Shown here: in pieces, positions 1-64,000 of the stretch
Numbering within the stretch: the stretch's first letter is position 1
How the letters are laid out: each line of letters opens with the position of its first letter
The notes under the pieces: generated by a model
The model's database searches: none
What the model saw: only the letters and a program-made list of their open reading frames with translations
What the model was told of the DNA's origin: nothing
Origin: Amia ocellicauda
Lineage: Eukaryota
Length of the DNA stretch: 64,000 nucleotides
Direction of reading: 5' to 3'
NCBI RefSeq assembly: GCF_036373705.1
Contig: NC_089855.1
Span: 18,149,962 to 18,213,961 of the forward strand
Position numbers and translations under genes: made by a program

Positions 1-1045
1 ATAGTGCGTATTAAAATCAAGTCAAGAAGTTGCATTAGAACAAGGCAACTAATATTCATTTGTTGTGCATTGTGTATACAGTGGGATTCTCAATCTTTTA
101 CAAGGTTTCAAAGTTCACCATTGTCACAATAACTGCTCAGTCGATATCACTGACAGTACAGCTACAAGGAGGAAGCATTTATTAAGAAATGACAGAACAT
201 ACAAGATTATTCATCCATGAACACACACAAGATTTACATTAGTGTATTCAAATTAGATTGTGGGTGGTGTCCCAAGCCTTTTAATACTACCATTAAGGCC
301 GTTTAAAGAAATGGATCAAGGGGTGTATTTTGGCTCTCAGACACAGAAGTATGCAGCCAGCAATCAATTAATTAATTGTATTACTCATCTGGCACCATGC
401 AGGATGTCCCTTACAGCATAGGAAACTGCAGGTTTGAATCTGGGCTGGGCACCGGGGGTTTGATGTAATCCATAAATGTTTTTTTCCATTTCAGGGGTAG
501 TACAGAAACCAATTCAATCGGTAACTGTTTCTCCCTTCTTCGTTTCTCCGACACTGTGTATGTTATGTGCACAGTGGCATTTCACTGGTTGTGTTTCTGT
601 TATGTAGGCATGCCTGACTTTCATTCTCTCATTTAAGAATGAATTGATCAGATTAGACACGGGTGAATCTCAGTTACATCTGGAAATACCATGAAATGAA
701 AGGTTTTAATCAAAGGTTCCTACTGCATTCCACTAAAGCCTCTCTGTCATTTACGAATTGGAGACCAATGTCAAGCAAACAGGAGTGATTTGTTTATTTT
801 AAATTGAATGTGGGGCAAATCTGATTTGAACAATACTTGTACATACTTTTTCCAAGTTAAATTATGTATAACAAGTTGCACATTTCTGTTCCATTTCTAT
901 GATTCTATATATGTATGTGTATAATTTACATATGTAATACATTATTAATATTTCTACAGCAATAGAAATACAGAAAGTGACATTAAAACAATCATATTTT
1001 GCGTGCATGTGTGTGTGTATTAACCATTAACAATTGTTGAACAGT

Positions 1046-1046
<1 letters not shown>

Positions 1047-1131
<85 letters not shown>
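1047..1131. repeat. Compound microsatellite (TG)7(TA)~17(CA)~18 abutting the 5' TIR of Tc1 copy 1.
   Basis: Direct reading: gtgtgtgtgtgtgt atatat... acacacac... Confidence 0.95.
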
Positions 1132-1132
<1 letters not shown>

Positions 1133-1847
1133 CCATTCAACAATTTGGGGTCACTTAGAAATGTCCTTGTTTTTAAAAGAAAAGCATTTTTTTTGTACAT
1201 TAAAATAACATCAAATTGTTCAGAAATACAGTGTAGACATTGTTAATGTTGTAAATGACTACTGTAGCTGGAAACGGCTGATTTGTAATGGCAGCTTCAT
1301 TAATAGTACCAGCTAAACACCAGTCTCAACGCCAGCAGTGAAGAGGCGACTCCGGGATGCTGGCCTTCTATGCAGAGTTGCAAAGAAAAAGCCATATCTC
1401 AGACTGGCCAATAAAAAGAAAAGATTAAGATGGGCAAAAGAACACAGACACTGGACAGAGGAAGATTAGTGAAAGGTGTTATGGACAGATGAATCTAAGT
1501 TTGAGGTGTTCGTATCACAAAGAAGAACATTCGTGAGATGCAGACCAAATGAAAAGATGCTGGAGGAGAGCTTGACGCCATCTGTCAAGCATGGTGGAGG
1601 CAATGTGATGGTCTGGGGATGCTTTGGTTGGTGGTAATGTGGGAGATTTGTACAGGGTGAAAAGGATCTTGAAGAAGGAAGGCTATCACTCCATTTTGCA
1701 ACGCCATGCCATACCCTGTGGACAGCACTTGATTGGAGTCAATTTCCTCCTACAACAGGACAATGACCCAAAGTACAGCTCCAAACTATGCATGAACTAT
1801 TTAGGGACGAAGCAGTCAGCTGGTATTCTGTCTATAATGGAGTGGCG

Positions 1848-2704
1848 CTGGTTGCATAAACATACTAATTCTTTGTCTTAGTATAAGTCCTACTAAGGAT
1901 AGACACTCAGTTAAGACTGTTGCATAAAGCAGTCTTTCCTTAGACTGGTCTTCGACTGGTCTTACTTAGTCAATCATGCAACGCATTCTGGGAATTTAAG
2001 ACATTTGAAAAAGAAAAAAACATGGCGGACGCTTCTCTAAAATAGCAATAATCCGTTAACTGAAAATATGTACTAGTTATACTTTTGGCAACATTTTCTG
2101 AAACACACTCAAACACAAGTCTTGGGATAAAATTTTAAAAAGTTAACATTGTCAAGCTGCTGTGTGCGCACTGTGCAGTCTGTAAGAGATGGGAGAAACT
2201 CAAGTAATATGCTAATTTAAGAGGAAACATCTGCGTACTAAACGCAGCGCAATGCTATTATTACTATTATTTATTCCTTGCCAGATGCCCTTATTCAGGG
2301 CGACTTACAAGACACAATAGCAAAACAACAGTGCTAAATACAGCACAAAATTACAAATCGCACATAATACAAACTACAGTTTAAAAATGACAGAAGTGCA
2401 GGGAAACTATACAGTTTTTTATTGAAGTTTGTGGGGAGGAGTCTCGATGTTTATGGGGATTGCCATGTGTGGGACAGCGAGGTGTGTGTGAGCCAGCGGG
2501 AGGCTCCGCCTGTCAGCATCAGTCGGTTGCAACTGAAAGATAAGACTTAAGTTCCGAGTTAGCCTGGGGGTGAGGAGGATAACTTTTCAGGCTAAGTCTT
2601 AGTCCATTTTTATGCAACTGACTAACTTGCATAGACTAGTCTAACTGTCAAATTAAGACCAGTCTAATGGTTTATACTAGTCTAATATAGTTTTATGCAA
2701 CCAG
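1848..2704. mobile_element. Nested non-autonomous TIR element (MITE-like, about 857 bp) inserted into the Tc1 transposase ORF.
   Basis: It has perfect 13-bp terminal inverted repeats: CTGGTTGCATAAA at 1848-1860 and TTTATGCAACCAG at 2692-2704. The subterminal regions share repeated AGACTGGTCTTA / TAGACTAGTCTA motifs. It splits the Tc1 peptide between ...MEW and ...SPDLNP-equivalent codons. Confidence 0.65.
2265..2335 (+). repeat. SINE-like fragment carrying a conserved GCAGATGCCCTTATTCAGGGCGACTTACAA core. A related copy lies at about 22815-22850.
   Basis: The 30-nt core recurs twice in the window with a few substitutions (22815: GCAGATGACTTTATCCAGGCCGACTTACAA). This core resembles the conserved central domain of fish and deuterostome SINE families. 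The family assignment is not verified. Confidence 0.4.
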
Positions 2705-3066
2705 CCCTGGTCTCAACCCTATTGAGCTATTGTGGGAGTAGCTTGACCGTATGGTACGTAAGAAGCCAATCCAAAATATGGGAGGTGCTTCAGGAAGCAT
2801 GGGTTGAAATCTCTTCAAATTACCTCAACAAATCGACAACTAGAATGCCAAAGGTCTGCAAGGCTGTAATTCCTGCAAATGGAAGATTCTTTGACGAAAG
2901 CAAAGTTTGAAGGACACAATTATTTCAATTTAAAAAAACATTATTTCTAACCTTGTAAATGACTATTTCCTATTCATTTTGCTATATTTCCAATTCAAAC
3001 TCATTTCATGTATGTTTTCATGGAAAACAAGGACATTTCTAAGTGACCTCAAACTTTTGAATGGTA

Positions 3067-3078
3067 GTGTGTGTGTAT

Positions 3079-3148
<70 letters not shown>
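3067..3148. repeat. Compound microsatellite (TG)5(TA)~10(CA)~18(TA)~8 filling the junction between the two Tc1 copies.
   Basis: Direct reading. Confidence 0.95.
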
Positions 3149-4403
3149 CAGGTGCCAAATTAAAGGAATAACCTGAATAAATGAGTGGAGGAACATAATG
3201 AATGCAGATGCCTCCAAACAGGTGTACTGCATGATATAATTAAGAATTAACATCCTATCATGCTCTGTGGCATGTATAAAAATGCTGAGCAGGCCCAGTT
3301 GACCTCGATTTTGGATAAAGATTACTTTGAAAGAGGGGTCATTATTGGGGAACAAATGGTAGGAGCTTCAGTCACAAAGACACTCAACTGGTTAGTGTTT
3401 CATTAGGAACAGTGACTAAAGTTATCTGCATTTAGATCTATGGGAAAGACATCAGTCAATAGGGTTTGAAATTGTGGTCGAAAGCACACTTTTGATGACT
3501 GTGATGCTTGTGGGGGGGGGGGTTGGTGTGCCGTGGAGTTTTCTCCCGTGACAGCGGGGGGGGGCTATGGACCGAGGGAGGGGGATTGGGGGGAGTTCCC
3601 ATTTGGGGGCCCCCCTCAGCCCGGGGCCCCAGGCAATTGCCTAGGATGCCTACCCCCTTGCGACACCCCTGCTCCCAGGTAACTGAGAATGTCAATGCAG
3701 GACATGATAAGACTGTCAGCAATAAACCCCTCATTACAAAGACAAAAGCAATCTGAGAGTTCAGTGCTGCAAAAACCATAGGCACTGGTCTACAGAGATG
3801 TGCAAAAAGTGATATGGTCAGATGAGTCATCCTTCACCATATTCTCGACAATTGGGTGAGTGCATGTGTGGTGACACCAAGAGAACGGTACAGGCCTGAC
3901 TGCTTGACCCCTACAGTGAGAGGGTCCGGAGGCTCTATTATGCTGTGGGGGGCATTTTCCTGGCATGGTTTGGGTCCACTTATCCTCATTATCATTACAC
4001 TTATTCTGAGTGATCACCTTTATCCTATGGTGAAACATTTCTGTCCTGATGGGAGTGGTCTCTTCCAGGATGACAATGCCCCCATCCACAGGGCACAAGG
4101 GGGTCACTGAATTGTTTGTTGAGTATGAAAATTATGTGAATCATATGCTATGGCCTTCGCAGTCACCAGATCACAACCCAATTGAACACCTATGGGAGAT
4201 TTTGGACCGACGTGGTAGACAGCGCTCTCCACCACCATCATCAAAACCCCAAATGAGGGAATATCTTTTGGAAGAATGGTGTTCATCCCTCCAGTAGAGT
4301 TCAGAGACTCGTAGAATCTGTGCCAAGGTGCATCAAAGCTGTTCTGGTGCTCCACACCTTATGGAGATGCTTTATGTTGGCTTTTCCTTTAATTTGTCAC
4401 CTG
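3149..4403 (+). mobile_element. Second Tc1-family transposon, a different subfamily, with a frameshifted or degenerate transposase.
   Basis: The TIRs are CAGGTGCCAAATTAAAGGAA at 3149 and its reverse complement CCTTTAATTTGTCACCTG ending at 4403. The N-terminal HTH-like translation at 3290-3490 reads ...FERGVIIGEQMVGASVTKT...TVTKV. The C-terminal DDE region at 3830-4300 reads VWSDESSFTIF...VKHGGGSIMLWGAFSWHGLGPL...FQDDNAPIHRA...[21 protein letters not shown]. Confidence 0.8.
3490..3700. repeat. G-run and C-run low-complexity block inside the second Tc1 copy.
   Basis: It contains many homopolymeric G8-10 and C6-7 tracts (ggggggggggttgg..., cgggggggggct..., gggggcccccct...). It replaces the middle of the transposase ORF. 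Confidence 0.6.
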
Positions 4404-7400
4404 TGTGTGTGTATGTGTATACATTTTTTTTTTTCCCTACACCAACCATTTCTAACTTTTTTTTTTGGGTGAGTCATTGACATACATTGCTGGCTCTGTA
4501 GCACCAAATAAGTGGAAGTCAAATAATCCAATCATGGAGGACTAAGTAAAGCTCTGCTTACTTCTCAATGAACCCGTGCACTGTGGGTCAGTGTAGCAGA
4601 TACAATCCGTTACCTTACACTACTGTCAATCTGGTCACCTGTCAGCATTCAATTCACACGTTGTGCACAAGTCACACTGTCTTCATCATACTCACAGACT
4701 CTGGAATCAAAATGATGCACTATTCATATAGTTAAGGCTCACAACAATGTAATCATGGGCTTTTTTTTCCCCACAAAGTTTTGAGACTTTTGTTATCAGT
4801 ATTATGTGACTATTTACCTTTTTGCAATGCATATGTTTCTATATATCCGACTGTGTATTATCACAAACGGACATGTAATGAACTCTGGCATTAGGATACG
4901 TATACTAAGCAACTCAATAGTAAAAACTTCAAATATACAGGAAAATAATGCCAAAATACTAGCCAGTGTTTTTCAGAAGAGTTGTGTGTTGAATCTCACC
5001 CAGGCCTGGGGGTGCTGCTGCAGAACAGTAGTGTTTCTGTTCAGCTGGTGAGGGCCAGTGCCTCTCGGTTTCTCTGAGTGTGGTACAGACACAGCATCAT
5101 CTTTCTATGGTACACTCTACCTTTAGAAACAAAGAGTCATCTGCTTCATGTTCATAAAGAAATTCAATGCATATCAGAATCACTGGAAATGACTCCAGTT
5201 TGAATGTGGCGTCTTAACAGTACACTGGATTGTGGTAAAGTAATGACCATAAAATTTAAAGCTGATGTCACCACACTACACTTACCCTATTAGTTTTGTC
5301 TCAACCCATTAAAAGCTGCCATTAGGTCAAATTAATACTAACTTTCAAACCTACTGACATTCACTAGGGGAAAGCAGCAGGTTGGATTTATTTAATGTGA
5401 AGAACACTTAGGCAAATACTTAATCTATGGACCAGGAAAAACTGCTACATGGTTCTCTGCACAGAAACCGTGAGAAGCAAGGAAAAGAAAACTACAATAA
5501 GTGACACTTGTGAATTTAGTTGTACGACACACATTTGACATTCTACAGAAGCTATCTTTAGATAATATGATGCATAATTTTTAATATCAAGGTTTAAGCA
5601 AAAACATCTTACTGAACAATATGCAGTTAATAAGCACTACAGTGTTAGCTGATGAGTCAGACATGATTGTGTCAAAAATGAAAGCTAAAATCTTTCAGAA
5701 ATTTGATAGCAAATCATCATAAAGACAATACATTAATTCCGTGAATGAGCTCCTACAAGTACACTAAAGAAACAAACCAAACACTTGGACATGAAATATA
5801 AGTCTCCCACTTATCAAAGATGACATTCTAGCCTCTTAGAATTGAGAAGTCCTCAGAAAATACCACCTCAAAACAAACTGGAGATGCCTTGTGCTTTAAA
5901 GGACATTGTAGTCTACCATGTGATCAGGTCCCCATCATACTGAGTAACGAGACTTGCCTTAGTACCTGCAAGAGAGCACAACTGTGCTTGAAATACATTT
6001 TACAGGATTTTAGGGAAATACATTTTCAGGGTTGAGTGCTTTCAAACATGGACAAATATTTTACTGGAAGATCTCTAATGATAGCTTTGTCTTCAAGAGA
6101 TAAGATAGTGACATTTAAACTGAAAGCAGTACACTAAAAACATGCTAGCTTGAAATTAATCATGTTTACACAACGGAGTGCTTAAAAATAGGAGTCTGAT
6201 TGCAGGAAACCAATTAAGTGTTATGATAACCGAGTGGCTCATGAATATTTATGGAATCTCCTGGTTTCAAAATACAGCGTACTGAAAAACCGTCATGGAA
6301 GCAAAACTTCGAGTCGAGTATTAATGTTATCCTAGGAAACAACATATCAGCACTCGTACGTTCAATATATTACAAGAAAAGGCAGTAATAACACTTTTGA
6401 AAATACCAATTCTAATATATAATAATGGCCACACCCCTGCATGTTATTACTCAAGACAAATTATTAAATATTGTATAGCTTTCTACAGGAAGCCTGACTA
6501 TTACCATCTATTATGGGCTATCTTTAGCAGAATCCATTAAGACATCTTGAAAAAAGGACTGCTTTATCATTTATAAGTCCCTCAGTTTTAATTATTAATA
6601 TTTCAGATTCTGATTAAAACTGGTGAAAGCTGAAGCAGTAGACACTCAAGTCACCTTCTTACAAGCACTGCATTTACCACATACTAAATCAATAATTTCA
6701 CTTTTTATATTTGGTTAGAATCTGCATATTTGAATGAAGACAGAAAATTGCAGGGGGAAAAGCTTCAAGTAAAAAGGATTTGGTTGTACTTCTAGATATA
6801 GATGAAAGATACTAAGTTCCCAGAAATGGGAAAGCATCAAAAACAATGGCTCCCCATGATAAATTTATATTACACAAAATACTTCACAAACATTTCCCAT
6901 ACCCATGCTATGATCTTGTCAGGTTTATAGATGTATCAATGAGAAAATCACCCAGCTTATAGGGAAGTTTTTATATGCCATATTACAATATGTGAAGCTG
7001 AGATTTCACAAACTCTTGTATCTTTTGTACTTGTTTTCAATGTCGAACACAAATTACATTGTACATTGCGTTGTGCTCATTTTGTTTTTTTAAGTCTTGA
7101 ATAAGGCAATGTGAAATCCACAGGGGGATGTGAGTGGCATGGGCTACCAGATCGTCAATGTGAAACCTGATGTTGCCGATGAGCAACTCCACTGAAGAGT
7201 TTCAACAGGATATTCATCAATCAGCCTGCAATAATGCCAATAATGAAATGTCTTCCTAATAATGAGGGATCATCCCTACCTTTTAGAACAAACAGGTTTG
7301 GTTTAAACAGATATTTTAAGACAAAGAAATCCATTAGCAACCACTTTTTAAAAATATATTTGTTTCCATATAACTTCTTTAAATAAGTATTTAATGTAAC

Positions 7401-7989
7401 TATTTCTTTCCACAGCAATTCCAGAAAATAAAGATATGAATTTGATGCATTTCATTGAGCACTGGTAGTGTCTTAAAACATGGCCTATGTAGATAGGGCA
7501 TACAGTCAAGTTGATTTTAATACCTAGCTGTTGCTAATAACAAAATACATATATGGTTTCAATAATTCTCTAAAAATTTTCAAAGCACAGCGAGGGAATC
7601 AATCTCATACAGCCACACATATTTATAAGGGAGATTAACAGACAAATAGCGTGTGTATATATTACGGACGAAACACCGTCTGCACCCCCTCCCCCCAACA
7701 CCGAAGACAACACTCCATCAGCAGTGACACTGCTGACCCCCCCGATTGTCATTGTATATTTCACACTGTCTACATGTATGGCACCCATTCCATTCCATTC
7801 CAGTGTCTGTTGAATTCCAACACAGGCACGCCTCATTCTACTGAATGAGCTACTGATTAGGTGATCACCTGAACCAAATCTTATTTAATGAGGAAAAGTA
7901 TAAAATCCACTGCTGTGGTCATCACTGTCCTCTTGCAACAGGACCAGCTGGTTGGCAAAAACAGTGATAGTAGTACCTCAAAAGTAATT

Positions 7990-8395
7990 GGAATCAAAAA
8001 ATAACTTGACCATGCCAAAAGAGTTGAAAAGTTTTGAGTGAGGAAAATAAGGGTTCAAATCTAGCTTTACTGGCAGAGGGATACAGTGAGCATCGGGTTG
8101 CTTCCATCCTTAAAATTTCAAAGACGGCAGTTCATAAGAATAAGGTCAAGCAGGAGACAATGTGGACAACAAAGCTACAGACCGGCAGAGGGCAAAAACG
8201 ACTCTCCACTGACCGGGATGACCGCCAACTCATTTGAATGTCACTCAACAACCACAGGATGACATCAAGTGACCTACAAAAAGAATAGCAAACAGCAACT
8301 GGGGTGAAGTGCACGGTGAGGACGATTCAAAACAGGCTCCTAGGGGCAGGGCTAAAGTCGTGCAAAGCTAGAAAAAAGCTTTTAAAATATTTTTA
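7990..8395 (+). mobile_element. Tc1/mariner transposase N-terminal (HTH) fragment, a solo remnant.
   Basis: ORF 8034..8237 translates to LAEGYSEHRVASILKISKTAVHKNKVKQETMWTTKLQTGRGQKRLSTDRDDRQLI, followed by ...SSDLQKE..TATGVKCTVRTIQNRLLGAGLKSCKARKK. This is the characteristic paired-like DNA-binding region of Tc1 transposases. Confidence 0.65.
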
Positions 8396-11300
8396 TTTGG
8401 AATTTGGGAGACATGTTGTCAGTACTTTATAGAATTAGAAAACACATACCTATAAATAGTAAAACCAGAGAAACTGGAAATTCTGCAGTGGTCTCTTAAT
8501 TTTTTCCAGAACTGTATATACGTTATCCTAGTCTATGTTTTCTGTACCATCTGCTTCCTGTTGATGAGACCGTTGCATGTCTTTAAAGATTATTATATGC
8601 GGTTCTAATGCATTTAATTTCTACACCTGAATGCATCAATTGTGTTAGTGTCATAACCTTCCTCCTTTACTAGAAGAGAGCTTTAACTTAGTTAGGTACT
8701 GAGGTGATTACAATTTTAGGGAAGTGGGTGGACTTGATAACAGCTTGAGGTAACTAGGACCTGCTGAATAACTTGAAACCTTTCAAAAATACATTTCTTA
8801 AACCAATTCCATGATTTTTCCAAGAACTTTCAGCAGTTTAAGAAAATAAATGTTAAAAGCAAAAAAAAAAAAAAATACACACATGTATAAACAAACACAC
8901 AAGGGGGTAAGGGTAAATAAATTACTACATTGTCTTACCTCTCATCATATCCAAAGCAATTTCACTGAGACTGAAGCAGATAAGGATTTCAAGCAGGAAT
9001 TAAGGATAATCCACTTCCTGGGCTGCTTTCTATTTGCTGCACATTACAGACTGGTTTCATTGCTGGCTGCGTATTCCACAGCAAAGGTGAAAGTCTTGTG
9101 CACTCCTAACAATCAATATCATTACCCTCAGTTCAGACCGCATGTGGTAAATATTTCACTGTACTGCTGTATAAAGAGCCACAGAGAGTCATTCAGAGAA
9201 CATGGTTCAAAGTCAGTTCTACAGATTTCTTACTCCACTACATCTTAGAATTGTATGGCCTCAGACAATGCTGAGACAATGCAGAAAAACTAGACTGCTA
9301 CCAGCCTGATTCACGTAACTCCCAAGAGGTAAGCATGTCAAATTAAATGACTACATTTGTTAAAAACAGTAAACGGAGCATTAGACAGTTTTCCTAAAAT
9401 TCACACCCCCGCTCACACCTTTTATTGACCCAAGAGGATTGTTACTTTATAACCCTCTTGAAGAACAGGAGTACTATACGGAGAACTCCAAGGTGCAGAA
9501 ATTAAACGATTTCCTCAAATCACATTTATAGACTCCCTAGTCTTCATGCTATGATGATTCAGCACATTGAGCACATTACATGCAGGTGAAATCCTAGACA
9601 CCACACCTTGTACTCAGTTTAGTCAGATTATAGAGACTTCTATACAATGTTGGTCCCTTTGTTGTTTGTGCAGAAGTCCAGTCAAAACAATCTGTCTGTA
9701 TAGTTACTGCAGATTAGTAGGGCCCTACATATTGCATGGCAAAGTTTAAAAAGTCATGCCAAATTCAAGGCCCTATGCATTAGTATGAATGTTAATTCTC
9801 AAATTGTACAACATGGGACAGATAAATTGAAAAGCACCAAACACTTCGTTGCAACTCTTTACTTCAATAGAGATTTCCTTGTGCAAATGAAGGCGTTCAT
9901 ATTGTCACTACAAAGCTGATGTCTGACAACACCGATTTTAAATTAAAAATATTTTCATATGTGGTGAAATATACAGTCACTGATCTTTAACCTTTAACAA
10001 GTAGGATGATCTATTTAAAGATCTTGTTATGATGCATTCTTCAGAAACAAGCTATTCTAAAATGGCGGTCTCTCAAATCCTAAAATCTCTGATGAATGTT
10101 TTCCTTTTTTTTTTCTTTTCTTTTTTTAAATACTCAGTTTACTAATGCGTGCTATGTTTAAAGATCACATCACTAAAAGTGAATGAAGGGGATTATAGCA
10201 CACTGCTTTACCATATGTATATGGTGACATTCCAACAAATATGATTTAATAGCGACACATTATAGATCACAGTGCACATTCAAGGGCAACAAGCATCTAT
10301 TTTATTATTCAACAAGAACCCTGTGGGAGTAATATTCCAGTCTTTTCCTTGAGCAGGGTATGAATTGGGTACCAACATGTTTTAGCAGGTGTATGAACAC
10401 AAGATACAACTTTAATCAGGTTAAAATTTAACATACAACTATTTGTTTTTTTAATTGCAAGACAATCATGCCCCTTTGTGTACTTCAGTAAGAACAATTC
10501 ACCCAACTGTATTCCTTCTACAGATGAAAATGAAAAATGTAACATATACAGTACTTCAGAAAATAAAACAAATGCCAAAAACTGGGCTGACAGAAAACCT
10601 AGTCTCATTCGTGGTTAAAAAAAGATAGCAAAGTATTTGAATTCTAACATGTTGATAGTGTAAAGGGACCTGAGAGGTATGCATAAATTAGAAAGAAAGC
10701 AAAATTATAATGTAATTTACTGTAATACCTTAATATTATCTCTTCAAGCAAAATGACATGACGTATTCTGATCACTTTGAAAACCACAATTGTACTGAAT
10801 GTGACAGTATATCAAGTGGTTAAGCAGATTACAATGTAAAGCATAAAGCAGTTACAATGCTGTTACAACAGGTTTCTTGTACATGTTTAAAATAACTCAC
10901 CTGTTTGAATGAAATTCCACAGGAAAAGATGCTTTGCTGGTAGGCATTCTCAAGAAAGATTCCAATGCTCAAATATATAATTGTATTATACCATTTTCTA
11001 TCTGCTTTCTCAAGGTTAATCACCTGGGAACCTCTGTATAAAATGTATTAGGGGAGAGTCCCCCTACTGACACAGTAAAGTTAGATACAGACACTAAAGG
11101 CAAACAAATCCTTGTGAAGAGAACATTCATAGTTTGAAAAGCAAAGCCTTTAAATGTTTCATTAAAATGTATTCTCACAGTGCTCTATTTATAGTCCAAA
11201 TAATTATATATAATTTACTACTCCTGAAGAAGCTTCTATATTCTTGACATGCAAGAGAATTCCAGACAACAAAAGCTTAGGAGTTAGTTATTGCTGAAAT

Positions 11301-12029
11301 TCATACTGCTCTCAAAAAAGGTTTAAACTGCTTTGAGAAATAGACTGAAGTCTTCAGTTAATCAACATCCCAATTTTTCCTTTTAATCAGGAACAATACA
11401 GAAATGATTTTGACCTCTTTGAAAACATACATTACAAAACAGAGTGAAGGGTCTATGTGTAAGCTTCATATCCATGGCCGCCTTAGCACTAAGAACTGGT
11501 CAAAAGAGCCCACCCCACAGACCAAACATGTTACACTTAATTCAATAGTATTAATTGCATCTGATAAGCTCACAGATAGTACTCCTATATACCAGATGTC
11601 ACCCTGAATCCCTTAATCAAGTTGGAGACTTGATTTCTGAGACTCTTAAAAACCACAGATGTATTCTTTCTACTTGGACATGCTCTTCTCCTATAATGTA
11701 AGTTAAAGTCTAGTTCTGACAATGGTTATGTCTGTTCTCAGTTTATCTACAAGAAAGTAATATCAGCTATCTATATAATACAGCAACATTTTCTATGTCA
11801 AGATTGGATGCTCTGTGGGGTATTTTGGAGTTATGAAAACTTAAATCATTTGGTCTTTTTCGAACATTCCTAGGGTGTACATGGAAAATTTAAATGTATG
11901 GCGGAACGGACTGAAATAGGCATCTTGGAAATACTGGTTACATAATGAAAACAAAAACTTGCAGTGTGAGAATTTGTATTGTTTATTTTCTGGAGAAAGT
12001 GGGAAATTGTATGCATCAGAGAACATATA

Positions 12030-13440
12030 CAGTGGCTATGGGAAGTATTCACCACCCTTGGACTTCACATGTTGTTCATGGGTTCTGATGTACAAAACTT
12101 ATTCCACACTTTTAATGTGGGGGAAAAATTGGGGGGGGGGTGAAAAAACAAATCAATTTTAAAACAAATCTGAGAGGTCTTCATTAGAGAAGTATTCACT
12201 CCCTTTGTTATGAGATTCCTAAATAAACTCAGGTGCAACCTATTGCCTTCAGAATTCACACAATAAGCTTAAAGGAGTCCATCTGTGTACAATAAAAGTG
12301 GTTCACATGATTTCAGATTAAATACACAGGTCTCTGTCACGTCACACATTTGGATAGTATTATCTTTGCTTTGAATGCACTATGAAGATCAAGAGGCTTT
12401 CAAAACAGCTCCAGGTTAAAGTTGTGGAAAGGTACAGGTCAGAGAAGAGATATAAAAAGATTAGTGAATATCCTTTGGAGCACAGTCAAGTTGATCATTA
12501 AGTGGAAAGTATACAGCACCACCCAGAATCTGTTTAGAGCAGGCTGTCCTCCCAACCTGAGCAGCCTGGTAAGAAGGACATTGGTCAGAGAAGCCACCAA
12601 GAGGCCACTGACAACTCTGAAAAACCTACAGCATTCCATGGTTGAGATGGAAGTTGTCAACAATAGCACAGGTACTCTATAGATCTGGCCTTTATGTAAG
12701 AGTGGTAAGAAGGAAACCGTTTCTGAAAAATCCGATGTAAAATCTTGCTATGAATTTGCAAAAAGACATTGGAATAATTTGGCCTAACTGCAAAGCATTA
12801 TGTCTGGTGCAAACCCAACACAGCACCTCCCCCAGATGACACCATCCCTACTGTGAAGCATGGTAGTGGCAGCATCATCATGCTATAGTAATGTTTGCAT
12901 TGGCAGGGTCTGGGAAGCCTGGTAGGGTAGATGGCAAAATGAATGGAGCTATATACAGTCAAAGCCTTGAGGAAAACCTGCAAACGACCCAAGACTGTGA
13001 TGGAGATTCACCTTTCAGCAGGACAATGACTCCATGCAGACAGCCAAGGCAACACTGGAGTGGCTTAAAAACAATAAAGTGAGTGTCCTGGAGTGGCCCA
13101 GTCAAAGCCCAGACTTTAATCTGATTGACAATCTGTTGGAAAACTTGGAAGTTTGCGGTCTACCAATGATCCCCTTGACAGAACTTGAAAAAAGTTGACA
13201 AGAAGAATGGGCGAATGATGCACAATCCAGATGTGCAAACCTGGTAGAGACTCACAGCTGTAACTGTTGTCAAAGGTGGTTCTACCAAGTATTGACTCAG
13301 GCAGGTGAATACTTATCTAACCAAGACCAGAATAATATAAAATGGTAAATGCTGTTAGAATAAATACTCCACCATGTTTTGAACATAGAAAATAACTGAG
13401 GAATTAATATCAATTTTCAAGGTGAATTACAGTGGTAAAC
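12030..13440 (+). mobile_element. Sleeping-Beauty-like Tc1 transposon carrying a pseudogene. The 3' end is degenerate.
   Basis: The 5' TIR is TACAGTGGCTATGGGAAGTATTCACCACC at 12028. ORF 12422..12682 translates to VERYRSEKRYKKISEYPLEHSQVD/...KWKVYSTTQNLFRAGCPPNLSSLVRRTLVREATKRPLTTLKNLQ (the SB N-terminus). Downstream fragments read [12 protein letters not shown].., FQQDNDSMQTAKATLEWLKNNKVSVLEWPSQSPDFNLI and the C-terminal VVKGGSTKY*. A GGTGAATACTT TIR core follows at about 13311. Confidence 0.75.
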
Positions 13441-16404
13441 ACTATCAACAGTTCTCCCAGCAGGGGTTAATTGCCAAGTTATTCACATTCTGTGCGTCTG
13501 AGAGGATTTCGGGCTTGTCTGTTAATTCACACATTAAACCAGGACAATAAAATTGATAAAAGGAAGAACATGTTCCTATAAAATAGCTCAGGTAAAATTA
13601 AAGTATACTATGTCACTGGCCAATCCGTTAAAATCTTCATTTTTTACCCTCTCTCTGGGTAGGTCCCATACCTGTAAAGAGATATTTAAACCATGCAAGC
13701 AGCAAACAGTCACCAAATCAACACTTACAAGAGGATTAGTCAGAACCAAGCAACAAATGCAATTTATTACATGCAGTCTACATCTTACAACTGTGAATAG
13801 AAAAGTATTCACAATGCATGCTAGTTCATGATGGTGAGAATGCAACGAAAAAAATCTGCAAAAATGTGGTCCTCAAGGACAGATATAAAAATACATATTT
13901 TAGATTTTAGTGGTTTATGAATCTATTATATCGTAATCCACAACAAGGTTTATGACAGCCATAAGTGATTGCAGAATAAAGTTTTTTCAACACCTGTTAG
14001 TTGCATGCCACAAAATAACGATGTTCTATATTTGAAAGTATCAAATCTAAAATTTGTATAGGATTTGTACACAGTAAACCTCTCCACGTTCCTTACATTT
14101 TGGGACAAGGACAAGTTTGGTTACAAAACTATTTTCCTCAGAGCTGCAGGGTTACATGAACGGAAATATCGTCTAGAAGATAACACTCAAAACATGACAA
14201 TTCTCTTTCTTCACTCCATGCTTCTCATGCTTTGTGTGCCTTTACGAGTGTATGTCTATCTGATTCACAAAATAAATTATGCCTTTGCAATGCAATGGAT
14301 TTCCTGCATTTTCAGATTACACTCCCATTTTTGTGTGAATATCTATTGTGAAATGATTACTCTGTAATTAAACTAGATCTGTGCAGTGCTAAAGCACCTG
14401 GTACCATAAGGGTGACCATTTTCAGGAACATTAAACAAATTATTCTTATCTGGTTTTCAATTTAAGCTACACAATATAACACGTATGTGTTTAGATTAGT
14501 ATAACACAAGTTTAGATTAGTAATAAAGAAGAGGGTATCTAAAGCTATTTTAGTACTTTATCAAATTATGAGAACATTACTTGAGGGCCTTACTGTAGAA
14601 ACATTTGATAAAGCATAGAGCAATATCACTATGTTGAATATAAATTGTTTCAATTTCATTCATACCAGTAAAAGACATGCTAAAATGTTATTATTAAGAA
14701 AAATATTTAAATGCATTTTAACTCTTCCAGGCAGCATTGCAGTGGCATGGACTGTAATCTAGAAGAATGAAAAGCACTCCATGCAAAGCATGACATTCCG
14801 TTGCAACAAAAAAACATACCGCTTGAAATACGGCTTCTACCAGATGCACCTTTGTTCAGTTCATGGGAGCAACAGTAAAATGTTTAAATGTCCAACGTCT
14901 TTAAAAAAAATATGAAAAATATTTCACTTACTTGAAAGGCATTTGAAGAAACCAGCCCGTCTTGTGTTAGTAACACAAACTGAACTACTCACTACTCAAA
15001 TCCCACAGGGGGCAAAGTGCAGGATTTAAACCGTAACATTGGCCCTTGGACTGTTTTGTGGTTTACATGAATACATTTGTACTGTTGTCATGATCCTCTG
15101 CATTCAAACAGGACTGCCATTTGTTTCCTGAAACAATGTTTCCATCACTCAAGTATCTAGTTCCTTTATTTTGAAACTTCTGCACATTCACAGCTTTTCT
15201 GGGTTGTAAACTCGTGTATCTGGGTCTTCCATTTCATGTCCTTATTACTGCTTATTTTACAGGAAGAAACTCAACAGAAAACTTAAAAAATTTTGCAATC
15301 TGAAAACCTCCTATGAGTGGAGGTGGGGAGGGGACATGTTTTACATACACACAAGCACTGGACATGATGCAGTTTTACCTAATGTCAGAAAGCTTCTTCA
15401 TTATTTTATTAATCTAATCTAAGTAAAACTGATCTTAATTTATCCAGTGAAGTAGGTCAGCCTGGGTCATTTATGTGGAAACTCAAAAGGTACAAAATGA
15501 TGTTTGTTTTTTGTTTTTTTAATTGTAGCATGTCACAAATGAATGTCATCATACACTTACTGAGGAAAACTAAATGTTCAAGTTATAGAAACAAGACCAT
15601 ATGAAAATTCAAACATGAAAATGAACTGAAACAAACACGAACAATTATGGTTGACACACCAGAGATTTAGAGGTTTAACTTTAGTGAAAACCATCATGAA
15701 TCCATTCTAAAATCATGACAGATGTTCATAATGTTACATGGTGGGGTAAAGTAGGAATACAGCATTTAAATTGTATTCCTTTACCCAAACAAAGAAGCAG
15801 TGATTAATACTGCGCTTTCTGTGAGATCAGCAAAGGTCACCTTTCTCCCGAGACCTTTATAAATATTTGATTTGTTGGCTAACTGGTCAGGCAGCTCAGG
15901 TTGCATATGAAATGAATCTATAATCCGAGACTCAACATTACAGAATTTGATCCCTGTACTGTAGACATAAATGTATGTCAATTCTCAAGTAACTCTATAT
16001 AGTAGTTTTTAAATAAAATTACTGAAGTAAGCACAGTGCTTTAAAATAAAAAATAAAAAACATGCACAGATGTAATTAAAATCAGTATCTTTAAGATACT
16101 TAACATGCAAACATACCCCATATCAAGAAAATAAGACATGATATTAATTTAAAGGCACGTTCAAGGTATATTGTCAGCACTTAACCTGAACACTTTTACA
16201 TTGAAAATAGTGTCTTGGCTGATCTCTCTCAGCTGCAACCGGTTTCCAGAACGTCAACAAGAATTCCAGAGACCACTGGGCATACTGTGAAATTGTGGGC
16301 ATCGCCTTCCCACCTGAAAATGTGTTTGGCTCAGTGCCAACCCACAATTTTCTTATCTCCAAGTATCATAGGATAAAGGCCCAAATGAATTATGTAAAAA
16401 AAAA

Positions 16405-16427
16405 ATAATAATAATAATAATAATAAT
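16405..16427. repeat. (AAT)n microsatellite.
   Basis: aataataataataataataat. Confidence 0.9.
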
Positions 16428-16716
16428 GGCATTTCAACCTCGATAGAGGTGGGCAGATACATTCCCAGTTTCATCTGTGATGAGAAAAATACAGATACTG
16501 ATACATCTGTAGATGGCTCTTTAAACAATGCAGAGAATTAAACCAACACTAAAAACTCTGCACTGTAAAATACTGAGCAAAGAAGTCAAAAAAGGTTGCA
16601 GATAAAATATTCAAAGTTTCAACTAAACAGGGGCTTTTGGACCATAAACAAGAATTATAGTCAGAAAGGCTATTTGCTTGTGGCTAAAATAATGTAAAAT
16701 GTACCTACTACAAAAG

Positions 16717-16746
16717 GACACACACAAACACACACACACACACACA
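16717..16746. repeat. (CA)n microsatellite.
   Basis: cacacacaaacacacacacacacacaca. Confidence 0.9.
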
Positions 16747-19700
16747 GATTGTATAGACCATCTATCCAATTTCCCCATTTCTGAGTGACATGTCACAGAA
16801 CTTCATAACACCTGGACTTGCATGGTTAAAAACAAATATTAATATGCATACTTTATTTTTGAAGACATCTTTGGTCTCAATTAAGTGTTTATTTACCATT
16901 TATCAACAAGTCTGGCAACTCGTGTAGGCCAGCAGCTGCAAGTACACCTACCTGAAGCTTCATGGGAAAAAGGGTTAAAACTTGTTCTAAAGCCAAAGAT
17001 TGTGTCATGCATCTCCTCCTTGCTAAATCCTGAAATTGTTTACTTAAAATACAAAAGGCTATCAAAATATTACTGAAACTAATTTCCTAAAAGCCATTTT
17101 TATTAGATTTACATTAGTCAAAAAATTCCAAGTTGCATAAAATGATCCAAATTGACTTAAAGTCATACTCCACATAAACAACTGGAGGACTAAGAGTTCA
17201 GCTTTTGTTGAAGTGTTAGCACATTTCATAAAGCTTATAGCTCGTCTCTGCAGAGGACTCCCAACACCATGGTTCAGTTTAGTGTGGATGGGATGCATCT
17301 TTTTAACATTTTCCTTTTCAAAATCCTGCAATCAATAACCACAAACATCATTCACGTTTGTGGTCCCATAGTACTCTATTAAAAGTAGTAATCTGATAGA
17401 ACCTTAAATACAAGTCCACCAGCCTTAGTTTTAAGAGTCCTAGAAATGCTTCCATCTTCTCTGTAACAAGCCATTGAGATAATATTACCACATAAGAGAA
17501 GGCTGAGAAATTGGCAAGGTAAACAAGGGATCCAGGTTTTAAAATCTTTATTTTAAATAAAATAGATGGGTCCACCCAACAGAACACTAAGTTAATTGAT
17601 TTGTGTGTGAATATTCTTCAAATTCCACATGGCTTTAGTGCCAGTCTCCTTTGGAGTCAACATACATTTTTTGAAAGTTAAACATTTTAACTAGGCCTGC
17701 TGTACAGCAGTTGAACTTGTTTAATCATGTGTATGACATCCAATTCACAATATGTAACTTAAAACTTAAAATGTTTAAAACATCTGCAATAGAAGTTGAA
17801 TGACCTGAAATGTAAGCTTCATGATGAATTAAAGGGTCATCACACCCACACCAAAGTAAAAAATGTAGAGATCCCTAGAATTTTACTTTGAAACTCCTAG
17901 TGATTCAGCATCAGCAACATGTATTGAAAATGTTTTACACCCAACACTGAAGTTTCTCAGTACAATCCCTTAGAGGAGGGTTTAATGTGGCATCTCTCTT
18001 AGTTGCAAGGCAGGGGTAATGTCAATTGTTTTTCTGTTTTTTTAAAAAGAAAAAGAGTCATTATATTGATTAAATACATACAGCAGCTACAAATGATGCG
18101 CTCTAACTTGCTGATCTGTTCAACAAAGAAGAAAAGAAAGCTAAAAGTACCTAAAATCTGGTTGTTTAATAACAATGAAGGGAACAAAATAGTGGACAAA
18201 TTAACCATTCATAAAGACTTCAAGGAGGATAGGGGATTGTGGGAGAAAGCAGACTCCACCATACAGAAAGCCATGGCATAGGAAAAAAAATGTAAACAGT
18301 CTTGACTATGGATAAGTGATCAGACAGTACAACACTGATATATCGAATGCATCCCCTCAGCCTTACATTAATAAAATCAGGTGCGGTCTTAATTTAGGAA
18401 GCCTACAATATCAAGACATATAATAGGCATAAAGATGGTCCGATATATTAGAGCACTTATAACTGGAAATAAATTAATGTATATGCACTGGGTATGTATA
18501 GAAGTTTTATTCAAAATATCATTACCTTTTGTAGAAACCAGTAAACTATCTGTAACAAAATGGACTGAACATGTAAGGTACCGTAGCAGTTATAGCATTG
18601 TTAATCTCACTCACACTACCACTTTGACTTCATAAAGTGGACATTTATTCACTACAGACATACATGACAGCAATTAATTTGAACCCACCTGATGTATACT
18701 GTAACACTACAGTATTTGGCTGACATGACACATTACATAAGCCTTGTTATACTTTTCTTCCCCACAGAATAGGGAAAAGACAAGGTCAAGCCCAAACACT
18801 TGGGGAGTTGCTAATCTCCAATATTCTCTCCATCAATTTAATATAATCAGAACTAAAATGCCTAAAGGGCATAATTGATATGATGCATATAATTTAGAGA
18901 AAGATTACTACCAGGTTATAAAAGTTTTTTTTCTCATTTTATAAAGTAACCAAGGAAGAAACCATGGTATAACTACTTTAAATTTAATGTAAACCTTTGG
19001 ATATTTTTACATTAAAAAACTTTAAATAAACTTAGTTGCCTTTTACAATTTGCTCTGCTCTAAACTTAAATGCTAAGAAATGTAAACTAAAAATCATCCA
19101 GTCACTGTTTAAAACAGTGTCTCAATATTCCACTCTTTTAGTTTATATCTATTGCCTGCTTAGCTTAAGGTAAACACTGCACCCCATGAGGGAAGGCTCA
19201 GTAAATAAGAAAGTTTACAAACGAGAGGAGGCCATTTGACCCATCGTGCTCGTTTGGTGTCCATTAATAACTAAGTGATCCAAGGATACTATCCAGTCTA
19301 TGTAGTGTGGTAATATACAGGATCAAACCCTTTAGAATGTTATTTTTTAAAGAAAGTCTCATCTTCACTTATATTAAACATACATCAGCTGTTTTTAAAC
19401 TGCACAATGTATATAAATTCATAACTTTCAAATTATGTACAGACTACAATAATCTGACTAATAAGCATAAACACAACCATAAGAATTGTACAGTATAGAG
19501 TATTAAATATTCTTGCCGATAAATCTTTTCAGGTGTTTAGGGATCAGCTCCAGGGCTTCCCAAGGTTACACAGTGAACAGTGTTGATGAATCATTGTAAA
19601 CATCACAGCACATACATACACAGGTAACTAGTAAGGTGATCAATTCTAGATGAACAGCAGGAAATTACTGCAATCTTATACAATCTTCATAGCATATAAA

Positions 19701-21107
19701 CAATGCTTAACACTGCTTTCATCCCAGTTTTATAACTTATTTCCACCTATTTTTGGTGTACAAAAAGACCTTCACAATTCAGAGAAGTGAACAAATCCTA
19801 AATAAATAACAGTTGTTTTCCTAGACCTCACTGTTCTATGTCAAAAATGTATTAGACTCAAGACCTCTTTCATTAGTGTCAAAACAAACTGTTGATACAC
19901 ATTACCATTTCCGTGCATATACATTCACAAGGTGACATGTACAGTGATAATTTTTGCAATCAATGCTCTCTCATTTACAATTTTAACTTTCATTGCTATT
20001 TTCACATCCTAAAGGTTTGTAGTATTCCCGGTTTAAAATTTGTTTTAGAAGCTTACTCCTTACCAGTGATTTATTTGGAAGTTCAACTTGAGACCAGATT
20101 TAAGTAAACTGTAAATCCGTACCTTTAATTCTATTTAAATAAAGATAGAATAAAATAAAAAAATTAAGCGGTTTCAGGCATTTCAAAATTCGGTCTCATA
20201 TAAAATTTGATAATTCTGTAAATACGGATGCTATAAAACCACAACCTGAAAAAAAAAACAATACTTAAATTACATTGATAAAGATAGTCTTAAAAACTTT
20301 TCAATTACAATTGCACACAACTAGTGTTTGAAATATGTAGTTTATTAAAGACGTTATGAACCCCTAGAACAATGTTTAATGATTGAAGACAATTACCTTC
20401 CACAGATAAATTAAATCACTATTAAAAATAATGAAAAAATTGCATGCAGGTTTACATGGAAACACTAGCTAATAAAGAAAATACCAATGCATATTTTCAA
20501 TAGGACAATTTAACTAAGCCAGTATAAAAAAAATATATATCACAAATTAAAGGATGAGAAGCATTCTACTCACATGGCACTAAAAAAATCAAAATCAGCC
20601 AGTGCTCCACCCATGCTTTAGATTTAAACTGAAGTCAACTGTTTTTCACAGTGAAAACAACCATCACGCCCAGCACACACATTTTCTTCAAAACTGCTGT
20701 CGATTAACTTTTACACATCTCATTTCAGCCACAATAAAAGTATGGATTTTAAGCAAATGAGTTCTGGTTCAGTTAAAGATGGAAGTCTAGATGAATTACC
20801 AGGTTTCTTTTTCTTTTTTTAATTTCAAGTAAAACACTGTACAAGTTAAAGCAAAAAAAATAAAAAATAAAATAAAATAAAATTACATCCGCATTCGTCA
20901 CTTGCCAACAGAACTGGTCGTCCAATGTGGCTACACTACAAAGGCTGTCATGTTCCTTAGGAAAGTAAGCTACAAATTAGTTTCACAACAAAAGCTTAAA
21001 CTAGCTGCAAAATAAAACAAAGGTAACAGATATATTTAGCAAATGGTGATGAGTTTCTGTCCTTTGAATGAGGAGGTTAGGAATGCTCAACATACAGCTT
21101 GTAAACC

Positions 21108-21293
21108 TCAGTATCTACGACGTTTGTTAGGTCCGTCAAAGTTGCCCCCCTGGTTCCCTCTACCAAAACCACCAGGTCCACCCCCACCAGCAACGGCACC
21201 AACCATCGGTGCCTGTTGAGCTTCAACACCAGGTCTGCCAACCATCGGGGAGCCCATTTGTGGAGGACCACCTTGCGGGAATCTATCATTGCG
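21108..21293 (-). CDS. PSPC1: PSPC1 terminal coding exon. It encodes [61 protein letters not shown]. The 3'UTR continues below 21108.
   Basis: The acceptor is ctatag|cgc. The frame differs from the listed ORF 21077..21289. It ends with the DBHS-family C-terminal NLS ...GPNKRRRY, then TGA (plus 21108-21110 = tca). Candidate poly(A) signals on the minus strand (tttatt on plus) are near 20064, 20341 and 20128. Confidence 0.85.
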
Positions 21294-23652
21294 CTATAGT
21301 GCGTTCATTTTAAGTACAAACATGCAGTCCGTTGATCGATGTCACGACACCCAGGATAATAATGGGTTAAAAAAATCCCAACATTCCAAGTGTTGCAGTC
21401 AGGAAGGTCGGCAGACGGACAATCCGGCAGTACCAGGAACAAAATGATGAGAAGGAAGAAAGGAGTAATTTTATTAGTTATTTAAATTTTTAGATGTCTG
21501 CTCAATTAGAATGTTTCAATTTAAACTGCTTCTACGTCACTGAAAACTTTACTCTGAGTAATGCTGTCTATTTCAAATTCAAATGCGGCAGTCGAAATAG
21601 GCTGACAAATCATGGTGGGAAAAGGGTGTTAGAAGGGCAGTATTGCATTTAATATTACTGCTTTTGTATTACGATTCATATCAAATCTACAATAGCATGA
21701 CATCAAATTGCAATAAAGATAGTGTAAATAAAAACAAGGAGTGAGTAGTCCTTCAATTAAAGGCTGTTTTTGTGGGGGGTATTTCCTTTCCTTTGTTTGC
21801 AGTACAGTATCACCTTGATCCAGACCACTTTTTCAAGAGTTTCATAGATTGTATGGTTTGAAAAAGTTGAACACCAATGAAGGTCTGCCTTTCTGCTGCC
21901 TTTTACCACCAGTCAGTCATGGATATATAATGAGACTGAAGAGAAGATTCTGCTTGTATAGTACAATGCGGGGGAGGGGGGTCACGAAACACAAAACGTA
22001 CAAAAGAATAGAAAAATATTAAAATATCTGGAAATACATAATCTAATAAAAATTTGTAGGTTAAAGTGCTGTGTTTAATGTCCCAAATCATAGATCCCAA
22101 TACAATTAAAGTTGTTAAACACACAGAAAGGAAAGGATCCTAAAAAGGCAGTGTCAAGTTCAAGGGGAAATGTTTTTGTTTTTTCCTCCAAGTTCCTGAA
22201 GGCTGATTAATTGGTTGAACTTTAAAAGGTAACATGCTATACTCTTGGAAAGGTAATATGTAAAGCACTTTTACTGAAGGGACATCTTTGTATGCATACA
22301 AATACAAGATAATCTCTCCTTAACATTTGATAAATTCATTCAAATGTAATTGTGCTTTTAAATGTTTTTAAATCTGAAGGCTCCCCCACCCACCCTAGGA
22401 CCTTTACAAAAGAGATTAATCAAAATAATCTTTAAATAACAGGCACAAATGTATTTTTTGAAGCAATCCAGTATAGGATAGTGTTGGACGCACAATAATT
22501 ATATGAAGAAATTATAGATTTTTTAACTCGTAATAACCTATAAGTGTGTAGACGATAATACAATTGATTTTAGATGTACATTTAAAGCTGAAGTTCAGAC
22601 GCTCTTCTAGACAATATCATTCCATGACTTACAGTGTTCATTAAACTATACTAATTTATTAGCAATGTATTTTCAAGAATTGATTAACAGAAATTGAGCC
22701 TAAACAAAGATTCCAGTTGTTTATGGAGTGGCTGTCAGATGTTTACACACCCCATCTCAAATCAAATCAGCTGGAATCAGTTCTCGCTTGGCTGAATTAT
22801 TAAATTATACATTTCTTAGCAGATGACTTTATCCAGGCCGACTTACAATTCTTATAACAGATTACATTTTTTGAATAAGTGTTCAACATGGTCTGAACAT
22901 TTTGATAAATATACTTCAAAAGAACCATAAATGGTGTCAATATCTTAAACTACTTGTCTGTTTGTATATACATACATACTTATTAAGATTAGAGTTAGTT
23001 TATATGTAAAGTATGAGAATTGCAAATAATGCAAAATACTATACTATAGTAAAGCAATCATTGGCAATAGGTGTTAAATATACATTTCCTTTATAATTGT
23101 AGAAATACATTAAATGTAAATGAAGGCTATTTAAAGAAAATCAGAAAAAGTAAAACTGAAAACATAACCCCACCCCCCACCCAAATAATTCTTCATGCAG
23201 TTATATGTTGGTTAGCCTTTAACAGAATAATGAAATTGGTATACAGCTACAGCAATATTTGATTACAGTAACAGTCTTCACTATGCTAGCATCAATTACA
23301 AATGTAAAATGTAGAGAACTGTCTAATTTACAAATTTGCAGTACTGCAAGTGAAATCTACAGGAAAATGTTTTGGGAAGGATTTTCTCTTCTCAAAGGTA
23401 GAGTTATCAAGAAATATAAATAGCATAAATATTAAAGGTGATATCATTTTGATTTTGAAAGCACTCCGCTTTGTTTTGCTTTTAGCATGAAAGTACTCTA
23501 AAATCACTCATCCCTCATTCTATTTTTATCATACAGGTGTCAAGTTGTAACCAGACAGATTTCTCTAAAAAGACATACATTCATGCAAAAAATGTTTCCA
23601 GTAAGAGAAAATGAATGATCAGAGTGAGGAAATGATTCCATTAATACATTAC

Positions 23653-23822
23653 CATGGTTCCGTTATCTGGCATCATTGGTGTTCCCATGTTTGGTGCTCC
23701 CTCTGGCCCCATGGCAGGACCAGGTCCCATAGCTGTGCCAGACATTGCTCCTCTGTTGTTCATATTCATACCCATCATTTGAGGGGGGCCTTGGTTACCA
23801 GCAGCTGCTGGGCTATAAGTAT
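23653..23822 (-). CDS. PSPC1: PSPC1 exon 8. It encodes (D)[56 protein letters not shown] (Gly/Pro/Met-rich low-complexity tail).
   Basis: ORF 23641..23835(-) supports it. The acceptor is ttgcgtag|at. The donor is acc atg|gtaatg. It matches the human PSPC1 C-terminal low-complexity region. Confidence 0.85.
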
Positions 23823-26187
23823 CTACGCAAAACAATTTTTCTTTTACTCACGGTCACAGGCTGAAGCAGTATAAAAGTCAAAGTAAAAAGTGCAGGACAA
23901 GCTGTGTTAATCTCCTTTTACTTGATCAATTCGTTTAACCAATGGTGATTATTTGGGACTGCACATTACTCGGCCTGGCGTAAGAGGAAACTAACCCCCA
24001 AGGAATCTATTAATTGAGGAAAGAAACCAGAACAGGGATGCTCCCCAAACACAGCTTCTGCCTCTGTGAAACAGAAATGAACCTCTAAAAGGCAATGCAA
24101 TATTCTCTCAGTTGTACATTACCAGGATTTCCAATGTGTCAGTGTACAAATCACAGACATCTCCCAGCTCAATGCAAACCATTTTCAATACATGTTTTTG
24201 AACATGTTCCTTTTTTTTCTGGTACAATAATTGTGACAAACTCAGTACAACTCTGCTCGTCAGTTTCAGACAAGGCCACTTACATCTGCAAGTGAGCACT
24301 TACACACAGTCAAGTACCTTAATATGGGTCAACATTAAGGTGTCCTTTGACACAACGCAATAAATTACCTATTATCATGCAACATGGAATAATATAGATA
24401 TATATGAATGTATGTACACATACATATATTATATGTAAAATGACAATACAGAATAAAACTGAAAAGCTGCAAACCTATAAGAAATGTAACCGTGAATCAT
24501 CTTTACTTCAGGAAAGATTTTGAATACCACAAATCCTACATAATTATTCCTTATTCCACATAAAACATACAGAAATTGACACCTTTCGGCATATTCTGAC
24601 TAAGTACACTGCAGTGAGATGCATTTTGAAAATTTGTCAGCCACATTGTCTCACAATTAGAACACACTTAGTGATCACATTCTACAGCATGGAATGTAAA
24701 CAGCTTTAAATTATGGTAATGTTGGTTTAGTAAATGTATCAAATAAAATATTGTACACACTTCAGGATTTTATTTACATTTTCAAATAAAATTGGCTGTA
24801 GGAAACTACAACATTAAATACCATTTGAAGCTATTTACACTTTTGTAAAAACTGATGTTCTATAGACAAAGCGAAACCGTTTACATGCTGAACATTCAGA
24901 TTTTCACAGGTATAGAGTATAGAGTATAGAGTAAGTGATAAATGAATAAAACCCAAAGAACTGAGAAAAGTGAGAACTCCATTTGACTAAACATTCAGTT
25001 ATACTAATGTATGAGCATTGTACATTAGTTGCCAAGGCAGATACTCCATAAAGCAGCTCCTTGAAAATGTACCAGTTTAGGGCTTGAAATTAGATTTAAA
25101 TTACAATACAGTACATTAAAATGCAACAAGTTTACTTAAGAAGATACTCCCACAAATTAAGGGTTTGTCTTGGGGTTATCTCAGTAGTGTACTTCACCCA
25201 GGCAGAATGAAGGGATTGAAAATGGATAATCTGACAATACAGACTAACAGCAGAGGTCATAAACTCCTGCTAATACCACACATTAAGAACAAGTCACATG
25301 GGCTAAGCTTTCATAGATTGAAGCACTGCTCATGAGAAAACACTGACACTACTGATATTACATATTCCTACAGGTTAATAATAAATTGTACTTTTCAAGT
25401 AAACTTTATATATAGTTAAAAAAACGAATTTGAGTATACTTTATTAGTAAATGTAATTTAATTTTTTTTTGTTTGTTTTTTAAGCGATTCAAATTAAACA
25501 AGGCACCCAAGAACACATCATCTCCTGCTTTGATGTTAGGAGAGTTTGGGTACAGGTTTAAAGGGATAAGAAGAATACCATTACAACAAATTTGAATGAA
25601 GATTTTTAATTAACATTTGTTTTTAATACGAAGTGTTAAATTACTATGCAACTTTACACAGGAGACCAGATGTAACCACAAGTGAGAAGAAAAAAAAAAA
25701 TCAAAACTAGTCTTAGAACTTCAGTAGGTAATGCAATACCATGTGAAATCAAAGTCCAAGCAAAATAACTGCAGATATCAAATAGTGAAAGACTTCCACT
25801 ATATTTATACTTCAATTCCCAGATAAACATTTATGTACACAAAACCTTTAAATTAAGTATAAACTTGGCATAACGAACCTCAGATAAACCTGCGATTCGT
25901 ATATAGGAGGCTGCTGATGACAGGCACGCAAGCACTGTGGAGGGACCAACCATGCTTGTGCTGAGGCACTATAGCCTGGAACCTCTGGATACAGACAAAA
26001 TGACATTCCTAGTTTCTCCCAGCAAGGTAAGAACAGCTTCTACTGAATAGAAGACCATGGAACACGCTAAACGATATTACAGTTGCATCACTTTTTTTAA
26101 TTGCATATAATGTACAGTCCCAAACACATTGCTTAGCAGATAAAAGAAGCCCAACACAGCTGCCTATTTATGGCTTTATGACCCTAC

Positions 26188-26245
26188 CTCCCATATTTAT
26201 CGCTCCACGTGGACCCATATCACCCACTCTCATTTCCTGTTCTCT
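26188..26245 (-). CDS. PSPC1: PSPC1 exon 7. It encodes [19 protein letters not shown](D) in 58 nt.
   Basis: It lies below the 60-aa cutoff of the ORF track. It was found by back-translating the human segment [22 protein letters not shown]. The acceptor is ttccag|aga. The donor is gga g|gtaggg. The exon is needed to restore the frame between exons 6 and 8. Confidence 0.75.
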
Positions 26246-29200
26246 CTGGAAGTAAAAACAGTTTGCACCGTCAACCTAAAAAAAGTCCTGACATAACAAG
26301 TAATGCGTGTAGAGTGATTTACCACAGACCCTTGATAAAGACTTTGCCCACATTACATGTATTTTGCTTTTTTTTTTTTAAGTACATTTTTAACTTCAGA
26401 AGCAAAGAAAACATATACCCTTTACAGTTTTCTGTAAAAGGTTATTTACTGCAGCTCTATAAAATTGACTGCACTACACAACTAAGTATAACTTAATATA
26501 CATTAATAAATGAAACGTAACAAGTCAAACTGTGCCACAGGAAACATATAGCATGCAACTATTGTCACATGCGTTTCCTGAACTATTGTTTTTCTTTGTT
26601 TCTAAACACTATTTTACAGATTATTCTCTCTGACACTGAGCCCATAGACATGCAAGAGAATTTATTTCTTATGCCTAAAATAAACATTTACACCACTTAG
26701 CAAATTTAATCTTTCATTTAACTGAACAATTCAGAACTATAACAATCCCATTTGAGACCTAAGATAGATAAGTAGTTATTAGTTATGTAGATTTGGTTTA
26801 AATCTACTTAGTGGAAGGAAGCACACCTGCAGGGACCAGGTGATCAGAACCCCATCCCCACTAGGAGGAATGGAGAGACGGTGACTGAGGAGACGGAAGG
26901 GATGTGAAGCAACACACATTGGGAAGGTGTGGCAGGTAACAGGTATAGGTATTTGGATGGGCTGCAGCGAGTGTGAAGTTGGAACTGTCCACTCATTAAC
27001 TTTATTTTAAAACATTATAAAAAGACATGTAAGGAGGATTAAAGCTCACAAGGCAGGGAAATTGCTTGCATGCAATCATGGCACCTGCTATGTTTTATGA
27101 AACTGGACATTGCACAAGCAACAGTGGAAAAGCCAAGGGCTACAATGAATATATTCATGAATATATTCATTTTGCAAAGTAAGATCCTTATAGTTGTGAT
27201 AATTTATACATTTTAGTTTTAGCATATGCAATTTGTATATTTTTAATTACATTAAAAGCATACATCAGATTCTGGGTAAGTGACAGTTGATTTACTGCCT
27301 ATATTAATGAACATATAAAAGACAGGGCCAAAACATACAGAAAATCCTCACTGCATATAAAATAGGATTTAAATGAACTAATATCCATTACTGGCTAAAA
27401 GGATTAGACAGTTGATATTAATATCAGTTAAACCTAAATAGCTTAATACTAAAAAAGTTCATATTAGTATTGTATTAAAGTCATGTTGAAGAGTTAAATT
27501 AAGTGCTTTAGATAGGGACTATACATTTGATGCATGTCCTTCATTCCAGGTCTAAAGAACCTGGAATGTTTCAATAGCTTCATTAGTTCACTGGATTGCA
27601 GTTCTACACCCATGGCTTTGACTTGACTGAATCTAGTAAAACACTGAAATAAAAAAAGATGCTCAAGAAATACCCCAGGACATGGAATTTGAACTCTGCA
27701 TTCAAATATGGCCAGAATATTTGATGTAGTGGAAATCTAAAAATAGTATTTGTAGGTACAGGGCTTCATTGTACTGCACTTCTAAATATGTAAATTCTAA
27801 ATGCTTTTTATGTATGACCTCAAATGGAACAAATGTATTATATATATATAGATCCATTTATCTGTAATAACACTCATTTTAAAATAAAAACCAGATGTTC
27901 ACATAGGAACATGATTTGAGACAAAGATCTTTGTCATTATTATGGGGTCAGAAAAGGAACAAAACCATCAACTTATGAATAGAAGAAAGGACCTCCGAAA
28001 GAGGGGTTTAACACAACAGGCTAGAGCAGATCACATTTAAACCCAATTCCACAGGTTACAGATCTGCAACAAGGAGGTTACAGGTTTCCCCATTAGATTG
28101 TGCACTGTGAAGGGTATCTGAAGCACTTTCTTTTAAGTGCCCAAACCACCTCCACCCCACCTGTGGAAGAATCTCTATAGTTGGGCTCAGTTAATATTTA
28201 AGTGTCAGCATGAGGCTGGACTGAAACATAAATGGACCACTCCCATATTGAAATGTATGAAATTGCAGGTGGCTACTACAGAACACACGAAGACCACCCA
28301 AGCCCCTCCCCCTCAGAATGTTTACATAGATCATGAATAATCCATTTACTCTAGTTCACTTTTGTCTTGATAAGAACCAGTAAAAATCACAACTTTGAGT
28401 CGTACTAAAGCAACACTTGGATTAAAGCAATGGAGTTTGATCATCAAATCCTAATTATTAGGGAATCAGACAGCTGTGTTCAAATGCTGTTGTTCAGCAG
28501 ATTGATAAAGGGAAAGCTTTAAAAGCAGAGCGGATGACATGGTAAGGATGTGGGATATAACAGGTTGTCAGTGTAAACATCCAATGTGGTTACCATAGTG
28601 ATACAGGGTAGTTACACATATAAATAAATGGCATGGTTTACACATAATGGGAAATACTATACTGGGTTTAACCTGAGGAATAGAGAATTATGAAACATTC
28701 ATTGCAGCAAAGAAAAGTATATAGAATTAGGATACCATTCATGATTTCATCCAAGAAATTTAATATAAATCCATCCACAAAAGTTTATGGCACACAAGTA
28801 TGTCAGTTTATGACAATGCTTATAGCCTAAAAACTTAAGTTCTCTTAAAATCAGGATAATTTACTGCGAGAAGAGAACCATGAAGATCATTCGAACAAAG
28901 CTTGATCAAATTTGTGAAGTCAATTCAGTCTTATTAAATGTGTAATTGTATATGATATAAATAAAATTATGCTTCAAACTGTGCTTTTAACTGAAGACTG
29001 ATTAACCACGACCTATGGGAATTTGACTTTTTGATGACGTCAATTTAACTTGACGCAGCCAGTCCAAAGTTTCCAAATATATATATATAATTATTTTTTT
29101 AAACAAAAAGTTCATGCCGGATTTTCATGCCTTGATGTGACTAGGCCAGAGTGAAAGGCCCTTAAGGCACTGCACTGAGTCAGTGATTCAAGAAAACAAT

Positions 29201-31951
29201 TGTTTTGCTTTGAACACAAAGATTAGTGAAGTTTACATTTTAGCACTTAGGTAAGCATTTTACAGATTTATTCCCCGAGTTGAGACACTTAGGTTATGGC
29301 ATAATTCCAAATCATATTCCTGCAGACCTGCATATATTGTATATATAAAAAATAGGTTTCTATTATTTCCACTGCAGAGTTCTCTGGGTATAAGTACATT
29401 AATCTACATGCATTTTAATGCATTATTTTGCAGGTAGCATGCTAACTCAGTATTTGTATCAAGAAAAATTTTGATGAATCACTAATCTGTAGACCCATCA
29501 GTATAATTTGTTTGAAAGCATTAAATTAATAACAAGAAAAGTGTATTTAGTAGATCCACAATGCCTAAAATGTATTACCATAGATTTCACGAGGTAGATC
29601 TTGCTGAGGAAAATAAAAACTTGCCAACTCTGTCAGGTATGTGTTCTTAAATGTCAAGTGGCATTTGACAAAGCCGCACACAGATTACTACTTAAATTTA
29701 AATTAATATTTGAATTAGCAGTGCTCTAGACAGGTGGACACAGGAACTGGTTTTACCACAGAAAAGTGTAATCCTGAGGGAGCATCAATTGTTCTAAGCC
29801 ATTTGAGTGAGTTTTTCAGGGTCTATCTAAACACATAACATATTAAAGGAAAGGTAGAAGTGTTTGGCATACTTTTGGGAGACCACTTAATCCTCTATTA
29901 TGGGTATAATTTGAGGCAAGATCAATGGTGTTATAATTGAAGAAATACCTGGAGTAAAACACTAACGGAAGGAATAATAAAATAATCAAAATAATTAATG
30001 CATGCATTGACATTTTCTTTGTGAAAATTACAGGGACAAAAAAGTTCAAATTGATATCAGGTATAAATAAAGTCAATGATGGCAACAGAACAGAGATGTC
30101 AAATATTTCTTACTGTAATTCAATTACAAAATACAATATTTTTAGCTTGGGTCGGGAAAATTTAACAACGACTTGCAATTAACAAAGTTGTCACAATTAC
30201 AAATGGACTAAGAAATCCAAGAAGGTTCACCTTACTGAATCGTCTAATTGTATAATCCTTATATTACAGATGAGTCCATGAGAATATATAAAACATGGAA
30301 ACAGCCATATAATGTAAGGAATCACTATAGGAAAAAAGGTTAATATTCTTCATGAGTTTTACATACTTACCATCAATTCAAAAGGTAAGAAAAATATGAT
30401 TGCTGGAGTATAGGCAAACGCATAACTAAAAGTCTATTTTACCCAGTATGTTGGCTGTTCTACTTATTTTTATGCAATACTGAACTTTTAATAGAATAGG
30501 GTTATACAATGGTAATATATACACATTTGTTTAATCTCAGCATATGGTATAAACATACATTAATTGCCAATTAGATATATATATATTTTTTCCTACTAAA
30601 ATGTTGGTCTTAGTGAAGATTGCTGCCCACTGATGTTTCCTGACATGATTGAGAACAAAGTTATCTAAAGCACCATGGAATGTATATAATCAACTAATCG
30701 CTCTTAAGTATTGCACAGTGGAGTGAATGTAGTTTAATAAATCACTTTCCAGCATGTCCTCTGCCTTTACGATCTTTCGGTAACAGAATGAAAAGAAAAA
30801 AGTAATTAGGTTAGGACATCACAACATAACAAATAATGCATAAAAGTATACAATGACACTGTACTTTCAAATTAACCTTTAGGGCCAAAACTACATCAAT
30901 TCTGTACGGAAGTACATTTGAAACACTTAAGATGGCAACACAAATATTAATCTGTAAATTAAAAATGTAGTTGATGTATATTGCCAATTTTCTAAGTACT
31001 TGCTTTGATATTTCAAGAAAAAAACATTAAACAAATGGTTCAAATACTGTACGTCAGGGGAAGGCAATTCCAGCTCTCGATAAATGAAGGGGTTTCTGGT
31101 TTTCATTCCACCTTGTGTCTTAATTGCATAATTGAAGTCATTAGGATGAGAAGTCAGATTACCTGTCAACTCCAGGTCTAAACCAGTTGCTATATCATGG
31201 GTAAATACAAAACCTACAGGAACCCAGCCCTCAAAGGGTTGGTATTGCCTTCCCATGCAGTATATTATAGTAAAAAATAACATCCATGGAGAGGTAAAGT
31301 ATTTTCCCAGCCTTGTAATGGACGCACATCACAGGTATAGTACTACACCAGAAACAAAGATCAGGTCTAAGAAAGCTTAGCCATACATTAATTCATGTTA
31401 CAGACTAGTGAAAAATACCAGGTAGAAAAACATATTTGAAAATACAAATGAATATAAGCATTAGACGATAAAATAACATCATAAATAATGCAGAGCTTTA
31501 AGGTAGAAGAAAGATGCACTGGAGAATGTTTTTATGAACTTGTTTGTATAATTACTGAATTTCTGGAATTCAGAGTATGACGTTGCATCACACTTTCACA
31601 CTATGGAATCATGTGCTGAATTATTTTTCTTCCTGAAACAAAATAATCCATCTCAATGTGTATCTGAGTTACCACAGTGTTAGCTTCTCCATTTAAAACT
31701 ATTATGATTTAAAACCAATGATGTCACTGATCATTGAGAGGTTCACTTTCATCAAAAATGATGAACACAAAGATTTTGTGTGAAACATAGTAAATTAAAC
31801 AAACTAGAAGGGTTGGATGTCAGTATATTTTTAGTTCACAAACCCACTAGATCATTATTCCTAAGAAAGATTCTCAGAATATGCCAGTTTGGTCCCTGCT
31901 AGCAATTACAATCTCTCTTGAAACTAGGGACCAACAGTTTCAGTTTATAGC

Positions 31952-31956
<5 letters not shown>

Positions 31957-31988
<32 letters not shown>
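31957..31988. repeat. (ATT)n microsatellite of about 10 units in a PSPC1 intron.
   Basis: ttattattattattattattattattattatt. Confidence 0.9.
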
Positions 31989-31989
<1 letters not shown>

Positions 31990-33355
31990 AAAGTAGCACC
32001 AAAATGGGTTGTTTTTTAGTTAATGAATCATCACGAAATGAAAGGGAATAACACTGTACATAGCCTCTATATATTTACATAAATTGCTTTAAAAAAATAC
32101 ATGAAGGTTTAGTATGTCACTGGAAACTATGCACTTTTGAGTTGTCTTCATGTATAGTTTCCTATGTGAAGCCATTTCACAAAGGCATTAAGAAACCATG
32201 AAAATATTTGAGTCTTAAAATGCTTAATAAAGCCAATGCTTCAGAAACTATTTGCTGACATAAAACCAAATAAACTATGAACAACAGATTAATGGTATTA
32301 TTCCAAGTATACGAGGGGTAGAAATTCTGACTATCAAATATTTCATAAAACCTTAAACAAACAAATGTCATTTAACAGAATAAGTATGTCTATTAACAAC
32401 GGTCCAAGATAACATTTAGCCCACATGCCTGAAGTGTGTTTGATAAGTGTAATGTACAACTGAGTAAAAGGCAATCCTGTTACATGACAGTTCCTATGCA
32501 AAGGTATGAAGGTTGGAAGTGTCCAGTGTGAATTAATTTTAGAGGGTTTCTGTTAAACATCCTGCAAGTACAACAGTTTCCAGTAGACAGACCATGTTTA
32601 TGCACTGCACTGTAAAAATGTGCAGGCCAACAGTGTACACTTTGTACTTAACTACATGACAACGAGAATTCAGTAATTTTGGAGGATTATCTGACAGCAT
32701 CTACTGGATTAACAAAACCATTCTTTAAGTGTAAAAAGTTGTGGTAAAGGAGTGCAATTCTAATTCAGCGGTTATCACATTTTAACTACATATCTAGCCT
32801 GTCAAAGCTACTACAAAAGATATACATTTTACAGTAATCTTTAAATTCACTTGTACAACTTCATTCAGAAGGCATTCATCATGAGCACAACAGGTTGCCA
32901 AAAAGACACCACAGGTGTGGTGCATGTAAGGCATGCTGGAGCTAAACTCAACTATCTGCATACAGAGCACTCAAACTTCAGCATGAGCAGCTTTGCCACC
33001 TTTTCTGATCAACGGCAAATCGTCCTGGCAGTTTGAAGAAGCGTTTGAAATTTTGTTCCACAAGGAAGAACAGGATAGCATAAACAAGATCCCTCGGTTT
33101 AGTGTGAAAACTGCAACAATTGCTTGAATTTCAGCCCCTGTATACTCCCTTTTCTCTTATTATTGTTTTAAATAACTCATGTTACTCAGATCATAAAATT
33201 GACAGTTATACCACCCATCTCAAATGCATGCAGAAATGTCAACAAAGCATGTAAGGGAAGCACACAAGCTTATCTTCTTTCAGTGTTGCTTTTAACGTTT
33301 TTCCTTCTGCTACAAACACTTCCAGTTGAACGTCGAGAGAAACGTTGGTACTCAC

Positions 33356-33461
33356 GTTATCCATATAGTTAGGTTTGAACCCATCTTGTTGGCGTCTCAT
33401 CTCATCCTGCTCGCGCTGGCGCATCATTTCATCCTCGCGGCGCCTGCGCTCCTCTTCATGC
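33356..33461 (-). CDS. PSPC1: PSPC1 exon 6. It encodes (R)[35 protein letters not shown].
   Basis: ORF 33239..33505(-) supports it. The acceptor is gatgatag|g. The donor is gat aac|gtgagt. It matches human ...EEMIRHREQEELRRQQEGFKPNYMEN. Confidence 0.85.
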
Positions 33462-34837
33462 CTATCATCACAACAAGAACATTTGCCATTTAGCAGGAAA
33501 AACAAGACAAGATGGCACCGTCATTATGACCAGTGTTGCACACGTCTCGTGTCAGTTACTCCCCCATTTTGACATTTAAAGTATACAGTACATACAAATA
33601 GTAACAGCAATCTGAACAAAATATTTAACAAAAGCCCTACATGCAATACTACATATATTCAATGATATGGGCTATCAGGCAAACACTTAATTTGTCAGAC
33701 ATGTCATACAGATTTGTAATGCATTTTTAAATACAAATAAGGTGCAATAATACAACATGAACACACTTTTACACTATATTTATCACTGTGCAATAAAGAA
33801 TTCTGACTCTTTAAAAACAGGAAATGGCTACAGACTTACCTGTCTAATTCCATGGTCAACAAGTAATTGGTTGAGAACCATTAAGACAGAAAAATGAAAT
33901 CCTCAGAATCAAGCCGCTTCTTTACTGCTCACAAATACACATTTCAAGGGAACACATTCAGAAGGAGCATTGCCCGTTTCTATGAAAATCCAAGCTATTT
34001 TTTCAAGCCTGTCTGTGTCAAAACATTTGTTTTGTTTAACAATTGATTATATTGCTCAACACATTGCTGTAAAGATGGAGATTAAAATATAAATATATAG
34101 GCTATCAGTGTAATCATATATATTTTCAAAATACATTGTTTAAATGTAATCTGGTCCAATGTCTGCTGACACGACAGTGGCAACTGAGGGGCTTTTTATG
34201 ATGGGTTTGAAATTTGTTATATCCAATAACTTATTTAAGTAATGGGCAGTATACAAATCAAATGTTTTAATTAAGATAGGCTATGAGGGACATCTTAAGT
34301 GTGGTTTAGTATTGTAACGATTGCAGGGGTTTCCAAGGAGTAGACACAAATCATCATTGCGGGTGCAACAACAAATAATTGTATTTATTATTTCTGCAAT
34401 ATAAACAGGTCTCAGGGACTGAACACACACATACGGACTCCTTCCACCTCCATTCACCTTTTATTCTCTCTCCCTACACTCCTCCCGACCGCACCGCCTT
34501 TTCACCCTTTAACCCTTTATTGGGTGCGGTGGCACACTACAGTATTCAAACATTGTTAATTTCTATTAACAAGAGAGGGGGAAAAAAAAAATGTGATTGT
34601 CACGTGGCAAACCTTCAACGGTTTGTAAAAGCCTCTAAAGGTCTGGAAACCGAACAAACCTTCAAACGTTCGAACCTTCGAAGACAGTCCTAATTAAAAT
34701 CTATTAATTATAAATTAAACATGACACAGCCATCAAACCAAGCATTGTATTTTTCTCAGGATGACAATATTGTATCTAGTGTCAGGATTGTGTCTTAAAT
34801 ACTGTTTCCAAAGGCAGGTAGAACTTTTAAAGAATAC

Positions 34838-34922
34838 CTCATTTCTATCTGCTTGCGTTTCTGAAGCTCTTGGTTTCTGAGTTCTTCCAAGCGCCTCAAC
34901 TCTTCCTGGCGTCTCATAAGAT
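34838..34922 (-). CDS. PSPC1: PSPC1 exon 5. It encodes [28 protein letters not shown](R) (coiled coil).
   Basis: The acceptor is ttttatag|at. The donor is atg ag|gtattc. It is 85 nt and the phase fits the neighbouring exons. Confidence 0.82.
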
Positions 34923-36263
34923 CTATAAAAAACAAAATACAGCAACAATTCAAATTTCTCTTCAATTAATTTTAATTTATTAAACCTATCTGTATTATGT
35001 AAGGGATAAACCATGATTAAGTACTGAATCTGCAAAATAATCCACCATTTCAGGTGCCTTTAGGGACAATATACATTTTTGCTCCATTCAATACTAACTG
35101 TGGTTTATGCCACTTAAAATATTTATCCCCAAATGGTACTCAATAGATTAATGAGATTCATTTAATTGGTAATTTGGTATAGGAATAATGGTAATTAGCC
35201 TTTTTTTTTATCACTTATTATGTGCTGTTATCATGAGTTCCTCAGAAATTGAACCCTGCTGACACAGACAACCTTTTTTGTTGTAAGTGAAAACAATAGT
35301 TTTATATATCAGATCTAGAACATTAAAGTGGCATCAGAAACATGAAGCCAGAAACTAAGGACTTTAATGAAGAGGAATGTTGTGGTAAACCTGTCAGTGT
35401 TGCTTATTAACTCCATGCCAAGGCCAAGGATTGGGTTTTGGAAGGTAATCGAGAAAAAAAATCTTATCTGAAGTATGGTTTCATGAAACCAATAGGTTTA
35501 AATCTGGTGTTCATGCAATTAATTGAGATTTCAAAACTATGGATATTGCTAGTCATTCAGGCTTAGTTTTGTTGTTGAAGTAAGAAAGTAAAGCAAATTG
35601 GTGGCAGTTTTACAGCAATATTACATGGAATATTTACCAAATTAATTTGAAGGATTTTAATCAGATCCACAGCTACTACATGTTTGTATAAAAGAGAAGA
35701 CTAGTTATTTATGAAACAGTTTTACTTGATAATAGGTATATATTTTGCATTATGTATAGAACAGGCTGTGGGATATATATTACCAAATTAAATTGCAAAC
35801 TGTTTAAGTGTAACGTTTAAAATGTGTAATAGCCATAGTATAATTGTTCAACCAATTGCTGCTTAATAAACTGACATTTAGCTTTTCTGACTAATTGTTG
35901 TGACTGTGGATTCGTAAACTCAAAGTGTGGCTTAAGATAATCAACAATACATCTGCCCCACACTCCCCTTCTCTTCAAAGCCACACAACCACTTTAATTA
36001 GATGATCTGTAGGTATAATCAACTGAAAGATCAAGGGATGACATCATAGAAATGTTTTAGGTTTGCTTAAAATACACTTGCAATGCTAGCACAGACCATT
36101 TCTATAGAATAGCTTGATACAAGAACATAAAAATACTGCAGTCATACTGTATCTGATGAGATCAACCTTCAAGGTGGATTAGCTGCGGGCGATCTGATTG
36201 TTGACTGAAATAGCAGTTTGTATTCATCTTCAAAGGCAAGGCAACTACAAAACTCGGGCCTAC

Positions 36264-36460
36264 CTTGTCTCATTAACATGAGCTGATGTTCATGGCGAGC
36301 TGCTTCCATTTCAGCCTCTAGTTTCTCTTTTGCTTCTCTGATGTTTCGGTCCACCTGTTCCCGCTGCTGCTTTTCCATCTCGTCCAGGGCCTTCCATCGA
36401 GATGAATACTCAAACTCAAATGTGCCTGGCTGAGCAAACCGGGGGGGTTGCTCTCTTTCC
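36264..36460 (-). CDS. PSPC1: PSPC1 exon 4. It encodes [65 protein letters not shown] (the NOPS/coiled-coil start).
   Basis: ORF 36169..36378(-) covers the core. The acceptor is ttttgtag|g. The donor is caa g|gtaggc. It is near-identical to human PSPC1. Confidence 0.9.
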
Positions 36461-36835
36461 CTACAAAACAGATATTCACAAAATCAACCTTCAGCTAATC
36501 TCATATGTACTTGCCTTTAAGGGTGACAGACTAAATGCCACTTAAAATAAATATATGCAGTAGCCTCCAAATGTATTCAGAGGCTCAAAGAACTGTAGCT
36601 AAAAGTTAATTCAGGTGATATTATTTTTTCTTACAATCTGTACTTTTATACAAATCATACACATACACCCATACATATATAGTCCAATTAGTTTATGGCA
36701 AATATCATCAATCGTCAAAAGTCAATAACAAGGAAGGAAAATAATGTTCCCATCATTTCACCATAAAATGATGACATTCACAAACCTGTGACAAATCAGA
36801 GTTAATAAAAAAAAAAAATGATTACAAAGACATAC

Positions 36836-36931
36836 TTGTGATACTGCGCCGTTTTCTGCAACAGCTTTTCTGGAAGACCGTCTTCATCATCAAACTGTTC
36901 TGTCGGCTCAACAATGGCAGGACGGGGTGAC
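36836..36931 (-). CDS. PSPC1: PSPC1 exon 3. It encodes (T)[31 protein letters not shown](K).
   Basis: The acceptor is ccccag|g. The donor is cac aa|gtatgt. Phase continuity with exons 2 and 4 was checked codon by codon. It matches human [32 protein letters not shown]. Confidence 0.85.
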
Positions 36932-37130
36932 CTGGGGATAATATGAGCCAGTTACATTCCAAAGGAATTTCAAAGGTTGCAACCATTAAAACAAATTGCA
37001 TTAAACTTAATAATGATAATAATAAATATCTATATATTTAAATATCTGCCATTAGCTCCAACTTCTCCCTCTTTTAAGGAATTAAGTGTTGATTGATTCC
37101 AAAGAAATGTAATAATCACTGCATACTTAC

Positions 37131-37432
37131 GTTGTCATTAAAAATGCTCCCTCGTTACATCTGTCCAAAGCTTTCCGAGCAGCAGGTTTGGCAGCAAATT
37201 CTACAAAGCCCTTCCCAGTGGGTCGGCCACGGTCATCCACAACCACGATCGCTCTCTCCACCGGACCGAACTGAGAAAAGGCCTGTTCCAGCAGCTCATT
37301 GGATACCACCGGAGAGAGGTTCCGCACAGTCAGGGCAGAGCCGTGAGTGGCAAAACGAATGCGAAGAGGTCTGTTCCTGAGGATCATGCCATCCAGTTCA
37401 GCCTTTGCAATCTCAGCCAAAGTCCTGGTTTC
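37131..37432 (-). CDS. PSPC1: PSPC1 exon 2. It encodes [101 protein letters not shown] (RRM2).
   Basis: ORF 37127..37420(-) supports it. The acceptor is ttttag|gaaacc (plus 37433-34 = ct). The donor is aca ac|gtaagt. It is near-identical to the human PSPC1 RRM2 segment and clearly closer to PSPC1 than to NONO or SFPQ. A 25-nt pure poly-T tract lies just upstream of the acceptor. Confidence 0.9.
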
Positions 37433-37434
37433 CT

Positions 37435-37459
37435 AAAAAAAAAAAAAAAAAAAAAAAAA
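37435..37459 (-). other. PSPC1: Uninterrupted 25-nt poly(T) tract on the minus strand (poly-A on plus), forming the polypyrimidine tract of the PSPC1 exon-2 acceptor.
   Basis: The plus strand reads ttcctaaaaaaaaaaaaaaaaaaaaaaaaagttgg. The minus strand reads ccaac(t)25ag|gaaacc. Confidence 0.85.
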
Positions 37460-39701
37460 GTTGGACTTATTTTTCATTATATGTACAAGACTAAAAGCCA
37501 GTATTCACACAGAACTCAAGAGTATAGTTCAAAGGTACATACCATTTCATTCAATAAGAAAGTTTTGAAAATGTATAAAATCTTTTGGGACAATATAAGT
37601 TGCTTAATGTTATAACACAGAAAAAGACCAAACTAAGCTTAAAGTTTAGAGTAAGATCCTAAAACAGATTATTTAATATAAGCAGGTTCCAATGGAAAGT
37701 TCTCGTAATTAGAAATACGGACGACTTATTTTAAAGCACAACTTTTAAAAATATTTTGTATTGCTGGGTTTAAAAACAGTGTTTGATTTGTAACTAATCC
37801 ATTTGGAGAACTTACTCTAAAAACAATGCAACTTAAGTAACTAGGAATATTCATATTTAGCCTTAATAAACTTATTTTATGCACCCAGTTTAAAAGTGGA
37901 TCACTTTTTTAATGCATAATGTTTTAGTGTTACTATGGATACAGATATTTTAATTAGATTAAAATGTTCTGATTTATATCAGTATACTGTGAATACAGAT
38001 GACTGGCATCTGCCATTTTAAACTAAGATTAGCTTGTAGAAAATACGATAACTTCTGTAATATTGACCAATGTCTGTCAGATACACGATCAAATGCAGAT
38101 ACTAGTGTAAAAAAAATGTATATTATATATATATATATAGTAGGGGAACATGAAATTCTACATGCAGGTTAATCGCAGGCATTTAGACATCAGCAACTGT
38201 GCATGCATTTGTATGCATGATTCAACATAAAATACTGGTTAATCTCTATCAAGTATTTCATTGAGTGTTTAATACATCGGCAGTATAGTATGTAATCCAC
38301 ATTTTCCAAATGATGCGATGTAAAAATAACAATGCACTTTACATACATTAATAAATGTTCAAATAATCTAATTTTAAAGACTAATATAATTTACAACCTC
38401 AGAAAACATACATGGACCTACAGCAGCAGAGAGTATTGAAATGAGCTTTGACAGAGCATTCAGGTTCAACTGGATTCAATATTTAATCTTATGCCAAAAT
38501 GTAAAAGCCTGTATATTTTGTGCTGCTTCTATCCTGACAGCGGTGACCAGGTGTACAGCTCAACACTGCCAAAATGTTACTGAGCCAGCTGCCATATCTC
38601 TGCTTTATCTGGACTGTTTACGTCATGCCGTTTCTCTTCTTGACAATTGTAAACACAAATCCTTAAGAATAACATATACCGTTCCCCTCACACCATAGCT
38701 ATCTTTACAACTAGCTGACCAGGACGTTTTTCTTTGTCAATGTGTATGGACAAAAATCCTTAACTTGTCGGTCTTCCACACGTAATTATTTTTAAGAGGC
38801 TGCAAAATGCATCTGCAATTTTACATAAGCCACTCATCTATAGAAAGAGCGTTTTCCTTTCAATGGTTTCAATGAACTAAATCCACTTTGATTCTACTTA
38901 TATTAAAGGACAGATGGGGTTAATCTGTTTCCCCAACTTAAATGTAACCCATACCTCTATAAAATCAATATATAAACCCTGAATATGTATTTGTATTGAA
39001 GAAATTCACTCACATGAAACCACACACATTAGAAATCAATGAATAAATCTGCAAGCAATGTGAAGCTTCATGTATGAGAAACTAACAACCATACAAATCC
39101 AAACGCATGGTGTATTATCTAATGTATGTGTATTTATTTATTTTTGTCGTGTGTGTTCAAATCGGTTTTATTTGTATGAATCTTGTGATTACATTTGGGC
39201 AATTGGGACCGCTTTATTACCGTTATCGTAAATGTAACTATAGTCGTGTGCCGACCGTTCAGAAATGAACATGTTTTGGGGGTGAGAACAGAAGGCGCGA
39301 CGCTCCTCGGCAGTACAAATAACACTACAGTGGCATTAAAAAAGGGATGGCTCGTTTCATTTGCCGAAATTATGCAGCATGTTGCTTGTCAAGTATTTTC
39401 ACTGCTAATAGTACGTGACTTGCACAATTCAATACATTGTTTTTTCTAGACTTAAACTAAGATGAACCACCTCAGGATGTTGCGAATAACCAGCCTCTCT
39501 GCCTGCGTAATAACGCAATTAGTGCTACTGAAAACGCAATACATTAAACAGCATCCCAAACCGTGCATATTTTCAAATCAACTTTCTTAATGTTTATTTA
39601 CACACAGCGTGCAAACCTTTACGTTTCTCTTTATAGGTTACAAAAGCTATACAATAAGTATCTGTGCAATCTTGCGCAAACGCTGCGGGGGAGAAACTCA
39701 C

Positions 39702-40049
39702 CAGTCGGATGAAACCGAAGCCCCTGTCTCTGTTAATAAACACTTCGTTGGCTTCGCCATATTTTGAAAAAAGCTTTTTAAAATCCTCCTCGGTGAGGTC
39801 GGTGGGCAGGTTCCCTACAAAGAGCCTGCAGCGCTGGGTAAAAGTCTTTTCCCCGGGCTTCCTGAAGTTTTTCAAATCCAGGGTCATCTCCATCGGCTCC
39901 CCGGCGCCAGGCTCAACCTCCGGCGCCATCATCCCCTCGACGCTCGGCCCCGGCTCGGCTGGCGACTCGGAATCGCGCTTCGAGTTCTTCGTGCCAGGCG
40001 AGAGAGAGCTGTTTTGAATTTTCACCTGCTTTAAATTCCGGTTTGCCAT
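39702..40049 (-). CDS. PSPC1: PSPC1 coding exon 1. The ATG is at 40049-40047; the 5'UTR continues above 40050. The exon encodes [10 protein letters not shown]...[10 protein letters not shown] (116 aa, RRM1) and ends at a GTGAGT donor.
   Basis: The ORF track gives 39594..40049(-). The peptide matches the DBHS-family N-terminal and RRM1 region ([24 protein letters not shown]). On the minus strand, ...ttc atc cga ctg|gtgagt fixes the donor. Phase is 0. Confidence 0.88.
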
Positions 40050-40400
40050 ATTAAAAGGTGTCTTGGAGAGATTAGGCTCCGTTTGTAGTCAGTTTCGTGG
40101 AAATATGTTTTACAAAAAAGGCAATGAATGAACAGAGAATGTCACCCCGCTCTTCTGGAAAGATCTACTCCTTCCAAGATGGCGTCTCAGCACTGCGACA
40201 GCTGCCCACGTCACATCTAGCTCCAAGCCTCCTTCCGCAAGTACTGGATCAAATTCCTAATTATTCACTTATAGTACTGCACTATCTTTGCTGGCAAATA
40301 GCCCCCCCTTTTACTACCAACCTTGTTGAATTAGAGCCTTGCATTCATAATATGTTCCTCCTTTTAGTTTAATCTAGTATTGTGGCGAAATCCAGTTGAC
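40050..40400 (-). promoter_or_regulatory. PSPC1: PSPC1 5'UTR and core promoter region.
   Basis: This is the region immediately upstream of the ATG on the minus strand. It contains a YY1-like AAGATGGCG at about 40176-40184 and a CRE-like TGACGTG on the minus strand near 40210. It is CpG-containing. The TSS was not determined. Confidence 0.4.
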
Positions 40401-43039
40401 ACCGCGTACAAATGTAGCCCATACTCTCCTTTTGTCATTCACTGAAGAATGTGTGAAAATAGTGTTTTATATCTTAAAAACGGATCTGTATTTCATGTAG
40501 TGTAAATGTTCAAATGAAATTATTTTACTAAATGTAATCTATAGTATAGTAATTGTCTTGAGCAAATACTGGGTACTTCCACTAACCCTTCGGGGGGACT
40601 TGAGGCCCGCCACAAGGGATTGGATTAGCCTGAGAGCCGGGAAACCGAGGGAGAAAGCAGGGCCAGCCTGTCTCCGTCTCTCGGACATTGGGTGAAAGAT
40701 TATGGTCTCCCTTAATCTGAGTGAATGGCTGCATAGTAGTGTTAACCAGTCACTGCTGAGCTTCAGAGTGAAAGTAGTGTACCTTACATTGTAGTACAGT
40801 ATAATATAGTAAAACGATTAAAGCCTGAAGAGTAGGCATTAACATGAATGGATAAGATCGAAGCAATTATGCATTTTTTTATATTAGCTGGCCACTCATG
40901 TCCTCCCATAAGAAACAGATTGCTATTAAAATGAATTTAATTTCTCCCATCCTTGTACATGGTGAACGTCTCATCAATGTTATGCTAATTCCATGATAAG
41001 AGATCCATTACACACGTTAACGCAGATGATTTATATAAGCAATGGGAACAGCATTTCGGATTTTCAAAGCTTTCAACATGGGTCATCTATTGCATTAGTA
41101 CAATCCCGAAACGTAAGGAAATGTGTGATGCGTAAAACGTTTTAAATGGCATTCTTAGAACATATTAAACTTTTGTACCTAAAAGCAGAGCTGTTTAAAT
41201 AAAGTAAACTGAAAAAAAATGAAATGATCAAATATTATTCCACATGATTAGAACTAATATTGCACTATAGAGCTGTTTTGATATTAGTTTGCTTCACCAC
41301 CTTTGCAGAACAACAAGCTTCTTAAGATGCCTTAAAACTATTTGTATCAACTGGGGTACGTGAACATATATTATTCTAAGGTAGTACACAATCCAATGCA
41401 TTATGATTTCTTAAAGATTTGATATACTGTACTTTATAACTGCAATGGCAAGGTAAAGTACTTGCTATAATTTAACTAGAAAATGACGCTTTTCTCTGTA
41501 TGCTATGTAGAATCCTGCCCCCTTTCTTTAGCTTCTAGAATTACATTATAGTTTCTTCTAGTAAATAAGGGATGAAAAATATGCATCACCATTAACTGCC
41601 TTCACTGTTTAAGGGTCTGTAATCATTTTCAAAATGTCTGCTTGCATTCATGCAGTGCATATCTTTGTTTCTCGGGGAACATGTCTCAAAACATAACCAT
41701 CCATATAAGATATAGCACTGGGAAGAGTACTTGTGCCGATACAACATTTGATCTTATTTCGAAAATTAGTTCAAGAAGCACCTCAAAGTGTAAGAAAATG
41801 TGCTGTACTCCTTCTGTCCTATGTCTGTAGATTTAGAGAGCTTTAGAGTTACATAATCTACTGAAAACACCAGATAACAACCTAAGAAAAATAACCTGAC
41901 ATAGGTGCAAAGTATACACTAAGAAAAGCTTTTAAATTATATTTACTACAATGAATGTGTAACACATTCAGTTGGTTTCCTAGACACTGACCTTAAGCTT
42001 GATTAGATGAGCTAATGTGAGGAAGACATTAGATAAACGGGTGAAGACATAGTCTGCGGTCTAGAATTTAAACAAGATAGATACACAATTATATCTGTCT
42101 TCAACGTAGTGCTCTGCATTGCCACTATAGGACAGTCATACAGTGCCTACTGTCAAAACAACATTAACTCAAATTGTCCTGCATTTGTGCAATTAGGCTT
42201 CTTGTCAATATTTAAATTAAATATCATTTAACTACAAATGTGTAATCATCATAACAGTAATAGAGTTTATCTTCCATTGATGTAATTGTGTGATTAGATT
42301 AGGAAAGTTATTCGAATGGGATATTTGTGTTGCTCAACAGCCCTTTAGTGCTGAAACCTGTGTCAGAGAATCAGATTGTGGATGTTGCCCATGAAGACTC
42401 TTTCTTTGAACATGTCTGTGAAGATGTGCAATTAAATCCCACACACAAGCTGCATCAGTTTGGATCTGCTGCTCTGCTGAGGAGCCGCCTGGCTCAGCCT
42501 GTGGTTGATGCAGGAATTGCAGGCAAGCTTCCTAGGTGGAACATGGCGGCGGCCGTCCAGTGGGAGTGTCATGTGATTTACAGGAGATTATTTTCTCTTG
42601 CACTGTAAACTAACTGCTTAATACTATAGTTTGGCTGTGTGAAGTACCTTGAGGTGGTGCTCACCCTTGTTCATAAATACTAATCGTTTGACTCATTATA
42701 TCCCATCTATTACTCCCTCTAAATACCTGTTTTCAGACAGAAATGCCATATGTCTATTGAATCAAAGAGCAAACACTATTTCTTCAACAGTGAATATACC
42801 ACCAATAGCAGTGTATAGATACACACACGTTTTGGAAAGGCAGTATTCCCCAATGCAAAAATAAACAGACAATTCGTGCTCATTTTCTTTTCTTTACAAA
42901 AGCATAGAATTACAACAACAAAAATAGCATAGTAGTTTAACCTGCAATAACGAATCATTTAAATGAGCCAAACAATGTATCATGGTATATGTACAATGTT
43001 ACACTATAATTGCTATCTTAACGGGAATCTTAACTTAAT

Positions 43040-43230
43040 TGCTTGGTTTTAACTGCGGTGCATTTAATCATGCGCGCATGCGCCGTGGTGAGTGAAAATA
43101 AAAAAAGGAAACCGCTGCCTGTCACCTCCCACGCGTACAAAACGTCTCTACGTTTTAGCGCATGCGCCAGGGGATTTATGGCAGGGGACAAAAGTGGCGC
43201 TACATCGTATCCAGCTCGACTCGGGTAAGA
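43040..43230 (+). promoter_or_regulatory. ZMYM2: CpG-rich putative ZMYM2 promoter and non-coding first exon.
   Basis: Two perfect NRF1 palindromes (GCGCATGCGC) lie at 43075-43084 and 43158-43167. Candidate splice donors follow at ccgtg|gtgagt (43088) and ctcgg|gtaaga (43225). The first coding exon of ZMYM2 at 47645 begins at a 3' acceptor, so an upstream 5' exon is required. Confidence 0.45.
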
Positions 43231-44682
43231 GATTGAGAGACAATATATTGCATTTTATGGTTAATTCGACAAAGTTTTACCAACTGGTTGTGATGATGGT
43301 CGAGTGCCCAGAGAATCCTTCTGGTCTGGCCATGGACGTCTCCAGTCCAATTTAATGGAGACTTCTGCAGTTAATTTTACCCCGCCTGTGATTTTCCTCC
43401 CCCTCTCCGCTGTGGCAGGGTGCTATTGCCTGTACTCTCTCACGTATTGTTTCGTTCGCTCTCTAATGGCGGACGTGAGGCAGTGCTACTAAATGCCTAG
43501 CAGGGGCAAATAATAGCCCCCGTGGTTGTCAGGAAGTGAGTGGGTATGTATTGTATTTAGGTGGCTGTGGAAAGGGTTATTCGCATCACACAGGGCAGAT
43601 GGGTACTTTTAATGGGCATAACCAACGTTATAAATTGAGAAACTAGAGCAGATCAGTTGATCTGTAATGTGCTATAGCGCCCCTTGGGGGTAACAGTTGC
43701 ATTTTTTTTTATGATTGCCCGGGGTATTCGCTGTGGGCAAGTGGCAATTAAACGGCATTTATGCAAATGGGATTGTATATTCGAGAATGATGCACAATGC
43801 CTTGATGCTGACTAGTCTTGAAATGAAGTAGGAATAGCATAGTCCCTTCCACAAACGTGAACTGGGAGGACAAGTTTAGTTGCATTGACATGTGAAATTG
43901 GGCAGGGGGTATAACAACAAAAACAAACGAAAACAAACATGCCCACGATTTGTTTTCTTTGTTTCTGCTTCCTCGTGTTGTGCAGTCCCGAAACTATCTG
44001 TTGATGCATAGATGTTGAGCTCTTCAAGCTATTTTTTTGCATGCTATGTATGCCGAATAGTCACGAATAACTTATGATTATTTATCTGTAATAACAATGG
44101 CGCAGACTTAGGCTGGCCTCCCTCCTGCCTGCCGCTAATCCAATGGCTGCGTGCTCGATAGAGGCCAGGGGTGGGCTACACACGCGTTACTAATACATCT
44201 GTAAGGGAACGTCAGGCTGAGCACCATTTATTACGTTATATGTTTTATAAAAAAAACTGTTGCTGAGATTTGAACATAATCTTGTACTTTTTAACTATCC
44301 TATTAGATAAATATCATTAGCTTTCCAGAACGTGTAGAGCTTTTACGTCGTCTCTGCACTGTTTCTGGGTAAGGTTCTCATGCATGTTGGAACGGAGCTT
44401 CAGCTTGTTCAAATTGTCAAGGGCACAGTCTGTAGTAGTCTGCATATACAGAACCTGTGCTGATCAATTATATTGAAATGGAGAACATAATTTTAGATCT
44501 TCACTGTTTCCTGCACATATTTAACACACATTTAATATGTAATGTATTTTGTTTGTTTGAAGGCCATATTAGCCATAGTGAAATGAACATAACCAGCATA
44601 TTATATTGCTGTCAATGTGCACAATTCCTAAATCTCTTGTGCCATCTGTGCATTTTGTACCAAACATGATGTATATACGTGC

Positions 44683-44735
44683 GCATGCATGCATGTATGT
44701 ATGTATGTATGTATATAGTGTGTGTATATATGTTT
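44683..44735. repeat. (ATGC/ATGT)n and (TG/TA) compound microsatellite in the PSPC1-ZMYM2 intergenic region.
   Basis: gcgcatgcatgcatgtatgtatgtatgtatgtatatagtgtgtgtatatatg. Confidence 0.85.
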
Positions 44736-47644
44736 GTATCTTGGGGAGGCCTTCATCCAGCAGAGGATCTATAAAGGTGGCTGCTGCTGCTGATATGTAT
44801 GTAAAATATGAAAAGGGATTTTTAAAGCAATGCTTATTAAGTTGTATGTGTTAAAAGGATTTGATTAAACAATCCTGATACTGCTGTGTTGTAACCACCC
44901 AGCCTGTGTTTTAAAGGATAGGAAACATGTTAAATATTATAGACATTGTGAGAACCAGAGATGCAGCCTGTGCTAGCACACAATCTTACAAATTTTGCAA
45001 ATCATTATTATTGTCTGTTTATTTTTGATGGGGGGAGGAGTGCATTTTCCAGTAGAAAAGGTAGGGGAAAGCCATAGATAACTGGGAAATATACTTTGAG
45101 CTTGCCCTACCTACACCCCTATTAGCCAAGTATGCTTATTTTGTGGTTTTATTGATATTAACTTAAACCAGAGTTTTAATGCCATCTATACATATGTTGC
45201 ATTTTGTATTACTCTTATATTTTGTAAGTTGCATCTGCTAAGAAATAAATAAATAATAATATGCAATTGATTTAGATCAGCTGTTTTTACAAACTTTGTA
45301 TTCATCCTGCATGTGAAATTGGTTTTCAATCTATGCCTAAAATTACCCACTAGTGCCAGTAGTGTGGATTTAAATTGAGATAATTAGTCTGGTATAAAGA
45401 GGGGATGTCTTCTGACCAGATGTTTTTTTTTTTATTCCTGGCTTTAAGTAATGATCTGTGAAAAATAGAGCAATTGCAGTCTGAAAATACCCACACAGAT
45501 GGCGCTGTTTTGCATATTTCAATAACATTTTTACCTTTTTGTTATAGGGAATTAGGGTTCTTTTTCAAAATATGAACTTTATCTAGTGAATATTAGCATT
45601 CAAGTGATTGCAGAGTGGACCCACTAGCACAAATTGTATGTTTTTTGGTAGCTGCATGGGCATAGATGCACACAGACATGTTCCTAGTTTGATTAAATTG
45701 GATGTGTTCAATGCCATTTCCTCCTAAAAGAGAACAGTATGATACTTTAATTGATTCTCCAGTTGAGTATATATGCTTTTAGAATGCTTTCCTTCCTCAT
45801 TTGCAACCTGAGGGTGCAACTTTTTTGATGACCAGGTTTCCCGGTGTCCATTCACTGTATCACAATATTAACATTATTTTTATATATAAGCATTTTAGTT
45901 GTCACTGGCATGGTACAAATTCAGTTACAGTGATCATTACTTTGCCATGTAATGCAGGCACTTATGCTGGTGGTATTTATGGAACCAGTCTGAGATTATT
46001 AGGAAGTTCAACATATCGATTTCAAATGCAAGTCAAACATTCCTTAATGATGAACAGAAGTGACTGTTTTGTGTGAATTGTACACATCGGCTTGGGACTA
46101 ATACACCTGTACATTTTCAGTCTATGCAAGTGCACTTTATCTGTGAGTTAGTCTCTTTTGCATTCAAAATAAATTTGCTTACAGTGTTCAGAACATGGTA
46201 AGAAGTTGTGGTTTGTTTTCAGGATGTATTTGATGCGCATGGAGCCTCCATAGCCGTTATCAGCACTGGGCTGTGACAAGTTATTGCAGGAAGTGAGTAA
46301 GTGTTCTGTCGCTTTTCAAATTTATTTCTATGGGAGTCATACTTGTGTAGATGTCTTTTCTTTTTGAGAGAAGGTTTAGCACAAAATTTAAAATTTGATT
46401 TTCTAAATTGCAACAGCAACCTAGACTACATAACTTAACTTTCCAGTGCTTCAGGGCAGGGGACAATGCAGGAATTAAAATGTGACCAGAAACTTTTGAA
46501 CCAAATTTAAATGCATCTTGTTTCCAGTGCATTTGTGATGTAGGCTACACCAAAGATATTTAACTAAACGCATCTATATTCCACAAACTTCAATTATTTA
46601 ATTGCAGCAAGTATTCAACAGATTTTCAAATGGAGATGGAGGACATGGGGATATAGCTAAATATTTTCAATCGCAAAGGAATTAGTCATCTGTACAAAAA
46701 AAAAAGTTTAATCCAGGGCTTTCTCTCACTACCAAGTTAATTAATATATTGAATATTTAGTTTTGTCTGAGTTTTAAAATATGGTCTGTTACCCAATGCA
46801 AAATCTTGGTGCCTCAGGTATTGGAAAATGTAAAAATAATCAAAATGAATGGTTTGAACTCATGCTTACAGAGATTGGGCAATTCCTGCTGTCTTATCTA
46901 GGCAAGATGTGTACTCTTTACATCTGAAATTATTAAAAATTCATTAAGCTGTGATACTAAAATGCTGTAGGGAAAATGTCTGTAGACACAACAGCTGAGG
47001 ACATCTTGAGTCTTGTTTCATATTCACTTACCATAACAGTAGAATTCCTGGGATTTTTATTCTGTAATATTTATTTTTAATACAAGTCCATTAGGTGAAG
47101 ATCTGCAATATTTTTTTTTAATTCAATCACAACTCCACAAACATTACACATCTAATGGTATTGCTTTGCCGAGGGTTAAGAGTGTGTAAGAGTTAGTTCA
47201 TACTTTAAACCTACCTTCTTAGAATCAAGATTAAGCTTGTGAGGGAAGGAGACTGATGTGAAAGTGGAGAAACAGAGGGATGTGTGAAGCTTGGGATGAC
47301 TCCATCTTCTGAAGAAATGTAAATTACCACCTGTGTCTGTATAAACCATGCTACAGAAACACTTTCTCACAAAGTTACTGTGCTATGTTTTCCCTCGTGA
47401 TGCACAGAGAACCTTTCAAATGCACAGCTCACTTTGAGTGCTTCAGATTTGCTCCTAGCATTATCCACATCAGGTCACTATACTGATGTTCATCCTCTTG
47501 ACTCCCTAATACCAGTTTAGTATTTATTGATGCAGAAACACCCTTCTGCTTGAAGATCGACAGAGAGGAGTTGGCACATACCTGAATTCTCTGTGACCTA
47601 TTTCAGGTTTCCTTAACTCTCCCAATGCACTTCTGTTTTCTCAG

Positions 47645-48581
47645 GTGGTTACCTAAGTAATGGACCAAGGTTTTTCCAATGGTTTGGAGCCCAAGCTCGG
47701 TGCAGAAGAAAGCAACACGGCAGCAGAGGAGGAGTCTGCCATGGACACGGGAGTCCCAGAAGTTGAGACGGTTGCAGCGGTCCAGGACACCACGTCAGCC
47801 CCTGACGATCTCCAGCACACCTCGAAGGTGGCAGAGGAAGATGACGATGACGTAGTGTTCATAGAGCCACTTCCTTCAGCACAAGAGGAGAGCACGCCGA
47901 CCCTGGTTCCCAGCACTGGCACCGCTGCCGAAGCCCCCGTTTCCCAGACTCCAGACCGTGCCGAGGAGACTGCTACAGTGCCTCAGCACTCGCAGGATTA
48001 CACGCCTCCTCCGCCTCCCATGACTTTGGCCAACAGTCACGGCGAGACCATCGTTATAGATGATGAGGAAGATGCTGAGCTGACGTCTTTGCAGCAGCCC
48101 ACCTCATCCTCTGTCACTGGAACCAGGGCTGGTCAGGAGTCCAATGCTGCTGCGAGTTCTGCTGAGGCTACAGAGGCGATGGAGAGCCAGGTGGTGGCAG
48201 CTGTGCAGACTCCACTGAGCAGCACGGAGCCAGACTCTGAAATCCAGATCGCCAGCGTGACAACGCTTGACCTGGGGGCTAGCCTTGGCAGTGGTGGCCA
48301 GGGAGCCTCTGTACCTGGTGCCCGGGTCGATGGGGACATGAATCTGATGATAACCAGTGTCACCTCTCTGCACAACAGCAGCCTGGCGGAGGTAGGCAAT
48401 GGGTTGCAGATAAGCAACACCTTCAGCCTCAACCCAGATGCACAGAGTGCTCCCACAGCCTCACACACTGACTCCAGCAGGCCTGTGGGCCATTCCAGCA
48501 CGGGGACTTTCAATCCAGGAAGAGTCGGCACAGCCAGGGAGGCTGCTCAGAATGGGGAAACGGGGACCCACCAGAGACCTG
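47645..48581 (+). CDS. ZMYM2: ZMYM2 first coding exon. The ATG is at 47660. It encodes MDQGFSNGLEPK...DDDDVVFIEP...ETIVIDDEED...TEPDSEIQIASVTTLD...DMNLMITSVTSL...GTFNPGRVG...THQRP(D).
   Basis: ORF 47660..48607 supports it. The acceptor is ttttctcag|g. The donor is cct g|gtaatt. Several blocks match the human ZMYM2 (ZNF198) N-terminal region: DDDDVVFIEP, ETIVIDDEED, TEPDSEIQIA.VTTL and DMNLMIT.VTSL. Confidence 0.88.
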
Positions 48582-49216
48582 GTAATTCACCACTCTACAT
48601 TTTTTAATTGGTCATGAGCGCCTGCTTGTATTGAGTCACCTTGGGTCCTTGAGGAGAATTAGCCCTTGATCTCCTGCTCTATAGCCCTGCAGCATGGCAC
48701 AGCCTGCTGAGTAGGTGCTACAGCCTTAACTGGTTAAATGGGATCTTGCCTTTGTGGGTATCCTGTTGCCAAACAAGGAAATTTGTTTTACCTACAATGG
48801 GAAAATAGAGAGGTTTTGTTTCTTCCTCGAACTTGAACATGTATCCATAAATCTGTGTTATACAGATGTTTATTTATTACATTGTCAATGAAAGATTTAT
48901 AATTCCCAGTGATCAGTGATCTGCTTAACCCATCTATGCATTGAATACAAAAAGATTAGTTAATAACTTTTTTCCAAACTGTATTGCTTCACCTGCAGAC
49001 TTGCTTCTGTGCTTTTAAACCAGCTTCCAAATCCCATTTAAAAAAAAAAAAAAAAAGTGTGCCAAAGGTTTTATCACTAGCATACTGAAGAATATTATTG
49101 AATATAAGGAGCTGAACAATTGAAGTCTGCAGTCTTGATTTAATTTGTGTACATCCCAGTAAAGGCTCTTTGCTTTATTAGAGGTCTTTGTAATGTGAAC
49201 TTCTATTTATTAACAG

Positions 49217-49502
49217 ATTCGTGGATATCCCAGTCAGCCTCTTTCCCCCGAAATCAAAAGCAGCCAGGTGTTGATTCTCCATCTTCTGCGGCTTCCTTGC
49301 CAAAATCTGTCTTTCCGCCTCCAGCCTCTCAGCAGCCCTCTAAGCCGGTCAAAGTCACCTGTGCGAACTGTAAAAAGCCGCTGAGGAAAGGGCAGACGGC
49401 ATACCAGCGCAAAGGCTCGGCCCATCTCTTCTGCTCGACCACCTGCCTGTCAGCCTTCTCCCACAAGCCTGCCCCCAAGAAGAACTGCACAATGTGCACA
49501 AA
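49217..49502 (+). CDS. ZMYM2: ZMYM2 exon. It encodes (D)[20 protein letters not shown]...[53 protein letters not shown](K), which is MYM zinc finger 1.
   Basis: ORF 49147..49506 supports it. The acceptor is ttaacag|at. The donor is aca aa|gtaagg. It is near-identical to human ZMYM2. Confidence 0.92.
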
Positions 49503-49960
49503 GTAAGGTTCAGAGCGAATGCCAACTAGTCAGTCACAGAATAGTATGTCTTGTGTGTGCAGGCAAAGGGGAGGGAAGGTAAGTTGTGTTTGGGGGAACT
49601 TGCACTACTGGCAAAGGTTTTAATATTAAAATGATTATTACTGATTATCTTAATCTATTACTGTGAATTTAGAAAATCTATTTTTGTCGCATTACTAACT
49701 GGGTCTTTGTAGATATTTTCAAATTTAATGAACTTCAAAAAAATCTCTTTCCCTTAATCACAGCAGGGCAGCAACCATAAGCTTGAATAAATTATTATAT
49801 ATGGGAGCTTATTCTTTGCAAACTTTGTAGAATCTTCAAATTGTAATTTTGAGTCACAGCAAGGAATGATCTGTAATCTGTTCACAGTAGTGCAATCAAT
49901 AATTTAGCAAGGACTACCTAGTAAGTATAGAATCCAAATTACAAAAGATGCTCCTATACG

Positions 49961-50855
49961 TACACTGATCAGGCATAACATTATGACCCCTGACAGGTGA
50001 AATGAATAACACTGGTACTCTCATTATCATGGCACCTGTCAGTGGGTCGGATCTATTAGGCAGCAAAGTTGTCCTCAAAGTTGATGTGTTAGAAGCAGGA
50101 AAAATGGGCAAGCTTAAGGATCTGAGCGACTTTGACAAGGGCCAAATTGTGATGGCTAGACGACTGGGTCAGAGCATCTCCAAAACTGCAGCTCTTGTGG
50201 GGTGTTCCCAGTCTGCAGTGGTCAGTACCTATCAAAAGTGGTCCAAGGAAGGAAAAGCGGTGAACCACCGACAGGATCATGGGCAGCCAAGGCTCATTGA
50301 TGCACGTGGGGAGCGAAGGCTGGCCCGTGTGGTCCGATCCAACAGACGAGCTACTGTAGCTCAAATTGCTGAAAAAGTGAATGCTGGTTCTGATAGAAAG
50401 GTGTCAGAACACACAGTGCATCGCAGTTTGTTGCGTATGGGGCTGCGTAGCCGCAGACCAGTCAGGGTGCCCATGCTGACCCCTGTCCACTGCTGAAAGC
50501 GCCTACAATGGGCACGTGAGCATCAGAACTGGACCACGGAGCAATGGAAGAAGGTGGCCTGGTCTGATGAATGACGAGTTCAAGGTGTTGACTTGGCCTC
50601 CAAATTCCCCAGATCTCAATCCAGTCGAACATATGTGGGATGTGCTGGACAAACAAGTTCGATCCATGGAGGCCCCACCTCGCAACTTACAGGACTTAAA
50701 GGATCTGCTGCGAACGTCTTGGTGCCGGATACCACAGCACACCTTCAGAGGTCTAGTGGAGTCCATGCCTCAACGGGTCAGGGCTGTTTAGGCGGCAAAA
50801 GGGGGACCGACACAATATTAGGCAGGTGGTCATAATGTTATGGCTGATCGGTGTA
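49961..50855 (+). mobile_element. Internally deleted Tc1 element (non-autonomous derivative, copy 1) in a ZMYM2 intron.
   Basis: The TIRs are TACACTGATCAGGCATAACATTATGACC and GGTCATAATGTTATGGCTGATCGGTGTA. It sits at a TA target site. ORFs 50002..50496 and 50516..50791 encode the transposase N-terminus ([34 protein letters not shown]...RVPMLTPVH) and C-terminus (VLTWPPNSPDLNPVEHMWDVLDKQVRSMEAPPRNLQDLKDLL..SWCRIPQHTFRGLVESMPQRVRAV). They are joined at ...KKVAWSDE|RVQGVDL-VLTWPP, so the DDE catalytic core is missing. Confidence 0.85.
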
Positions 50856-51536
50856 TATTAATGTAAAATAAATTACTTTTAAAGTCTGAAAACTTTTCTG
50901 ATATTATTTTAAGTGGAAGCTGTAGACCTCTTGTGGTTATGCCATGTTACTGCAAATGCACATTGTTCACACCCATTCAAAATGTATGAAAAGGTCAGAG
51001 TCCACACTCTTATCTAGGTTGACCATGATGCCCTGTAACCATCTCACTGAAAAAATAATCTTTATGATGGTACTGAAGTTGGAGACATTTAAGTGTTCCT
51101 TTTGCACAGTATCCAAGCTTGGGTTCCTGAAGTGAATTCGTATATAGATTTGTTTAATTTGAAATTGCAAGGAAAATCAAACGAAACAAATTTGTGTACA
51201 AGTTGAATCCAGCATTGAAATTGTGCACTTCAGATTAGTGCTGTTGTACAGTTTTTTTTTTTTTTTTCTGGTAGGTAACTGTAGAGAGAGATTTACCAAC
51301 TGAGTAAACGATTTGACCAGTCTTCTGAACAACCAAGAATCTGAGAAATATTTTCATATGATAGTGTAGTATACAAATATTAGGTATTAAACCATCCTCT
51401 AATGACTTCAGTAAAGTAAAATGCATAGTGATTTTATCAAGGTTTACTTTTTCGCATTTGTTCAGAGAGCTTTTGCATGCTGAAATGTGTATGCAAATTT
51501 CCTGATTATATATATTTTTTTTCTTCTTCATTTTAG

Positions 51537-51699
51537 GGACATTACTACCATGAAAGGAACCATTGTTGCTCAAGTGGACTCCAGCGAGTCCTTCCAGGAG
51601 TTCTGCAGCACTGCTTGTCTGTCCTCATATGAAAATAAACAGAATCCTCCCAAAACCCCCATCAAGACCAGGTGCACGGTCTGTGGGAAACTAACTGAG
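51537..51699 (+). CDS. ZMYM2: ZMYM2 exon. It encodes (K)DITTMKGTIVAQVDSSESFQEFCSTACLSSYENKQNPPKTPIKTRCTVCGKLTE.
   Basis: ORF 51487..51711 supports it. The acceptor is cattttag|g. The donor is gag|gtaaaa. It matches the human ZMYM2 MYM finger. Confidence 0.92.
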
Positions 51700-51976
51700 G
51701 TAAAATCCTGAAGAGAAAACATTACTAAATTACCTTTGTAATGTTTTAATATGGAAGGTATTATACTCATTTTCCTCATAGTGATAGACCCACTAGAAGC
51801 CATGCATTTGCTATTGTAAATTAAATCTGATGATAATTATAGATAATCTAATGTTTTTAATCAATTATATACTATATGATATAATACACTGGATGTGTAG
51901 TTTTCAGTGTTAATGATATAAGTTCTATACAGTTTCTTTAAAATTAGCTTTCTGAGACCTGAACATTACATGTTTG

Positions 51977-51998
51977 TTTTTTTTTTTTTTTTTTTTTT
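51977..51998 (+). repeat. Poly(T)22 tract in a ZMYM2 intron. Similar T or A homopolymers of 16-19 nt lie at 51252-51267, 52472-52490, 54673-54691 and 49040-49056.
   Basis: Direct reading. Confidence 0.9.
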
Positions 51999-52048
51999 CC
52001 CTGGATCAGGTTTGAGTGAAGTCATTGTATCTGTTTCTTTAATTGCAG

Positions 52049-52261
52049 ATTCGCCATGAGGTTAGCTTTAAAAACGTCACCCATAAGATATGCAGTGATC
52101 ACTGCTTTAACCGGTATAGAATGGCCAATGGTCTCATTATGAACTGTTGTGAACAGTGTGGAGATTATTTGCCTAATAAATCGTCTGCAAATCATTTCCT
52201 TATAATTGATGGACAGCAGAAACGGTTCTGCTGCCAGAACTGTGTTAAGGAATACAAGCAG
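52049..52261 (+). CDS. ZMYM2: ZMYM2 exon. It encodes [71 protein letters not shown].
   Basis: ORF 52043..52297 supports it. The acceptor is attgcag|att. The donor is aag cag|gtaaga. Confidence 0.92.
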
Positions 52262-53009
52262 GTAAGAATGGGTTTTAAACTAGGACATTTTATTTAAAAC
52301 ACAAAAATGTTTTATACTACAGTTCACCAAGTAGGAGAAATATGCTATGACTCTTCATATACCATGAAGGTACGATGCTTATTAATGTGGAATCCAATGC
52401 CTTCTACAGTGCAAACTGCAGATCAGAGTTCTACTAGCTGGCAATTGTATAGCCAGTGCAAGTGTTTGTTTAAAAAAAAAAAAAAAAAAATGTATTCAGG
52501 TTCAGTGGAAGAAGTGTGATTAGATTTATATTATATATGTTTTGCTATATTTCTGCCTTGTACAATGCCATGCTTTCCACTTTCCATTTCCACTTATTCC
52601 TGTACTGTGTCATCTACACTGGGCAACCCCCAGGTGATGCATTGTACTATGATTTGCTCTGGAGTGCCATTCTTGCTAGGCCACTGTCTATGGCTGCTTG
52701 CATATATATATGCAGAAGGAAAGTCATTAATTATCTTAAGCAGCATGAATTAAATTGATTATCCTTGTTTGAGGACGCCATCATACTTGCATGGTTATAA
52801 TTTATCAAATGAAGGCTACCACAATTGAGCTAAGCAAACCCTGAACATGAGAAACCCAAATTCAGAATTGAAATCAAAACGGAAATTGAAATCTCGAAAG
52901 AGACAATGTACAAAAAGTCAGTCCTTGTAGAAAACTGCAGTTAGAAGAAATTGTTACAATTTTTTTTGCATTCTAAATTAAATTGACATTTTCCTATGTA
53001 CAATTTTAG

Positions 53010-53166
53010 ACTCATGGCAAAATAACATGCTGTACAGGATGCAGAACTCCATGTAGATTTTTCGACATTACTCATTGCATAGGACCCAGTGGTAATATGG
53101 AGCCCTACTGCTCTACTGCGTGCATGAACTCGCACAAGTCCAAGAACTCCAGTCCTGCAAGTTCTG
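53010..53166 (+). CDS. ZMYM2: ZMYM2 exon. It encodes THGKITCCTGCRTPCRFFDITHCIGPSGNMEPYCSTACMNSHKSKNSSPASS(G).
   Basis: The acceptor is caattttag|act. The donor is tct g|gtaagt. It matches human KHGKVTVCTGCRTRCRYFDMTQCIGPNGYMEPYCSTACMNSHK. It is shorter than the ORF-track cutoff in its own frame. Confidence 0.88.
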
Positions 53167-53985
53167 GTAAGTCCATGTTTCCTTTGAGATATTCAAACTA
53201 AGCCATGTTATTTACGCTTTGAATAAATTTTCATAGTTTTTCACACCATGAGCAGATCTGCAATGAGACCAGACAATCATTTTTGGCTTGTTGGGTTATC
53301 GATTGAATTGCTCTGTTGATTTTTGGTATAGATAGTCCCCTTAACATAGTTTAAATGAGAGAAATTAATGAACTGTCAAGTGAAGTGTTGTAAGGATAGG
53401 ACTACCTGCTGAGATGTAACTGCATTTGGAAAGTGTCTCTTGTAATCTCTGGTTCTTTTTTGTCCACACTTATTATGTTAGGACACCTATTAGGATTATG
53501 TTTACCTTTATTATAGAGATGGTTAGTCTTTGTTTTTTTGTATTAACAATGCATCATTATTTAATGCATGCATTCTATTATTTGTATGACGTTACAACTG
53601 GGGATTTAGATGCAACTGTTCCAGTTTCCTTTCTTCAATCGGTTGTTGGATAGCTAGCGACCCGATAAATTGCAAATGCTGACCTAATTCTTTATTCTTG
53701 GTTTACAGCTTTGTAGAGCTCTACAGTCAGTTGAGCTTGGTTATAGGAGCCCCTTGGCACAGAAAGCTTTCACACTTGAAAACAAATAGTAAGCATTTTG
53801 CATAACATCTACCGGAAGTCCCTTTCCCTGTCATAGTTGAACCTATAATGTTTTGAGAGATTTAATAGGAAGATCTACACTTTGTGTGACATCTCTAAAT
53901 TACCCATTGAAGTATTCAGAAGGCCCTTCTGGTTTCGTTTAAAATGTTGATGCATCATTTTTGTGATTTTTATCTTGCTCTTTAG

Positions 53986-54101
53986 GTGCAGCACCTGCAT
54001 GCCATTTTTGTAAAAGAAGTGCATTACCTCAGTATCAAGCCACACTGCCTGATGGGAAGCTTTATAACTTCTGTAGTTCTAACTGTGTGACAAAATTTCA
54101 G
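53986..54101 (+). CDS. ZMYM2: ZMYM2 exon. It encodes (G)AAPACHFCKRSALPQYQATLPDGKLYNFCSSNCVTKFQ.
   Basis: The acceptor is ctctttag|gt. The donor is ttt cag|gtaatc. It matches human IICHFCKRNSLPQYQATMPDGKLYNFCNSSCVAKFQ. Confidence 0.88.
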
Positions 54102-54775
54102 GTAATCTCCCTCTGTTGTGCTCTGGTTATACTCCTTTTATGATTTAATTGTGAATGCATTAGATTATACCCCCACCCCCTGTTAAATAACTAAATTGAA
54201 AATCCTTGTATGTATTAACTCAAAACATTAGGTCTATGATACAGGATTCATTTGACCCTAAGCACAAGTCCTAATGACTGTTCATCTCGCAGAACTCAGA
54301 GCTTTGTAAAAGTAGTCCCGTCCTATGTATTAACGTTGTGAATATTTGTAAATAACTTGGTTTTTAAGACCGACTAGTACTTACTTTTGCATCCACACAT
54401 TTTCCTTTAGCATCTTGTTCTCGTTGCTCTCCTCATCACTGTGTATGACATCTGCAGAGCTCCTCTGCCAGCACTGGCAACCATGAACATTTGGTTCACA
54501 AAGTATTGAGATTTGATATCAAAATAAAATTTACAAGACTAATGTTTGAGGTTTGGTACTAGGACGTCTTCAAAGTCATGACGACTGTCCCTGAGGTTTA
54601 AGCATATTGCAGATTTTAGTTTTTTAATTTGGTTATTGTTTTTAATTATTCTAATTCTAATCCCCTCAGAACTTTTTTTTTTTTTTTTTTTACCTTGTTC
54701 TAAAGTGTTGTATTTTCACAAGTCACAGTGAACTCTGAGTATATTTTACTGAATTCTGATGTCTCTGTTTCACAG

Positions 54776-54895
54776 ACTTTAAGTGTTCAGTCCTCAACAA
54801 ATGGGCAGACTGCACATTCCTTGAATAATATCCAGCTGAAATGCAATTATTGTAGAGGAGCTTTCAGTTTAAAGCCAGAGACGCTGGAGTGGGAG
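54776..54895 (+). CDS. ZMYM2: ZMYM2 exon. It encodes TLSVQSSTNGQTAHSLNNIQLKCNYCRGAFSLKPETLEWE.
   Basis: ORF 54728..54964 supports it. The acceptor is gtttcacag|act. The donor is tgg gag|gtaagt. Confidence 0.88.
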
Positions 54896-55123
54896 GTAAG
54901 TTTTAATTTTTTCAGTAAAGGGGACAATCTTGACTTCCTTACGTTTATGGATAATTCAAATTGAATTTGTGTATCAGATGGTTGTTAACACCATTCTAAT
55001 TGTAGTATAGTGTGCTATGATATGTGTATCAATTTATTTAAATCCTTCATTTGTACTGGCAAAACATATTGTTGAAGCTGCCATAAAATGGTGTTAATTT
55101 GAGCATCCTCTGATTTCCTACAG

Positions 55124-55274
55124 AATAAAGTCTACCAGTTTTGCAGCAAAACTTGCTGTGATGACTACAAAAAACTGCACTGTATTGTAACATACTGTGA
55201 ATACTGTCAAGAGGAGAAAACTCTTCATGACATGGTGAAATTCTCAGGAGTGAAAAGACCTTTCTGCAGTGAAG
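55124..55274 (+). CDS. ZMYM2: ZMYM2 exon. It encodes NKVYQFCSKTCCDDYKKLHCIVTYCEYCQEEKTLHDMVKFSGVKRPFCSE(G).
   Basis: The acceptor is tttcctacag|aat. The donor is gaa g|gtgagt. It is near-identical to human ZMYM2. Confidence 0.9.
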
Positions 55275-55796
55275 GTGAGTCAGGGACAGGCTGAGATTTT
55301 AAACTTCATTAGCAGTCTTTTATTTTCTGTAAGGAAGCATTTTGTATTTGAAGGATGCTTCTGTCATGGGGAAAGTTCCTCAAGTGGTTTTAACTGCCTT
55401 TATAATATGTAGTGTATTTAATTAGTTTGCAATAAAATATGATTGAACCATTTATTTTGTAGGGTGAGAACTGGCCAAGTACAGTTAACTCTATAGTAGT
55501 TCATGTAGGAATTATTGGCTAATGAATTGGTTGGTGATCAAGATGTTATTTTAAATCAATGTACAATTTTCTAAGCAGTAGATTTTAAAGTAGTAATAAC
55601 ATTTGCTGTCTAAGGACCTATAACTTGTTTTTTCTGAAGTTTTTATTTTAGTATGAAGTATTGTATTCTACCACTAGATGGAGTCCCTTTACCAAACTGT
55701 AAAATACTAAATTGCAGAGCGATTTCCTAAAAATTGCAAAAGCAGATGAAGTTGACCAGAAAAAGTTCATTAAAATGTACGATTTTGTCCTTTCAG

Positions 55797-55969
55797 GCTG
55801 TAAGCTGCTGTTTAAACAGGACTTTGCAAGACGATTAGGTCTGAAATGTGTAACCTGCAGCTACTGTTCCCAAATGTGTAAAAGAGGAGCCACTAAAGAG
55901 ATCGATGGGATTATGCGAGACTTCTGCAGTGAAGCCTGTTCCAAGAAGTTTACAGACTGGTATTACAAG
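55797..55969 (+). CDS. ZMYM2: ZMYM2 exon. It encodes (G)CKLLFKQDFARRLGLKCVTCSYCSQMCKRGATKEIDGIMRDFCSEACSKKFTDWYYK.
   Basis: ORF 55712..56083 supports it. The acceptor is cctttcag|gc. The donor is aag|gtcaga, which is a weak donor. Confidence 0.88.
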
Positions 55970-56230
55970 GTCAGAACATCTGTGTATTCTGTGTATAAAT
56001 TCCACACTTGTGTATGCATTTCATTTGATGAGGTATTAAGATTAAAATGCACAGCCAGTCTGCTCAAGATTTTGAGGGGCTGAGGAAGCTGTACTGATTT
56101 GTGTAATCTGAACCTAGGGTGAAGAGGAATAGATTCTACATAGATTTGCAATGGATAAGTCCTTTAAACCCCTAAGTGATTTGTCATATTGAGTTCAGAA
56201 TGGTAACATGGCCACTGTTCTCCATTCCAG

Positions 56231-56396
56231 GCTGCGCGCTGTGACTGCTGTAAAGTGCAGGGCAATCTTACGGAGTCTGTACAGTGGAGGGCGGAGATGA
56301 AACATTTCTGCGACCAGCACTGTTTGCTGCGCTTTTACTGTCAGCAGAACGAGCCCAACATGTCCACCCAGAAAGGCCCTGAAAATATGTCCTTCG
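56231..56396 (+). CDS. ZMYM2: ZMYM2 exon. It encodes AARCDCCKVQGNLTESVQWRAEMKHFCDQHCLLRFYCQQNEPNMSTQKGPENMSF(G).
   Basis: The acceptor is ccattccag|gct. The donor is ttc g|gtacga. It matches human AARCDCCKSQGTLKERVQWRGEMKHFCDQHCLLRFYCQQNEPNMTTQKGPEN. Confidence 0.88.
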
Positions 56397-56750
56397 GTAC
56401 GATCTCAATTTAGACCGTTTTATAAAACCAATTGAAAGATGTTAATCGATACACACTGGTTCTTCACGCCCCCCCCTCCCCTCGGAAAAGAAATAGCTGT
56501 TGTCCAAAGCGTTCAGTAACCATAGAAAATATCCTAATTTACAATACAGAAGAGCAGGAGTTTTGTTGCAAATCCTTGTTTGTTTAAATTAATAAAACAT
56601 TGTTAGAAACTCACTGTACCTTAATCTTAAGTAAATTGTAAACTTATAGTAGATAATTTGTGGCATATCTTTTAGCTGAGTACTTCCCTTTGAGATGTGG
56701 GGATATTATCTTATGGTTATAGCTGATTTGTTTTGTTTTGCTTTTTATAG

Positions 56751-56779
56751 GGCAAGGAACGCAAACAACGAAAAGCACC
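56751..56779 (+). CDS. ZMYM2: ZMYM2 29-nt micro-exon. It encodes (G)QGTQTTKST.
   Basis: It is required to keep the frame between the flanking exons. The acceptor is ctttttatag|gg. The donor is agc acc|gtaagt. It corresponds to the human QGCQTSRTKMTG segment. Confidence 0.7.
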
Positions 56780-56896
56780 GTAAGTGCGTTTTTAAGATCA
56801 AATCACGTTCTACTATATATATTCATTGTAAGGTTTGAGCTCTTGGTACGAAGTAAGGATTTTCATATGCATTTGTTCTCTTAAAAATACTTTTAG

Positions 56897-57041
56897 GGAT
56901 CAAATCAGACTTCATCAGTTTCATCTTACTCCAATTGTGGGATAAAGGATGTGAAGAACAAGGCTGTGCTGTGTAAACCTCTAACAATGACGAAAGCCAC
57001 ATATTGTAAGCCGCACATGCAGACGAAGTCCTGTCAGACAG
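56897..57041 (+). CDS. ZMYM2: ZMYM2 exon. It encodes GSNQTSSVSSYSNCGIKDVKNKAVLCKPLTMTKATYCKPHMQTKSCQT(D).
   Basis: The acceptor is cttttag|gga. The donor is aca g|gtaaac. It matches human NKEMKNKAVLCKPLTMTKATYCKPHMQTKSCQTD. Confidence 0.88.
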
Positions 57042-57134
57042 GTAAACTACGGCAGAGTCGCTGACAAGTGTTTTTTAAACTTAGTTAGGTTTGCAGTGAT
57101 TTGAATGTGCAGTTGATTTTTGTCTGTCTTCCAG

Positions 57135-57250
57135 ATGAAGTAGTGAAGACTGAGTATGTTCCAGTCCCCATCCCTGTGCCTGTGTATATCCCAGTGCCCA
57201 TGAACATGTACAGCCAGATTACCCCTGCTCCAGTGACGCTACCCGTTCCG
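57135..57250 (+). CDS. ZMYM2: ZMYM2 exon. It encodes (D)EVVKTEYVPVPIPVPVYIPVPMNMYSQITPAPVTLPVP.
   Basis: ORF 57101..57373 supports it. The acceptor is gtcttccag|at. The donor is ccg|gtagga. It matches human TEYVPVPIPVPVYIPVPMHMYSQ. Confidence 0.88.
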
Positions 57251-57698
57251 GTAGGAACCCTCTTCCCCCGTTATCATGTGACAGTTCATTTTATTTATTA
57301 CACAAATGTTTTAGTTTTATGGTTGGGTTTCTGGTGTGTTGTGATCCAATGGCTCACCTCACCAGTAGGATGATGGATAGCAAATGAGTTAATTCTGTGA
57401 AAGAAATGTGAATGTTTTATGTAAAATAAATGATGTTGCACTTAAACTTGGGTGTAATGTTTCATTTTGAACTTCAACCGTACACATTAAAGCCTGCTTC
57501 ATGTCTGGGGATTTTGCAGGTAGATTACAATTCAGCTTTTCCAAATCAAGCCTCTCCACGTAAACCCACTTTCTCCCCCCAGTCCTCTGCTAGACTTAAA
57601 TGCTGGGTCAAAGACTCTGACATGCATATCATTGCTTGCAGCCCACATGGTTTACCCTTATTAAAGGAGGTGTTTACAGCAATGCTTGTCATCCGCAG

Positions 57699-57861
57699 GT
57701 TCCAGTGCCAGTTTTTTTGCCCACTACACTGGATAGTGCAGAGAAGATTGTGCAGGCCATTGATGAGCTCAAGGCCAAGATTCCCACAGATCCGCTGGAG
57801 GCTGACCTTTTGACCATGGCTGAAATGATAGCCGAGGCAGATGAGAAGCCAGACAGTACAG
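57699..57861 (+). CDS. ZMYM2: ZMYM2 exon. It encodes VPVPVFLPTTLDSAEKIVQAIDELKAKIPTDPLEADLLTMAEMIAEADEKPDST(D).
   Basis: ORF 57636..58094 supports it. The acceptor is catccgcag|gtt. The donor is aca g|gtatgc. It matches human VPVFLPAPLDSSEKIPAAIEELKSK...LLTMTDMMSED. Confidence 0.85.
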
Positions 57862-59251
57862 GTATGCCTTGCCTACAGACAGGACTGGTGTCTGCTTTGC
57901 TAACAGTTGCGCACCAGCAATTTTACTGTACCTCCTTGTCAATTCCGGTTATAACCACATTTGCGATTTCAATAGTAATTTGGTGTTTGTGGTCAGCCCT
58001 CAGGCAGACCTCGGAGCGCCTTCTCTGCATAGCCCAAATGAGTGACTGTTATATAAACATGGAAATTGTGACACACAATCCAAATAAGTTTTAATTTTGA
58101 CTTTTGAGATGTATTTTTCAAATCCCATGTTGAGATCTGTGTTTTTTGTTTTTTGTTTTTTGTTTTAGCTGGAGACTCCAGGCTGCCTGTATGGTTCAAT
58201 AACATAAATAGAAATTATACACACACACCCCTGCTTCTCCAAGATAAAACCGCATCGGATTGCATCAGTCGATCTGAACTGATTTTGTGTAAACTGTACA
58301 TTACTGTTAGGAACTACCATATAAGTTAATATTGATGCATGACGCATTTTCACAAACCTTCGTAGCTTTTCACCTTTTTCAGAGGAGAAATGTTTGCAGA
58401 TAACTGCAGAAAATAAAATTTCAGTGTTCAGTGATCATGGATGCTTTCTGCAAATGCTTAATTCAACACTGGCTAACCTTGATTATATGCTGCTATGGTT
58501 GATCCAGACATTTGTATCGGATTTAAAAAATGCTAACTAGTATAACACAAAACCGAATAACTAGTGCATAGGGCTGTGCAATATGATGTATATCGTGTGA
58601 CGATAGAAAAATGTCTATCGTTTCATATTATTTTTCGTCATTTGGACAACACTTTGCATTCTTCCCGGTTCTTCCTTACATGCCGGATTGCAGGCAAGAA
58701 ATGTGCATTCAGAAACGCAAACAAACATGGAGGAGAGTGAACTTGACACAGAATAACCAAAAGATACTTTAATTCACAAGCGCACACGTTCCGCCTCACT
58801 CTCATTGCCAAGCTAAACTCGATCTGCAATCACCCCCGACAATACGCAATCACACCCCCCACCCCCACTAATTTAGATGTATATAATTAGTATGAAATTA
58901 AAGAACAATAAAGTTTGGTTGCATTTGAATACATTGGAAAGCAATGCAAACAGATACAGAAAGTTTCATTTTCTTTTTATTAAGATGTTGAATAACAGTT
59001 TTTATTATTATTATAACTATTTTGTATTAACACGTGCTGTACTGGTAAGCAGAATTGAAATGCGACAGTCAGAGAAGAAATGTACTTGTCTAGCAGGTGT
59101 TAAATGCGCCACTATAAACCCAGCTGTGGTAAATCTACCTGAATCTATACTATTTTACAGCGCATGTGTTGTGTGATTACCATTACTTGTTGTTGTTATC
59201 TGACCGTAAATCATACTGTGTGTGTATGTATGTATGTGTGTGTATATAATA

Positions 59252-60142
59252 TATATACCGATCAGCCATAACATTATGACCACTGACAGGTAAGTGAATA
59301 ACACTAATACTCTCATTATCATGGCACATGTCAGTGGGTGGGATCTATTTAGGCAGCAAGTGAACATTTTGTCCTCAAAGTTGATGTGTTAGAAGCAGGA
59401 GAAATGGGCAAGCGTAAGGATCTGAGCGACTTTGACAAGGGCCAAATTGTGATGGGTAGATGACTGGGTCAGAGCATCTCCAAAACTGCAGCTCTTGTGG
59501 GGTGTTCCTGGTTTGCAGTGGTCAGTACCTATCAAAAGTGGTCCAAGGAAGGAAAAGCGGTGAACCGCCGACAGGGTCATGGGCGGCCAAGGCTCATTGA
59601 TGCACGTGGGCTGGCCTGTGTGGTCCAATCCAACAGACGAGCTACTGCTCAAATTGCTGAAAAAGTGAATGCTGGTTCTGATAGAAAGGTGTCAGAACAC
59701 ACAGTGCATCGCAGTTTGTTGCGTATGGGGCTGCGTAGCCGCAGACCAGTCAGGGTGCCCATGCTGACCCCTGTCCACTGCTGAAAGCGCCTACAATGGG
59801 CACGTGAGCATCAGAATTGGACCACGGAGCAATGGAAGAAGGTGGCCTGGTCTGATGAATCACGAGTTCAAGGTATTGACTTGGCCTCCAAATTCCCCAG
59901 ATCTCAATCCAGTCGAGCATCTGTGGGATGTGCTGGACAAACAAGTCCGATCCATGGAGGCCTCACCTCGCAACTTACAGGACTTAAAGGATCTGCTGCT
60001 AACGTCTTGGTGCCAGATACCACAGCACACCTTCAGAGGTCTAGTGGAGTCCATGCCTCAACGGGTTAGGGCTGTTTAGGCAGCAAAAGGGGACCTACAC
60101 AATATTAGGCAGGTGGTCATAATGTTATGGCTGATCGGTGTA
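59252..60142 (+). mobile_element. Second copy of the same internally deleted Tc1 derivative (copy 2). It shares the deletion junction and carries an extra small deletion.
   Basis: The TIRs are TATACCGATCAGCCATAACATTATGACC and ...GGTCATAATGTTATGGCTGATCGGTGTA. ORFs 59497..59784 and 59804..60079 are about 95% identical to copy 1. They share the same junction WSDESRVQGIDL..VLTWPPNSPDLNPVEH. There is an additional in-frame loss at DARG|LACVVQ relative to copy 1 ([14 protein letters not shown]). Confidence 0.85.
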
Positions 60143-60144
60143 TA

Positions 60145-61362
60145 TACACTCACCTAACGGATTATTAGGAACACCTGTTCAATTTCTCATTAATGCAATT
60201 ATCTAATCAACCAATCACATGGCAGTTGCTTCAATGCATTTAAGGGTGTGGTCCTGGTCAAGACAATCTCCTGAACTCCAAACTGAATGTCTGAATGGGA
60301 AAGAAAGGTGATTTAAGCAATTTTGAGCGTGGCATGGTTGTTGGTGCCAGACGGGCCGGTCTGAGTATTTCACAATCTGCTCAGTTACTGGGATTTTCAC
60401 GGACAACCATTTCTAGGGTTTACAAAGAATGGTGTGAAAAGGGAAAAACATCCAGTATGCGGCAGTCCTGTGGGCGAAAATGCCTTGTTGATGCTAGAGG
60501 TCAGAGGAGAATGGGCCGACTGATTCAAGCTGATAGAAGAGCAACTTTGACTGCTCGTTACAACCGAGGTATGCAGCAAAGCATTTGTGAAGCCACAACA
60601 CATACAACCTTGAGGCGGATGGGCTACAACAGCAGAGGATCCCACCGGGTACCACTCATCTCCACTACAAATAGGAAAAAGAGGCTACAATTTGCACAAG
60701 CTCACCAAAATTGTACAGTTGAAGACTGGAAAAATGTTGCCTGGTCTGATGAGTCTCGATTTCTGTTGAGACATTCAGATGGTAGTCAGAATTTGGCGTA
60801 AACAGAATGAGAACATGGATCCATCATGCCTTGTTACCACTGTGCAGGCTGGTGGTGGTGGTGTAATGGTGTGGGGGATGTTTTCTTGGCACACTTTAGG
60901 CCCCTTAGTGCCAATTGGGCATCGTTTAAATGCCACGGCCTACCTGAGCATTGTTTCTGACCATGTCCATCCCTTTATGACCACCATGTACCCATCCTCT
61001 GATGGCTACTTCCAGCAGGATAATGCACCATGTCACAAAGGTCCAATCATTTCAAATTGGTTTCTTGAACATGACAATGAGTTCACTGTACTAAACTGGC
61101 CCCCACAGTCACCAGATCTCAACCCAATAGAGCATCTTTGGGATGTGGTGGAACGGGGGCTTCGTGCCCTGGATGTTCATCCCACAAATCTCCATCAACT
61201 GCAAGATGCTATCCTATCAATATGGGCCAACATTTCTAAAGAATGCTTTCAGCACCTTGTTGAATCAATGCTACGTAGAATTAAGGCAGTTCTGAAGGCG
61301 AAAGGGGGTCAAACACAGTATTAGTATGGTGTTCCTAATAATCCTTTAGGTGAGTGTGTGTA
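60145..61362 (+). mobile_element. Near-intact Tc1 transposon of a distinct subfamily. Its transposase gene is complete except for one frameshift.
   Basis: The TIRs are TACACTCACCTAACGGATTATTAGGAACAC at 60145 and GTGTTCCTAATAATCCTTTAGGTGAGTGTGTA at 61329-61362. ORF 60295..60801 encodes MGKKGDLSNFERGMVVGARRAGLSISQSAQLLGFSRTTISRVYKEWCEKGKTSS...WSDESRFLLRHSDG. ORF 60779..61324 encodes RIWRKQNENMDPSCLVTTVQAGGGGVMVWGMFSWHTLGPL...FQQDNAPCHKG...WPPQSPDLNPIEHLWDVVER...KAKGGQTQY*. The two ORFs differ by -1 frame at about 60783 (GGTAG-TCAGA). Confidence 0.85.
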
Positions 61363-62518
61363 TATATATACACAATGTACACACCTAGGGATGAAACGGT
61401 TACCGGTTTCACGATAAACCACGGTGAAATTCCCAACGGTTAGTATTACAGTTTCAAATTTTAATTATTAAAACTGTGTTTGAAAAACGCATGGTAAATA
61501 CTGACCCGCATCAACCAAAGTTAGCAACAGTCTGATGCAGGCGCAGCATGCAACAACGTGGGTTTTGTTTTTTGTGAAAACATGGTGGAAGGCAGTGACA
61601 GCGCTCTGGAGCTTCCTTTGTTTTTCTAATGCAGTTATGCCAAACCACGCCCCGTTTCTGCTAGGTGTTCTAGACTCACAGGTCTGTGTCATTGGTCAAC
61701 AGCCTGAAAGCGCTGATTGGACAGACTGAGAGACTCAGCAGTCAGAGACTGGTGTTTTATGCGAGTGCAATGTCTCGGTGTTGCGGGTTCTATTACTCAT
61801 ATTTAATGATTAATGAAATACTTGTAGTTTGAATGTCTTTGGTCTTGTTTTGTAGCTTGATTGGATAAAAACAAGAAATATCGAGATATTATTTTTAGTC
61901 GTATTGCTCAGCCCTACTAGGGCAACACAATACAAATGAATATGCACATAATTATACAAAATAATGCACAGAATAAAAGTAACATGTGCCAAAGTAGGGT
62001 AGTCCACAGTTTGTGACGTGTAATCCAAATCAATGAAAAGCAAATTCCCTTTTTTAATTGCAGATTTCTCAAATGATGTAATGTTATCAAGTTTGGACTA
62101 TTAAAACATAACTTTATACATGAAGACAGTTACTTGTAGCATTTATAATTCAGGTGTATTGGATCTCGGGTGCTTCTGGATCGTTTTGATTTGGCCACAG
62201 ATGGTGCAGAATTGCAGCCTTTCTGAAGCCACTAATACAGTCCAGATTGTCTTCTGTATGTTGCAATGTGCTCATTAACCATCTCACACCCAGGTGCTTG
62301 TGACAATATTTACTTTCACAATGATGATCAGCATATTTTGCAAATATGTTATGATATGCCACAGTTTATTTATTGAAATAAAATATTTTCAAATACTTAG
62401 AACCTATCCTTCATCTTTCACCCCTGTCTTACTACATGTAAATACTGGATTATCAAGTAGGGGACCATTTATTTAATGGAATATACAACTTTTTCCCTTT
62501 TTTCCCTTTCCTTTGAAG

Positions 62519-62626
62519 ATGTGAAAATTGAAAGCCAGAAGAGTGAAGGGGCCAGTTCAGATGAGAAAGAAGAGCCAGATGATTCTTATGAGCCTGAACT
62601 GGATTTGGAAAATGATTTCCCTAGAG
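62519..62626 (+). CDS. ZMYM2: ZMYM2 exon. It encodes (D)VKIESQKSEGASSDEKEEPDDSYEPELDLENDFPR(V).
   Basis: The acceptor is cctttgaag|at after a long polypyrimidine tract. The donor is aga g|gtgtgt. It matches human ...YEPDLDIEIDFPR. Confidence 0.8.
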
Positions 62627-63061
62627 GTGTGTTTCTTGAATGAATGAATGAATTGTCACACAATAGCCAGCCCTTTAGTACGAAACACTTTTGTACATAA
62701 TGGTCTTCATTGGATCTTTTCTTGCTTGAAAGTCATAAGACTAACGGAATAGACTGCTAAATGTATTCAGAATAAACTATATAATTATAAATCATACAAG
62801 GTCTCTTGTCAAATGTTAATATGAGAACAAAAAACACACAATCCAGATTTTATGTAGATGCAGCTTTTCACATGGTTTGGGGACATCAAAGCATTGTAAA
62901 CCATCTGCAGCATCTAGTTCCCCCCCCCTCATAGTGTTTAGCAAATGCACATCCCTGGAACTGTATTCAACTCTGGTTCCACAACCAAGACTCTGTTCAT
63001 TTGATCAACGTCCATTTGTCCCAATGCCAGACTTGTCACAGTCTTCCCATCTTCTTAACAG

Positions 63062-63168
63062 TTCCCGATCCGGTTGTAGAAGAACTTGATAGTGAAATAG
63101 CGTTCATGTTGCCTCCTGTTTTGGGAGAAGAAAATGAAGAGAAGCCTCGACCTCAAGTTAAAAAGAAG
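63062..63168 (+). CDS. ZMYM2: ZMYM2 exon. It encodes (V)PDPVVEELDSEIAFMLPPVLGEENEEKPRPQVKKK.
   Basis: ORF 62877..63089 overlaps it. The acceptor is cttaacag|tt. The donor is aag aag|gtatga. It matches human AAEELDMENEFLLPPVFGEEYEEQPRPRSKKK. Confidence 0.8.
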
Positions 63169-63464
63169 GTATGACTTTGGAAGTGTACTCTGGGAAACGG
63201 ACAAGCTTATGAAGTGTGGAGTGGAAATGGAAAATGATATCCACCAACACTAGTGCAGTTAATATTTCCAGAGTAATGGAAGGTATCTAAAATGCTTTTG
63301 TGGTGGTCTCCATTTTATATGGGCTTCTAGTATTAATCTTTTATAAAATATGAGCTTTTATAATACAGATCTGAAAGTATACTTTGTGATTGCAGTCTGT
63401 AGCAAGTGAAGACTTGAAAGGGCCTACCTAAACGCAGTTACTTTTTGTTCTGTTTTGTAAATAG

Positions 63465-63645
63465 GGATACAAGAGAAGAGCAGCTGAAGATAATTCCCAT
63501 GTAATTTGGCCTGAAACTCCAGACAGTTTGTTTGCCTTAAAATCTACTTATGGCATTAATGCTTGGAAGCGATGGGTGTCAACTACAGCTACAGCTGTAA
63601 CAGAAGGCACAGAGGATAACCAAGAACAGGAACAACCAAAACAAA
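63465..63645 (+). CDS. ZMYM2: ZMYM2 exon. It encodes GYKRRAAEDNSHVIWPETPDSLFALKSTYGINAWKRWVSTTATAVTEGTEDNQEQEQPKQ(T).
   Basis: The acceptor is ttgtaaatag|gga. The donor is caa a|gtgagt. It matches human GAKRKAVSG...FKYTYGVNAWKHWV. Confidence 0.8.
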
Positions 63646-63779
63646 GTGAGTGGTGTGTCTAGAAACTGATCAAGATGGACAATGGCCAAGACTGACGCTT
63701 CCTAAAGAGATTGTTTTGTAGGATTTTTAGTAGGATCTTGACTGGACTTTTCTTTATTGAATTATAATTTTTATTGCAG

Positions 63780-63931
63780 CAAAACCAGTGAGATTAAAAA
63801 GAAACCTCCTGTCACATTCTGCTGCTGAACTCAACTACGGACTCTCGCGCTTTGTCAGTGAGGTTCGAAGGCCAAACGGGGAGAGCTATGCACCTGATAG
63901 CGTCTTTTATCTCTGCCTTGGCATCCAGCAG
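63780..63931 (+). CDS. ZMYM2: ZMYM2 exon. It encodes (T)KPVRLKRNLLSHSAAELNYGLSRFVSEVRRPNGESYAPDSVFYLCLGIQQ. The gene continues beyond the window.
   Basis: The acceptor is ttattgcag|ca. The donor is cag cag|gttagt. It is near-identical to human LLSHTTAELNYGLAHFVNEIRRPNGENYAPDSIYYLCLGIQE. Confidence 0.85.
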
Positions 63932-64000
63932 GTTAGTAAGTCAAGAGTAAGCTTTACTTAAACATCTTGAGCACACTTGAACATTTTGCTACTTAGCCAA

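Follow-up and report, generated by a model that had tools for sequence, protein, structure and literature searches.

A probable NRF1-type promoter and putative non-coding first exon of ZMYM2 in fishes

TATA-less CpG-island housekeeping promoters that depend on NRF1 (alpha-Pal) are known from the genes for eIF2-alpha, which carries tandem alpha-Pal sites, cytochrome c and TFAM. Around the transcription start sites (TSSs) of vertebrate housekeeping genes, the NRF1 consensus, GCGCATGCGC, is one of the conserved motifs with the highest enrichment. Here, in a 64-kb window (the whole stretch of DNA that was analysed, to which all coordinates refer), we describe a region upstream of ZMYM2 that resembles these promoters in its tandem exact GCGCATGCGC palindromes, in the conservation of its motif between species and in a short, CpG-rich, TATA-less block adjoining a putative first-exon donor. 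It departs from them in the size and composition of its island (about 0.5 kb at 46–52% GC, in a 37% GC genome), in the deep conservation of only one of its two sites and in that the role of NRF1 is here a predicted one. We consider it probable, on the strength of sequence comparison between fishes, that 43.07–43.23 kb holds a TATA-less, CpG-rich core promoter of NRF1 type together with a short non-coding first exon of fish ZMYM2. Conceptually, this block is most likely a standard housekeeping-type promoter of a well-known kind.

The 5′ region of mammalian ZMYM2 provides a second comparison, through an mRNA contig (L006) that was the only spliced mRNA among the contigs retrieved. In both, the exon bearing the ATG is preceded by non-coding sequence, in the mammal one or more non-coding exons that form a spliced, GC-rich 5′ untranslated region (UTR), and a large first coding exon is spliced at HxxP|DSWISQ to exons encoding zf-FCS fingers. 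Unlike these shared features, the 223-nt mammalian 5′ UTR cannot be aligned to the fish block, which confines the proposed orthology of exon 1 to fishes. The fish contigs retrieved by homology were all genomic, and L007 and L008 are genomic or unspliced. Literature searches combining ZMYM2, NRF1 and promoter returned nothing directly relevant, and those for zebrafish zmym2 morpholinos or 5′ UTR sequences returned nothing usable.

The window as a whole has 37% GC and a CpG observed/expected ratio (o/e) of 0.35, and within it PSPC1 (minus strand) and ZMYM2 (plus strand) lie head to head as divergently oriented neighbours. The coding part of PSPC1 exon 1 (39702–40049, minus strand), recognized by its open reading frame and RRM_1 domain, starts at an ATG at 40049 and is followed after 39702 by the donor CTG|GTGAGT; the top PDB match of its product is PSPC1, above NONO and SFPQ. 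The identity of ZMYM2 is confirmed by homologues and by its zf-FCS domains, and in the protein collection searched the nearest match to its N terminus is that of sturgeon, at 45% identity. Exon 2, the first coding exon, spans 47645–48581 on the plus strand (open reading frame and homologues), with its ATG at 47660 and the donor CCTG|GTAATT; the following coding exon begins at about 49213, and the subsequent exons encode the zf-FCS fingers. A polypyrimidine tract and 3′ splice site, ttctgttttctcag, occupy 47630–47644 on the plus strand, so that the boundary ttttctcag|GTGGTTACCTAAGTAATGG places the exon start at 47645, 15 nt upstream of the ATG. The same arrangement, cag|GTGGTT at 12–15 nt before the ATG, recurs in ten fish loci, including those of sturgeon, trout and killifish. 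Because this acceptor is conserved in all ten, a non-coding exon upstream of it is required, as the first-pass annotation of this DNA had argued from the window.

That annotation had also pointed to a single CpG-dense block upstream of ZMYM2, and composition bears it out. Using a CpG-island criterion of GC of at least 0.5 and o/e of at least 0.6 in 200-bp windows, only 43041–43250 and 43281–43600 qualify in the interval that separates exon 1 of PSPC1 from the coding exon of ZMYM2, and the stretch 43040–43540 has a CpG o/e of 0.89 at 49% GC; the island is short and hardly reaches 50% GC. A weaker block at 44001–44300 (o/e 0.77, GC 46%) falls below the criterion. The conserved blocks described below are single-copy in the window, which rules out a repeat or transposable element.

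Within the CpG-dense block, exact GCGCATGCGC occurs at 43074–43083 (palindrome 1) and 43158–43167 (palindrome 2), the starts being 84 bp apart, and nowhere else in the 64 kb; both sites match the NRF1 consensus palindrome (YGCGCAYGCGCR core). The two palindromes were thus correctly recognized in the first reading of the sequence, with the first of them set one base off, at 43075–43084. The chance expectation is 0.01 matches per 64 kb, and two or more matches arose in none of 100 shuffles. When one mismatch is allowed, the sole additional site in the window is at 33440, inside an Arg-rich coding exon of PSPC1.

Genomic loci around ZMYM2 homologues were compared, and those alignable in this region were L003, L004 and L005, which form one clade, and L011. 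The first three are cypriniform, with N termini about 80–90% identical to that of Cyprinus carpio ZMYM2, and L011 represents a further fish lineage, 63% identical to carp in the ZMYM2 coding exon, so that the comparison covers effectively three independent lineages (the window, the cypriniform loci and L011). Positions 43122–43514 of the window align to all four loci at 68–70% identity (blastn E values of 1e-39 to 5e-52), and the aligned blocks are collinear, lying 2.5–9.6 kb upstream of the ZMYM2 coding exon in these loci. Outside these blocks the 7-kb interval could not be aligned, and at the protein level the coding exon of ZMYM2 retains only 35–40% identity. Profiles of the blocks searched with nhmmer gave no match in the flanks of the sturgeon locus L001, the trout locus L009, L012 or L002, flanks that are gapped or short. 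Metagenome scans with the cores of exon 1 and block 2 (described below) gave no match, and in bacterial genomes a 19-mer scan returned 4 matches, in line with the roughly 4 that chance predicts.

Conservation distinguishes the two palindromes. The core of palindrome 2, CGCATGCGC, is invariant in the window, L011, L003, L004 and L005, and both the window and L011 have the palindrome in full. In L011 the counterpart of palindrome 1 is GCGCGTGCGC, which still matches the NRF1 consensus and lies 73 bp away from site 2, giving that locus tandem NRF1-type palindromes as in the window; in the cyprinid loci it reads GCGCGCGCAC or GCGCGAGCAC and is degenerate. Within as much as 10 kb before the ATG, each locus has a single NRF1-type site, except that L011 and the window have two adjacent ones. 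The notion of paired NRF1 sites therefore holds for the window and L011 and gives way, in the cyprinids, to a single site at the position of palindrome 2. In killifish, TTTTAGCGCATGCGC occurs 1.3 kb upstream of the ATG in the same context as in the window, with CCGGAAGT before it; the rest of the killifish upstream region is unalignable, and no consensus donor lies within 220 nt of TTTTAGCGCATGCGC.

Candidate donors were ranked with an approximate 5′ splice-site matrix over the 447 plus-strand GT dinucleotides between 40300 and 47640. The three donor-like sites reported earlier are present where they had been placed, and they rank first (43088–43093, GTG|GTGAGT, right after palindrome 1), second (43225–43230, CGG|GTAAGA) and sixth (43536–43541, GAA|GTGAGT), with a site at 44369 in fourth place. 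The proposal that they serve three alternative first exons fares unevenly across the loci. The G|GTAAGA at 43225 is invariant in five sequences from three lineages and always lies 66–68 nt past the NRF1 core. The GTGAG at 43088 is kept in the cyprinid loci, making two of the three lineages with the window, and is lost in L011 (GGAGAGGG); it may be a minor alternative donor. The site at 43536 is not conserved, sitting in a segment that is missing from all other loci, and three first exons are thus unsupported. Among the candidate first exons, only the putative exon ending at 43224 is robustly supported by the comparison.

The conserved block that ends at this donor, block 1 (43125–43224, plus strand), would comprise the core promoter and the putative non-coding exon 1 of ZMYM2, with its 3′ end fixed at 43224. 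Over 43116–43234, 60–80% of columns are invariant across the three lineages, including the strings CTCCCACGCG, AACGTC, TACGTTTT, the core of palindrome 2, ATTTATG, ACAAAA, TGGCGCT and TCCAGCTC. Immediately 3′ of the 43225 donor, conservation falls from 0.75–0.8 to 0.35, as expected at an exon–intron boundary. No acceptor AG is shared among the loci at the 5′ edge of block 1 or inside that edge, where the window has TTTTAG and the others have TTTTCAC or TTTTCGC; this is the pattern of a first exon and not of an internal one. The earlier placement of a ZMYM2 promoter and putative non-coding first exon at about 43.1–43.2 kb is thus upheld by the collinear conservation of the block, by the invariant core of palindrome 2 and by the invariant donor at 43225.

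The TSS would lie within approximately 43090–43210. A start upstream of 43162 would put two upstream ATGs, at 43162 and 43178, in the 5′ UTR, and a start downstream of both would leave an unusually short exon 1 of less than 45 nt. An upstream open reading frame of 20 codons from the ATG at 43178 (in ATTTATG), which in the window ends in TAATG on the main ATG, was considered and rejected, as its stop is lost in the cyprinids; the cyprinid substitutions are not of synonymous type. Coding open reading frames at 43043–43492 and 42327–42608 were likewise rejected, for indels out of step with a reading frame (not multiples of three) and for want of a Pfam match.

Joining the conserved donor to the conserved acceptor predicts a ZMYM2 intron 1 of 4,420 nt (43225–47644, plus strand), with splicing from 43224 to 47645 and the putative junction TCCAGCTCGACTCGG|GTGGTTACCTAAGTAATGG; the corresponding cyprinid junction is predicted to read TCCAGCTCTACTCCG|GTGGTTGCCTAAGCGATGGATGG. 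NRF1 occupancy, the position of the TSS and the 43224-to-47645 junction are thereby inferred, whereas the motifs and their rarity, the CpG enrichment, the conservation of sequence, donor and acceptor and the collinearity with ZMYM2 are observed. In the mechanism that we propose, an NRF1 homodimer would bind the conserved palindrome at 43158–43167, with the upstream palindrome at 43074–43083 acting as an accessory, lineage-variable NRF1 site, and would nucleate dispersed initiation nearby. In the resulting transcript, splicing would join the conserved donor (43224|43225) with the conserved acceptor (47644|47645), and promoter-proximal modules within the 4.4-kb intron 1, blocks 2 and 4, would probably tune or supplement the promoter.

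Three further conserved blocks lie downstream of the 43225 donor. Block 2 (43367–43490; AATTTTACCCCGCCTG, GTGGCAGGG, TCGCTCTCTAATGGCGGAC and GAGGCA) contains the most invariant stretch, with 55–90% of columns unchanged across the three lineages, and its motifs include a YY1-like ATGGCGG and the GC box CCCCGCC. Indels whose lengths are not divisible by three mark it as non-coding, and no conserved donor lies 3′ of it. Block 3 (43676–43753) is about 69% identical to L003, L004 and L005, and its nhmmer profile also covers L011. Block 4 (44065–44175), at 79–84% identity across three lineages, contains AACAATGGCGCAG, a CCAAT box (ATCCAATGGCTGC) and a GC/KLF box (GGCCAGGGGTGGG); together with block 2, it is conserved at least as strongly as block 1. 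It is followed by an invariant CRE-like ACGTCGT (TTGACGTCGT in other fishes) and by GTCAAGGGCACAG; the segment 44343–44374 on the plus strand holds the CRE-like motif and, after it, the window donor CTGG|GTAAGG at 44369. This donor does not align with donors elsewhere: the cyprinids have a GTGAGT about 25 nt further on, and L011 has none. Block 4 may be a promoter, rival or alternative to that at block 1, or else a regulatory module of the intron.

Blocks 2–4 resemble the promoter-proximal conserved non-coding elements (CNEs) found in the first introns of vertebrate regulator genes in that they are non-coding, keep a collinear order and exceed the neighbouring coding exon in conservation, and differ from them in being short (80–125 bp), close to the promoter and detected among some teleost lineages only. 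That the intron-1 blocks at 43367–43490 and 44065–44175 are conserved above the ZMYM2 coding exon is the only mildly unexpected feature of the region. It is rather improbable, in our estimate, that these two blocks would form an autonomous conserved unit, whether as an additional regulated promoter of ZMYM2 or as an unannotated non-coding transcript that controls its dosage in fishes. A structured non-coding RNA gene at blocks 1 and 2 was rejected: there was no relevant Rfam match in 38–49 kb of the window or in L005, and no covariation, none of the 33 pairs predicted by alifold in block 2 showing a compensatory change. The only matches of the Rfam scan of 38–49 kb were sub-threshold miRNA matches at 44648–44739, which correspond to a (TGTA/TGCA)n microsatellite, and no tRNAs were found.

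The strength of block 4 raises the question of which block houses the main promoter. Were the main ZMYM2 promoter and first exon to lie about 1 kb downstream, at 44065–44375 with the donor at 44369, the NRF1 block would be reduced to a minor upstream promoter or enhancer-like element. Such an arrangement would make use of the block with the highest identity in three lineages, of a classical CCAAT and GC box followed by the conserved CRE-like ACGTCGT, of a strong window donor (fourth of the 447) and of the cyprinid GTGAGT at a similar distance. However, no donor after block 4 is positionally conserved and L011 has none nearby, the region, at 46% GC, fails the CpG-island criterion, and the invariant GTAAGA at a fixed spacing from the NRF1 site, with the drop in conservation that follows it, would be left unexplained. 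We therefore regard this placement as unlikely, while rating it above the idea that the NRF1 block instead supplies promoter and first exon to a separate, conserved non-coding transcript. Such a transcript would either end in intron 1 on the same strand or run divergently and would be linked to ZMYM2 by regulation. NRF1/CpG promoters are often bidirectional, blocks 2–4 are conserved without coding potential, and an invariant AATTTTACCCC reads GGG|GTAAAA on the minus strand. Yet ZMYM2 needs an upstream exon and no donor in the interval other than 43225 is conserved; the sequence left of 43120, where any divergent exon would lie, is without conservation; and the minus-strand GTAAAA is a weak donor whose transcript would run antisense through exon 1. 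With neither an Rfam match nor covariation to set beside these points, a separate transcript seems to us quite improbable.

The first-pass annotation had further asked whether ZMYM2 and PSPC1 have a bidirectional regulatory domain in common. Where such a domain or a shared promoter is concerned, the orientation of the genes, PSPC1 being read on the minus strand from its ATG at 40049 and ZMYM2 on the plus strand, does recall classical bidirectional promoters, as does the position of the NRF1 block as the sole CpG-island block between the two. The likeness ends at the divergent arrangement: the separation is about 3.0 kb (43074 against 40049), compared with less than 1 kb for classical bidirectional promoters, and PSPC1 exon 1 has a CpG island of its own (39661–40120). 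YY1-like (GCCATCTTG) and CRE-like (TGACGTGG) motifs at about 40180–40215 suggest that PSPC1 has its own promoter. The linkage is also absent from the sampled cyprinid loci, as tblastn (E < 1e-3) detected no PSPC1 exon 1 in the carp-like L004, where the sequence available before the block extends over 7.3 kb, nor in L003 or L005; judged from the loci compared, the conserved block is one that travels with ZMYM2. These observations speak against a shared promoter or domain, to which we assign very little probability. Least credible of all is a functionless chance co-occurrence of palindromes and GT sites. Short motifs and GT[AG]AG sites are each common, and a GC-poor background makes a small CpG cluster conspicuous, but the shuffles, the deep collinear conservation with E values down to 5e-52 and the invariance of both motif and donor effectively refute it. 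The reading that we favour is thus an NRF1-type core promoter and short non-coding exon 1 of ZMYM2 at 43.07–43.23 kb.

Collectively, the comparison provides a likely 5′ end for ZMYM2 in this genome, placing the end of exon 1 at 43224 and intron 1 at 43225–47644, and indicates that its head-to-head neighbour PSPC1 would have a separate promoter. It also yields the hypothesis that ZMYM2 may depend on NRF1, with the conserved palindrome at 43158 as the mediating site. As ZMYM2 is a dosage-sensitive corepressor, its compact set of putative promoter and intron-1 elements in fishes would be suited to dissection by reporter assays and CRISPR.

Within the inferred intron 1 of ZMYM2, comparison of three fish lineages reveals a conserved non-coding block of 125 bp (43367-43490; sample string, TCGCTCTCTAATGGCGGAC) with a degree of conservation exceeding that of the neighbouring coding exon. 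The block has no match in Rfam and displays no covariation, and no conserved splice site was found.

The putative 5′ untranslated region of ZMYM2 would contain upstream reading frames on the assumption that 43162-43224 is spliced to 47645-47662 and that transcription starts upstream. Under this assumption, a conserved upstream ATG at 43178 would open a frame of 20 codons with a TAA stop that overlaps the main ATG (TAATG), and a second ATG at 43162, lying within the NRF1 palindrome, would open another that ends 3 nt before the main ATG. The stop of the upstream frame is missing in cyprinids and the arrangement is therefore not conserved.

Near the start of intron 1 of PSPC1, the minus-strand head-to-head neighbour, an AT-rich interval (39101-39400; 38-44% GC) shows an unusually high observed/expected CpG ratio of 1.3-1.7; this may represent the unmethylated PSPC1 promoter domain reaching further downstream. 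Further into the gene, a CpG-rich interval at 33371-33570 includes an NRF1-like GCGCCTGCGC at 33440 with one mismatch. This interval is an Arg/Glu-rich coiled-coil coding exon of PSPC1 on the minus strand and not a promoter. Between PSPC1 and the NRF1 block of the putative ZMYM2 promoter lies an isolated segment of about 50% GC (40540-40760), with short open reading frames on both strands, that is single-copy within the window and matches nothing in the other loci, perhaps an old fragment of SINE-like or transposable-element origin. The patch at 42327-42608 (46-50% GC), also single-copy within the window, carries a perfect YY1-type AACATGGCGGCGGC at 42542-42555 and a 93-residue open reading frame without a Pfam match, and the patch is not conserved in the other fish loci.

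Among the comparison loci, the carp-like L004 carries at 1495-2573 a Tc1/mariner transposase remnant with DDE_3 and HTH_Tnp_Tc3_2 domains, which precedes the conserved block of the ZMYM2 promoter by about 5 kb and occupies the place expected of PSPC1 were linkage conserved. In a ZMYM2-like fish contig (L008; Logan SRR24115917, 1-1047), the HxxR|DSWISQ junction lacks an intron, an additional intron-like boundary precedes EDNDDDVV, and CTMCKK is followed directly by GTAAG. This contig could derive from a lineage with other intron positions or be a partly processed copy.

Matches to the Rfam families mir-297, mir-568, mir-3149 and mir-1277 at 44648-44739 are all sub-threshold (best score, 43.8 bits versus a gathering score of 90) and sit on a (TGCA/TGTA)n microsatellite; they are a low-complexity artefact.

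A second conserved promoter-like module at 44065-44175 and 44343-44431 combines CCAAT and GC/KLF boxes with the CRE-like sequence ACGTCGT; GTCAAGGGCACAG, some 250 bp further along, is likewise conserved. The module could serve as an alternative ZMYM2 promoter or as an intronic enhancer.

Follow-up and report, generated by a model that had tools for sequence, protein, structure and literature searches.

Two intronic copies of an internally deleted DD36E/Incomer-type element with one deletion junction in a ZMYM2-like gene of Amia ocellicauda

Ds of Ac and the internally deleted P elements are the classical examples of non-autonomous deletion derivatives. For DD36E/Incomer, a family of Tc1/mariner, horizontal transfers are known, among fish. 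DD36E/Incomer elements are 1.2 kb in length, with TIRs of 22-32 bp and a TA duplication (Sang et al. 2019, Mob DNA 10:45, PMC6875036), and occur widely among ray-finned fish, where most copies are truncated (PMC6875036). In vespertilionid bats, IC-MITE2 (810 bp) and IC-MITE1 are derived from Incomer (PMC6875036, Table 2). Miniaturisation of Tc1/mariner elements via microhomology has been described for Ozma and the MITEs Gnome, Elf and Goblin in Aedes aegypti (Yang et al. 2013, PMC3814204).

We analysed a 64-kb stretch of A. ocellicauda DNA (hereafter the window, meaning the whole of this stretch), in which two copies of an internally deleted element lie in cis, 9.3 kb from each other and with the same orientation (Table 1). 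Both copies are on the + strand, in two different introns of a ZMYM2-like gene and oriented like it. A first-pass annotation of this DNA had given their intronic location and their orientation relative to the gene, both correct, and had placed them correctly, with the TA duplications included within their ends. The homologue search with the host gene led to ZMYM2 proteins with PF06467, and the best match of the first coding exon was to Acipenser sinensis (45%), with tetrapods at 35-40% and trout at 31%. A TA is present on either side of both copies, which was the check proposed for target-site duplications. The TIRs are 28 bp in both copies, perfect at the 3′ end and with 3 mismatches (copy 1) or 1 mismatch (copy 2) at the 5′ end; in copy 2 the first base is altered (CA to TA). 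In a MAFFT alignment the mean identity between the two copies was 96%, in agreement with the ~95% claimed before, and the likeness ended precisely at the TIR ends. Private deletions were evident in the alignment for each copy: 7 bp and 1 bp, close to the 5′ end, for copy 1, and 9 bp, 3 bp and 1 bp for copy 2, the 9-bp one being the DARG/LACVV deletion already annotated, which is real.

Table 1. Positions in the window of the two deleted copies, their parts, the host gene and the adjoining element.
Feature	Position	Strand	Remarks
Copy 1, internally deleted DD36E/Incomer-type element	49963..50853	+	891 bp
TA target-site duplication, copy 1, 5′ side	49961..49962	+	read from sequence; TIR begins at 49963
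TA target-site duplication, copy 1, 3′ side	50854..50855	+	read from sequence
5′ TIR, copy 1, 28 bp	49963..49990	+	3 mismatches vs consensus CACCGATCAGCCATAACATTATGACCAC
3′ TIR, copy 1, 28 bp	50826..50853	+	identical to consensus (comparison of ends)
Transposase DNA-binding remnant (paired-like HTH), copy 1	50105..50496	+	Pfam HTH_Tnp_Tc3_2, E=1.3e-18; closed by common TGA 50494-50496
Deletion junction, copy 1	50575..50577	+	G 50576 common to both sides; L002 nt 652-972 gone
DDE C-terminal remnant (EFKVLTWPPNSPDLNPVE...), copy 1	50578..50791	+	Pfam DDE_3, E=1.5e-7; closed by common TAG 50789-50791
Copy 2, same deleted element as copy 1	59256..60140	+	885 bp
TA target-site duplication, copy 2, 5′ side	59254..59255	+	within (TG)n(TA)n microsatellite
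TA target-site duplication, copy 2, 3′ side	60141..60142	+	read from sequence
Deletion junction, copy 2	59863..59865	+	G 59864; nucleotide position as in copy 1
40-mer with junction at centre			GGCCTGGTCTGATGAATCACGAGTTCAAGGTGTTGACTTGG
ZMYM2-like host gene exons	47660..63961	+	stop-to-stop ORF maps; homologue search
ZMYM2-like first coding exon	47660-~48590	+	
ZMYM2-like MYM zinc-finger exons	within 49144-49503, 51484-51708, on to 57621-~57830	+	
Further ZMYM2-like exons	62461-62640, 63761-63958	+	
Element B, other DD36E/Incomer-type element	60145..61356	+	1,212 bp, near full length, frameshifted

A near-identical full-length form of the element exists. In fact, the ancestor reconstructed from the two copies (~900 bp) is 98% identical to a complete element of 1,220 bp with 28-bp TIRs, found in a public read assembly (L002), which is full length but frameshifted. 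The sequences of L002 and L003 were from SRR20075943 and SRR20075934, respectively, and that of a further locus, L001, from ERZ908079. Copy 1 is 94.9% identical to L002 over L002 nt 29-651 and 93.3% identical over nt 973-1271.

Judged by sequence, the family is DD36E/Incomer of Tc1/mariner, and the generic Tc1 label given at first has to be replaced, the element not being a classic DD34E Tc1. Precisely, 36 residues separate the second D from the E in L002/P0001 and in element B (the second D is deleted in the copies themselves), and the nucleotide identity to the Amphilophus citrinellus Incomer TMIC01Ramci (PMC6875036 supplementary file 1) is 93% over 280-391 nt, the match of the window copies to this element halting exactly at the junction. 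The copies have the TA duplication, the TIRs and the paired-like HTH plus partial DDE domain of Tc1/mariner, and L002 has the size (~1.2 kb) and the short TIRs (22-32 bp) of DD36E/Incomer. Element B, which adjoins copy 2, is set apart from the deleted family by an identity of ~72% (BLASTN) and by its TIRs (CACTCACCTAACGGATTATTAGGAACACC), unlike those of the deleted family; it is 86.6% identical to one Incomer entry in the supplement of Sang et al. (PMC6875036). We rejected it as the source of transposase on the basis of these other TIRs, the ~72% identity and its frameshift. No full-length member of the subfamily of the deleted copies was found by BLASTN in the 64-kb window.

In the BLASTN comparison with L002, both copies lack 321 bp, corresponding to L002 nt 652-972, and the same 321 bp are absent relative to the full-length L003 and L004. 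The breakpoint falls on the identical base, a G, in both copies, so that the claim of a common breakpoint was borne out at the nucleotide level; the junction string quoted with it also matches the sequence. Microhomology at the junction is 1 nt against L002; in the parent, before decay, it was probably 3 nt (ACG). The loss amounts to ~107 codons and includes the second catalytic D (FQQDNAPCH). The 5′ part retains the whole DNA-binding domain through WSDES, hence the first catalytic D, and the 3′ part restarts at EFKVLTWPPNSPDLNPxE, with the catalytic E kept; the annotated loss of the DDE core thus applies to the second D, the first D and the E being still there. Overall, ~75% of the parent remains. 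Splicing was rejected as the origin of the 321-bp gap, given that no GT...AG placement is possible and that both TIRs are present. Other members of the family (P0189, P0054 and P0175) carry internal deletions elsewhere and, since breakpoints vary among family members, an identical one is informative.

The coding capacity of both copies is broken. The DDE_3 match covers profile positions 105-145 of 146, because the middle of the domain is deleted, and the N-terminal and C-terminal halves are in different frames, the junction being out of frame. Premature stops are present in both copies, at the positions in Table 1 for copy 1 and at 59782-84 (TGA) and 60077-79 (TAG) for copy 2. The ORF fragments that remain measure 164+91 aa in copy 1, against 95+91 aa in copy 2. 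To say that the copies retain long ORFs, as in the first-pass annotation, was misleading, since the frames are interrupted by the two common stops and by the frame change at the junction.

We considered as derived any substitution that differed from three full-length outgroups. Eight derived substitutions are common to both copies, distributed along the full element (50018 to 50849), and two of these give the TGA at 50494 (C to T) and the TAG at 50790. Private substitutions are 19 vs 16, that is 2.1% and 1.8% from the reconstructed ancestor. Since the stops are among the common derived changes, the common ancestor was already non-coding. The identical junction, the eight derived sites, the unrelated flanks and the TA duplications, taken together, show that the deletion happened once and that an already dead element then inserted at at least two TA sites; the same internal structure is found at two independent insertion sites. 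With the second D deleted, the junction out of frame, two common stops and the TIRs kept, the element is non-autonomous and, being non-coding, it required transposase in trans. The order of events proposed at first, deletion and then mobilisation in trans, agrees with the junction, the derived sites, the unlike flanks and the TA duplications. We therefore assign a probability of about 0.8 to the reading in which both copies arose by insertion of a single non-autonomous DD36E/Incomer derivative with an internal deletion, the deletion having occurred once and trans mobilisation having followed.

In the history that we propose, a full-length element of ~1,220 bp lost 321 bp in the middle of its transposase gene in a single event. 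The lost segment lies between WSDES and EFKVLTWPP and takes in the second catalytic aspartate. The most likely route would be interrupted or abortive excision-gap repair, or microhomology-mediated joining; with a junction microhomology as short as 1-3 nt, the repair route is a putative one. The derivative kept both 28-bp TIRs, and next to them ~610 bp and ~280 bp of sequence, so that it was still recognisable, excisable and pasteable by the transposase of full-length relatives. Two ZMYM2 introns then received it, each at a TA site and 9.3 kb apart, and the two insertions could represent either one hop over a short distance or a burst of the whole family. We infer the trans mobilisation by a full-length element resident in this genome, as well as how far any amplification went. 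Since then, each copy has decayed by ~2%, and is now an inert intronic passenger.

Further copies were searched for in several ways. The 91-aa ORF that spans the junction, used as a protein query, returned just C-termini of the full-length type and other deletions, and exact look-ups gave no match for both window ORFs or for nine variants of them, ancestral or copy-specific. A scan of metagenome contigs for the pattern directly 5′ of the junction gave a single match, the full-length copy L004, and the junction and pre-junction patterns had no match among viral contigs or the contigs of prokaryote genomes. Likewise, the 321-bp-deletion derivative was not found in the PMC6875036 supplement or in the searched collections, in which there is little fish DNA and nearly none of this species, so that these negatives are weak. 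In L001, a marine metagenome contig with ~83% identity, the junction is 5 nt further in on each side; it looks like the same junction plus a secondary 10-bp loss, in an element that is ~17% diverged.

The first-pass interpretation of the two copies as the product of amplification was overstated, as it rests on two copies 9.3 kb apart, for which one local hop would suffice. Nor do we retain the description of a "MITE in the making": taking as a yardstick a MITE size typically well under ~800 bp and no coding sequence, copies of 885-891 bp, with 75% of the parent left and recognisable transposase ORF fragments, represent a deletion derivative and not a miniature element.

The copies lie within one gene, 9.3 kb apart and oriented alike, as could result from an artefact of the assembly or from duplication of the locus, whether segmental or tandem. 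We consider this barely conceivable, as the likeness ends at the TIRs, no homology better than E=0.28 was found between the 1.5-kb flanks of copy 1 and copy 2 (BLASTN), the repeat search of the whole 64-kb window gave no further long repeat, direct or otherwise, and the two copies differ in their indels and have separate TA duplications. A duplication including the flanks had been named at first as the finding that would contradict transposition; we looked for it, and the unrelated flanks exclude it. The nearly coincident junction of the ~83% identical L001 could instead point to a breakpoint hotspot, at which two full-length insertions would have undergone the same deletion independently. This seems very improbable in view of a breakpoint that is nucleotide-identical with just 1-3 nt of microhomology, of eight common derived substitutions, two of them stop codons, and of the different breakpoints of other family members. 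Two apparent cases of such a hotspot, at the 3′ breakpoint and both from Hemibagrus, were rejected: for P0026, the DNA of the locus (L005) is contiguous and its translation does not give P0026, which is hence a spliced gene model, and for P0002, which comes from the same annotation, a spliced gene model was assumed.

For cut-and-paste elements, P elements among them, it is established that a close cis arrangement favours the use of ectopic templates. The two copies are close in cis and oriented alike, and just two are known, which would fit a templated gap repair (ectopic conversion), in which a full-length element was excised and the break was repaired from the deleted copy 9.3 kb away. Such a conversion would pass on the junction and the common substitutions without any transposition of the deleted element. 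However, it needs an extra full-length insertion and a tract spanning the element to both TIRs, and no mosaic was seen, the common derived sites running from one end of the element to the other; being also less parsimonious than one hop of a TIR-intact element, it is in our opinion improbable.

One deletion followed by mobilisation in trans is ordinary transposon biology, and the element is a routine non-autonomous one. It matters little past annotation, in which the repeat is now assigned to DD36E/Incomer, and it is a clean small case for trans mobilisation from a common breakpoint and dead-on-arrival mutations. Both copies may be used as neutral intronic dating markers and as presence/absence characters in related species. 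We regard as unlikely the reading, drawn from the L001 junction, in which they belong to an old and successful non-autonomous Incomer lineage, with many copies and in more than one fish species, that persisted through or with the horizontal transfers of this family; were this true, a transposase-less derivative would have outlasted or accompanied those transfers.

Compared with DD36E/Incomer as described, the locus agrees in the size and TIRs of L002, the TA duplications, the 36-residue spacing and the 93% identity to a curated member, and differs in that the window copies are a specific derivative with a 321-bp internal deletion. Like the bat IC-MITEs, they are a shortened Incomer with the TIRs and part of the ORF kept, moved in trans, and of similar length (~900 bp here, 810 bp in IC-MITE2). 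The bat elements, however, have 147-951 copies per genome, TIRs of 51-126 bp and a truncated ORF of 235 aa, whereas the present element is known from two copies, with short TIRs and an ORF interrupted by two stops and a frame change; if hundreds of junction-bearing copies were to exist genome-wide, this would be the fish counterpart of the bat IC-MITEs. As for the Ozma MITEs, the parent is a Tc1/mariner element, one junction is found across copies, and the same inference applies, that is deletion first and amplification after; those MITEs, however, are high-copy and miniature in the true sense, and their junctions show 6-8 bp of microhomology, in contrast to the 1-3 nt and the 75% of the parent kept here. 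Finally, as in Ds and the deleted P elements, the ends are kept, the transposase is damaged by a deletion that may have arisen in gap repair, and movement needs an autonomous partner, although Ds and P belong to the hAT and P superfamilies, with other target duplications and end structures.

By sequence reading and pairwise alignment we confirmed the two related elements of the first-pass annotation, here copy 1 and copy 2, whose ends as annotated there took in the flanking TA dinucleotides. They lie in two different introns of the ZMYM2-like gene; their intronic location and sense orientation had been claimed before. Their mean identity is 96%. Both copies have a 28-bp TIR (consensus CACCGATCAGCCATAACATTATGACCAC) at each end, with a TA immediately outside each TIR. 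Copy 2, whose first base is mutated (CA->TA), lies within a (TG)n(TA)n microsatellite. The similarity ends sharply at the element termini, the flanks (1.5 kb each side) gave no BLASTN match between the copies better than E=0.28, and a repeat search of the 64 kb found no further long repeat; hence, both an assembly duplicate and a segmental duplication including the flanks, the opposing case considered in the annotation, were ruled out as the source of the second copy.

Positions of the two deleted copies and of other features in the window
Feature	Position	Strand	Remarks
Copy 1	49963-50853	+	
Copy 2	59256-60140	+	
Element B	60145-61356		1,212 bp; TIR CACTCACCTAACGGATTATTAGGAACACC
ZMYM2-like gene, first coding exon	47660-~48590	+	
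ZMYM2-like gene, MYM zinc-finger exons	about 49.1 to 57.8 kb	+	
ZMYM2-like gene, further exons	62.5-63.9 kb	+	
Candidate PSPC1-like last exon (ORF), upstream of the ZMYM2-like gene	21111-21293	-	End of the ORF resembles the C-terminus of PSPC1/NONO-type proteins
Decayed Tc1-like transposase fragments	1609-1878, 2686-2907, 3826-4294, 8028-8234, 12386-13195	+	Motifs e.g. QQDNDPK, WPSQSPD(H/F)N

For comparison we used three full-length relatives from public data, namely L002 and L003 (Logan assemblies of the public read runs SRR20075943 and SRR20075934, respectively) and L004 (a metagenome contig). From CACC to GGTG, the element in L002 measures 1,220 bp. Both copies align by BLASTN to L002 nt 29-651 and 973-1271, while nt 652-972 (321 bp) are absent from both, and the breakpoint falls on the identical base (G at 50576 in copy 1, G at 59864 in copy 2), so the shared deletion breakpoint first noted was borne out. 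However the missing segment is placed, its ends are never GT...AG, which rules out splicing as the cause of the gap. The paired-like DNA-binding domain is encoded in full by the 5′ part of the copies (Pfam HTH_Tnp_Tc3_2, E=1.3e-18), which reaches WSDES and hence keeps the first catalytic D; the 3′ part restarts with EFKVLTWPPNSPDLNPxE (positions 105-145 of the 146 in the DDE_3 profile). About 107 codons are lost, including those for FQQDNAPCH with the second catalytic D.

With L002, L003 and L004 as outgroups, eight derived substitutions were found to be common to both copies, spanning 50018 to 50849 and including two stops (CGA->TGA at 50494 and TTG->TAG at 50790). These substitutions indicate that the common ancestor of the copies was an already dead, deleted element. 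Given the shared stops, and transposase halves in different reading frames, the long ORFs ascribed to the copies were overstated. Private substitutions number 19 (2.1%) and 16 (1.8%) in the two copies, each of which also has private indels. Breakpoints are not fixed in the family, since quite different internal deletions occur in other members (P0189 and P0054, as well as P0175/L006, a copy in Albula goreensis). In two catfish proteins (P0026 and P0002) the 3′ breakpoint seemingly coincides with the window junction; we rejected them as true deletions, both being best explained as spliced gene models, with DNA evidence for P0026 only. Precisely, in L005 (Hemibagrus guttatus JAUCMY010000030.1) the P0026 model is spliced across contiguous transposon DNA and so mimics an internal deletion in the protein, and P0002 looks the same. 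Incomer fragments account for many of the "hypothetical proteins" in the annotations of the Hemibagrus guttatus and Anabarilius grahami genomes.

The same junction, the shared substitutions and the unrelated flanks together support well the earlier claim that the deletion came first and mobilisation in trans followed. The data are most simply explained by a single deletion, which probably arose when the repair of an excision gap was interrupted or by microhomology-mediated joining, and by the later transposition, at least once, of the deleted element to a new TA site; transposase would be needed in trans for this step because the deleted element encodes none. The junction microhomology is 1 nt relative to L002. 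The parent probably read AACAACGAG on the 3′ side, where the CpG is TG in L002 and CA in L004; taking these as decayed, the microhomology would be 3 nt (ACG) in a parent with the CpG intact. Of the rival explanations, templated gap repair is the main one to survive: the deleted structure would have been copied into a neighbouring insertion that was once full length. This is the less parsimonious account, and no mosaic pattern in its favour was seen.

Two copies 9.3 kb apart could stem from one local hop or from a family of high copy number, and in either case the deleted element moved. In collections holding very little DNA of this animal, no further junction-bearing copy was found by protein search with the junction ORF, by exact look-ups of ORFs (reconstructed ancestral ones included) or by DNA pattern scans; "amplification" was therefore too strong a term, and "MITE in the making" was likewise overstated. 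A Tara marine metagenome contig (L001, ERZ908079) carries an element of the same family, ~83% identical, with an internal junction at positions ~620-650 (GGCCTGGTGTTGAA joined to AAGGTGTTGAC) that equals the window junction minus 10 nt (TCACGAGTTC). The diagnostic substitutions of the window copies are absent from it at checkable sites. It could be an old relative of the deleted derivative that later lost the 10 nt, or the likeness could be a coincidence, the product of an independent near-identical deletion.

Copy 2 directly abuts element B, a second and different DD36E/Incomer-type element placed head-to-tail against it, with TATA between, inside the microsatellite. Element B has a near-complete, frameshifted transposase, is 86.6% identical to an Incomer entry in the supplement of Sang et al. 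(PMC6875036), and has TG, not TA, as 3′ flank. Tc1/mariner debris abounds in this region; the decayed fragments in the table belong to other families, some being broken by (TA)n/(CA)n microsatellites. The minus-strand ORF we take to be of PSPC1/NONO type, and it would presumably match the PSPC1-ZMYM2 neighbourhood on human chromosome 13.

The reconstructed ancestor of the two copies is 98% identical to L002, 96.7% to the Albula goreensis fragment (L006) and 93% to a cichlid element, whereas the best protein match of the ZMYM2 first exon, in sturgeon, has only 45% identity, and that in trout 31%. The transposon is, hence, far more conserved across fish than its host gene, a pattern in keeping with the horizontal transfer that has been reported for Incomer.

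The D-to-E spacing is 36 residues in the full-length relative and in element B; in classic Tc1 it is 34. The full-length relative is 1.22 kb long with 28-bp TIRs. Spacing, length and TIRs, as measured here, are the defining features of DD36E/Incomer (Sang et al. 2019; PMC6875036), to which we therefore assigned the copies. The available sequence of the Amphilophus citrinellus Incomer (supplementary table, PMC6875036) shares 93% identity with both L002 and the reconstructed ancestor; its match stops exactly at the junction in the window copies and continues into the deleted segment in L002. Fish Incomer copies are mostly truncated and bats have Incomer-derived MITEs of 810 bp in hundreds of copies (PMC6875036), while Ozma/Gnome in Aedes documents how a Tc1/mariner element was miniaturised by way of microhomology, all copies having one junction in common (PMC3814204). 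In the light of these cases, the two copies are a non-autonomous deletion derivative, of a well-known kind, of a described Tc1/mariner family.

Follow-up and report, generated by a model that had tools for sequence, protein, structure and literature searches.

A defective full-length transposon assigned to DD36E/Incomer, next to an Incomer-type deletion derivative in a TG/TA microsatellite

Closest described systems and family assignment

The DD36E/Incomer transposons described by Sang et al. (2019, Mobile DNA, PMC6875036) are about 1.2 kb long and encode a transposase of about 346 amino acids. Their terminal inverted repeats (TIRs) measure 22–32 bp and have CACTC ends, and the target site is a duplicated TA. 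They are found mainly in ray-finned fish and frogs (154 species are listed), with evidence of horizontal transfer. For Esox lucius (5418 copies, of which 266 are intact), Paramormyrops kingsleyae (547 copies, of which 224 are intact) and Xenopus tropicalis, Table S1 of the same paper (PMC6875036) gives elements of 1225 bp that end in CACTC and have TA on either side; intact Xenopus copies are also listed. Deletion derivatives and MITEs derived from Incomer were described in bats (PMC6875036).

The element studied here lies in a 64-kb stretch of DNA (the window, in which all positions below are counted). It belongs to the same superfamily as Sleeping Beauty and the DD34E Tc1 elements and shares with them a paired-type bipartite helix-turn-helix, a DDE domain, a TA target and short TIRs. 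Two features set it apart. The second catalytic D and the E are separated by 34 residues in Sleeping Beauty and Tc1, whereas 36 residues lie between D243 and E280 of the restored protein, as in all aligned relatives. Its TIRs are simple repeats of 29 bp, whereas the inverted repeats of Sleeping Beauty are long (about 230 bp) and contain internal direct repeats. Among solved structures, the closest is the catalytic domain of Sleeping Beauty SB100X (5CR4), which matches residues 119–346 of the Cyprinus carpio transposase P0001 with E=1.5e-44.

P0001, a protein of 346 amino acids, is the best protein match of the window element, at 96% identity. Proteins from Leuciscus, Polypterus, Cirrhinus and Xenopus fall into the 90% identity cluster of P0001, and proteins from Paramormyrops, Esox, Neogobius and Dallia into sister clusters. 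At the DNA level, the initial 399 bp of the element, counted with the TA, show 98.7% identity to the Incomer consensus published for X. tropicalis and 82.8% to that of Rhinella marina. In the DDE domain, 149/153 residues match the published Esox Incomer sequence. The 36-residue spacing together with the match to published Incomer sequences argues for DD36E/Incomer and against DD34E Tc1. We assign the element to this family on its spacing, its architecture and its near-identity to published sequences. Given this near-identity, a phylogeny would be very unlikely to place it outside the Incomer clade. An earlier note on this DNA had called the element Tc1, which is right for a Tc1/mariner-type element with a Tc1-type frame, but does not apply in the strict DD34E sense.

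The restored element agrees with the Incomer lineage of Esox, Paramormyrops, Cyprinus and Xenopus in several features. It is 1225 bp long with both TA duplications, as are the published elements. It has a transposase of 346 residues with the 36-residue spacing and 29-bp TIRs starting with CACTC, and the TA duplication is seen in sister copies. The window copy differs in being defective: it has a 2-bp frameshift, a 9-bp deletion, 11 amino-acid replacements, a TIR mismatch and a 3′ TG. The features are collected in Table 1.

Table 1. Positions of the element, its parts, its neighbours and nearby exons in the window
Feature	Position	Strand	Basis
Incomer transposon copy, full-length but defective	60147..61356	+	Ends by alignment to L001, L002, L003, L004, L008
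5′ TA target-site duplication	60145..60146	.	TA directly outside CACTCACC in other copies
5′ TIR, 29 bp, CACTCACCTAACGGATTATTAGGAACACC	60147..60175	+	Alignment and repeat/pattern search
Transposase frame, part 1 (frame 1): ATG, both helix-turn-helix motifs, first catalytic D	60295..60783	+	ORFs, Pfam
9-bp in-frame deletion junction, AAATAACCA lost	60553..60554	+	Alignment to copies/consensus
2-bp deletion junction (AGAG to AG), codon R167 (consensus numbering) of DGRVRIW	60784..60785	+	Alignment to relatives
Transposase frame, part 2 (frame 2): remaining DDE domain	60785..61324	+	ORFs, translation
3′ TIR, 29 bp, identical to family consensus CACTCACCTAAAGGATTATTAGGAACACC	61328..61356	-	Alignment and repeat/pattern search
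3′ target-site duplication position, reads TG, not TA	61357..61358	.	Alignment to sister copies
TATATA spacer: copy 2 TA duplication, one TA, Incomer TA duplication	60141..60146	.	Sequence reading
Copy 2, 885-bp internally deleted derivative, second Incomer-type lineage	59256..60140	+	TIR pattern, alignment
Copy 1, 891-bp internally deleted element, TA on both sides	49963-50853		TIR pattern, alignment
ZMYM2-like gene exons	47660-48583, 49216-49503, 51535-51705, 52046-52264	+	tblastn
First exon, presumably PSPC1-like	39594-40049	-	

Ends, reading frame and lesions of the Incomer copy

Independent copies were collected from ENA and metagenome contigs, L001–L003 by exact protein look-ups and L004, L008, L009 and L010 by a metagenome scan. 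Where their ends are complete (L001, L002, L003 and one end each of L004 and L008), TA is followed directly by CACTCACC at the 5′ side and GGTGAGTG is followed directly by TA at the 3′ side. Because the independent copies end at CACTCACC and GGTGAGTG, the window element was placed at 60147–61356, and not at 60145–61362 as had been proposed. It is 1210 bp long. Restoring the 9-bp and 2-bp deletions brings it to 1221 bp, and the two TA duplications to 1225 bp.

The TIR arms are 29 bp each with one mismatch between them, at position 12 of the 5′ arm (60158), which is C in the window and A in the family consensus. They had been described as matching 30-bp repeats; the arm drawn to 61362 runs into the TG/TA-rich flank. 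A 35-nt inverted repeat (60141–60175 and 61328–61362) was considered as the true TIR and rejected, as the sister copies end at CACTCACC and GGTGAGTG. Its extra bases are TA/TG-rich flank that matches by composition. The 29-bp pattern CACTCACCTAAMGGATTATTAGGAACACC has exactly two matches in the window, the two arms listed in Table 1, and none in 100 shuffles of the sequence, which bears out the presence of a TIR-bearing transposon. A search of the window by TIR pattern, blastn and tblastn gave no further copies of this lineage.

The canonical TA/TA signature is incomplete in the window copy, whereas L001, L002 and L003 have TA on both sides. The TG at the 3′ duplication presumably arose by a later A-to-G change or by microsatellite drift.

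Two overlapping ORFs on the plus strand, 60295–60801 (168 amino acids) and 60779–61324 (181 amino acids), together make up a Tc1-type transposase. The frame from MGKKGDLSNFERG to KAKGGQTQY and the stop codon was thus found as first described, split across two frames near 60783. Read through, frame 1 ends at a stop at 60799–60801, which gives the 168-residue ORF. The ATG is intact, as are the stop codon TAG (61322–61324) and the three catalytic codons, D at 60748–60750, D at 61019–61021 and E at 61130–61132. In the restored protein Pfam finds HTH_23 (residues 11–47), HTH_Tnp_Tc3_2 (residues 71–139) and DDE_3 (E=1.1e-12), all above the curated cut-offs.

The shift from frame 1 to frame 2 requires either a loss of 2 bp or a gain of 1 bp. 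The relatives read GGT AGA GTC AGA at this site and the window reads GGT AG- -TC AGA. A 1-bp insertion was rejected as the cause, as all relatives encode DGRVRIW and have AGAGTC where the window has AGTC. The lesion is a 2-bp deletion and not the single 1-bp frameshift reported before. The loss of one AG from AGAG looks like slippage.

This is the only break of the frame, as had been stated, but it is not the only damage. The 9-bp deletion removes T86-E87-I88 and turns T90 into A within HTH_Tnp_Tc3_2, the second helix-turn-helix. Compared with the consensus protein, there are 11 amino-acid replacements and 14 residue-level differences. Besides the T90 change, the replacements are R106H, R118G, P119S, R138Q, W143C, A253G, R254P, K271N, E292G and P330L. 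W143, A253 and P330 are invariant among eight aligned relatives. W143C falls in HQNWT and P330L in ESMPRR; A253G and R254P stand beside the catalytic DNAPCHKA motif. The coding changes relative to the consensus comprise 3 synonymous and 12 nonsynonymous nucleotide changes, the latter in 11 codons. Read from these counts, their mostly nonsynonymous nature suggests free, unconstrained decay. With no uninterrupted ORF, the two deletions and replacements at several otherwise invariant positions, the copy is not autonomous.

The window copy differs from a leave-one-out consensus by 22 substitutions in 1196 compared sites (1.8%), an approximate figure with a consensus from only seven copies on metagenome and ENA contigs. 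As we read the alignment, some 15 of the substitutions (~1.2%) are private to the window copy. The other sampled copies lie 1.1–2.2% from the consensus, and the suggestion that the element may be young is reasonable by this comparison. The consensus protein has 346 amino acids and equals P0001 except at residue 12. P0001 is an intact paralogue of the lineage, one residue from the consensus; P0123, P0124, P0131 and P0135, likewise intact and 346 amino acids long, are 2–3 residues from it. Together with Table S1 of Sang et al. (PMC6875036), these sequences show that intact paralogues of the lineage exist in public data. An exact look-up of the DNA for P0001 and for two window ORFs returned none on record.

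The consensus was built without L009 and the 3′ part of L010, as these proved to be mosaics with another Incomer subfamily. In L009 (1–1418), a Rhinella-type 5′ end (CACTCACCGGCCACTTTATTAGG) is followed by a central region that is almost identical to the window lineage. Both L009 and L010 (the latter from about position 830) switch to the other subfamily after the catalytic E. These mosaics are either recombinant elements or chimeric assemblies. Fragments of Incomer-type transposases were also seen under bacterial names, P0107 on an 874-bp contig of Vibrio parahaemolyticus and P0212 on a 665-bp contig of Klebsiella pneumoniae. They probably represent contamination of bacterial assemblies with fish DNA.

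Neighbouring derivatives, target tract and host genes

Two internally deleted elements, copies 1 and 2, accompany the Incomer copy in the window, and copy 2 is its direct neighbour. They are delimited by the four occurrences of the TIR CCGATCAGCCATAACATTATGACCAC. Copy 2 is flanked by TA at 59254–59255 and 60141–60142 and carries a C-to-T change at its first base. The two copies are 93.8% identical and lack the same internal segment, which begins directly behind WSDES and stops directly ahead of EFKVLTWPP. The common breakpoint indicates that both derive from one deleted progenitor, amplified in trans as non-autonomous derivatives. Their divergence, about 2% per copy, is similar to that of the Incomer copy from its consensus (1.2–1.8%). 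A full-length element of low divergence stands beside an internally deleted one, as had been noticed.

The deletion in copies 1 and 2 takes away the region from the first D to the residues just before the E, and the catalytic spacing of their lineage is seen only in relatives. Among full-length proteins, the nearest to these copies are transposases of fish (Dicentrarchus and others), at 87–91% identity over the retained parts. Full-length relatives found with these parts (P0163, P0164, P0166) have 346 amino acids and the 36-residue spacing, and they align with P0001 without gaps at 49–53% identity. From the same length, the gapless alignment and the same spacing, we conclude that the two neighbours are distinct lineages of what is probably one DD36E-type group. 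They are not two unrelated Tc1 subfamilies, as the earlier note had it.

The TIR of copies 1 and 2 matches that of the bat/Nanorana Incomer at 22/29 positions. Like the Incomer derivatives and MITEs of bats, these copies are internally deleted and non-autonomous, with a length of about 890 bp; they differ from them in host and in the deletion itself. Compared with the TIR of the window Incomer copy, 20/32 aligned positions are identical, and the DNA-binding regions of the two lineages are about 47% identical. Because both TIRs and DNA-binding domains diverge, cross-mobilisation between the lineages appears unlikely. The proposal that an active source of the Incomer lineage would also mobilise the derivatives nearby is disfavoured on the same sequence comparison.

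The adjacency of the two elements is borne out by the sequence, but the spacing is 6 bp (TATATA, with copy 2 ending at 60140) and not the 2 bp reported earlier. The outer flanks of the pair read ...GTGTGTGTATATAATATA and TGTGTATATATATACAC... Excising the pair, with one TA kept for each element, leaves an empty site that reads as an unbroken TG/TA microsatellite. The window contains 5002 TA dinucleotides and only 20 (TA)n tracts of at least 8 bp, two of which flank the pair; the longest of the 20 is a perfect 36-bp tract at 1060–1095. If all TA sites were used equally, the chance that two insertions fall within 6 bp of each other would be ~0.1% per pair by our own rough estimate. The flanks of the other sampled Incomer copies are also TA-rich. 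Sleeping Beauty prefers ATATATAT as its target (PMC8934666), which fits an Incomer insertion in a TA-repeat context. We attribute the adjacency of the two elements to such a preference for TA tracts.

The surroundings contain exons of a ZMYM2-like gene, with further candidate exon ORFs beyond those mapped. Its MYM zinc-finger exon (49216–49503) is 82–85% identical to bird and mammal ZMYM2. The intron between 49503 and 51535 of this gene contains copy 1. The pair at 59256–61356 lies downstream of the mapped exons and is probably intronic in sense orientation. The minus-strand first exon in Table 1 is one that we take to be PSPC1-like. The N-terminal ZMYM2-like exon (47660–48604) has no database match above 45% identity. 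Its best match is a contig labelled Acipenser sinensis (sturgeon) and flagged UNVERIFIED_CONTAM; the sole teleost match, from trout, reaches about 31–38% and is no closer than mammals. The proteome of the host seems to be absent from the database searched, and the host may be a non-teleost. Older, fragmentary remnants of Tc1-like transposases were found by tblastn at 1323–1760, 3619–4349 and 13013–13292, with 25–46% amino-acid identity to Incomer proteins.

Origin of the locus and its meaning

We are highly confident that 60147–61356 is a dead full-length copy of DD36E/Incomer, from the young fish-and-frog lineage known in Esox, Paramormyrops, Cyprinus and Xenopus. The element would have inserted by cut-and-paste at a TA within a TG/TA microsatellite, duplicating the TA. 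It would then have decayed without selection, through the 2-bp slippage deletion, the 9-bp deletion and the 11 replacements. The same decay would account for the TIR mismatch and the change from TA to TG at the 3′ duplication. Such a copy is predicted to be unable to encode an active transposase. Because the TIRs of the copy are nearly intact, an undamaged paralogue from its lineage might in principle still mobilise it in trans. Copy 2, of a different Incomer-type lineage, would have reached the same TA tract through an insertion of its own.

The single frame break, the intact ATG, stop codon and DDE triad, and the low overall divergence could also be taken to mean a near-intact Tc1 gene with one 1-bp frameshift only, a single mutation away from an active autonomous element. 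We regard this as highly unlikely. The break is a deletion of 2 bp, three residues are missing from the second helix-turn-helix, and the 11 replacements include W143C, P330L and A253G at invariant sites as well as R254P; the spacing is moreover that of DD36E and not the DD34E of Tc1. The 168-residue ORF, with the DNA-binding domain and the first D, might be expressed, either to regulate by binding TIRs or as a domesticated fragment. It keeps its ATG and both helix-turn-helix motifs by Pfam, and the element has the same orientation as the ZMYM2-like gene, whose mapped exons lie upstream, and is probably in an intron. To this we give almost no credence, as its DNA-binding region has lost three residues and carries R106H, R118G and P119S, and the 3 synonymous against 12 nonsynonymous changes read as neutral decay.

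The side-by-side arrangement could in turn have arisen as an artefact of assembly, if reads rich in repeats were wrongly joined at the TA microsatellite. Assemblers can make such joins at a junction like this one, a low-complexity TATATA between two members of repeat families. However, both ends are complete in each of the elements. Their outer flanks (59249–59256 and 61361–70) are halves of one TG/TA tract, and removal of both elements therefore gives a plausible empty site. The elements belong to different lineages with about 72–80% identity over short patches only, which leaves no long shared repeat to collapse on. A mis-join is highly unlikely, and we retain the independent insertion of two elements, of which the Incomer copy is dead.

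The window element is an ordinary transposon of an already described kind, and in that sense the finding is already known. "Young" is a fair word for this copy; "one lesion from active" is not, and the copy is no candidate source of active transposase. Annotators should mask the locus as two elements, a defective copy of DD36E/Incomer and, beside it, a deletion derivative of Incomer type; both appear to lie in introns of the ZMYM2-like gene. Beyond annotation the locus has little importance, other than as a further case of TA microsatellites in which Tc1/mariner elements accumulate. Over the stretch compared, the window copy shares about 98–99% identity with those of frogs and teleosts. The distant matches of the N-terminal ZMYM2-like exon leave room for a host from a lineage without an earlier record of this Incomer lineage. 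This is unlikely; if it were so, the copy would document one more recent horizontal transfer event. The locus fits the published view of a young Incomer lineage that spread through fish and frogs by horizontal transfer.
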